A stretch of DNA of 32,000 bases from assembly GCA_024275415.1 (NCBI GenBank), contig JAJRZD010000050.1, forward strand, positions 25,433-57,432, written 5' to 3'. The DNA comes from an archaeon. Its GTDB lineage: Archaea > Asgardarchaeota > Thorarchaeia > Thorarchaeales > Thorarchaeaceae. Made by a program: the position numbers and the translations under genes. Positions 1-32,000 of the stretch are shown here, one piece after another. The notes below the pieces were generated by a model, which was given only the letters and a program-made list of their open reading frames with translations, searched no databases and was not told where the DNA came from. How positions within the stretch are numbered: position 1 is the stretch's first letter; each line of letters starts with the position of its first letter.

Positions 1-2366
1 GCTTGCAAATTGCCTGCGACATCAAAGAGATACAATTTATCGTTAGTTGCATCAGTCACATAGACGATATCATCATCTACTGCAATCCCAAACAGCCATG
101 AGGAAGGAACGCTCCAGTTCAGGAGAAGCGTGCCGTCTGGGGAGTATTTGAGAACATATGCAGACACTCCAGTCACGTAGTAATTGCCTTCTGAATCGAA
201 CGCTATATCTAATGGTGTGCTCAAGACATTCGTATCGATAGCATGTGTGTCGACCAGTTCATATTCCTGAATAGCAAATTTCTGAACTCGATTAGTTGAG
301 GAATCAGTAACGAGAATGCCGTCATTGGTTACACAGATGCCTATGGGGTCAACGAACTGCCCAGGGCCTGAGCCAGAACTGCCCCATTCGGATTCGAAGT
401 TGCCACTGGGGCTGAACTTCTGCACACGATGATTGTATATGTCTGTGACGTAGATACGCCCGTCTCCATCTACTGCAATATCGACAGGCCCGTTCATATC
501 TCCGGGCGCGCTCCCAGTTGTCCCCCATGTCCTTATGAATGTCCCATTAGGATAGAACTGTTGAACACGGTCATTCGTATAGTCCGCGACCAACAGGTTA
601 CCATAGGCGTCCACTGCAAGACCCGCAGGTAGGTTGAACTCGCCGGACGCAGATCCAGAGGCACCCCATTTGTTGATGAAAGCGCCGGTGCTCTTGTTCA
701 GAACCTGAATCCTGTTGTTGAAGTAGTCCGAAACAAATAGCAACCCATCTGGGGACACTGCCACACCAAAGGGATGATAGAATTCACCATCACCTGTCCC
801 ACTAGTACCAAAACTAGCCACAAAGATGCCTTCCGCAGTGAATTTCTGGACTCGGTCGTTCTCGTAGTCTGTGACATAGACAAATCCGTCCGTGTCTATA
901 GCAATACCCGTGGGCATCGAGAAATTACCTGTTTCGTTCCCGGTCATTCCCCATGATTGTATCGGTTCGAAATCATCATCGTACCGCACAACTCGATTAT
1001 TGAGGATATCAGTCATATAGATTGAGCCATCAAGTCCCATTGCTATGTCATACAGCATCTTTGCTTGGTCAAGCCCTGTTCCTGTGGTGAACTCCCATTC
1101 TCTCATGAATTGGAACTGTTCTGTACTATCAAAGGTCGTTTCTTGGTCGTCCCACGGACCACCCAGTGCAGATGCGCCCCCGAGATATTCGGTGTCCCAT
1201 GGGGCAGGAATCGGGTCGTTCTCGTAGATCCCTTGTGCTTCCCAACCGAACACCTTTTTGTCAATCCACTCGTCGGCTTCATAACCCGTATAGACCCCAG
1301 TAGTTTCTGAAAGTCCTCTCTCCCAGCTCTTGATGCCTTGATTGAGCTTGCGCACATCGAAGTCCTCGGTTTCACTATTGTAATCGAAGACAAATACACC
1401 TTGACCGTATGCAGAGGCGACGATTTCTCCATAGCCATCCTCATCAAGGTTCTGACTGGCAGTCACTGAGGTCACAGGTGCCCATATTGTATCACCACTG
1501 TTCCACCGTGGAACATAGAAGTTCTTCCTGCACGGGCATTCCTCGAAAAGATACACCTTGGAATCATAGCTCCCTGCGACAATCTCGACCAACGAGTCAT
1601 TGTCACTGTCAACGATTGCAATAGAAGATACCCTGTCCGTGATAGTATCGCCAGAGTCCCAGACAGGCTCGAACTCTAGCCAGTGTTCATCCAGACAGTA
1701 GGGATAGGCTGAACTGTCGATGTAGTCAAACACGTATATTTTCCCATCCCAAGCGCCAGCTATTATCTCGTCATGGCTGTCATGGTCAATGTCATATGCT
1801 AAGACAGACCACACTTGTCTGTCTATATACATTCCACTATCCCAGACAAGCTCCCATGGAGATGGAGTTGAAGATGGTGTGAATGGGTCATCGGCATTTC
1901 CAATCTGTTCGAACACGTAGATACGACCATCTGCGCTTCCAGCCACGACTTCGAGCTTGCCATTATTATTGGCGTCCATGAAATCAACATCCATGACATC
2001 ACCTTGGATTACGCCGTCCCCGGCATCCCATACCGGATAATACTGACGCATCTCGTCATACCATCGGAAGATGTGAACCTCTCTGTCGTTGAGGTATCCA
2101 CCAGCTGATGCCATCCATTCCTGGTCCTCAGTGACCGCAATGGCATGAGTGGAGCCTCTAACATTGTTAGGCTCCCATATCTTCTGGTACTCGTTCGTGA
2201 GGTTGAAATCGGTGTTCATCTGGTTCGTAATCGAGTCCACAAGGCCGTCGGAATGGTTTGGCGATTCTAGTGCCAGACCCTGTTCATTGAGCATGGCTGG
2301 CATAAGTGATACCAGCATCAGGGCAATGAAGCCCAATGATATCAGTTTGAGTGTCGCATGTTTCAT
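1..2366 (-). CDS. Large secreted beta-propeller protein with FG-GAP/VCBS-like and NHL repeats (3'-partial, runs off window start)
   Basis: Not in the ORF track. Manual translation from ATG at 2366 is open to base 1 (>=788 aa). N-terminus [25 protein letters not shown] is signal-peptide-like. Four repeats of type DxD/NxDxxxEI/VVAG ([95 protein letters not shown]) precede >=8 NHL repeats (e.g. [56 protein letters not shown]). ATGA overlap with the upstream stop, and GGAGGGTGAT SD-like motif upstream. Confidence 0.92.
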
Positions 2367-5300
2367 TTGGTATCACCCTCCTTCTTGGACGACTTGGTCT
2401 TCTTTCTGGATGAGGTTTCTTTCTTAGCAGTCGTCCTCTTCGAAGTAGTCTTCTTAGAGGTGGTTTTCTTAGAGGCAACTTTTTTCTTTTTCACGCCTGC
2501 ATCGCCGCCACGTACGATGCCCACTACGGTTCGTAGCACCGGTGGCACAATAATACCTGCGATGAATCCGACACCACCAATGATAGCAGCAACAATCCAG
2601 AATGGATACCCCTCGGTGATTGGGACTATCGGATTCTGCCCCAGCTGCACCTCCTCAAAGTCTGAGATGCCATCATTATCTGTGTCCGCATCTGTTGGAT
2701 CAGTCCCGTAGACATTTACTTCTTCACCATCAGATAGGCCATCTCCGTCGCTGTCAGGGTTATCAAACCCTCCGGGAGCTCCTGTCCAGTGCCATATGCC
2801 CCGTGAGTCATTTCCGATGGGCAATGGGGCCATCCATGTCTTCTCGAAGTAGAATTCCTCGCCATCTGAGAGACCATCGCCATCGAAGTCGTACTCGAAT
2901 CCGTCTGCGATACCATTACCGTTCTCGTCCCATTCTAGGGGGTCGGTGCCGTACACTAACTCGAGACCGTCCGGCAGGTAGTCATTATCTGTATCGCTGT
3001 CATTCACATCAGTCGGGTATAATGGCCAGTATGACCCATTGTCCTGAGAAAGTAAATACCCTGGTGGGGTTGTCGCACTCGGAGGTGTTGTATGCGCAGT
3101 CACGCCTTCCCAAGATTCCAAGTTGTCAGGAATCTCATCGCCATCCGTGTCATTTGACATCGGATCCGTATGCGTGACATAGATTTCATTGTAGTCATTG
3201 ATGTTATCATCATCGCTGTCCGGATCATTCGGATACGTGCCGTACTGGAGTTCAAGTCCATCGTCAAGCCCGTCTGAATCTGTATCATTCTTGACAGGAC
3301 ATGAGCCATATCGCAAGACGATAGTAAGCGCCTCATACGGATAAGTGATGATACTGATGTTCTCGAGTATCATCTCTTGCCCATCCAACAGCGTGTCACC
3401 GTCAGTGTCGTTGTTGAGCGGGTCTAGTGGGATGGGGTCATGACCCGGCCATCCCAGTCCAAGGTATATCTCCTGCGAATCGGTAAGGCCATCAGCGTCA
3501 GTATCAACTGTGATTGGTGAGGTATTATAGTCAAGAACCTCGTCACCATCTCCAAGAGGCAATGTCATGGAACCATTCTCGTTTGGATAGTCTAAAGAGT
3601 CATGGTCAGTATCCCAATCCAGAGGATCTGTGTTGTATACGAGGAGTTCCTCACCATCTCCTAAACGGTCTTCGTCAGTGTCCCACAGACGCGGGTCAGT
3701 GTGCGAAGTGAAGACCTCATAACCGTCGATTAACCCGTCACCGTCAGTGTCGGGTAGTAGTGGATCAGTGAGATAAATGAGTATCTCTTCGCCATCTGTA
3801 AGCCCATCCGCATCAGAATCACGTACAAGTGGGTTGCAGTAGAAGAAGAACAGCTCCTCACCATCAGAGAGACCGTCCATGTCTGTGTCGTTGCTGACCG
3901 GATTAGTACCGTAGAGGTAGTATTCATCCCCATCGAGCACCATGTCATTGTCACTGTCAGGATTTCGTGGATCTGTAGGCAGCATCCAGTCCTCGTAGTC
4001 TGGCAGGTGGTCGTTGTCAGTGTCCGGGTTCTGAGCATCAGTCCCTGAACCACCAGGACCTATCTGTTCATACCCGTCCTTGAGCCCATCTGAGTCTTGG
4101 TCTCCATTTGTGGGATCCCATTGTGGATCACGAGCAAGCTCATTCCCATCAGTGAGGTAGAGTGCTACAGCACCCCATGCGGTGTCATTGTCGGTGTCGG
4201 GGTTGCAGGGATTCGTCTTTACCAGCTTGACCTCTGGATAACCCTCGGCATCAGGAATCTCTGCTATCTGACCCTTCACCTCAGTGCCATCATGGAGATC
4301 CCAGATATAGTCGTCAGTAGGATAGAAGGGATCGTTCCAGTCACCTGAGAAGAGCCATGCTACGCTGTCATCGTCCGTATCAGCGTCGAGTGGGTGTGTC
4401 CATCTGAAATTGACATACTGGTAGAGTTCCACTTCGGTTTCATTCATGTACTCGACGCCATTACTCCACTCCTCACCGTCCAATAGACCATCGTTATCGG
4501 TATCCGGATTGAGTGGATCAGTATGGTCGTCGTAGGTGACACCCCCAATCTCGACTGATCCCACTGCACCGTAGGTTCCCTTAGTTAGTGACACATCATA
4601 GGCGGTATTCACCTCGTACCAATCATAGAGCATATCGCCATCAGTATCGATGAGGAAGGGCGAGGTGTGGTATACCTTGCACTCTTCATAGTCTGTGAGG
4701 TTGTCACGATCGGTATCGTTCAAGAGGGGATTTGTCTTAAAAATCTCATATTCTTCTTGATCTGTAAGAAGGTCACCGTCCGTATCTACTTTCCAAGGAG
4801 CTGTGTTGAGTTCCAGTTCCAATTTATCGTTGAGCCCATCACCGTCAGTATCAGCATTGTTTGGGTCAAGGAATGTGGATGAATCAGCAAGGGCGAACTC
4901 TGGAAGCGTGCCATAGAGGAGGGACATCCTGTTCTCGAAGTCGTCAGGCAATCCGTCCGCATCCGAATCTGTTAGGTCTGCCGCCTCATCGCCATATGTG
5001 TCCGAGCCCCACGATGCGGAGAGATCCATGGTTGTCGTCCATGGACCACCAAAGTGCGTGCCGAACGACGTGAAGAAGAGATCCACTCCGAAGTAGAGCG
5101 AGCAATAGAGCGTGATATAGATCCCGATAGTCGAAGTAGAGATATCACTCAGGGTACGTATGATTACAGGGTCGGGGTCATCTGCTAAAGCCATTAGGGC
5201 CGACCCTGAGAGGATTCCGGATCGCTGTTCGAACCTGAGTCCCACTTTAAACGTTCCTTGAAACACACAAATGAGGATACGTATGCTAAGGGTCACACCA

Positions 5301-7111
5301 ACTATGATATCCAAAAGAAGAGTCGATAAGGCTGGTAGTCCTTGCCCTTGATACTTCTTGCTAATCTCGAAGACCAGCGATAAGGTAAGAGTAATTGACA
5401 CTGAGAGCAGTTCAGAGAACCACTCCAATATCGTACTTATGACACCACCAGGTCCAGGCGCGAGGAATGCAGAGATACTCAGGCTGAAGTCAGCATCAAG
5501 CTCGAAACGAAGTCCCCACTCACGCACATCTATGAAGCCCCGTTCAGTGTTGGATGCATCAATAGGTGGGAATGCAAGTTGCATCCATGCATGACCGAAG
5601 AAGTCAATGGTGAACTGTGCCATGAGTCCTTGTACCCAGTCATTTCCTGTCGGTAGGAAGGCACAGATACCCATTTCAATGTCCATAACCGGAATTACAT
5701 CAATGAACCTGCGGAGTTCGGTAAATCCTGCACGGACATCACCAAAGTCTGCAATGTCCACACCGCCAAGAACCGCTTCGTTCATGAAAGTTTCAAAGGC
5801 AGTCTTGTCAATCTCAAAGTCTGGAAGAAGCTTGATACGCAGAACCGCACCAAAGCTAGCGAAATTAGAACCGAGGTTCAGTGGAGTTCCGAGTCTAAAG
5901 AGAAAGACGGGAATAAGGCCTGCAAGGTCTGTCTGAACTGGGGTATTGATAATCTGGTTGAAGAAGTCCCCGATGTAGTCATCTACATCATACCACGAGT
6001 CTAGGATAAGCTGATCGATGAGTGACCAGAGCTCAAACATCTGTCGGGGGAGGAGTTCTGGCATCCAAGTGGCGAAATCGTGGTTGGTGACATTGAAACC
6101 TTGGTCGGTGAACCAATTCTGAAGTTCATCGCGAGCGTCCTCTATGACGCCCTGCATGTAATTGTTTAGTTCTTCAGCAGCATCAACGTGAATGCTCAAA
6201 TCTTGGAATCCTAGGTCTATCAGGGAATACAGAACAGTGTCAATAAGCCATCCAAGAGGCCCACCAACGCCGCTTGTGGGAGCCATCTCTCGTAGACCGA
6301 TGTAGTCTTCTCCTTGAGATGGGATCCCCAACCGCATTATAGGTTCAAGCTCCTCTCCTTGGTCATTGTATTGCTTTTCCTCAACGACCCATGACTCGGT
6401 GAGTGCAGGATCAGTAATTGGATCAGGAACATGCTCCCCGGTATAGACTTCGGGCATGACACCCTTTGCAAAGTACTCGTTGATGTTATCAGCAAAATCA
6501 CGAAGAACGTCTTCTCTGAGGTTCTCGCCAGTTCGGGACCATTTTGGTCTGTCCGAAAGCGACATTGTGTCAGCGATTGTCCAGATAGAATAGAGCCTAC
6601 CTAACCGGACATCAAGAACTTCTGCATCATCGACATGAAGGTTCGCGGCATCTCCCATGAAATCCTTCAATCGGTAGGCACTTCCAATGCCAAAGATGTG
6701 CTCGATAAATGAGTATTTGCCAATAACATCAGCAACCTCCTTCCACGGAACAGGGATGTCACGAATCACGATGCCATCCTGATTACTTTGGAAATAGTAT
6801 ATTGCATAGTCTGGACGGTAACGGTCTAATTCAGCATCGAGTAACAAGATTGATGAGATATCGAAGGACTCGACCAAGATTCCTTGTTTCACGAGGGGAC
6901 TGATCGTTTCAATGACCATGCTCTTAGATTCCTCACACTCTTTGTCGTAGTAGATATGTACAAGTGCGGGATTGTATTCGGCTATTTCCGGTTCCGTTGG
7001 TTCTGGCAGTGCTGACGCAGAAACAGGGAACATCAATGATGAGCTAAGGAGTATCATCATAGTGATGATGACTACTAGCTTACGTACTCCTATTTTCAAA
7101 TTAACCTGCAA
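2363..7111 (-). CDS. Giant cell-surface protein (~1580 aa): signal peptide, unknown N-terminal and beta-rich domains, ~26 thrombospondin type 3-like Ca-binding repeats, C-terminal TM anchor, Lys-rich tail
   Basis: TTG start (7111, or alternative TTG at 7099). Signal peptide [29 protein letters not shown] ends in an AxA site. Repeated D[TS]DxDGLxDGxE motif; TM segment [23 protein letters not shown]; basic tail [24 protein letters not shown]; many NxS/T sequons. Confidence 0.93.
2421..2480 (-). repeat. Four degenerate 15-nt tandem units encoding the (S/A)K(K/R)xx Lys-rich tail
   Basis: + strand units TTCTTAGCAGTCGTC / CTCTTCGAAGTAGTC / TTCTTAGAGGTGGTT / TTCTTAGAGGCAACT at 2421, 2436, 2451 and 2466. 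Confidence 0.75.
2651..4969 (-). repeat. Protein-level array of ~26 TSP3-like (DxDxDGLxDGxE) repeats
   Basis: Counted by eye from [12 protein letters not shown] to [12 protein letters not shown]. The typical unit continues ...Y-x-T-[DN]-P-x-x-x into the next repeat. DNA is degenerate, so this is a protein-level repeat. Confidence 0.9.
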
Positions 7112-7261
7112 CTCGATGACACCCCAATGGGTTACACAAAGAAAGAATATGCTCTGGATATTATCCGCTCTAATTCCGCGTGGATATCAAAGTGTATAGC
7201 GTGCTTATTACGTACATGAATCCTATCCAAATGGCGCATCCTTCTCTCCCAAGTGACTAAC

Positions 7262-7310
7262 ACCAATCACATTAATGGTAATTTAATCGATTACCCACAT
7301 TGGTATATAA
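7262..7310. promoter_or_regulatory. Candidate operator: nested inverted repeats next to a TATA-like element upstream of the surface-protein operon
   Basis: GGTAAT-N7-ATTACC (7277-7295) is nested in ACCAAT (7262-7267)...ATTGGT (7299-7304). The adjacent TATATAA (7304-7310) reads TTATATA on the minus strand. Confidence 0.35.
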
Positions 7311-7376
7311 TGATTATGATTTCATTCACCGCTCATCTATACAATCTGAGTCCTTTTGGGCCAAATGTCCCGAAGG

Positions 7377-7409
7377 AAAAAAGAAAGACTGGGGAACTCC
7401 CCAGCCTTA
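7377..7409 (-). terminator. Hairpin plus U-tract intrinsic terminator
   Basis: Minus strand reads AAGGCTGGGG-AGTT-CCCCAGTCTT followed by TCTTTTTTT. This is a 10-bp stem with one G-U pair, ~20 nt after the stop of the 63-aa gene. Confidence 0.8.
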
Positions 7410-7429
7410 GTTTGATTGATTGCTGAATC

Positions 7430-7621
7430 CTATTCTTCAGTTTCTTCTTCTGACTCGGGTTCTTCCGGCTTTTCTTCTTCTTCCTCTTTTTCGACCTTTT
7501 TGGCACTCACTGCAACGGGCTTCTCAGCTTTCCTGCTACAGACAACGGATGGAGCGAATACCAATGCAAGAAGAATCGCCACTAGGGCTGCTGATATTAT
7601 GATCAAATATGATTCCTCCAA
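7430..7621 (-). CDS. Small single-pass membrane protein with acidic C-terminal tail
   Basis: TTG start; hydrophobic helix YLIIISAALVAILLALVFAPSVV, then basic patch and Glu-rich tail; followed by a clear terminator. Confidence 0.75.
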   Translation of the reverse strand: MEESYLIIISAALVAILLALVFAPSVVCSRKAEKPVAVSAKKVEKEEEEEKPEEPESEEETEE

Positions 7622-7836
7622 ACATGCTTTCTGGTTCGAGGGGTTCTGTTACATGTTCTTAACACTTTCGAGTATCTATTCGTCCTTGGTTCCGTCATGT
7701 ACATCTGTCATCGTGTTCAACTCGCAATCAACGGCAAGACCTCTTCAAACATACATCCTCCGTGAACCAAAGGGACAAGAATAAATATCCAAAAGATGCA
7801 ATGATGAATTATCTTAAATAGATACATTCCTCAAAA

Positions 7837-7859
7837 ATGTTGTATTAAACCTACAACAT
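7837..7859. promoter_or_regulatory. Perfect 8-bp inverted repeat bracketing a TATA-like box upstream of the TPR gene
   Basis: ATGTTGTA-ttaaacc-TACAACAT; TATTAAA at 7843-7849; GAGGT SD-like motif just before TTG 7890. Confidence 0.5.
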
Positions 7860-7889
7860 ACAGCAACTCCAAGACAAAGAGGTTAGAAC

Positions 7890-8525
7890 TTGAAACACAA
7901 CGACGGTCCTGATTCGGGACACCTCCTCGATATCGCCAACAGATTCATGAATGAGTTGAAGTTCAGCGATGCTATCGAAGCATTGGAGAGGGCTGCGCAT
8001 ATCGATCCAAACAATCGAACATTATGGGATCGACTAGTGATCTGTAACCTTGAGTTGAAGCGGCCAAAGAAAGCTCTTGAAGCGATGAATTTCATCCTAC
8101 AGATTGATCCTAATGCATACCAAATCTGGACTGAGAAAGCGTACCTTCACTTTCTGCTTCAGGAACACAAAGAAGGAATCGATGCTCTCCAGACGAGCCT
8201 TACTTTGAATCCCAAGAATTACCGTGATTGGTTCTTACTTGGTTCTGTCTATATTGCGGGAGAGGAATGGGATGAGGCTCGATGGGCACTCCATAATGCA
8301 CTTCAGCTCAATCCAAACGATTCAAAGCTCTGGTATAACCTTGCTGTAGTCAATTTCATGCTGGGCGATCTTGGTGCGGCTGCTGGAGCTGCCGAGCTTG
8401 CTAAGGCAATAGATCCGACTCTGGAGATATCTGAGATTGGATGGCTAGAGGAACTGATAGATTCCACAAACTTCTTTGGTGATCATGGTGACTCATTGAG
8501 CTTTGATCTCGCTGCCGGAGGTTAA
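7890..8525 (+). CDS. Tetratricopeptide repeat (TPR) protein
   Basis: About five 34-aa TPR units (A..ALERA..IDPNN..LW; A..AMNFILQIDPNAYQIW; ALQTSLTLNPKNYRDWFLLG; ALHNALQLNPNDSKLWYNLA). TTG start preceded by GAGGT. Confidence 0.92.
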   Translation: MKHNDGPDSGHLLDIANRFMNELKFSDAIEALERAAHIDPNNRTLWDRLVICNLELKRPKKALEAMNFILQIDPNAYQIWTEKAYLHFLLQEHKEGIDALQTSLTLNPKNYRDWFLLGSVYIAGEEWDEARWALHNALQLNPNDSKLWYNLAVVNFMLGDLGAAAGAAELAKAIDPTLEISEIGWLEELIDSTNFFGDHGDSLSFDLAAGG

Positions 8526-10516
8526 GTCTTCTTTTTTGGCCTTGTTTTCTTTCTAGGTTTCTTCTTGGGAGTTTCTTTTGGTTGCCGTTTTTGAACCGTT
8601 TTCGGCTCTCCAGAATCCGGCTTTTTCCCTTTCAGTAGATCAAGCTCTTTCGAAAGAGTTTCGATCCTGCGCTTCATCTTGAACTGTTTTGCCGCATCTA
8701 GTGCTTGCTCTGTTGCATTGATTAGCAGTAGAGTTTCACGTTCTTTCTCTCTACTGTCCTGAATAGCGCTAAGTTCTTTTTTCCGTTTGGCAAGCACACT
8801 CAGAAGCCCTTTGATTGCCTCAGATGCCTCAGCCTTTGTAAGAGTTATCTCCTCAGGTTCTTCCTTTGCAATGCTGAGGATTCTATTTATCTGGTCATTA
8901 AGACTGATAAACTCATTAAGCGAGGACGAGAGTATCTCAATAACCTCCTCATCCCCCTGTGCATCGCTCACTGCTTGTTGCAACGTTTCGATGGCTCCTG
9001 ACAGGAACTCAGCCCGCTCGTCAAGAGATGACCTTTTCCGTTCCAGCCATCGCCATTCGCTAGAAATCTTCTGGGACAGGGTTCTTGCATCGTTGATTTT
9101 CTCTTGGTACTCGTCATACTTTCTCTTTGCTTCTTTCCATTCAGCTTCTAGCACATCAGTCGCGTGTGTGAGCTGATAGCTTAAGATGTGTCCAGCTTGG
9201 GCTTCAGTCAAGACCCTGCTTTCCTTAATGGCACGTATTGTTTCGACCCATATCCTCTCAAGTTCCTCTTCGTCCTTTGTGGATCTGCCGCTTTCATCGA
9301 ACTCTTCGGATATTCCTTTGATGACTTTGGTAAGGTCTTGGATTTCAGATATCTTTGCTCGGAGTAGCGAATGACCCAGTCTATCGCTCAGCTCGTTTGT
9401 AAGTTTCTCTCGCTCATTGGGGACTTCGAGAAGTGCATGAGTATTGTCAATTAGGATTTGGAGTGCCTGTTCATATTCTGCAACAGCCTCGTGGAACTTA
9501 GACTCCCTGATTAGTGTGTCCCCTCTCTTCTGTAACTCCAATACTCCCTCAAGCACATCATAGGGAGATGTCCTTAGGATACGGGTTCCGAACCCCACAC
9601 TATCTTCAGAGAAGAAGTCTAATGCCTGCTGTCCCCATAACATCGAAAGCACAAGGATTTTGTTTGGGGTCGCCAAGAAGATGTATTGGCCATATGCACG
9701 TACATGGTGTATTTTCGTCCCAGCAATCTTTGCAGAACCCAATAACACTCCTTTATTGATGTCCCATACCGAAACAATGGATGTGTTTGATGAAGCAATG
9801 AGGTACAGGTCGTTTGCCCACAATGAGCTGATGCTCCCATTGCCCGCCTGATTCAGGGTCTTATCTAGAGACCAATCCACTCTGTTCCAGAGCTTGATGC
9901 TTGCAGTAGTCACTCCTGTTATGATGAAGTTCGTATTGCCGACCAGTAATGCGCCCTTGTCTTTCTTATCCAGACGTTTAAGCTCGGTGGGAGCTCCTTC
10001 GCTTTCAAGCTTCCAGATAATAGGCTCGTCTTTGCTAGTGGAAGTGCAGATGATTTCACCATCACCCCATATACTGACGATATCCGCCTTGAAGAGCTGC
10101 CAGCTTGAAGTGTCATGGGAATCTTTCTTGATTGAAACGAGACGTCCTTCCTTGGCTCCCACGTAGAGGGAGTCGCCTCTCAGAGTGGAGGTCGCGGCTG
10201 TGTAGCTAAGTTCGAACCAGCCAATCATACCCCATGTATTTTTGTTCCAGACGTAGACTCTTTTCTCACATGTGGCATAGACCTGATTCTCATCAACATG
10301 GACTGCGAGAGGAGGTGAACTAGTTTCGCCTAGCTCTGCGACCAATTGCCAGTCACTGCGAGACCAGACTCTTACTTTAAGGTCAGTGCATGCAGCATAG
10401 ACATACTGTTCGTCTACGTTCAGATAGACTGCATCCCCCTCAAGCTCAGAAACGATTGTATGGTGAAATCGCAATGAGGATGCAGTACCCCCTGCGGATT
10501 TGGACATGGTATTCAT
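8522..10516 (-). CDS. WD40 beta-propeller + TPR-like helix pair + long helical/coiled-coil region + Lys-rich tail
   Basis: Seven WD40-like blades in the first ~295 aa (ending VRVWS, VYVWN, LVSIK, IIWK, IKLWN, VSVWD, ILVLS). These are followed by RGDTLIRESKFHEAVAEYEQALQIL, an E/K/L-rich helical region and the tail PKKKPRKKTRPKKKT. Start is ATG 10516 or 10507. Confidence 0.88.
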   Translation of the reverse strand: MNTMSKSAGGTASSLRFHHTIVSELEGDAVYLNVDEQYVYAACTDLKVRVWSRSDWQLVAELGETSSPPLAVHVDENQVYATCEKRVYVWNKNTWGMIGWFELSYTAATSTLRGDSLYVGAKEGRLVSIKKDSHDTSSWQLFKADIVSIWGDGEIICTSTSKDEPIIWKLESEGAPTELKRLDKKDKGALLVGNTNFIITGVTTASIKLWNRVDWSLDKTLNQAGNGSISSLWANDLYLIASSNTSIVSVWDINKGVLLGSAKIAGTKIHHVRAYGQYIFLATPNKILVLSMLWGQQALDFFSEDSVGFGTRILRTSPYDVLEGVLELQKRGDTLIRESKFHEAVAEYEQALQILIDNTHALLEVPNEREKLTNELSDRLGHSLLRAKISEIQDLTKVIKGISEEFDESGRSTKDEEELERIWVETIRAIKESRVLTEAQAGHILSYQLTHATDVLEAEWKEAKRKYDEYQEKINDARTLSQKISSEWRWLERKRSSLDERAEFLSGAIETLQQAVSDAQGDEEVIEILSSSLNEFISLNDQINRILSIAKEEPEEITLTKAEASEAIKGLLSVLAKRKKELSAIQDSREKERETLLLINATEQALDAAKQFKMKRRIETLSKELDLLKGKKPDSGEPKTVQKRQPKETPKKKPRKKTRPKKKT

Positions 10517-10538
10517 TCTCTATATCGGTGCGACCGCT

Positions 10539-10544
10539 ATTAAG
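10539..10544 (-). promoter_or_regulatory. Putative TATA box (TTAATA) for the WD40 gene
   Basis: Minus-strand TTAATA lies ~23 nt before ATG 10516 with no SD motif, consistent with an archaeal leaderless transcript. Confidence 0.4.
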
Positions 10545-10864
10545 TAAGTCTAGTTCCACAAAAGATTGTTTAAGACTTTGCTCATCAAGGAGGTTCTGTG
10601 GAAAAAGTACACAAGTCCCCACTTATCAGATGAGAATAGCTCGCCGTTCCAATTTTAGACGACCCAAAAGTGACAAGACCGCATGTTAATCCTACAATTC
10701 TCTTCTGTGTCATTCGAATCTTACTGGAGCCTATCAGAGAACAAGCTCGATTGCTAAAGGAATTTAAGCGATCTTGAGCGACCTACAAAAAAATAAGGGA
10801 GTAGACACAGAACACACTTAAGACATTCACCCCTTCATTTATCGTTAATACCGGAGGTAGATTA

Positions 10865-13552
10865 TTGGATAGCAACAAGTGGAGACGTGAGCTTGACCGA
10901 CTCTCTGAAATGAAAGGAATGCTTGTTTCGCTAAATCCGAGCCTTGAGGAGCAAACGAGCCACCAAGTTCGCCAACTGTATGATGTATTCGCGAATCTGA
11001 CGAAGACCGAAAACGAACTGGGTACTGCTGGATTCATGGCCAAGCGGAAGCTCCAGAGTCAGCTGGAGAGGGTCAACAGCGATCTTGAAGACCTGTTTAT
11101 GCGGATAGTGCGAGACTTTGCAGAGTACTTCCGAAAAGAGCATAGGGACATAATGGGACTGATGCCTCAGCTTCAGGAAATGAAACCAGCGAAAGCAAAG
11201 ACCATCTCATCTGTAAGATTTCCTTCAGTTGGGGCTGGTGATTTTGCTGATTTCGAGAGGCTGTACGAATTTGGCAACAGCTTCTCCAACAAATGCATCG
11301 ACCTAAAGAACGAACTGTCGCGTGAGGTGAAAGACCTTCTTGATGAGAATCGCAGGACTGTCGAGACCTTTGAGCGACATATCACAATTGACAGAGGCGA
11401 GGTGGCAACGACCCTTTCCAATGAGGACACTCACGGGCTTTCAGTGTCTGATCTGATAACCATGAACAACCGGTTGAAGTCAGAGCAGGTCTACCTCGAT
11501 GGTAGGAGAGGCGAAGTCGGGAGGATGCTTGGTGTTTCGCTGATCAGTGACATAGAGTCAGTACAGGCTTGGATTGAAACTGCCGTCCGGTTAGGATTAG
11601 AACTACCAATGGACTTCTCACAGAAGCTTAGGATTCTTGCCCGAGAGGCTTCCACGGCAGACAACCTGACGACATTGATTTCTCTTGAAAGCCAGATGCA
11701 TGCATCGCGCCTCCAACTAGCGAACATGCTGAAGGATAGAATCATCAACATGAAGCATGAGGTGACGACCAAATTCGTTGAGGCCGGGATACCGACAACT
11801 TCAGACATCATTCCACAAGCCCCCTCCATGGTCGTTGAGAACCAGGAGGTTCCAAGTCTTCTGTCTGCCTATCAGAAGATGGTCGAATGGGAGGGACAGA
11901 TCAAGCTAGCTCTCAAGAATAAGATAGAGGAGCTTCTTGACGACATCGATAAAGCGGCTGATTCGCCAAAAGACACAGGGATCACTGATGTGGTGGCTGT
12001 GCGCGAATTCGTTGCTGAAGCAAATAAGAAGATGAAGAAGGGCGAGCTTGATGACATGGTAGTGATCTATCAAAAAGCATCAACGATGGTCGAGGAGTAC
12101 AAAAAGAATGTGAAGGATCTTATCAAAGGATACCTCGTTCGCTTCAACGAGCTTGCGAGCTCTGCGGATCGCGTACTAGATTATGCCCAGCTCAGCAAGA
12201 AAGCACCGAAGGTCGAGGAACTACAAGGAGGCATCGTGTTCCATCTTAAGTCACTTGAGAATCTGCGAACCGCAGTGGAAAGTGGAGTGGCAACTTTCAG
12301 AGATGCCTGCAAACAGGAGATTGATGCGATCATACAAGACCTACAGACCATCAAGCCTGCATATGCCGAGATATTCATGCCCATCATCACAGAACTTGAT
12401 GAGGGTGAAACAAGGATTTCAAAATTGAACGAGTTCGCAGAGATCCGTTCTGAGATGCGAACGATAAAAGAAACCATTCTGGCCAAGTCGAAAGAGGCTA
12501 TTGAGAATCTAAGGTATCGTTTGGGCGTCAAGATCCGGCTTGCAGCTGCAAAGCTCATGGGTGCTGGAGTCGAGATCCCGAAAGAAGTACAGGAAGCCAT
12601 TAGCGAACTGAATAGCATCGGTGTTGCAGCAGACACGGTATTCAGCCTTCCACAGTTGGCAAGGAAAATGGTCGAACTCTATGAGAAGAAAATCACAGGC
12701 AATGTGGTGAAGTCACTGAAAGCGGAGGCAACCGAGCTTCGTGCCTCGTTCGACAAGGCTGCATCCATTGGGGTTCCACTAGATAATGAGCTGGCGATTC
12801 TGAATAGTATAATCAACAACCCACCAACCGAGTTGGAGGACACAGCGGATGCATTCGATAGGCTGGCAGGACTGACGACTTCTAAGGACATCCAGAAACG
12901 GGTGCGTGACAGGGGAAATGAAGCCTATCGACAGATCAATGGTGCTATCTCCATTTTTGAGGAACAAGGGATGCCCGATTTCGTCGTGAGGTTGAAATCA
13001 TTGCTCGAACAGGTTCCTGAAAGGATGCAGGCAGAGTCCAAGTTCATTACTGAGCCTTTGGAGGTCTGTCTAACACTAGCCAACGTGCAGGAAGAGATGC
13101 TTGGCGTGATGAAAAGCATTGCAGCCAAGGATAAGGAATCCTATGAGAAGGAAATACGCGAAAGAAGCAACTACTACTCGACCATCGAGCGAGTATATGA
13201 GAAGCACCCTGCTGACTTTAGTAGGTTGATATATCCCCTTGATAAAATGAAAGAGTTGGAAATGAACCTCCAGAATGCCGAGCAACTAGACAAGGCATTG
13301 GAATACTTCAACGAACTAAAGAGGATGCGAACCGAGTGGGTCGAGAAGGCGGAGAAGATGGATGACTGGCACAAGTCGATGAAGATGTTCTTGACTGGCT
13401 TTAGTCCCACCGCTAGTATCGATGAACGCGAGAAGTTCCTTGATGATGCGATCAGGAAAATCAAAGACACCTACAGTAGAGAGGACATAAGCTCTTATTT
13501 GACATGGGCGATAAAAGAGATAGCTCTCACAATGGTCGGAAAGCGAGGTTAA
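10865..13552 (+). CDS. Large all-alpha-helical repeat/rod protein (895 aa), function unknown
   Basis: TTG start with GGAGGT (10853-10858) 6 nt upstream. Amphipathic helices throughout with no TM or signal peptide. G-[LIVM]-x turn motifs at residues 244, 308, 372, 568, 636 and 702. Confidence 0.9.
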   Translation: MDSNKWRRELDRLSEMKGMLVSLNPSLEEQTSHQVRQLYDVFANLTKTENELGTAGFMAKRKLQSQLERVNSDLEDLFMRIVRDFAEYFRKEHRDIMGLMPQLQEMKPAKAKTISSVRFPSVGAGDFADFERLYEFGNSFSNKCIDLKNELSREVKDLLDENRRTVETFERHITIDRGEVATTLSNEDTHGLSVSDLITMNNRLKSEQVYLDGRRGEVGRMLGVSLISDIESVQAWIETAVRLGLELPMDFSQKLRILAREASTADNLTTLISLESQMHASRLQLANMLKDRIINMKHEVTTKFVEAGIPTTSDIIPQAPSMVVENQEVPSLLSAYQKMVEWEGQIKLALKNKIEELLDDIDKAADSPKDTGITDVVAVREFVAEANKKMKKGELDDMVVIYQKASTMVEEYKKNVKDLIKGYLVRFNELASSADRVLDYAQLSKKAPKVEELQGGIVFHLKSLENLRTAVESGVATFRDACKQEIDAIIQDLQTIKPAYAEIFMPIITELDEGETRISKLNEFAEIRSEMRTIKETILAKSKEAIENLRYRLGVKIRLAAAKLMGAGVEIPKEVQEAISELNSIGVAADTVFSLPQLARKMVELYEKKITGNVVKSLKAEATELRASFDKAASIGVPLDNELAILNSIINNPPTELEDTADAFDRLAGLTTSKDIQKRVRDRGNEAYRQINGAISIFEEQGMPDFVVRLKSLLEQVPERMQAESKFITEPLEVCLTLANVQEEMLGVMKSIAAKDKESYEKEIRERSNYYSTIERVYEKHPADFSRLIYPLDKMKELEMNLQNAEQLDKALEYFNELKRMRTEWVEKAEKMDDWHKSMKMFLTGFSPTASIDEREKFLDDAIRKIKDTYSREDISSYLTWAIKEIALTMVGKRG

Positions 13553-13557
13553 ATCAA

Positions 13558-14952
13558 ATGGTAACAGGTTCCCCTAGAATCGGAGAAGATGAAACGAAGG
13601 CAGCAGAAGTCTTTGCGATTGGTATCGGCGAGTGTGGCTCTAACATCGTGGGCTCTTATCTCAAAGCAAGCAAGGATAGGAAACTGCCCTCCCGAGTCAG
13701 AGGCTACTTACTCATGAACACAGATCGTGCTGACCTTACAAAAGTGCGGTCTAAATATGAGATACCGAAAGAACACACCATGCTCTACGGAGCAAGCGAG
13801 ATTGGTGTGGGTGGTCGTTTCATGGACGGCTATAATGCAATCCTTGAATCGAAAGACATCATCTTTGATCAGCTTGGAGACCTCGGATTCGAAGGTGTGT
13901 CAGGTTTCTGTATCTTCACTAGCTTAGGCGGTGGTACTGGCTGCGGAGGCACTCCAGCCATCATCGAGCTATTAAAACAGCGTTTCCAAGAAGAGGAGGG
14001 TCGCAGGATATTTGTCTATGTGATAGGCATCCTTCCCTTCGAAGGACAGTCAAGTGAAGCTCTCAATAGCATCTGGGCTGTTTCAAGACTGCTCCGAGCG
14101 CAGTTACAAGAACGCGGTGCAGACCTGACAATTCTCCTGAGCAATAGGACAATGCTGAAACGTATTCTCAATTCCCGACGAGCGGACAGCGTGGATTATC
14201 TTCAGCGCGAACTTGAGGTCGATATCGCTGATATCAATCAGATCGAGAAAATGGTTCCCTCAACGCTTGATGAAGGAGGCGAACTCGAAGCAAGGACTGA
14301 GCAGGCATTTGTCGAGCTGGTCAATCCACTTGCGCTAGACGTTGTGGAAGCTATGCTCTCGCCAGGCGTCTATGAGCCGAACAAGGATGTGTTTCCAACC
14401 ACTGACCTTGCAGATTATGCTCGAAAGCTCGATCCGGTCGTCGTCCCGGCACTGTACCAAGATGTCGGACTTATTCCGGATGCTGGGAGTATGCCTCGTC
14501 AGCTGAGGACAATGATTGACTATGCGATACGAGAATGCAGTTATGCCGACATCGGTGATGAGCCAAATGCGGAATCTGTTTACTACGTGTTCTCTGGTCC
14601 CAGACATGTCAGCAAGGCCGAGTACGGTATGCACCTAAAAGAAGCACTGGACAAGTTCATTGCTCCTGGCGCAGCCATCACTCCCTGCTATGTGCAGCGT
14701 TTCACCAAGGACGCGTCTACAGACCTGCTTCTTTTGCTAGGATTGCCCAAGATTCCTGAACTCGTTCAGATTATCAATGAGGCGACACAGCTCGTGAATC
14801 TGCACAGTGGTGCATCTCCACTCAAGCAGAGCTGGTTCATGCGCTCGAAAGGTGTCCAGAGAAAGGAGCTTGTTGATGCAATCGCTGACTTCAGAGAACT
14901 GTTCAGCTATTACATGACACCAGGAACAGGAGATATGTCACAGGGCGTGTAA
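13558..14952 (+). CDS. Divergent tubulin/FtsZ-superfamily GTPase (tubulin/CetZ-like, 464 aa)
   Basis: T1 loop GIGECGSNI; T2 MNTDRADL; T3 GVGGRFMDG; signature T4 SGFCIFTSLGGGTGCGG; ILPF...LNS; LLSN; T7 TTDLADY. ATG 13558 is 5 nt after the upstream stop with GAGGT SD, preferred over the track's 13504. Confidence 0.93.
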   Translation: MVTGSPRIGEDETKAAEVFAIGIGECGSNIVGSYLKASKDRKLPSRVRGYLLMNTDRADLTKVRSKYEIPKEHTMLYGASEIGVGGRFMDGYNAILESKDIIFDQLGDLGFEGVSGFCIFTSLGGGTGCGGTPAIIELLKQRFQEEEGRRIFVYVIGILPFEGQSSEALNSIWAVSRLLRAQLQERGADLTILLSNRTMLKRILNSRRADSVDYLQRELEVDIADINQIEKMVPSTLDEGGELEARTEQAFVELVNPLALDVVEAMLSPGVYEPNKDVFPTTDLADYARKLDPVVVPALYQDVGLIPDAGSMPRQLRTMIDYAIRECSYADIGDEPNAESVYYVFSGPRHVSKAEYGMHLKEALDKFIAPGAAITPCYVQRFTKDASTDLLLLLGLPKIPELVQIINEATQLVNLHSGASPLKQSWFMRSKGVQRKELVDAIADFRELFSYYMTPGTGDMSQGV

Positions 14953-14956
14953 AACC

Positions 14957-16021
14957 GTGTCCGATACATTCAAGGTAGAAGATCTCATCGATAGACTTCT
15001 TCTAGTGATAACCCTCAATTCGACTCTCGTTCATTTCCTGATAAGCTCCCAGATAGAGGGGTATGTTGATCCCGATAGGGTCGATTCCCTGACACAGGGG
15101 CTTATCAAAACAAGGTCGTGGATTGAGGAAGCAACGACTGCAGATGATATCCCCGCTTCGACATCCAATATTCTCAGTCTCATCGTGAAGCGGCTGACAC
15201 AGATTGAGAGCATCCTTCCCAAACTCTCCGAGCGAGCAAAGCAGGCTGAAAAAAGCCAGACTCCCGCGGCCGAGATTCTTTCTCTCTTGGATGGTAGCAC
15301 ACCATCATCAGCTACAAGTCAAGCATCCGCACCATCTGAACGAAGAGAAGACGCCACGATAGTACCATTGGTTTCAGGACAGCCAGAAGTACCTCAGGAG
15401 CCATTCAAAAGAGTTGATGTTGAGAATGACGAGTGGGGCATCATCGGTCAAACACAGATGCTCATCCAGCAATACAGTAAACGTTGCCATGTACTCCTTC
15501 CGACTTTCTGGTTGGAAGCCATGCGTGAGCTCCACAAGTACCAATCACAATCCCAGTATCTGGGAGATGTGATCGAGATACCTGCACGAGTTCTTGCCAA
15601 GATAATCAAAGGACTTCTGACAGAGGCTCCAGGTGCAAGACTGCTTCAGGATTTATTCAAGAAACGTCAACAGGAGAACTATCTTGACCCGTCCGAATCC
15701 GAGAGGATCAATAGGGCAGTTGCCAAGTATTTCCAGGGTCTTGAAGGGGTTCTCACAGACAACCTGCCTAATCCATCGGACAAGATTGCGGAGGCACAGA
15801 ATGCCTTTGATGGCTTTGGCTGGGGCGGTCCTGAGCTCGAGAAGAGGCTGATAAAACGAATCAATCAGCAATGTGAAGAAGCGATGCAGAACGCAGAGGC
15901 AACAACCGATGCAGCAAGAGCTGCCGTCTATGCCGAAACAACCAAGCTGTTATGCAAGCTGCAACATGCAATCCTTGCTGAACCTCGACTCAGGGAAATC
16001 CTTGCCGAGATGAAACCATAA
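14957..16021 (+). CDS. Hypothetical two-domain helical protein with S/A/P-rich linker; third gene of the tubulin-like operon
   Basis: GTG start 4 nt after the GTPase stop; 354-aa ORF; low-complexity segment GSTPSSATSQASAPSE...PEVPQEP between two helical regions. Confidence 0.82.
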   Translation: MSDTFKVEDLIDRLLLVITLNSTLVHFLISSQIEGYVDPDRVDSLTQGLIKTRSWIEEATTADDIPASTSNILSLIVKRLTQIESILPKLSERAKQAEKSQTPAAEILSLLDGSTPSSATSQASAPSERREDATIVPLVSGQPEVPQEPFKRVDVENDEWGIIGQTQMLIQQYSKRCHVLLPTFWLEAMRELHKYQSQSQYLGDVIEIPARVLAKIIKGLLTEAPGARLLQDLFKKRQQENYLDPSESERINRAVAKYFQGLEGVLTDNLPNPSDKIAEAQNAFDGFGWGGPELEKRLIKRINQQCEEAMQNAEATTDAARAAVYAETTKLLCKLQHAILAEPRLREILAEMKP

Positions 16022-16022
16022 G

Positions 16023-16046
16023 TGGATACGTGCAAAATGGTATCCA
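16023..16046. promoter_or_regulatory. 7-bp inverted repeat (terminator or operator) between the tubulin-like operon and acdA
   Basis: TGGATAC-N10-GTATCCA directly after the stop codon; TATAAG TATA-like element at ~16068. Confidence 0.35.
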
Positions 16047-16117
16047 ACTCTATGGATGCGTATCTCATATAAGGGATGACTCTCATTCACGAACTTAGAA
16101 AAGAACGAGGGTAACCG

Positions 16118-17524
16118 ATGAAAGGTCTGGACATTATGCTTAACCCAAAGGTCACTGCAGTAGTGGGTGTGTCAACCTCGAACCCATTCTCACCCGGAAA
16201 TGTGATTTTCAGAAAGCTCTGCTTTGAGAATGGCTTGCCGACATATCCAATCAACCCCCGAGGTGGAACCGTAGAAGGTCAGAAGGTCTACAAGTCGCTG
16301 TCAGAGGCTCCTAACGACATCGAGATGGTCGTGATATCCGTACCTGCAAGGTTCGTGCCCAGTGTGCTTGAGGACTGCGGGCAAAAGAAGATCAAGGCTG
16401 TCATTGTCGTTTCAGGTGGTTTCAGCGAAACTGGCGAGTCCGGCTCGTCTTTACAGGACGAAATCATCGAGATCGCAAAGAAGCATGGTATCACAATGGT
16501 CGGACCCAACTGCATCGGTGTGTTTGTCCCTGACAGACTCGATACGTTCTTCCTACCTTCCGAGAGAGTTGCAAGGACTCGAAAGGGATCAGTAGTACTC
16601 ATCTCCCAAAGCGGCGGGTGGTTGATAGAACGACTGGAGGAGTTCGCCTCACGTGATGTCGGTGTCGCTGCTGCTATATCTATCGGCAATGCTGCTCAGA
16701 CCAAGGTCTATGATTTCATCGAGCATTTCGGCAACGACAATGAGGTCACTGCTATCGTCTGTTATATCGAGGGCTTTGGCGAGGGTGAAGGACGGAAATT
16801 CGCAAAGATTTCGTCAAAGGTCGCTGAGAAGAAGCCCGTTATCGTACTCAAGGGTGGGCAATCAGAGGCTGGACATCGTGCGACTCAAAGTCATACCTCG
16901 TCATTGGCTGGCAGCGCTCAAGTGACTTCTGCAGCGTTCAAGCAGTTTGGGGTCATCGAGGCAGCCGACGAGGATGAGGTGATGGCGTATTCCAAAGTGT
17001 TCTCATTCCCGTTCAGACCAATGAAGAAGAACAGACTTGGTTGTCTTACAGTCAGCGGTGGTCATGGTGTTATAGCCACTGACGAGGCAGACTACTACGG
17101 CCTTGAGTTCCCTCAGTTCACTGAGGAAGACCAGGAGGCAATGAGAAAGATGGTCACTGAGGCATATCAGGGAATCGCATCCTTCCGCAATCCCTGCGAC
17201 CTGACAGGAAGTGCCTCGGATGTGGACTATGAAGGTGTCTTGCGAGTCATGCTGAACATAGATTATGTCGATGCCGCACTGCTCCTCTTGCTCCCCTATG
17301 CACCAGGGATATCCCTTCAAATTGGCGCAAGGGTCGCCAATGTGGCCAAGACCAAGAGCAAACCAATCGTGGCATATGTGCCGGATCTTGACAAGTACGA
17401 GGTCATCATCCGAGGTTTCGAAATAAATGGGATTCCTTGTGCAGATACGATTGAAGAGGCAGTCCAGATGCTGAATGGTATTTGGAAGCGATCCCAGTAC
17501 CTGCATCGTGTGGGCAAGCTCTAA
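16118..17524 (+). CDS. acdA: Acyl/acetate-CoA ligase (ADP-forming) alpha subunit
   Basis: CoA-binding domain (VAVVGVS, YPINP, VVISVPA, GGFSE, GPNCIG), ISQSG, SIGN, YIEG, VLKGG, phospho-His motif SHTSSLAG, NPCDLTG. Substrate specificity cannot be determined from sequence. Confidence 0.9.
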   Translation: MKGLDIMLNPKVTAVVGVSTSNPFSPGNVIFRKLCFENGLPTYPINPRGGTVEGQKVYKSLSEAPNDIEMVVISVPARFVPSVLEDCGQKKIKAVIVVSGGFSETGESGSSLQDEIIEIAKKHGITMVGPNCIGVFVPDRLDTFFLPSERVARTRKGSVVLISQSGGWLIERLEEFASRDVGVAAAISIGNAAQTKVYDFIEHFGNDNEVTAIVCYIEGFGEGEGRKFAKISSKVAEKKPVIVLKGGQSEAGHRATQSHTSSLAGSAQVTSAAFKQFGVIEAADEDEVMAYSKVFSFPFRPMKKNRLGCLTVSGGHGVIATDEADYYGLEFPQFTEEDQEAMRKMVTEAYQGIASFRNPCDLTGSASDVDYEGVLRVMLNIDYVDAALLLLLPYAPGISLQIGARVANVAKTKSKPIVAYVPDLDKYEVIIRGFEINGIPCADTIEEAVQMLNGIWKRSQYLHRVGKL

Positions 17525-17527
17525 CTA

Positions 17528-18655
17528 TCATTGCCCCTTTGCAATTTTCAGGTAATCGAGATCCAGCGATTCCAGATGTTCGCGCAGCTCACCGGTGATT
17601 GTCAATGGGATGGCAGCTAGGTCTTCCACCTTCTCACAACCCGTGAGATACATCGCAGTCCTAAGACCTTCGAGATGAAGCTCTATCTCCGCAATGACAT
17701 CCTGTGTCGTGCCATTCACAGCTGGTTCTAGGAATGGATATGCCATTCCTGCGGCAGTCGCCCCGAGTGCCAGTGTCTTGGCAATATCGACACCAGAACG
17801 GATGCCACCAGTGGCGACCACATCTAATTTGGTCACGTCGGTCACAAGGATAAGGCTCAGAGCAGTGGGGATTCCCCAATCCCAGAACGTGAGCCCAAGC
17901 TGTGCTTTGATCGAGTCGTTCTCTCTAAGCGCCCGATAGTACTCTACAGCAGCCCAGCTCGTTCCACCAACGCCACCTATGTCAATGGCTGAGACGCCGG
18001 CTGCCTCTAGTGCCATCGCCACCTCAGATGAGATACCAGCTCCGGTTTCTTTCACCATTACAGGGACATCGACAGACTCGACTATCAGCGCGATGTTGTC
18101 TACCACGCCCATGGAATTACAATCACCTTCAGGCTGGATAGCCTCTTGAAGTGGGTTCAGGTGTATCGCCAAGATATCGGCATCGATCATCTCTACGGCA
18201 TCGGCAGCTACATCTACATGGGTCGCACCGATGTTTGCAATGATTGGTACGTTCGGTGCAGCATCCCTGACCACCCTAAAGGACTCGATCAGATCTGGGT
18301 TTTCGATGCCCGCACGTTGACTGCCAACCCCAATCGGTATCTTCATCTCCTCTGCTGCCTCTGCAAGTCGCTTGTTAATGGCTGTGGTGTCAGGATGACC
18401 TCCTGTCATCGCTGCAATCACCAACGGGGCACCTGCATGTAGACCAATGAAGTTGGTGGTTAGGTCTATGGCGTCTTTGTCAATCTCAGGCAACGCTTTG
18501 TGGACAAAACCTACATCTTCAAGAAGTGTCGTTCGATTGCACTGGACATTCTCTTGCAGACATATCTCAATGTGCTCGATCTTCCTGCGTTTGGTCATAA
18601 CAGATTCTTCGATGAGGTCGTTTCCATCATTCTCGACAGGCTTGCCTTTTGACAT
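17528..18655 (-). CDS. fni: Type 2 (FMN-dependent) isopentenyl-diphosphate delta-isomerase
   Basis: RKIEHIEIC, AMTGG, GVGSQR, HLNPLQE, KETGAG, GGTSW, DWGIPT and ATGGIRSG motifs. The true start may be the downstream MTKRRK Met. Confidence 0.96.
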   Translation of the reverse strand: MSKGKPVENDGNDLIEESVMTKRRKIEHIEICLQENVQCNRTTLLEDVGFVHKALPEIDKDAIDLTTNFIGLHAGAPLVIAAMTGGHPDTTAINKRLAEAAEEMKIPIGVGSQRAGIENPDLIESFRVVRDAAPNVPIIANIGATHVDVAADAVEMIDADILAIHLNPLQEAIQPEGDCNSMGVVDNIALIVESVDVPVMVKETGAGISSEVAMALEAAGVSAIDIGGVGGTSWAAVEYYRALRENDSIKAQLGLTFWDWGIPTALSLILVTDVTKLDVVATGGIRSGVDIAKTLALGATAAGMAYPFLEPAVNGTTQDVIAEIELHLEGLRTAMYLTGCEKVEDLAAIPLTITGELREHLESLDLDYLKIAKGQ

Positions 18656-18786
18656 GGGCTATCCTTCGCTAAATCCATAATAAACCTAACACTTTGGTAT
18701 CGATGCGTTACACCATCGCTCCAAAAACTTGCGTGATGCGAAGAATTTATCCACCGCATGGATACAAACCTATGCGGGCGCATAGC

Positions 18787-19335
18787 ATGGATGAAGAGAT
18801 AAAATATCGCGTAGAGAAAGAAGATGAACCAGAAACCAAGACAACAAAACGGAAATCGGTCTTCTTCGAACCTCTCCCAGAATCAAAAAAAGCGGTTATA
18901 GGAGAAGGAAAGAACAAGGCAATCACAACGCTCTTAGGCATAACTATGTACGAGCGTACACGAGATATTCTTGTCCTCATTCTGGTTCCTCTCTCTGTGG
19001 CATTGATTGACGCGAATCTTTACGCGCTCGTCGTGATTGATGTTCTACCCGACTCGACAATCTACCTCTTCGTTCTCCCAGCTTTGGCTGCAATCCCGAT
19101 AGGGCTCACAGCCGGAAAGACAAGCCATGGAGCCATCGGTGGCATCGTGTGTACGGTGTTCTTCTTGATTTTCCTAGAGCTGTTCTTCATCACGCCAGCA
19201 TTTATGGCTCCGGATGCACCCTTTGGCGAATTTGTATTAGCCGGACTGTGGATCAATTTCGTATACATGTTCTTCCTCGTGTTCGCCTCTCTCTTAGGAT
19301 CGTTGGTCGGCACTCTCCTGAGAGAGTTCTTCTGA
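18787..19335 (+). CDS. Hypothetical integral membrane protein (~4 TM helices)
   Basis: Charged N-terminal region then four hydrophobic Gly/Ala-rich segments. ATG 18787 is preferred over the track's 18694, which would leave almost no divergent promoter space with fni. Confidence 0.8.
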   Translation: MDEEIKYRVEKEDEPETKTTKRKSVFFEPLPESKKAVIGEGKNKAITTLLGITMYERTRDILVLILVPLSVALIDANLYALVVIDVLPDSTIYLFVLPALAAIPIGLTAGKTSHGAIGGIVCTVFFLIFLELFFITPAFMAPDAPFGEFVLAGLWINFVYMFFLVFASLLGSLVGTLLREFF

Positions 19336-19462
19336 TTACGAATGGTGTTACCCAGCAAGAATCCCATATGTTAACCAATGAGATCCTCCACACAGCGCGT
19401 TTGAATTTCTCAGAGTCCCAATCAAGAATCAATAGGATGATACTATGAAAAGTTGAGAGCCC

Positions 19463-19481
19463 AAAAGAAAAAGGCTAAATA
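19463..19481 (+). promoter_or_regulatory. Putative BRE/TATA promoter of the purine cluster
   Basis: Purine-rich AAAAGAAAAAGG followed by CTAAATA, ending ~24 nt before the purN ATG; no SD motif, consistent with a leaderless transcript. Confidence 0.55.
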
Positions 19482-19504
19482 CGCACATCGAACGGAACGT
19501 TTGC

Positions 19505-20110
19505 ATGTGCAAGATTGGTGTGTTGGTAAGTGGTCGTGGCACCAATCTCCAGGCCCTGCTTGACGCTCAGAATGAAGGGAATCTCGGGGGAGAGGTAGTT
19601 CTTGTCGTTAGCAACCGGAGCGGAGCGAAGGGGTTAGAACGAGCAAGAGCTGCTGGCATCAAGACCGAGGTCTTGACTCGGCTCCACTATCCCGACAAAG
19701 ACGAATATGATGCCAAGCTAATCGAGGTTCTCATCGAGAACAACATCGACTTGGTAGTACTGGCGGGATTCATGCGAATCCTCACTGAACGGTTCATCTT
19801 AGCATTCGAGAATAAGATCATCAACATTCACCCTTCACTTCTGCCAGCGTTCAAGGGGGTAAGGGCACAATGGCAGGCGGTAGATTACGGGGTCAAGATA
19901 TCTGGATGCACAACTCATTTTGTTGACCGTGATATCGATGCAGGTCCCATCATCATGCAGCGGGCAGTCCCTGTCGCCTCTGACGATGATGGTGATTCAT
20001 TGGCGGAGCGGATTCTTGAGCACGAGCATGAGATCCTTGTGGAATCAGTCCGTCTGTTCTGTGAGAATCGGTTAGAGATACGCGGTAGGAAGGTCATAAT
20101 AAAGGAGTGA
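19505..20110 (+). CDS. purN: Phosphoribosylglycinamide formyltransferase (folate-dependent)
   Basis: VLVSGRGTNLQA, VVSN, LAGFMRIL, INIHPSLLPAFKG, SGCTTHFV, DAGPII motifs. Confidence 0.97.
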   Translation: MCKIGVLVSGRGTNLQALLDAQNEGNLGGEVVLVVSNRSGAKGLERARAAGIKTEVLTRLHYPDKDEYDAKLIEVLIENNIDLVVLAGFMRILTERFILAFENKIINIHPSLLPAFKGVRAQWQAVDYGVKISGCTTHFVDRDIDAGPIIMQRAVPVASDDDGDSLAERILEHEHEILVESVRLFCENRLEIRGRKVIIKE

Positions 20111-20116
20111 TGAATG

Positions 20117-21514
20117 ATGTGTGGCGTTCTAGGATTGCTGGGCGGGCACTCGATACCATTTGCCAAGGACTTGCTTCTATTGTTGACTCATCGGGGTCAG
20201 GATGCATCCGGATTGCTCTGGGTCGATTCGGATGGGTACAGGTCGAGCAAGACGATGGGACACCCTGCCATGATAGAAGTGCCGAATGCGCGCAGTGAGA
20301 TTATCATTGGGAGCACGAGGTACCCGACCTGCGGCAAAAAGGTCGTTTCAAAGGATGACCTGATGACCTTCGTGGGACCGTTCTCGAGAGAGAGTATTGC
20401 GCTGACACACAACGGGAACATCACGAACATGAAAAGGATAACGAACGCAGGATACGAGTGTGATTCCGAGTTCATCACTGACAGGCTGGCAGAACTCCTT
20501 TCGCAGAACGACGGGAATCTCACCCGTGCATTTCGTGAACTCGATAAAGAGATTGATGGTGCGTATAGCCTGGTCGGCATTCATAATGGCGTCCTTTTCG
20601 CTTATCGGGACGCAAGGGGGTTCAAGCCCCTCGTCTTTGGACGTACCGAGAGTCACACTGTTGTCGCATCCGAGAGTACGGTCTTGGATATGGCAGGGGC
20701 GACGCTTGAAAGGGATGTGTATCCCGGCGAGCTGTTACTCTTCTATCCCGATATGTCAATGGAATCGCACTCTATCGCTCAAGGGCGGACGCATTCGCAC
20801 TGCTTCTTTGAGTACGTCTATTTCGCTCATCCCGCCGCCACGATTGAGAACCAACTTGTGTATGACACACGGTTCCGATTGGGTAGGGCTCTCGCCCAGA
20901 GATTCAGGAAAATGTCTCTCGAGATGCCAGATTACGTTGTACCGGTGCCCGACACCAGCAGACCAGCATCACAGGCATTAGCTGAGGAACTTGGGGTTCC
21001 TATGCGGGAGATTATCCTCAAGAACCGTTATCTTGGTAGGACGTTCATCGCACGTTCACAGGAAGAGAGAGATGCGATGGCAAAGACCAAGTACATCTAC
21101 CTTGAGGACAAGATCCGTGGGAAGACCATCTTGGTGGTGGATGACAGTATCGTCAGAGGAACCACCGCGAAGATGATCGTAGCAGACCTGAAGAAACGAG
21201 GTGCCTCGAAAGTCTATTTTGCAGCTACCTGTCCACCGCAGACGCATCCATGCTATTACGGGATTGACATCGCCACAGACAAGGAACTCATAGCCTCTGA
21301 CACTTCGATTGAAGGTATCGCGAAGTACATTCAGGCTGATGCCCTGATCTATCAGGAGATGGTGGGGCTTGTTAATGCTATCGGGATCAAGGATGTCTGT
21401 CTGGCTTGTCTTGATGGCGAATATCCAACAAGGTATGCAAGGCAGATCAGAGAGAACATCGAGGTCAGTGGTTCTTCATCGATGGGAAGGGATTACGAGA
21501 GGTCATTTGAATGA
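20117..21514 (+). CDS. purF: Amidophosphoribosyltransferase (Fe-S type)
   Basis: N-terminal MCG nucleophile (start 20117 rather than 20114), HRGQDASG, HNGNITN, CFFEYVYF, PVPDT, VVDDSIVRGTT, CYYGID, CLACLDGEYP. Confidence 0.97.
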   Translation: MCGVLGLLGGHSIPFAKDLLLLLTHRGQDASGLLWVDSDGYRSSKTMGHPAMIEVPNARSEIIIGSTRYPTCGKKVVSKDDLMTFVGPFSRESIALTHNGNITNMKRITNAGYECDSEFITDRLAELLSQNDGNLTRAFRELDKEIDGAYSLVGIHNGVLFAYRDARGFKPLVFGRTESHTVVASESTVLDMAGATLERDVYPGELLLFYPDMSMESHSIAQGRTHSHCFFEYVYFAHPAATIENQLVYDTRFRLGRALAQRFRKMSLEMPDYVVPVPDTSRPASQALAEELGVPMREIILKNRYLGRTFIARSQEERDAMAKTKYIYLEDKIRGKTILVVDDSIVRGTTAKMIVADLKKRGASKVYFAATCPPQTHPCYYGIDIATDKELIASDTSIEGIAKYIQADALIYQEMVGLVNAIGIKDVCLACLDGEYPTRYARQIRENIEVSGSSSMGRDYERSFE

Positions 21515-22464
21515 GGATTGGAACTATTGCTAGTCATAGCGCATTGAATATTATCTCAGGAGCAAAAACAGAAGGCTTTGAAACAGTCCTTCTCTCTACA
21601 CCGAACCGCACCGAGTTCTACAGGTCTATGGATTCAAACGGCGAAATCATTGAAGTGGATTCATTTGCTGACATCCTCTCAATACAACTGGACGACGTGG
21701 TATGGATCCCGCACGGATCTTTCGTTGCATATATCGGAGCCCAGCGGATTCTCGAATCAACATTGCCATTGTTCGGGAACAAGGAGTTGCTGAAATGGGA
21801 GGAGGATCGTCAGCTGAAAGCAAAGTTGCTTCACGAGAGTGGGCTGGAAACCCCTCTTGAGTTCGATGATGTTAATGATATTGATCGTCCGGTCATTGTC
21901 AAGACCTATGGTGCAGCAGGTGGTGAGGGATACTTCATTGCCAAGGACAAGGATGAGGTTCTAAAGAACATCCCATCTGACAAACAGTACTCGATACAGG
22001 AATATGTCGTGGGCACGAAGGTCTTTGTCACCTACTTTAACTCATTGGCAAAGGACAGGCTTGAAGTCTTTGGAGCTGATATTCGCTATGAGACCGACGC
22101 TGATGCGAATTTGCGATTCGACGACCGTCCATCCTTCGTGGTCATCGGCAACCTCCCGATGGTGCTACGTGAATCTACTCTTCACAGGTATTACGAGATT
22201 GGCAAGAACTTCATCGAAGGGTTCAGGAGGCTCACAGGTCAAGAGCTGCCAGGACCTTTCTGTATAGAAACCATAATCGACAGGGATCAGAGGATCTGTG
22301 CTTTCGAGTTCAGTGGGCGCATCGTTGCCGGGACGAACATCTGGATTCCCTCATCGCCCTATTCGTTTCTCCAGTTCGGTGAGGAGATGTGGATGGGAAA
22401 ACGCATCGCACGAGAGATTGGAGAACTAATGCAGGAGGACAGGCTGGATGAAGCCATTTTATAG
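21511..22464 (+). CDS. purP: FAICAR synthetase PurP (ATP-grasp, formate-dependent)
   Basis: IASHSALNI, PHGSFVAY, LFGN, GAAGGEGYF, RYE, GNLPMVLRES, GPFCIE, EFSGRIVAGTN. ATGA overlap with purF. Confidence 0.88.
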   Translation: MRIGTIASHSALNIISGAKTEGFETVLLSTPNRTEFYRSMDSNGEIIEVDSFADILSIQLDDVVWIPHGSFVAYIGAQRILESTLPLFGNKELLKWEEDRQLKAKLLHESGLETPLEFDDVNDIDRPVIVKTYGAAGGEGYFIAKDKDEVLKNIPSDKQYSIQEYVVGTKVFVTYFNSLAKDRLEVFGADIRYETDADANLRFDDRPSFVVIGNLPMVLRESTLHRYYEIGKNFIEGFRRLTGQELPGPFCIETIIDRDQRICAFEFSGRIVAGTNIWIPSSPYSFLQFGEEMWMGKRIAREIGELMQEDRLDEAIL

Positions 22465-22536
22465 CAAGACTTACAAGATTTCGACTGATACTGCGCGTTA
22501 CAGGTACGCTTGGTCATTCATTTCTGAGGGGCGGCT

Positions 22537-23610
22537 ATGACACGACCGACAATTGGAATGCTTGGCTCTCACAGCGCCGAGGAGATTGCTGTGTCCGCCA
22601 AGTCACACGGGTTCCAGACTGTAGTAGTCTGTCAGAAAGGCAGGGAACGTCTGTATACCGTATACAACAAGCATCTCTACGACTATATCTTCGTGCTTGA
22701 CCGATTCGGCGACCTCATCCATGATGAAACGCAATCAAAATTGCAGGAACTCGGTACCCTTTGGGTTCCGAATAGGTCTTTCTCGGTGTACGTAGGCTAT
22801 GATAACATCGAGCAGAAGTTCACACTCCCGCTCTATGGCAACCGAAACATCCTGCGTACGGAAGATCGGGGCTTGCCAAAGGATCAGTACTGGCTTTTGC
22901 AGGAGTCGGGAGTACGGATTCCACGTTCATTCTCTCCTGATGAGATAGATAGGCTGGTCATCGTAAAAGTGCAGCAGAAGGAGAACCCTCTTGAGAGGGC
23001 GTTCTTCTATGCCTCGAGTCCCGCAGAATATGATGAGAGATCGCGGATGCTCATCGAGAACGGCAGCATCGGGGAGGACGACCTGAAAGGTGCTATCATC
23101 GAAGAGTTTGTGATTGCCCCACGGTTCAATGCCAACTTTCAAGCTTACGGGCTCGATGACATATTTGGGTCGCTTGATTTTGTTGGGTTCGATGACCGTG
23201 TTCAGACCAATCTCAGCGGTCTACTGAATCTGCCTGCGAGGGATCAGTTGGCGCTCGACCTCATCCCCGTGAACGAGGAAGTCGGACACAAGGGGGTCAC
23301 GATGAGAGAGAGCAAGAAACCTTTAGTCTATGACGCTGCAGAACGGCTGCTGGATGGCGTTAGAGAGCATTTCCCGCCCAAGATGATTGGCCTTTTTTCC
23401 CTCCAAGGTGCTCTCACTGAAGAATCTGAGTTTGTTGTATTCGATTTGAGCCCACGGGTTCCGGGAGCACCGTGTGTTGGCCCGACTAGCCCTGAGATGA
23501 GGAGACTAAGCCTTAAGATGAAACAACCGATTCAGTCCCCCTTGGATCTGTGCATGATTGAGATTGACAGAGCTGTACATGAAGATCGCATTGAAGATAT
23601 TACAACGTAA
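22537..23610 (+). CDS. PurP-like paralog (ATP-grasp), second archaeal PurP clade
   Basis: LGSHSAEEI, PNRSFSVY, YGNR, ERAFF, EVGHKGVTMRES, GLFSLQG, DLSPRVPG. Same fold as PurP but with altered active-site motifs. Confidence 0.85.
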   Translation: MTRPTIGMLGSHSAEEIAVSAKSHGFQTVVVCQKGRERLYTVYNKHLYDYIFVLDRFGDLIHDETQSKLQELGTLWVPNRSFSVYVGYDNIEQKFTLPLYGNRNILRTEDRGLPKDQYWLLQESGVRIPRSFSPDEIDRLVIVKVQQKENPLERAFFYASSPAEYDERSRMLIENGSIGEDDLKGAIIEEFVIAPRFNANFQAYGLDDIFGSLDFVGFDDRVQTNLSGLLNLPARDQLALDLIPVNEEVGHKGVTMRESKKPLVYDAAERLLDGVREHFPPKMIGLFSLQGALTEESEFVVFDLSPRVPGAPCVGPTSPEMRRLSLKMKQPIQSPLDLCMIEIDRAVHEDRIEDITT

Positions 23611-23624
23611 GGAGACGATGACCT

Positions 23625-24593
23625 GTGAAACTGCTACATGAAGGAAAAGCAAAGCGAGTGTACATTGATGACTCGTCACCTGATAATGTCGTAATCGAGT
23701 TTATTGACAATGTGACTGCCGGTGACGGTGCGAAACACGATGTTCTGGAAGGGAAAGGGAAACTTGCGTGTGACCTCACAGCATTCTTCCTCAAGTCCCT
23801 CCAGAAGAAGGGAATCGAGACCCATCTTGTGAAAGTACTGGATGACACGAGGATGCGGTGTAAAAAGGTAGAAATCCTTCCAGTTGAAGTGGTGTGCAGG
23901 AACATCGCAGCAGGCTCGTTCTGTAGGAGATACGGCATCGAGAAAGGGACAGTACTTGCAGAGCCCTTGGTCGAGTTCTTCTTGAAAGATGACAGCCTAC
24001 ATGACCCTCTTATCACATCCGATGCTGCTGTCAACCTTGGACTAGTGACACATTCTGAGATCCAATTCTTGAGAGCGCTAACACTCTCCGTGAACCACTA
24101 CCTCTCAGAGCTGTTCAAACAGGTCAATCTTGTTCTGGTGGACTTCAAACTCGAGTTCGGTAAAACGACTGAAGGTGTGATACTGCTTGCTGACGAGATT
24201 TCCGGAGATACTATCCGAGTCTGGGATGAGAAAGGCGAGTCGTTTGACAAGGATCTCTATCGGGATGATGAAGGTGACATCAGAGTCGCGTACTCACATC
24301 TGATCGAGTTGCAACAACAGATGGACATCGATGCAGTGCCTGTGCGAGAAGAGGTCATCCATGTGATAGTCCAGCCCAAGGACGGTATCAAGAACCCTCC
24401 AGGCGAAGTAACAAGGAAAGCATTGTCGCGACTGGGATTTACAAACCTGCGAGACGTACGGGTCGGCAAAGTGTTCGAGATTCATCTATCCAAGCCAATC
24501 ACATCAGCGGTACTTGACCAGCTGACACTCATGAACATGAAACTGCTCTCGAACCCTGTCGCTGAGAAACACCATGTGAGGCTAGATTTGTGA
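23625..24593 (+). CDS. purC: PurC-PurS fusion: SAICAR synthetase with C-terminal FGAM synthase PurS subunit
   Basis: PurC motifs EGKAK, VTAGDG, PVEVVCRN..AGS, EFFLKDD..HDP, LVDFKLEFG, LADEISGD..R.WD, DKD. The last ~80 aa (V.V.PKDGIKNPPG...ALSRLGF...VRVGKVFEI...KLLSNPV.E) match PurS in the same uninterrupted frame. GTG start. Confidence 0.93.
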   Translation: MKLLHEGKAKRVYIDDSSPDNVVIEFIDNVTAGDGAKHDVLEGKGKLACDLTAFFLKSLQKKGIETHLVKVLDDTRMRCKKVEILPVEVVCRNIAAGSFCRRYGIEKGTVLAEPLVEFFLKDDSLHDPLITSDAAVNLGLVTHSEIQFLRALTLSVNHYLSELFKQVNLVLVDFKLEFGKTTEGVILLADEISGDTIRVWDEKGESFDKDLYRDDEGDIRVAYSHLIELQQQMDIDAVPVREEVIHVIVQPKDGIKNPPGEVTRKALSRLGFTNLRDVRVGKVFEIHLSKPITSAVLDQLTLMNMKLLSNPVAEKHHVRLDL

Positions 24594-25288
24594 CCACTGC
24601 TGTAATCAGATTCCCTGGAACCAATAATGAATACGATGTCATCAGCGTGTTGAAGGCAATTCCAGACGGAGACCCATATCTGGTGAAAAGTCGGGATGGT
24701 GCTAAGGCGTTGAAGGATGCGGACTCGATTGTCATACCGGGCGGATTCTCCTATGGTGACTATCTGAGAGCAGGGGCCGTGGCATCAGTCGGAGATATCA
24801 TGGACGGCATTCGGGAACTGGCATCAGGGGGAAAACCTGTCCTGGGCATATGCAATGGTTTCCAGATCCTGACGGAGGCTGGGCTGTTGCCAGGTGTATT
24901 GCTGGCGAACGAGTCTGCTCACTTCATATGTAGATGGGTGTATCTCAAGGTCAGCAGTGGGACGACCACATTCACAAAGGGTCTTGAAGATGCGGTGCTC
25001 AGGATACCTATCGCTCATGCAGAAGGGAACTACTATTGCAGTGCAGAAGAACTTGATGTTCTGAAGTCAAACGGACGGGTAGTGTTCAGGTACTGCGACT
25101 CTGAGGGAGAAGCGTCCATTGGTGCGAATCCCAATGGCTCAATAGAGAACATCGCGGGCATCGTGAACGAGAAAGGAAATGTCCTCGGGATGATGCCACA
25201 TCCCGAACGTGCGTCCCGTTCGATACTGGGCTCGACCGACGGACTGATGATACTTGAGAACTTTGTCCGTGCGTCAAAGGAGAGATGA
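24590..25288 (+). CDS. purQ: FGAM synthase glutaminase subunit
   Basis: RFPGTN, PGGFSYGDYLRAG, GICNGFQIL, PIAHAEG, MMPHPER; GTGA overlap with the upstream stop. Confidence 0.97.
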   Translation: MTTAVIRFPGTNNEYDVISVLKAIPDGDPYLVKSRDGAKALKDADSIVIPGGFSYGDYLRAGAVASVGDIMDGIRELASGGKPVLGICNGFQILTEAGLLPGVLLANESAHFICRWVYLKVSSGTTTFTKGLEDAVLRIPIAHAEGNYYCSAEELDVLKSNGRVVFRYCDSEGEASIGANPNGSIENIAGIVNEKGNVLGMMPHPERASRSILGSTDGLMILENFVRASKER

Positions 25289-25291
25289 AAT

Positions 25292-27460
25292 ATGCTGACA
25301 AACGAGGAACTGACCTACGCCAAGACACACCTAGGACGTGACCTGACTCAGACAGAGCTCAACATGCTTGACGTACTCTGGTCCGAGCATTGCAGTTACA
25401 AGAGCAGTAAACGGTGGTTCCACCTGTTCAAGACTGAAAGCAAGAACGTCTATCTGGGAATCGGTGAGGGTGCAGGACTAGTGGACATCGGCAACGGTTA
25501 TCTTGTCGGCGTGGCAATGGAGTCTCATAATCATCCAAGCCAGATTGACCCGTATAATGGTGCTGCAACGGGAGTAGGGGGCATCATTCGTGACGTCATC
25601 TCACAGGGATGTAAGGCCGTGGGATTAATGAACTGTCTTAGGTTCGGGAGTCCTGCAAAGCCAAAGAACGCATATCTGTTGGAGCAGGTGGTCAGGGGAA
25701 TCTCAGACTATGGGAACAGCGTGGGGATTCCGACGATCGGTGGCGAGATTGAGTTTGACGACTCGTATGAGGAGAATTGCTTGGTCAATGTTGTTTGTAT
25801 AGGTGTGATAAAACCAGAATATGTCGTCCGGAGCAGTGCTAGCACGCCTGGGCACCATCTAGTAATGTTCGGGTCAACCACTGGGAGAGACGGCATCGCC
25901 GGTGTGAGCTTCGCCTCGGAATCTTTCTCTGACGAGGAAGAAGAGAACAGGTCTGCGGTTCAGATAGGTGACCCGCTTGCAAAAAAAGTAGTCATTGACG
26001 CGCTTACAGATCTAGTACATGAAAAGCTCCTCGATGGCCTTCAGGACTTTGGAGGAGGCGGCGCCACATCAGCAGCAGGGGAACTCGCCAAGAAGGGCGG
26101 GACTGGCGTGGAGGTTCATGTGGATCAATTCCCCTTACGTGAGCCAGACATGCGGGCACACGAGATAATCATCTCCGAGTCCCAAGAGCGAATGCTTGCC
26201 GTAGTCGCTCCTGAGAATCTCGAAAGAGTGATCGAGATACTAGAGAAGAACGAAACCCCCTACGGGGTCATAGGAAAGGTGACATCTGATGGGCACTATA
26301 CCGTCCTCGAGAAAGGCGAGGTCAAAGCTAGGCTCCCGATAGACTTGCTGGTCGATGGTTTCCCTGAGCCCGAGCGTGATGTCGGTCCTCTACCCACGCG
26401 TAGTCCGGGGATGGCATGGTTCAAGGAACCAGATGACTATGTCAAAGTCATCCTTGACCTTCTTGGCTCGTTGAATATCTGCGATAGGTCGTGGGTGTAT
26501 CAGCAGTACGACCAGCATGTGCAGACCAAGACTGTCGTAGACATAGGTGAGAATGCTGGTGTGCTGGAGTTTCCCATGGGCAAACTACTTGCATTCAAAA
26601 GCGACTGCAACTCCGGTTATTGTCTACTTGACCCGTTTCACGGAACCGCGAATTCAGCAGCAGAGGCACTCAGGAACATCGTGGCGATTGGAGCGCACCC
26701 GATTTTTATTGCTGACTGTCTCAACTTTGGGAACCCCGAGAGACCCGAGTCTTACGCTCAGTTCGTGGACGCAATTCGAGGTCTCGGACAGTTCTCACAT
26801 GATTTTGACATTCCTGTCATCGGAGGAAATGTTTCGCTCTACAATGAGGCCCTTGTCGATGGAGTGGTTCGACGAATTAACCCTACTCCACAGATCATGC
26901 TTGCTGGCATGATCAAGAACGATGGGATGCCTGTTAGGCGAAACCTCATCACACCGTGGGCGAACCTTTCCTTGACTGGTGAAACACACCCAGAACTGAA
27001 TGGTACCGAGTTCCAACGTGTGGTATTGGGTGATATCAAAGGACTCCCTCCACGGTATCGCCCCCAAGAGGAATTAAAGGCAATGAAAGCCATGTTGCAG
27101 GCTCATTCCCAAGGGTTAATCCGGTCATGCAATAATGTGGGCAGGGGTGGAATTGCCATCAGCCTCATGAAGATGGTGCTGAATAGCCCATATGGATTCA
27201 AGCTTGATCTTGAAGAGGCTCCTGGCAGTGCGAGAAGCTTCGCTGAGAGGCTATTTTCCGAGAGCGGTGCCCGTTATATCGCAGAGGTTTCTGAAACCAG
27301 CCAACCCGAGTTCATGTCCATCATGGAAGAGGCTGGCGTACGCGTGTGTGAGGTCGGTCTTGTTGTGCAGGATCACCTCGCGGATTTCGGGAGGTTCCAA
27401 GTCCCGTTGGATGAGGCTGAGGAATGGTTCAGGAGTGGCCTTCGTAAACATATGGAGTGA
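25292..27460 (+). CDS. purL: FGAM synthase large subunit (small-type PurL)
   Basis: WSEHCSYKSS, ESHNHPS, GAATGVGGIIRD, GGE, TGRDG, QDFGGGG, SESQERM, WVYQQYD, DCLNFGNP, GGNVSLYNE. Confidence 0.97.
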   Translation: MLTNEELTYAKTHLGRDLTQTELNMLDVLWSEHCSYKSSKRWFHLFKTESKNVYLGIGEGAGLVDIGNGYLVGVAMESHNHPSQIDPYNGAATGVGGIIRDVISQGCKAVGLMNCLRFGSPAKPKNAYLLEQVVRGISDYGNSVGIPTIGGEIEFDDSYEENCLVNVVCIGVIKPEYVVRSSASTPGHHLVMFGSTTGRDGIAGVSFASESFSDEEEENRSAVQIGDPLAKKVVIDALTDLVHEKLLDGLQDFGGGGATSAAGELAKKGGTGVEVHVDQFPLREPDMRAHEIIISESQERMLAVVAPENLERVIEILEKNETPYGVIGKVTSDGHYTVLEKGEVKARLPIDLLVDGFPEPERDVGPLPTRSPGMAWFKEPDDYVKVILDLLGSLNICDRSWVYQQYDQHVQTKTVVDIGENAGVLEFPMGKLLAFKSDCNSGYCLLDPFHGTANSAAEALRNIVAIGAHPIFIADCLNFGNPERPESYAQFVDAIRGLGQFSHDFDIPVIGGNVSLYNEALVDGVVRRINPTPQIMLAGMIKNDGMPVRRNLITPWANLSLTGETHPELNGTEFQRVVLGDIKGLPPRYRPQEELKAMKAMLQAHSQGLIRSCNNVGRGGIAISLMKMVLNSPYGFKLDLEEAPGSARSFAERLFSESGARYIAEVSETSQPEFMSIMEEAGVRVCEVGLVVQDHLADFGRFQVPLDEAEEWFRSGLRKHME

Positions 27461-27466
27461 GATATG

Positions 27467-28903
27467 ATGCCAGAAGTCTTGGTGATTGCAGGGAGCAAGA
27501 GTGACGAACGGATTGTGAACAAGACTACCGACACGCTGAATGGGCTTGGGGTTTCTTATACTGTGGAAATCGCATCCGCCCACAGGGAACCTGACCGCGT
27601 CCGTCAAATCGTGGAAACGACCGATGCAAAGGTCATCATCGCTATCGCAGGTCTAGCTGCTGCTCTTCCGGGTGTGGTCGCATCTCATACGAAGAAGCCC
27701 GTGATAGGAGTCCCAGTATCTGCGGCATTGAGTGGACTGGACGCATTGCTTTCCATCGTCCAGATGCCAAAAGGAGTCCCTGTTGCCACTGTGGGAATAG
27801 ACAATGGACAGAATGCAGCACACCTTGCAGCAAGGATTTTGTATGCTAGCACGGGACTACCCACACCCCCGCCCTCGACCTATGCAGATGCTGGTGTCGA
27901 TGAAACACTTGTTAGCAAGGGCCTTGACATCATTGGGAAGTATGTGAAGGAATCGTTCAGCCTTGGAAGTGTAACACAGGATTATGGCCACTATGCCAAC
28001 ATGGTGAAGGTCTCTGACGAGCTATGCATCGGTCTTTCTACGGATGGGGTTGGTAGCAAAATCCTCGTGGCTGGGATGGCAAATCGGTACGATACGATTG
28101 GTATCGACTGTGTTGCAATGAATGTGAATGACTTGATATGTGTAGGTGCCACTCCCGTGGGTTTCGTCGATTACCTTGCATCTGAGAAACCACTGCCTAA
28201 GGATGTCCTAGAGGAGATTGGACAGGGCTTGCTTCAGGGATGTAAGGAATCATCTATTCCCATGCTAGGAGGTGAAACAGCCATCCTTCCTGATATGATA
28301 AAGGGAGCAGAGGGAATAGGGCTTGACCTTGCAGGGACTGCAGTCGGAATCTGTCATCCTGACAAAGTCATTGATGGGAGCAGGATTAAACCAGGGGACT
28401 CCATCATCGGGGTCGTGTCGAATGGGCTCCACTCGAACGGGTTCACGCTGGCACGAAAGGTCGTCTTCTCTCGATACAAGGTTTCTGACATGTTGGACTG
28501 GGGACGCACGGTTTCAGAGGAGCTGCTACGTCCAACGAGGATATACGTGCCCCATTTCAGGGCGATGATTGATGCAGGAATCAATGTACATGGGATTGCT
28601 CATATCACGGGATCCGGTTTCAGGAAAGTACTCAGACTCGGTGCCTTCAGCTTCGATATCATGAACCTGCCAGAGATACCACCCATTTTCAGGCTATTAC
28701 GCGATGTCGGAAACATCGAGTGGCATGAGATGTTTACCACCTTTAATATGGGTGTAGGTCTCATAATCATTGTACCTCAAGCAGAGAAAGAGAATGTCCT
28801 GACCGCAGTCGGTGAATTTGACGAGGTCTTTGAACTGGGCAATGTCAGTATGTCCGACACACCAAAGGTTGAGGTGCCGGAATATAAGGTGACAATTACA
28901 TGA
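27467..28903 (+). CDS. purM: PurE-PurM fusion: AIR carboxylase/N5-CAIR mutase fused to AIR synthetase
   Basis: N-terminal ~130 aa are PurE ([39 protein letters not shown]). A Pro-rich linker [10 protein letters not shown] leads to PurM ([49 protein letters not shown]). Start is 27467 or 27464; GGAGTGA SD spacing favours 27467. Confidence 0.95.
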
Positions 28904-30156
28904 CACGTGTCTTACTAGTTGGTAATGGGGCAAGGGAACACGCTATCGCTGTTGCGCTTGCGCGTGCTGAAGTGGAGATAGTCGCTCACATGGACAAAAG
29001 AAATCCTGGCATTGCATCTCTTGCTAAAGAGGTCAATATCAACACCCTGATGGATCCGCGAAAGCTGCCTGACCTTGTAGGCATCGATTATGCGGTCATT
29101 GGCCCAGAGGGGCCGCTTTCCGTGGGCGTTGTGGACTATCTTACAAGTAATGGAGTGGAATGCATTGGTCCTCATCAGAACACGGCGCGGATCGAAACCA
29201 GCAAGGTACTTGCTCGCCGAGTCTTGGAAAAGGTCGCCAAGGATGCCAATCCACGGTTTGAGATTGTCAGGAGCATAGACAAGCTCCGGAACTTCGAGAA
29301 GAAGATAGGTATCGAGAACATGGTCGTGAAGCCAGATGGATTGACAGGCGGCAAGGGTGTAAAACTGTTCGGCGACCATTTTCATGACAGGGAATCACTT
29401 GTGAAATATGCTTCCTCTCTCATCATCGACCACGGGATAGTACTCCTTGAGGAGCGGATGAAGGGAACCGAATTCACTGTCCAGGCATTCTGTGATGGAA
29501 AGGCTCTCGCACCGATGCCTCTTGTGAGAGACTACAAACGTGCATATGACGATGACAAAGGTCCGAACACAGGTTCTATGGGTTCATACTCGCGAGCTGA
29601 CCATGGACTACAGTACGTAAGCGATAGCGACCTGTCAAATGCCCTCGACATCATGCAGCGTACGATCAACGGTCTCAAGAAACAATCTGCACGAGAGTAC
29701 AGAGGGATTCTCTATGGGCAATTCATCAAGACTGAAAAGGGCATCAAAGTGGTCGAGTTCAACGCCCGCTTTGGAGACCCCGAAGCTATGAATGTCCTCT
29801 CAATCCTGTCCTCTTCGCTGGATGATGTGTTTCAAAGCATGATTGATGGCAACGTTGTCAAGCCGAGCTTTGAGGATAAAGCTACAGTCTGTCTTTATAT
29901 CGTACCCGAAGGCTATCCAGGATCAGACACCATAAAAGATGCGCCGATTAGCTTTGTTTCTGGGATTAAAAGCGAAACCTACTATGCGTCTGTCTACGAG
30001 AAAGACGGGATAATCTATACGACTGGGAGCAGGTCAATAGGTCTTCTGGCAAAAGGTGATTCTGTTTCTGATGCTCGTGAGGCGGTATATACTGATGCCG
30101 AGAAGGTGAATGGCAAGATCCGATACCGCAATGACATCGCAAAGGATGTACAATGA
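28900..30156 (+). CDS. purD: Phosphoribosylamine-glycine ligase
   Basis: [50 protein letters not shown]; ATGA overlap. Confidence 0.97.
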
Positions 30157-30165
30157 AGGAGATGT

Positions 30166-31722
30166 ATGGTGAACGAGAAAGTCGTTGTGGTTGACTATGG
30201 CGGACAGTACACGCACCTGATTGCCCGCCGTTGCAGGGAACTTGGTGTCTATGCAGAGATCACCCCGCAAGACCATGTCTTGGAATTGGACTCGTCCCCG
30301 ATAAAGGGAGTCATTCTCTCGGGTGGTCCTCGAACTGCTGATGAAAGTGACCTTGGTCATCCATTCGCCACGAACCTTGAAACCTTAACAAATGCGAACA
30401 TCCCCGTATTGGGTATCTGCTTTGGACATCAACTATTGGCCATCGCCTGCGGTGCCGAGCTTGCAGTCGGAGGGAACCCAGAATACGGGAGTACTCCCAT
30501 CTCGATTATTTCTCGCGATTCGATCCTCAGAGGTCTTAGCGATGGTCAGCGCGTATGGATGTCGCATAGTGATCAAGTAATCAGCGTCCCTGACTCTGTT
30601 GAAATTCTAGCAACCAGCCGTGATGGTCATGTCGCAGCCTTTGTAGACAATGACAACAAACGGTATGGCGTGCAGTTCCACCCTGAAGTGTTCCATACTG
30701 CCAACGGGAATTCCGTCCTGAGATCGTTTCTCAGAAACGTTTGCGGGTTCAAAGAAGAATGGGCCCCCGAGGATGTGATTGGTGATGTCATTAAGGAGAT
30801 ACGTGAATTGGTCAGTGACGGCAAAGTTCTCATGGGTACAAGCGGAGGTGTTGACTCCACAGTGGCAGCAGTCCTTATCAAGGAGGCCATCGGGGACAGG
30901 CTCTATTGTGTTTTTGTTGATAATGGGTTGCTAAGAGATGGAGAAGCCGAGGAAGTACGCGAACTGTTTCTGAAGATGGATTTCAAGCATTTCGAGGTAG
31001 TTGATGCAAAGGAGGAGTTCCTGACTAACCTCGATGGGATTGAGAACCCAGAAGAGAAGCGAAGAGTGATTGCGGACACATTCATCCGCGTCTTTGAGCG
31101 AAAGGCAAAGGAGCTTGAGAGTGAGCACGGAAGGTTCGATTTCCTCGGACAGGGAACCATATACCCTGACCGCGTTGAGAGTGCTGCTACAGGAAAGGCA
31201 ACATCAGTGATCAAAAGCCATCACAATGTGCGACTGCCCGATTGGATGAAATTGAGGCTCGTAGAGCCCCTCCGTGACCTGTACAAGGACGAGGTACGGC
31301 AGGTGGGACTGAATCTTGGAATCCCGAAGCATATGATACAACGCCAACCGTTCCCTGGGCCTTCACTGGCGATTAGAATCGGAGGACCTGTCAACGAGGA
31401 ACAGTTGTCAATTCTCAGGCACGCTGACCGCATCTTGCAGGAAGAACTTCGCAAGGAGCCATTCTATCAATCAATCTGGCAATCGTTCTGCGTCCTCCTT
31501 CCTGTACGCTCAGTAGGTGTCATGGGCGATGAACGGACGTATGACCAAGCAATTGCAATCCGAATTGTGGAAAGCCAGGACGCGATGACTGCATCGGTAT
31601 CGACCCCCCCGTGGGAGAAGCTCCTTGACATCGCAGCTCGGATAGCCAACGAGGTCAAGGGCATCAATCGAGTCGTCTATGATCTGACTTCAAAACCACC
31701 GGGCACCATCGAATGGTACTGA
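30166..31722 (+). CDS. guaA: GMP synthase (glutamine-hydrolysing), single-chain GATase + ATPPase
   Basis: DYGGQYT, SGGP, GICFGHQ, QFHPEV, SGGVDS, DNGLLR, QGTIYPD, IKSHHNV, KDEVR, PFPGPSL, VGVMGD.RTY, KPPGTIEW. Confidence 0.97.
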   Translation: MVNEKVVVVDYGGQYTHLIARRCRELGVYAEITPQDHVLELDSSPIKGVILSGGPRTADESDLGHPFATNLETLTNANIPVLGICFGHQLLAIACGAELAVGGNPEYGSTPISIISRDSILRGLSDGQRVWMSHSDQVISVPDSVEILATSRDGHVAAFVDNDNKRYGVQFHPEVFHTANGNSVLRSFLRNVCGFKEEWAPEDVIGDVIKEIRELVSDGKVLMGTSGGVDSTVAAVLIKEAIGDRLYCVFVDNGLLRDGEAEEVRELFLKMDFKHFEVVDAKEEFLTNLDGIENPEEKRRVIADTFIRVFERKAKELESEHGRFDFLGQGTIYPDRVESAATGKATSVIKSHHNVRLPDWMKLRLVEPLRDLYKDEVRQVGLNLGIPKHMIQRQPFPGPSLAIRIGGPVNEEQLSILRHADRILQEELRKEPFYQSIWQSFCVLLPVRSVGVMGDERTYDQAIAIRIVESQDAMTASVSTPPWEKLLDIAARIANEVKGINRVVYDLTSKPPGTIEWY

Positions 31723-31780
31723 AACTGGACGTTAATTCCTCAAGCATAAATAGGATTGTTCCTATGAGAACGAGTTTGAA

Positions 31781-32000
31781 ATGCGAGGCAAACTAGTATA
31801 TCCCTATACTGACAGATTGCGCCATTACGAATTCAGAGCGGATCATCCCCTCAAGCCCTACCGACTGATGCTGACCTATCAGCTCTCGCAAGAGCTTGGA
31901 CTACTGGACAAGGTGCAATTGATTGAGCCCACCCTTGCGACACGTGATGATCTGGAGCTATTTCACTCGCCTGATTTTATTGATGCAGTCATCAAATGCG
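31781..32000 (+). CDS. AcuC / class I-like histone deacetylase family protein (3'-partial)
   Basis: Manual translation MRGKLVYPYTDRLRHYEFRADHPLKPYRLMLTYQLSQELGLLDKVQLIEPTLATRDDLELFHSPDFIDAV contains the HPxKPxR...L...GL...P..AT..L..FH..D[FY]I N-terminal motif of Zn-dependent deacetylases. TAAATA lies ~29 nt upstream. Confidence 0.88.
   Translation, partial: MRGKLVYPYTDRLRHYEFRADHPLKPYRLMLTYQLSQELGLLDKVQLIEPTLATRDDLELFHSPDFIDAVIKC

Follow-up and report, generated by a model that had tools for sequence, protein, structure and literature searches.

An Asgard-restricted three-gene unit around the tubulin-superfamily GTPase Asg.Tub: a candidate filament system with two helical partners

Does a divergent tubulin-superfamily GTPase of a Thorarchaeia genome stand alone, or does it belong, with the two helical proteins encoded on either side of it, to a self-contained filament system? 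The question arises from a stretch of 32,000 nucleotides (the window), in which three genes lie co-oriented on the plus strand, spaced by 5 nt and 4 nt according to the ORF list and a reading of the sequence, and together take up about 5.2 kb (Table 1). We refer to them as the rod, the GTPase and the third gene, and to the set as the trio.

The ORFs and gaps are as given in an earlier interpretation made without database searches (the sequence-only reading). It also had Shine-Dalgarno motifs before the first two genes only, and this is what is seen: GGAGGT precedes the rod and GAGGT the GTPase, while inspection of the sequence gives no clear motif upstream of the third gene, which starts 4 nt past the TAA of the GTPase. 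The mechanical ORF of the GTPase begins at 13504; the ATG at 13558, 5 nt past the rod's TAA, is preferred as the start because the N-termini of homologues agree with it and GAGGT lies 8 nt upstream. All three genes are considered real, since the GTPase passes the PF00091 cut-off and full-length homologues exist for all three proteins (E = 0 to 1e-145). The two genes flanking the GTPase are probably co-transcribed with it and translationally coupled to it.

Table 1. Coordinates of the trio, its sequence features and neighbouring genes in the window
Feature	Position	Strand	Remarks
TPR gene	7890-8525	+	upstream of trio
WD40-plus-helical gene	8522-10516	-	upstream of trio
Shine-Dalgarno-like GGAGGT	10853..10858	+	6 nt 5' of the rod's TTG; read directly from sequence
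Gene 1, rod, 895 aa, all-helical	10865..13552	+	TTG start; ORF and translation
Best-conserved part of rod, about residues 765-895	13157..13549	+	invariant W835, H836, Y878, L879 (alignment)
Gene 2, GTPase, 464 aa, Tubulin/FtsZ GTPase domain, Asg.Tub member	13558..14952	+	ATG start; PF00091
T4 tubulin signature GGGTGCG, residues 124-130	13927..13947	+	T127 at least 90%, other six invariant (alignment)
Probable T7 loop TTDLADY, residues 281-287	14398..14418	+	D283, D286 invariant (alignment)
Gene 3, third protein, 354 aa, two helical domains, no known family	14957..16021	+	GTG start; ORF and translation
N-terminal three-helix bundle of third protein, residues 7-101	14975..15259	+	model; weakly conserved across lineages
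Ser/Pro/Ala-rich disordered linker of third protein, residues 104-141	15266..15379	+	pLDDT mostly <50; length varies
Conserved C-terminal helical domain of third protein, residues 150-354	15404..16018	+	pLDDT >95
Nearest clear membrane protein	18694-19335		about 2.7 kb from trio

Outside the trio, the downstream flank holds a homologue of the acetate--CoA ligase alpha subunit (ADP-forming type) and a type-2 IPP isomerase. The sequence-only reading had named WD40-helical, TPR and small membrane genes as flanks; the first two are present upstream, but none of these genes is conserved with the trio and the nearest clear membrane protein is some distance away. An Arg-rich ORF of 99 aa at 10390-10689, overlapping the WD40 gene, appears spurious. 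A Pfam and NCBIfam scan of the window finds no division, plasmid, phage, integrase or DNA-binding genes adjacent to the trio, in keeping with the earlier description of a locus free of division, plasmid or phage and TubR-like genes. The only two other PF00091 genes of the genome are strong FtsZ matches located on other contigs, and a SepF gene is found on a third contig. The best reading of these gene positions is that the trio system would work beside the FtsZ1/FtsZ2/SepF machinery, not within it.

The GTPase scores 72 bits against PF00091 (cut-off 33, residues 17-201), or 74.7 bits in the whole-genome search. It scores 32.8 bits against the FtsZ equivalog TIGR00065, below the cut-off of 295.2, and 18.2 bits against PF13809 (Tubulin_2, FtsZl1/FtsZl2), under the gathering score of 27. 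Its C-terminal half has no match in Pfam to FtsZ_C (E up to 0.1) or Tubulin_C. Tubulin chains match it solely at residues about 77-199, with E-values of 7e-7 or weaker, and identity to OdinTubulin is 20%. The closest solved chains in a PDB profile search are CetZ1, CetZ2 and the M. thermophila CetZ, which match the N-terminal domain only. The published Asg.Tub member OLS26264.1 is 50% identical (E 2e-145), and two Thorarchaeota rows of the published Asg.Tub C-terminal alignment are near-identical to residues 224-461 of the window GTPase. By these comparisons the window GTPase is a member of the Asg.Tub clade, and is not an FtsZ, an FtsZl or a true tubulin.

The name Asg.Tub was given in 2023 to a CetZ-like clade of Asgard proteins, which was treated phylogenetically from 4 sequences (OLS26264.1, PWI48967.1, KXH77455.1 and OLS30664.1), with a gene context given merely as 'unknown genes', mostly coiled-coil (PMC9871819). 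In the published tree it falls outside the supported canonical CetZ node, as sister to Halo.Tub with support of 62, and the authors' CetZ C-terminal HMM does not match it (PMC9871819). That tree, together with the N-terminal-only alignment to CetZ, suggests that the window GTPase lies outside canonical CetZ. For the GTPase, 'undescribed' was thus too strong a word in the sequence-only reading, given that the clade and its coiled-coil neighbours were already in print (PMC9871819). Neither PMC9871819 nor any paper returned by full-text literature searches describes the constant rod-GTPase-third arrangement, where it occurs, the partner folds or the duplication reported below. The trio also matches no characterised operon (FtsZl1/2, CetZ, TubZRC), as the earlier reading held.

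Conservation within the GTPase is pronounced. An alignment of 24 sequences, with identity down to 43%, contains 66 invariant columns. In the T1 motif GxGECGxN, which reads GIGECGSN in the window GTPase, G22, G24, E25, G27 and N29 are invariant and C26 is conserved in at least 90%; N196 is likewise invariant. The T7 counterparts in FtsZ and alpha-tubulin are NxDFAD and NVDLTE, respectively. On the order of motifs, an H7-like helix followed by FP-TTDLAD-Y..L.P, TTDLADY is the probable T7 loop of the GTPase; in a MAFFT alignment with FtsZ and OdinTubulin it is VD222IAD, not TTDLADY, that occupies the T7 register. Within Thorarchaeota the GTPase is 85-96% identical, the rod about 60-83% and the third protein 64-85%. 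Slow sequence change is usual in polymer-forming proteins.

The GTPase might instead be non-polymerising, a regulatory GTPase of Misato-like divergence that works with the two helical proteins as a soluble complex. Such a role would suit both the C-terminal half, matching neither of the known domains, and the insertion of about 45 residues ahead of H7. We regard it as highly improbable, as the invariant acidic residues, relevant solely to hydrolysis across the interface of a polymer, are retained in the T7-like motif, and as sequence conservation this high is characteristic of filament-forming proteins.

The rod belongs to no family in Pfam or NCBIfam and has no relatives of solved structure. 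Its homologues are of equal length (E = 0), and the AF2 model (pLDDT 85.8, pTM 0.38) consists of about 30 helices of 10-45 residues. The periodicity of about 64 residues read from the sequence earlier finds no support at sequence level, where no internal repeats are detected and hhalign among eight candidate units reaches a best probability of 31%. Spectrin-like proteins (PRC1, EzrA) match the rod in fold no better than the background expected of helical proteins. A GCP/GRIP identity was considered and set aside, as it drew on one sub-threshold Pfam match in 1 of 27 orthologues, with no clear fold match. The most distant rod orthologues align by BLASTP only, or mainly, across the C-terminal end, which is a candidate GTPase-binding region. 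In the window scan, TM-like segments are absent from both the rod and the GTPase.

The third protein likewise has no Pfam or NCBIfam match. Its AF2 model (pLDDT 84.5) is all-helical and comprises a three-helix bundle and a 200-aa helical domain, the latter carrying the motifs LLPxFW, LLTEAPGARLLQDL, WGGPxLEKR and a terminal MKP. A profile search run exhaustively over 1.84 billion representatives returned 47 clusters of the family, and for the C-terminal domain nothing beyond that family. Foldseek gave no PDB match, the Atlas structure search was empty and the Atlas feature search was without a usable match. In a wider structure search the matches span only the N-terminal bundle and are of the generic three-helix-bundle kind. 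In a separate comparison the C-terminal domain resembles the C-termini of three AFDB entries (Foldseek probability 1.0, E about 1e-2, 8-12% identity), among them the haloarchaeal U1PAW8 and a PKD-domain-containing entry. One borderline TM window falls within a bundle helix. Complex prediction for the GTPase with the third protein scores 0.04 (mark 0.32), which is evidence neither for nor against contact.

The likeness to these three AFDB entries, despite its weak E-values, is one of several hints that the trio could be a module for membrane remodelling or trafficking, a role proposed by analogy with Halo.Tub, the sister group. In Makarova et al. 2024 the CetZ-like protein of Haloquadratum (Halo.Tub) is linked to an ESCRT-like Halo_adaptin system with IG-like proteins, and the published tree joins Asg.Tub to that group (PMC9871819). 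We find this quite unlikely for the trio, beside which ESCRT, Vps4, adaptin-like, IG-like and membrane genes are not conserved. TM segments and evident membrane-targeting helices are missing from all three proteins, and the sister relation itself is weakly supported.

How firmly, then, do the three genes belong together? A gene-neighbourhood survey, which the sequence-only reading had offered as a possible refutation, finds the rod and the third gene accompanying the GTPase almost without exception. In the set of 80 named genome loci, the rod immediately precedes the GTPase in 71 of 74, and the third gene immediately follows it in 75 of 76. The exceptions to the order among the 80 are accounted for case by case. 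Where loci were picked as distant, 12 of 14 keep the full rod-GTPase-third order and the other two retain rod and GTPase. A PF00091 gene also precedes the genes of two divergent members of the third family that the exhaustive search turned up. Across 301 sampled genomes, the three genes are each confined to the same 9 Asgard families, the remaining 21 having none of them, with the trio present in Thor-, Hermod-, Borr/Sif- and Heimdall/Hod-type genomes and in 66/76 of the sampled Thorarchaeota-family genomes. Its distribution is patchy, in that families sampled at 0/68 and 0/28 have none, which shows that Asgard cell architecture in general does not depend on the module. No further neighbour is common to more than three lineage groups; the WD40, TPR, CoA-ligase and IPP-isomerase genes are local to Thorarchaeota and their near relatives.

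The trees of rod and GTPase agree: their three major clades coincide, and support for these is at least 95%. Both also show a second rod and GTPase copy arising within the Heimdall-type clade. The third gene does not adjoin this second copy, which implies that the third protein may be dispensable or shared. Taken together, the linkage, distribution and trees indicate that the trio is an Asgard-restricted, vertically inherited three-gene module, and the linkage and co-occurrence surveys uphold the earlier proposal that the three genes form a self-contained chromosomal unit, conserved and built around a divergent GTPase of the tubulin superfamily.

Known prokaryotic tubulins that have operons of their own and no part in division often serve in partition together with an adaptor protein, and the compact trio occupies differing genomic places in different lineages, as a TubZRC/PhuZ-like segregation machine moving DNA or other cargo might. 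That function is very unlikely here: Pfam, NCBIfam and the AF2 models give no DNA-binding fold or family in the rod or third protein, plasmid, phage and integrase genes are absent nearby, and the prevalence in Thorarchaeota-family genomes, in a gene set that follows organismal clades, resembles that of the core chromosome.

The reading that we favour, with a probability of roughly 0.6, is that the trio encodes a GTP-driven homopolymer together with two cytoplasmic proteins dedicated to it, and that the system acts outside division, presumably in shaping the cell or organising its interior. The GTPase, with its nucleotide-binding loops and acidic T7 residues kept, most likely polymerises head-to-tail into homopolymeric, GTP-hydrolysing protofilaments. 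The rod would be a long chain of helical bundles whose conserved C-terminal end binds the filament and whose length spaces, bundles or stabilises filaments. The third protein would serve as a bipartite adaptor, its conserved C-terminal domain binding GTPase or rod and its flexible linker joining that domain to the N-terminal three-helix bundle. We infer polymerisation, GTP hydrolysis, mutual binding and the cellular role from sequence, and the roles of the partners are assigned by analogy, neither having a recognisable filament-binding domain. The anchoring, bundling or regulation of the GTPase, and the part in shape or protrusion, that the sequence-only reading put forward are likewise conjecture.

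The partners may also be regulators of assembly and not structural. EzrA and stathmin restrain assembly, and tubulin cofactors chaperone folding; similarly, the GTPase could form CetZ-like dynamic filaments alone while an EzrA-like rod and the third protein restrain, cap or chaperone it. The CetZ identity of the closest solved relatives is consistent with this, as is the second copy without its third gene, which fits an accessory role. We hold it to be a possible but doubtful alternative, given that the EzrA/PRC1 matches of the rod are no better than the helical background and that strict 1:1:1 gene linkage across the family equally suits stoichiometric partners.

The filament-with-partners reading can be carried further. 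The trio could be a self-contained tubulin-plus-MAP system that predates the split of Thor/Hermod/Borr from Heimdall/Hod, near the eukaryote stem, with the rod as a cross-linker or spacer of PRC1/MAP65 or EzrA design and the C-terminal domain of the third protein as a module that binds CetZ-like tubulins specifically and that partners of Halo.Tub also possess. In this full form we think it rather unlikely. The value of the finding is limited by the prior publication of the GTPase clade and by a function that is so far conjectural. Nevertheless, the Asg.Tub module is a different tubulin-superfamily system, widespread and strongly conserved in close archaeal relatives of eukaryotes, and it brings two partner families without relatives in the libraries searched. 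The three predicted soluble proteins should express easily, which makes filament formation, the effects of the partners and the question of a prokaryotic MAP directly testable.

Among known systems, CetZ provides the best solved matches (Haloferax volcanii CetZ1 and CetZ2 and Methanosaeta thermophila CetZ; 4b46, 4b45, 3zid), with profile E-values of 1.5e-13 to 1.6e-7 over the N-terminal GTPase domain. Like Asg.Tub, it is an archaeal, non-division member of the tubulin superfamily that coexists with FtsZ1 and FtsZ2; the differences are that the C-terminal half of the window GTPase does not align and that CetZ is without conserved partners of this sort, the contexts being reported as 'not related' (PMC9871819). 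In the OdinTubulin locus the tubulin gene is flanked on either side by coiled-coil genes (PMC9871819), a layout shared with the trio: helical protein, tubulin homologue, helical protein, in an Asgard genome. OdinTubulin is, however, a true tubulin relative that reaches only E 9e-10 on the Asg.Tub profile, and neither of its neighbours (539 and 484 aa) resembles the rod family or the third family in hmmsearch (E up to 10) or hhalign. TubZ-TubR-tubC and BtubA/B-BtubC are likewise compact operons that combine a prokaryotic tubulin homologue with dedicated partners; the trio differs in its single GTPase gene, in having no DNA-binding or TPR/kinesin-light-chain-like partner and in its chromosomal core distribution. 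In proposed design, it would come to resemble FtsZ with EzrA/SepF and tubulin with MAP65/PRC1, in which a polymer is combined with a long helical-bundle partner and a small adaptor.

The three co-oriented genes for a helical rod, a tubulin-like GTPase and a third protein constitute a real and conserved module. A sequence-only reading of this DNA had taken them for one operon, and a neighbourhood survey bears this out, the rod and the third gene travelling with the GTPase across Asgard families. Among 14 loci picked for distance, with GTPase identities of 43% to 78% and from nine GTDB families, the rod gene lies directly upstream of the GTPase in all 14 and the third gene directly downstream in 12 (BLASTP and HMM searches); the two lacking it are a second, paralogous rod-GTPase pair of a Heimdall-type family. 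In 80 loci from named genomes of Thorarchaeota, Hermodarchaeota, Borrarchaeota/Sifarchaeum and Heimdallarchaeota, 71 of the 74 with enough sequence for the rod carry it immediately upstream of the GTPase, and 75 of 76 carry the third gene immediately downstream. Of the three exceptions for the rod, two have a rod ORF containing stretches of N, and a genome search recovered the rod in both; the sole exception for the third gene is an artefact of longest-ORF calling. Of 301 sampled Asgard genomes, 115 have the GTPase, 114 a match to the profile of the third protein's C-terminal domain and 119 a match to that of the rod, all three being confined to the same nine families (f1, f12, f22, f2, f6, f8, f15, f16 and f29). 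Presence is 66-67 of 76 genomes in f1 (65 for the third gene), 15-16 of 19 in f12 and 19-21 of 21 in f22; no trio gene was found in the remaining 21 families, including families sampled 68 and 28 times. By coordinates, the genes are neighbours in almost all of the genomes compared. A few genomes (G059, contig C69; G133, C96; G190, C230) have one partner separated from the GTPase by 4-10 kb of the same contig, a spacing that points to inserted DNA within the operon.

The window derives from an Asgard MAG of 3.5 Mb, 93% complete, which the names of its homologues assign to Thorarchaeota, and base composition is uniform over the trio region. The GTPase ORF is listed from 13504, but the ATG at 13558 lies 8 nt 3' of GAGGT and agrees with the N-termini of 23 homologues, so that the product has 464 aa and the gap to the rod gene is 5 nt. 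The sequence upstream of the third gene's GTG holds no clear Shine-Dalgarno motif. ORF positions, starts and gaps, when re-read, agree with the coordinates and spacing first reported. The flanks fared otherwise. When all ORFs of 16 loci were clustered, no other conserved neighbour was common to more than three lineage groups, and the WD40 and TPR genes first listed as flanks are, like the CoA-ligase and isomerase genes, local scenery outside the conserved unit; the WD40/helical gene stands beside the trio only in close relatives. Ordinary metabolic genes, the CoA-ligase homologue and the IPP isomerase, form the operon's downstream boundary. A Borrarchaeum locus (L024) likewise has the CoA-ligase gene after the trio. 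As for the small membrane genes likewise proposed as flanks, the nearest membrane protein is 2.7 kb away and has no link to the operon, and the Arg-rich 99-aa ORF, overlapping the WD40 gene at its 5' end, is probably not a gene and encodes no membrane protein.

Coordinates of features in the window and in three fetched loci (prefixed L)
Feature	Position	Strand	Description
Trio	10865-16021	+	three co-oriented ORFs occupying the whole interval
Rod gene	10865-13552	+	895 aa; TTG start six bases 3' of GGAGGT
GTPase gene	13558-14952	+	464 aa
Third gene	14957-16021	+	354 aa; GTG start, 4 nt past GTPase TAA
Third-protein C-domain	15416-16012	+	residues 154-352
WD40/helical gene	8522-10516	-	664 aa; N-terminal WD40-type propeller, helical/TPR tail; divergent to operon
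Arg-rich ORF	10390-10689	+	99 aa; divergent intergenic region; extremely Arg-rich, net charge +18; no family
Acetate--CoA ligase alpha-subunit homologue	16118-17524	+	TIGR02717, 370 bits, under 567-bit cut-off
Type-2 IPP isomerase	17528-18655	-	TIGR02151, 404 bits
Membrane protein	18694-19335	+	213 aa; several TM-like segments
Second rod-GTPase pair	L022:9420-14180	-	family f22, Heimdall-type
Second rod-GTPase pair	L026:6060-10831	+	family f22, Heimdall-type
Convergent gene	L022:7150-9369	+	739 aa; downstream of f22 paralogous pair; Gtr1/RagA-type small-GTPase domain, E 9e-31
Divergent lineage	L032:1-497, 2541-9809		rod 1311 aa; third protein 602 aa, C-domain 377-600

Residues 17-201 of the GTPase match Pfam Tubulin (PF00091, 72 bits); in the same scan Tubulin_2 stayed under threshold and FtsZ_C and Tubulin_C gave no match, and the FtsZ equivalog model, whose cut-off is 295 bits, gave 32.8. 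The solved chains closest to the family profile are Haloferax CetZ1 and CetZ2 and Methanosaeta CetZ (E 1.5e-13), in alignments limited to the N-terminal domain, and true tubulins rank after them at about 1e-6. The protein is a member of Asg.Tub, a CetZ-like Asgard clade published by Santana-Molina et al. (PMC9871819). The C-terminal alignment published for that clade contains OLS26264.1, which is the very same protein as one of our GTPase homologues, and two of its Thorarchaeota rows are almost letter-for-letter identical to the window GTPase. In the published tree, Asg.Tub (support 100, long stem) has the haloarchaeal group Halo.Tub as its sister (support 62) and falls within neither canonical CetZ nor the tubulin/artubulin clade; around its genes the paper reports only unknown genes, most with coiled-coil regions (PMC9871819). 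Full-text searches found no study of an Asg.Tub protein or operon. The word 'undescribed', as first applied to this system, does not hold for the GTPase, whose clade is already named; the trio as a module and the families of its two partners appear in no paper found.

An alignment of 24 GTPase family members, with identity down to 43%, has 66 invariant columns, among them the T1 motif, which reads GIGECGSN in the window, the greater part of the T4 signature GGGTGCG, N196, and D283 and D286 in TTDLADY. An H7-like helix, EQAFVELVNPLAL, precedes FP-TTDLAD-Y-x-x-x-L-x-P, and this succession of elements marks TTDLADY as the probable T7 loop, with the catalytic acid retained. MAFFT alignment with FtsZ1, FtsZ2 and OdinTubulin instead sets FtsZ NLDFAD against VD222IAD, which leaves the register probable rather than proven. 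Intact nucleotide loops, this acidic T7-like motif, very slow sequence change and the fixed, tightly spaced operon suggest that the GTPase forms a homopolymeric, GTP-hydrolysing filament, built with two dedicated partners; that it never polymerises seems highly improbable.

Neither partner could be assigned to a Pfam or NCBIfam family, in scans of the single sequence or of all aligned orthologues. Nor did HMM and profile-profile searches detect any likeness between the rod or third family and the two genes beside OdinTubulin (539 and 484 aa). The AF2 model of the rod (mean pLDDT 85.8, pTM 0.38) is wholly helical, with about 30 helices in bundles, and reads as a confident local fold of loose overall shape. 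Structure searches with the rod returned background-level matches only, no sequence repeats were detectable in it, and a language-model look-up with its C-terminal 156 residues placed an EzrA cluster second at 0.78, under the tool's noise mark. The most conserved stretch is the C-terminal 130 residues or so, and through this end the rod may act as a filament-binding spacer or bundler. The maximum-likelihood trees of GTPase and rod agree on three major clades, supported at 95% or above, the rod evolving about twice as fast. The second Heimdall-type copy falls within the Heimdall-type clade in both, which implies that the pair was duplicated jointly; it has no adjoining third gene, and an unrelated, family-less 311-aa gene lies upstream of its rod. 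Across lineages the rod varies from 873 to 1326 aa and the third protein from 293 to 602 aa, the GTPase remaining steady at 440-500 aa. The divergent-lineage locus L032 also has, three genes upstream, a gene for an Arf/Ras/Roc-type small GTPase.

In its AF2 model, the third protein has a three-helix bundle at the N-terminus (residues 7-101), which a disordered linker (104-141) joins to a helical domain of 200 residues with pLDDT >95 and sharply conserved motifs; the protein could serve as a two-headed adaptor. It is somewhat unlikely that the two partners are instead regulators of assembly. When 1.84 billion representatives were searched exhaustively by profile, the third family amounted to only 47 clusters; two divergent ones, when looked up, lie just after a PF00091 gene that is itself preceded by a large family-less gene. 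No solved structure matches the protein. In AlphaFold DB, beyond two orthologues, Foldseek finds its C-terminal domain to resemble three uncharacterised C-termini, those of U1PAW8 (1096 aa), A0A2H9NDX8 (461 aa) and A0A849PIB6 (a fragment annotated as PKD-domain-containing), with probability 1.0, E-values of 8e-3 to 9e-2 and identity of 8-12%. A Haloquadratum Halo.Tub member has been tied to an IG-domain-rich 'Halo_adaptin' system (Makarova et al. 2024) and, Halo.Tub being the sister group, a partner domain common to both systems is conceivable. No convincing TM segment occurs in rod, GTPase or third protein, and a membrane-remodelling module resembling the Halo_adaptin-linked Halo.Tub is an improbable reading.

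The genome encodes FtsZ1, FtsZ2 and SepF elsewhere and has no tubulin-superfamily gene besides the two for FtsZ and this GTPase, which makes it likely that the module acts outside core division; a partition machine is very unlikely. The module probably belongs with the tubulin-superfamily filament systems that have dedicated partners, and its likeness to FtsZ-EzrA/SepF and to tubulin-MAP65 is one of design, by analogy and not by homology.

Follow-up and report, generated by a model that had tools for sequence, protein, structure and literature searches.

A CetZ-like GTPase of the Asg.Tub family in the middle of a conserved three-gene operon of Asgard archaea: a probable cytoskeletal module

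Main finding

The gene analysed here lies in a window of 32,000 nucleotides (the whole stretch of Thorarchaeote DNA under analysis, to whose first letter all nucleotide coordinates refer) and codes for a member of the Asg.Tub family. Asg.Tub probably is a CetZ-like, Asgard-restricted GTPase, encoded by the second of three genes in an operon and forming GTP-driven filaments that work with two partner proteins, apart from FtsZ division. The partners, referred to as UP (upstream) and DN (downstream), are inherited with it as a tight cassette that occurs only in families lacking true tubulin, and on this basis one operon with three proteins offers a concrete experimental handle. What is new here is the phyletic distribution of Asg.Tub, the definition of the two partner families in a three-gene operon and the invariance of Glu25, Cys129, Asp283 and Asp286.

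Identity and distribution of the family

The Asg.Tub clade was named by Santana-Molina, del Saz-Navarro and Devos (2023, Front Microbiol 13:1100249; PMC9871819) from four sequences, the founders KXH77455.1, OLS30664.1, OLS26264.1 and PWI48967.1, a group which they termed scarce and whose neighbours they described as unknown coiled-coil genes. By eye, the protein of the window is ~90% identical to full-length KXH77455.1 (Thorarchaeales SMTZ1-83) in the supplement of that paper, and it matches the Thorarchaeales founders nearly residue for residue, both in the C-terminal alignment of the paper and in its full-length FASTA. Homologue P0115, which like founder OLS26264.1 bears the label Heimdallarchaeota LC_3, belongs to the clade of the target, and the whole family forms a single clade in our tree (support 99/97). 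The novelty that the first-pass annotation had implied did not hold up: the protein is an orthologue of KXH77455.1 and a member of the known 2023 family and, since that family is published, the gene itself is no discovery. [quoted passage not shown]

Homologues of the family fall into more than 150 clusters at 42-96% identity, and all named ones with more than 42% identity are labelled as Asgard, Heimdall-, Hod- and Hermodarchaeota included; only 4 of 1.84 billion representatives score below 1e-30. Asg.Tub was found in 126/400 Asgard genomes and in 9/33 families; 24 families lack it. It is most frequent by a wide margin in Thorarchaeia, and inside its nine families it is near-universal, with for example 75/85, 21/22 and 15/19 genomes carrying it. 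A search with PF03953 (Tubulin_C) yielded 12 tubulin genes, spread over 8 other Asgard genomes, with none in the nine Asg.Tub families and none anywhere in the genome of the target; no Asgard family has both true tubulins and Asg.Tub. Asg.Tub is a third tubulin-superfamily kind in Asgard archaea, besides FtsZ and the rare true tubulins.

Gene, motifs and predicted structure

The longest open reading frame at this place (13504..14952, + strand) would code for 482 aa, but the ATG at 13558 is a better start than 13504, since a GAGGT and the stop of UP (TAA, 13550-13552) adjoin it and orthologues start at the matching position. The position of the GAGGT supports both this start, 5 nt past the UP stop, and a tight translational linkage of the two genes (Table 1). 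The frame put forward at the outset (13558-14952, +) is accordingly a real and intact gene, and it codes, as had also been proposed, for an intact tubulin-superfamily GTPase. The Tubulin/FtsZ GTPase domain of Pfam (PF00091) is recognised at aa 17-201 with an E-value of 1e-19 and 72 bits, above its gathering score (cut-off 33) and evidently far beyond chance, and no other domain scored above cut-off in the Pfam search of the protein; the GGGTGCG signature, which conforms to the superfamily pattern GGGTG(S/T/C)G, stands at aa 124-130.

Table 1. Features of the Asg.Tub locus and protein (nucleotide positions in the window)
Feature	Nucleotides	Strand	Residues (aa)	Remarks
UP, upstream partner gene	10865..13552	+		895 aa, charged- and Leu-rich; TTG start; GGAGGT at 10853-10858
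Shine-Dalgarno-like GAGGT	13545..13549	+		8 nt 5' of the Asg.Tub ATG, inside the 3' end of UP; visible in the sequence itself
Asg.Tub gene	13558..14952	+		464-aa CetZ-like tubulin-superfamily GTPase, Thorarchaeote; from PF00091, family membership and model
T1 loop GECGSNI	13627..13647	+	24-30	Glu25 replaces the Gln of tubulin/CetZ; invariant in family
NTD (T2)		+	54-56	FtsZ/CetZ-like motif
S4 strand and T4 signature SGFCIFTSLGGGTGCG	13900..13947	+	115-130	ends GGGTGCG; Cys129 invariant
Variable family-specific insert between T6/H6 and H7	14170..14290	+	~205-245	gapped and variable in family alignment; low model confidence
T7 (synergy) loop TTDLADY	14398..14418	+	281-287	Asp283 and Asp286 invariant
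FSGP		+	345-348	occurs once
PKIPEL		+	397-402	occurs once
C-terminal helices	14755..14913	+	400-416, 421-431, 435-452	W426, F427, K431 and G432 invariant
DN, downstream partner gene	14957..16021	+		354 aa; GTG start 4 nt past the Asg.Tub stop

All motifs quoted in the first-pass annotation are present, each exactly once in the 464-aa product. Residues of T1, T3, T4, T5, T6 and T7 are invariant in an alignment of 29 family members with 42-89% identity. This holds for the residues that had been flagged as unusual, i.e. E25 in T1, C129 in the signature and S195-N196 in T6, which are not sequencing noise, being invariant in the 29 members, and also for both acidic T7 positions (D283 and D286), which were said to be kept and which occupy the same alignment columns as the acidic residues of FtsZ NLDFADV and CetZ. 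The GGGTGCG form is common only to Asg.Tub and its nearest outgroups P0127, P0141 and P0134 in the alignment, and the P0127/P0141 sister group has both GGGTGCG and the GE(C/G)G motif in common with Asg.Tub. Past residue ~452 the last ~12 residues show no conservation among the 29 orthologues and low model confidence, consistent with the earlier remark that an FtsZ-type tail peptide is missing.

The AF2 model of Asg.Tub (pLDDT 81.7, pTM 0.83, with pLDDT 47-69 across aa 201-250) predicts the two-domain fold of the superfamily, in which a Rossmann-like GTPase domain, the core helix H7 and an activation domain follow one another, with an acidic T7 loop. Its fold matches include OdinTubulin (Z 34.7), CetZ (Z 33.8) and BtubB (Z 33.2); these chains and beta-tubulin can be superposed on it across 324-367 residues (Z 32-35). 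The structural alignments reach ~aa 455 against tubulins and ~aa 415-423 against CetZ crystal chains. By sequence, the closest solved relatives among the matches listed are CetZ chains, namely 4b46 (1.2e-9) and 3zid (1e-5).

Relationship to FtsZ, CetZ and tubulins

The FtsZ-like NTD and DxxD motifs, together with a weak match of TIGR00065 (ftsZ) to the N-domain, could suggest that Asg.Tub is a third, divergent FtsZ paralogue acting in cell division, a reading that we regard as extremely improbable. This match reaches 32.8 bits where the cut-off is 295.2, and the genome already has two full FtsZ genes (418 and 406 bits on the same model). FtsZ sequences form the outgroup of our trees, set off by a 100/100 branch, FtsZ chains are missing among the 50 fold matches listed for the model, the C-terminal tail peptide is not conserved, and Asg.Tub is missing from about two thirds of Asgard genomes. 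Concerning FtsZl1/FtsZl2, looked for through Pfam PF13809 (Tubulin_2), the target scores 18.2 bits against a cut-off of 27 (E 0.0016).

Distant homologues were labelled by their PDB matches because cluster names and NCBIfam, which has no CetZ model, were uninformative. Profile-profile comparison (hhalign) against CetZ gives a probability of 99.7 and an E-value of 4.3e-27 over 357 columns (aa 18-420), to be compared with an E-value of 1.3e-10 over 174 columns, in the N-domain only, against the Asgard tubulin profile. The canonical CetZ clade, taken as that to which the H. volcanii CetZ1/2 type belongs and anchored by P0139 (3e-113 to 4b46), excludes the target in our trees. In these trees, built without eukaryotic tubulin, artubulin, Halo.Tub, TubZ/PhuZ and FtsZl references, one assemblage (support 95/91; UFBoot 95), separate from canonical CetZ, unites Asg.Tub with the P0127 group as its sister, with the Asgard tubulins and with two further divergent groups. 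The branch order within it is without resolution and the stems are long (0.8, 1.4 and 2.3 changes per site); as all stems involved are long, long-branch attraction is a live risk. Forcing Asg.Tub and canonical CetZ together costs a delta lnL of 50.1 (p-AU 0.021), a test of one alternative topology that involves long branches and a group defined after the tree was seen. Profile comparison favours CetZ, while the trees place Asg.Tub with tubulins and other divergent CetZ-like groups. Given the FtsZ score, the trees and the AU test, nesting within a described CetZ or FtsZ clade was looked for and not found, and the proposal that the protein fits no single classical family stands: it scores far below the FtsZ cut-off, shows no Tubulin_C and falls outside the canonical CetZ clade.

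These trees bring in the alternative that Asg.Tub is a stem-tubulin, nearer than canonical CetZ to the ancestor that eukaryotic tubulins share with those of Asgard archaea, which, if true, would bear directly on the origin of microtubule proteins. Published large trees put Asg.Tub (100% support) next to artubulins and tubulins (PMC9871819, supplement), but in the Fig. 6 tree of the same paper the clade falls with Halo.Tub, and the authors, with similar caution, conclude that the group is closer to CetZ. The 95/91 assemblage with Asgard tubulins, the disfavoured exclusive clade with canonical CetZ, a model that fits OdinTubulin no less well than CetZ in an alignment that includes the last of the C-terminal helices, and the separate families in which Asg.Tub and true tubulins (PF03953) occur all agree with this placement. 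Set against it are a CetZ profile match much stronger and longer than that to Asgard tubulins, the missing Tubulin_C match, a T2 that reads NTD as in FtsZ/CetZ and not the tubulin DLEP, and a T5 with the length of CetZ/FtsZ, in addition to the long stems, the choice of the AU group and the reference set of our tree, already mentioned. On balance we consider the stem-tubulin placement improbable and keep the CetZ-like reading.

Operon and partner genes

The operon consists of a helical protein of 870-1170 aa, Asg.Tub and a two-domain protein of ~300-380 aa, with intergenic gaps in the window of 5 nt (UP/Asg.Tub, with the Shine-Dalgarno-like site) and 4 nt (Asg.Tub/DN). In 12 loci taken from different Asgard families, UP homologues lie directly upstream of Asg.Tub in 12/12 (61% to 16% identity, E 0 to 7e-12) and DN orthologues directly downstream in 10/12, these 10 having UP, Asg.Tub and DN in the same order on one strand; the remaining 2/12 are second copies carrying UP and Asg.Tub only. 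As one family has such a second copy without DN, DN is not obligatory for every Asg.Tub paralogue. DN adjoins Asg.Tub in 25/26 pairs inspected by eye, and a few cassettes are interrupted, with DN 8 kb off in G387 and UP 4-10 kb off in G058 and G061. UP is present in 129/400 and DN in 123/400 Asgard genomes, and the families that hold them are precisely the nine that hold Asg.Tub. At the locus of P0127, of the sister group, there is no UP, and a downstream 262-aa gene matches DN weakly (prob 14%).

UP gave no Pfam, NCBIfam or PDB sequence match above cut-off and DN no Pfam or NCBIfam match above cut-off; PDB profile searches with either returned only compositional helical matches (apolipoprotein, designed bundles), and the ESM Atlas feature search for partners gave nothing usable except the own cluster of UP. 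The maximum 19-residue hydropathy of UP is 1.13, without a hydrophobic segment, which suggests that UP has no transmembrane segment. The AF2 model of DN (pLDDT 81.5, C-domain above 90) shows an N-terminal three-helix bundle joined by a disordered linker (aa 103-145) to a C-terminal domain (aa ~150-354) that is all-alpha. A fold search with it, in which the C-domain was hardly covered, yielded nothing beyond generic three-helix bundles resembling the N-domain (Z up to 11.4), and the AlphaFold DB clusters contain two likely orthologues of DN. Weak look-alikes of the DN C-domain were also seen in these clusters, at the ends of three uncharacterised proteins. A coiled-coil neighbour of OdinTubulin was considered as a relative of UP or DN and rejected (hhalign probability <1%). 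Complex prediction for Asg.Tub, GTP and DN gave a score of 0.22 (mark 0.32), which speaks neither for nor against binding.

Type III partition loci consist of TubZ with TubR and TubY. Three genes around a tubulin-like GTPase recall such loci, and the partners are lineage-specific and without annotation, as would suit a TubZ/PhuZ-like DNA-partition or mobile-element system made of a tubulin-like motor, an adaptor and a regulator. We hold this to be very improbable: the locus is chromosomal and usually single-copy, the cassette is near-universal in its nine families (at the frequencies given above), its flanks hold housekeeping genes of ordinary kinds, different from one lineage to another, Pfam and PDB profile searches detected no DNA-binding domain in UP or DN, and TubZ/PhuZ chains are missing among the 60 matches listed of 130 PDB sequence matches.

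Proposed function

Since the nucleotide-binding loops and the T7 acidic residues are conserved family-wide, it is reasonable to infer that Asg.Tub is a polymerisation-coupled GTPase. In the proposed mechanism Asg.Tub would bind GTP via the T1-T6 loops and its subunits would assemble head-to-tail into protofilaments, the T7 loop (Asp283/Asp286) of one subunit completing the GTPase site of the next one, as in FtsZ, CetZ and tubulin. The Glu-for-Gln change in T1 and the Cys-for-Ser/Thr change in the signature, both in the nucleotide pocket, could alter GTP affinity or turnover. The cytoplasmic filaments would then work with UP and DN in a cytoskeletal module distinct from division by FtsZ, with possible roles in cell shape, membrane or protrusion remodelling, or cargo positioning. 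GTP hydrolysis, polymerisation, partner binding and the cellular role are thus properties that we infer, and the individual roles of UP and DN are guesses, as these partners have no recognisable domains. To our knowledge there is no bench study of the family, nor any report of filaments, activity or partners, and it seems to have been handled so far only as a long branch or outgroup in trees.

A bolder and doubtful extension would see Asg.Tub and its two partners as a distinct three-protein cytoskeletal system of Thorarchaeia, of Heimdall-, Hod- and Hermodarchaeota-labelled and of related Asgard genomes, which, with P0127/P0141, would be among the closest living branches of the CetZ-like grade that gave rise to tubulins and would take the place of Atub/Odin where true tubulin is missing.

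Comparison with known systems

CetZ are reportedly the cell-shape tubulin-like proteins of archaea, in the account of Duggin et al. 2015. Compared with them (PDB 4b45, 4b46 and 3zid), Asg.Tub has the same NTD, a strand ending in SGP and, ahead of H11, the LLxG-x-P-K/R motif, and CetZ provides its closest sequence matches among the solved structures listed, its strongest profile match and a fold match of Z 33-34. It differs by the Glu in T1, the Cys in the signature and the SN in T6, by an insert of ~40 aa before H7, by an extra conserved C-terminal helix with WFxRSKG and by its gene neighbourhood, and it occurs in Asgard archaea, whereas CetZ is found mainly in the Euryarchaeota supergroup (PMC9871819).

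With regard to the tubulins (the Asgard and bacterial ones, i.e. OdinTubulin 7evb, AtubA/B 9f6t and BtubA/B 5o09, and those of eukaryotes), the fold match equals that of CetZ (Z 32-35 over ~360 residues) with the C-terminal helices included, the T1 loop has a Cys at the tubulin position and both lie in the same broad assemblage in trees. Identity in structural alignments is, however, just 15-20%; NTD takes the place of DLEP, T5 is shorter, with the length found in CetZ/FtsZ, and both Tubulin_C and a paired A/B gene arrangement are missing. FtsZ1/FtsZ2 belong to the same superfamily and share the T2 NTD and the T7 DxxD, but Asg.Tub scores far under the FtsZ cut-off and has no C-terminal anchor peptide.

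Finally, with respect to the published Asg.Tub there is nothing different at the protein level: it is the same protein family, with the same unstable position between CetZ and tubulin and the same neighbourhood of unannotated helical genes. The difference from the 2023 description (PMC9871819) is that the family now extends to 126/400 Asgard genomes and that its neighbours are two conserved, co-inherited families in fixed order.

Gene identification and active-site conservation

The gene under study encodes a protein, P0001, whose Pfam Tubulin/FtsZ GTPase domain (residues 17-201, E 1e-19, 72 bits against a cut-off of 33) bears out the superfamily membership proposed in the first-pass annotation; each motif quoted there occurs exactly once in the protein, where it had been placed. 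The start at 13558 is preferred over that at 13504 because it lies 5 bases past the stop of the upstream gene (TAA, 13550-13552), is preceded at eight bases by a Shine-Dalgarno-like GAGGT site and coincides with the orthologue starts in the family alignment.

Coordinates of the Asg.Tub cassette and of other genes in the window
Feature	Coordinates	Strand	Description
UP (upstream partner)	10865-13552	+	895 aa, TTG start after GGAGGT
Asg.Tub ORF, longest form	13504-14952	+	ORF call in window
Asg.Tub gene, preferred start	13558-14952	+	464 aa, P0001
DN (downstream partner)	14957-16021	+	354 aa, GTG start
Large gene pair	3-7111	-	Adjacent genes sharing 4 nt at their ORF ends (2363-2366); one product has 1582 aa and bacterial TSP3 repeats, the other at least 788 aa and NHL, FG-GAP and propeller repeats
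WD40-like gene	8522-10516	-	664 aa, weak WD40 beta-propeller matches
Purine-biosynthesis run	19505-22464	+	Formyl transferase, then amidotransferase + phosphoribosyltransferase protein, then DUF1246/DUF1297 ATP-grasp protein

Conservation was scored over 29 orthologues, with identities down to 42%. Invariant positions are G22, G24, E25, G27 and N29 in T1, N54, T55 and D59 in the T2 region, G83, G85 and G86 in T3, G124-G126, G128, C129 and G130 in T4, L159, P160, F161, Q164, E167 and N170 in T5, S195 and N196 in T6, P280, D283 and D286 in T7, and W426, F427, K431 and G432 in a C-terminal motif. This is the pattern expected if purifying selection had maintained a GTPase that binds nucleotide and activates itself. 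P0001 is a bona fide tubulin-superfamily GTPase, and is probably active as such, judging by these residues.

Family assignment and extent

An FtsZ identity is ruled out by the NCBIfam FtsZ equivalog TIGR00065, on which P0001 scores 32.8 bits where the cut-off is 295; the host genome carries two genuine FtsZ genes, scoring 418 and 406 bits. The top sequence matches among solved structures are CetZ 4b46 (1.2e-9), CetZ 3zid (1e-5), BtubB (2e-4) and OdinTubulin (6e-3). A search of 5.8 billion proteins yielded more than 150 homologue clusters, nearly all annotated as 'hypothetical'. Identity is 85-96% in Thorarchaeota and declines to about 60% and finally about 50% where the genome carries the label Promethearchaeota, Hodarchaeales, Heimdallarchaeota, Hermodarchaeota or Asgardarchaeia. 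When 1.84 billion representatives were searched exhaustively, only four scored below 1e-30, the next relatives being 33% and 28% identical; the family is therefore sharply bounded.

This family has already been described, as Asg.Tub, by Santana-Molina et al. (PMC9871819). Their supplementary C-terminal alignment comprises four sequences, whose Thorarchaeales rows, KXH77455.1 and OLS30664.1, match residues ~240-464 of P0001 almost letter for letter; full-length KXH77455.1, from the FASTA of that paper, is about 90% identical as judged by eye. In the large published trees Asg.Tub (100% support, stem 1.6-2.1) adjoins artubulins and tubulins, and in the smaller tree of their Fig. 6 it groups with Halo.Tub (62% support), outside canonical CetZ (PMC9871819). 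The 'CetZ-related Asgard archaeal clade' used as an outgroup in 2026 (10.64898/2026.02.15.705738) is probably the same clade. Our literature search found no published characterisation of an Asg.Tub protein or of its neighbour genes.

A conserved three-gene cassette

UP and DN are the same-strand neighbours of Asg.Tub, separated from it by five and four bases, respectively. In 12 loci drawn from different families of Asgard archaea, Asg.Tub is immediately preceded by a UP homologue (870-1170 aa) every time and immediately followed by a DN homologue (290-380 aa) in 10; in the other two, which belong to one family, UP and TUB form a second, paralogous pair and a convergent 740-aa gene takes the place of DN. 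In that family, f11 (genomes of 3-6 Mb), a second copy is frequent, as at G067:C1:2897425-2902179 (locus L039) and G072:C10 (L043), and consists of a large helical gene and a tubulin-like gene about 50% identical to P0001, without DN and followed by the convergent 740-aa ORF. Of 26 Asg.Tub-DN pairs inspected by eye, 25 are adjacent and only that of genome G387 is not. A few genomes have gaps of 4-10 kb within the cassette, which is otherwise tightly packed: DN is displaced by 8 kb in G387:C69, and UP by 4-10 kb in G058:C96 and G061:C230.

Genes beyond the cassette vary between lineages. The divergently transcribed WD40-like gene, 348 bp from the operon, is not beside the cassette in L004 or L006, the two other loci with gene tables. 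The purine-biosynthesis run, after which same-strand ORFs continue to 31722, is ordinary housekeeping context, and the large gene pair looks like a surface or adhesin-like pair.

In a set of 400 Asgard genomes, Asg.Tub has matches in 126, UP in 129 and DN in 123, all in the same nine of 33 families (Asg.Tub counts include 75/85, 21/22, 15/19, 5/5 and 4/4); none of the three was found in the other 24, which include families of 135, 31, 14, 12 and 12 genomes. Each occurs in 32 of the 90 high-quality genomes. True tubulins, with the tubulin-specific C-terminal domain PF03953, occur in 8/400 genomes from four families, none of which has Asg.Tub. The most useful additions of this analysis are how widely Asg.Tub is distributed, that it occurs only in families lacking true tubulins, and that the three genes of the cassette are strictly inherited together; jointly, these define a testable, uncharacterised candidate cytoskeletal module.

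Partner proteins

Searches of Pfam, NCBIfam and PDB sequences assign neither UP nor DN to a family. Charged and Leu residues abound in UP, which lacks any hydrophobic segment; conservation is highest in its C-terminal ~130 residues, which include an invariant W-H pair. In the predicted model of DN, residues 7-100 form a three-helix bundle at the N-terminus (pLDDT 62-84), joined by a disordered linker (aa 103-145, pLDDT below 50) to an all-alpha C-terminal domain (aa ~150-354, pLDDT above 90), in which the conserved positions lie. For the N-domain, fold searches retrieved nothing beyond generic bundles; for the C-domain they retrieved weak look-alikes at the ends of uncharacterised proteins. 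Those from AlphaFold DB clusters lie at the C-termini of three such proteins, U1PAW8 (1096 aa), A0A2H9NDX8 (461 aa) and A0A849PIB6 (617 aa, PKD domain), with probability 1.0 and TM by query of 0.32-0.34. No transmembrane segment is evident in UP, Asg.Tub or DN; the first helix of DN is borderline (hydropathy 1.61), and the model puts it in the N-terminal helical domain.

In Odinarchaeia-like genomes of 1.3-1.4 Mb (L049-L054) each Odin-type tubulin gene lies beside a 443-470 aa ORF with only a coiled-coil-like stretch in hhalign; coiled-coil neighbours are mentioned in the 2023 paper as well (PMC9871819). The one copy compared, from L053, has no homology to UP or DN that hhalign can detect (probability below 1%).

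Relationship to CetZ and tubulins

Both trees (IQ-TREE, LG+C20+F+G4 PMSF) were rooted with the host FtsZ pair. The quick 84-row tree recovers Asg.Tub (99% SH-aLRT) and places it outside the canonical CetZ clade, for which P0139 (3e-113 to H. volcanii CetZ) serves as anchor. The first-pass view that the protein fits no single classical family thus holds: it falls far below the TIGR00065 cut-off and outside canonical CetZ, and lacks PF03953, which has no match in the host genome. P0001 is a CetZ-like superfamily member outside canonical CetZ.

In the careful 47-row tree Asg.Tub (99/97) is sister to P0127/P0141 (99/99), within an assemblage (95/91) that also holds the Asgard tubulins (100/100, stem 2.3) and the comparison groups of P0136 (100/100, stem 1.4) and P0134, with unsettled internal branch order. 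Forcing an exclusive clade of Asg.Tub and canonical CetZ costs 50 log-likelihood units (p-AU 0.021), for a group defined after the tree was seen and involving long branches. The Asg.Tub profile matches that of canonical CetZ over 357 columns (residues 18-420, probability 99.7, E 4e-27) and that of Asgard tubulins in the N-domain only (174 columns, E 1.3e-10). Trees and profiles disagree on the position relative to the tubulin stem. They can be reconciled if tubulins arose within a CetZ-like grade; long-branch attraction explains the trees equally well. The suggested relevance to tubulin origins has been discussed in print and left undecided, an ambiguity that our analysis reproduces.

P0127, the nearest relative outside Asg.Tub (33% identity), has GGGTGCG and GEGG motifs. 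Its locus (L059:8001-10149, Logan contig SRR7811641_30) follows SMC/ScpA and dihydroorotate dehydrogenase genes and has no UP homologue; an overlapping downstream gene of 262 aa shows no more than a weak resemblance to DN (hhalign probability 14%).

The AF2 model of P0001 (pLDDT 81.7, pTM 0.83) matches OdinTubulin (Z 34.7, 367 residues aligned, rmsd 3.4), CetZ 3zid (Z 33.8, 324 residues, rmsd 3.1), BtubB (Z 33.2) and beta-tubulin (Z 32.5). On these scores the predicted fold is in effect as close to tubulins as to CetZ, and the 50 matches listed include no FtsZ chain. The alignment to tubulins extends to ~aa 455, with the last C-terminal helix included, whereas that to CetZ crystal chains stops near aa 415-423.

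In an 84-sequence alignment the mosaic of motifs noted in the first-pass annotation proved real, but not peculiar to this gene. Outside Asg.Tub, the Cys-bearing GGGTGCG signature is found only in the nearest outgroups P0127, P0141 and P0134; the T1 Glu is common to Asg.Tub, P0127, P0141, P0136 and one canonical CetZ-clade row, P0143, and the T6 'SN' to Asg.Tub, P0127, P0141 and P0136. The mosaic is therefore the distinguishing feature of a few divergent CetZ-like lineages. At T2, Asg.Tub has NTD, like FtsZ and CetZ, whereas tubulins have DLEP, and its two acidic T7 residues occupy the same alignment columns as their FtsZ and CetZ counterparts.
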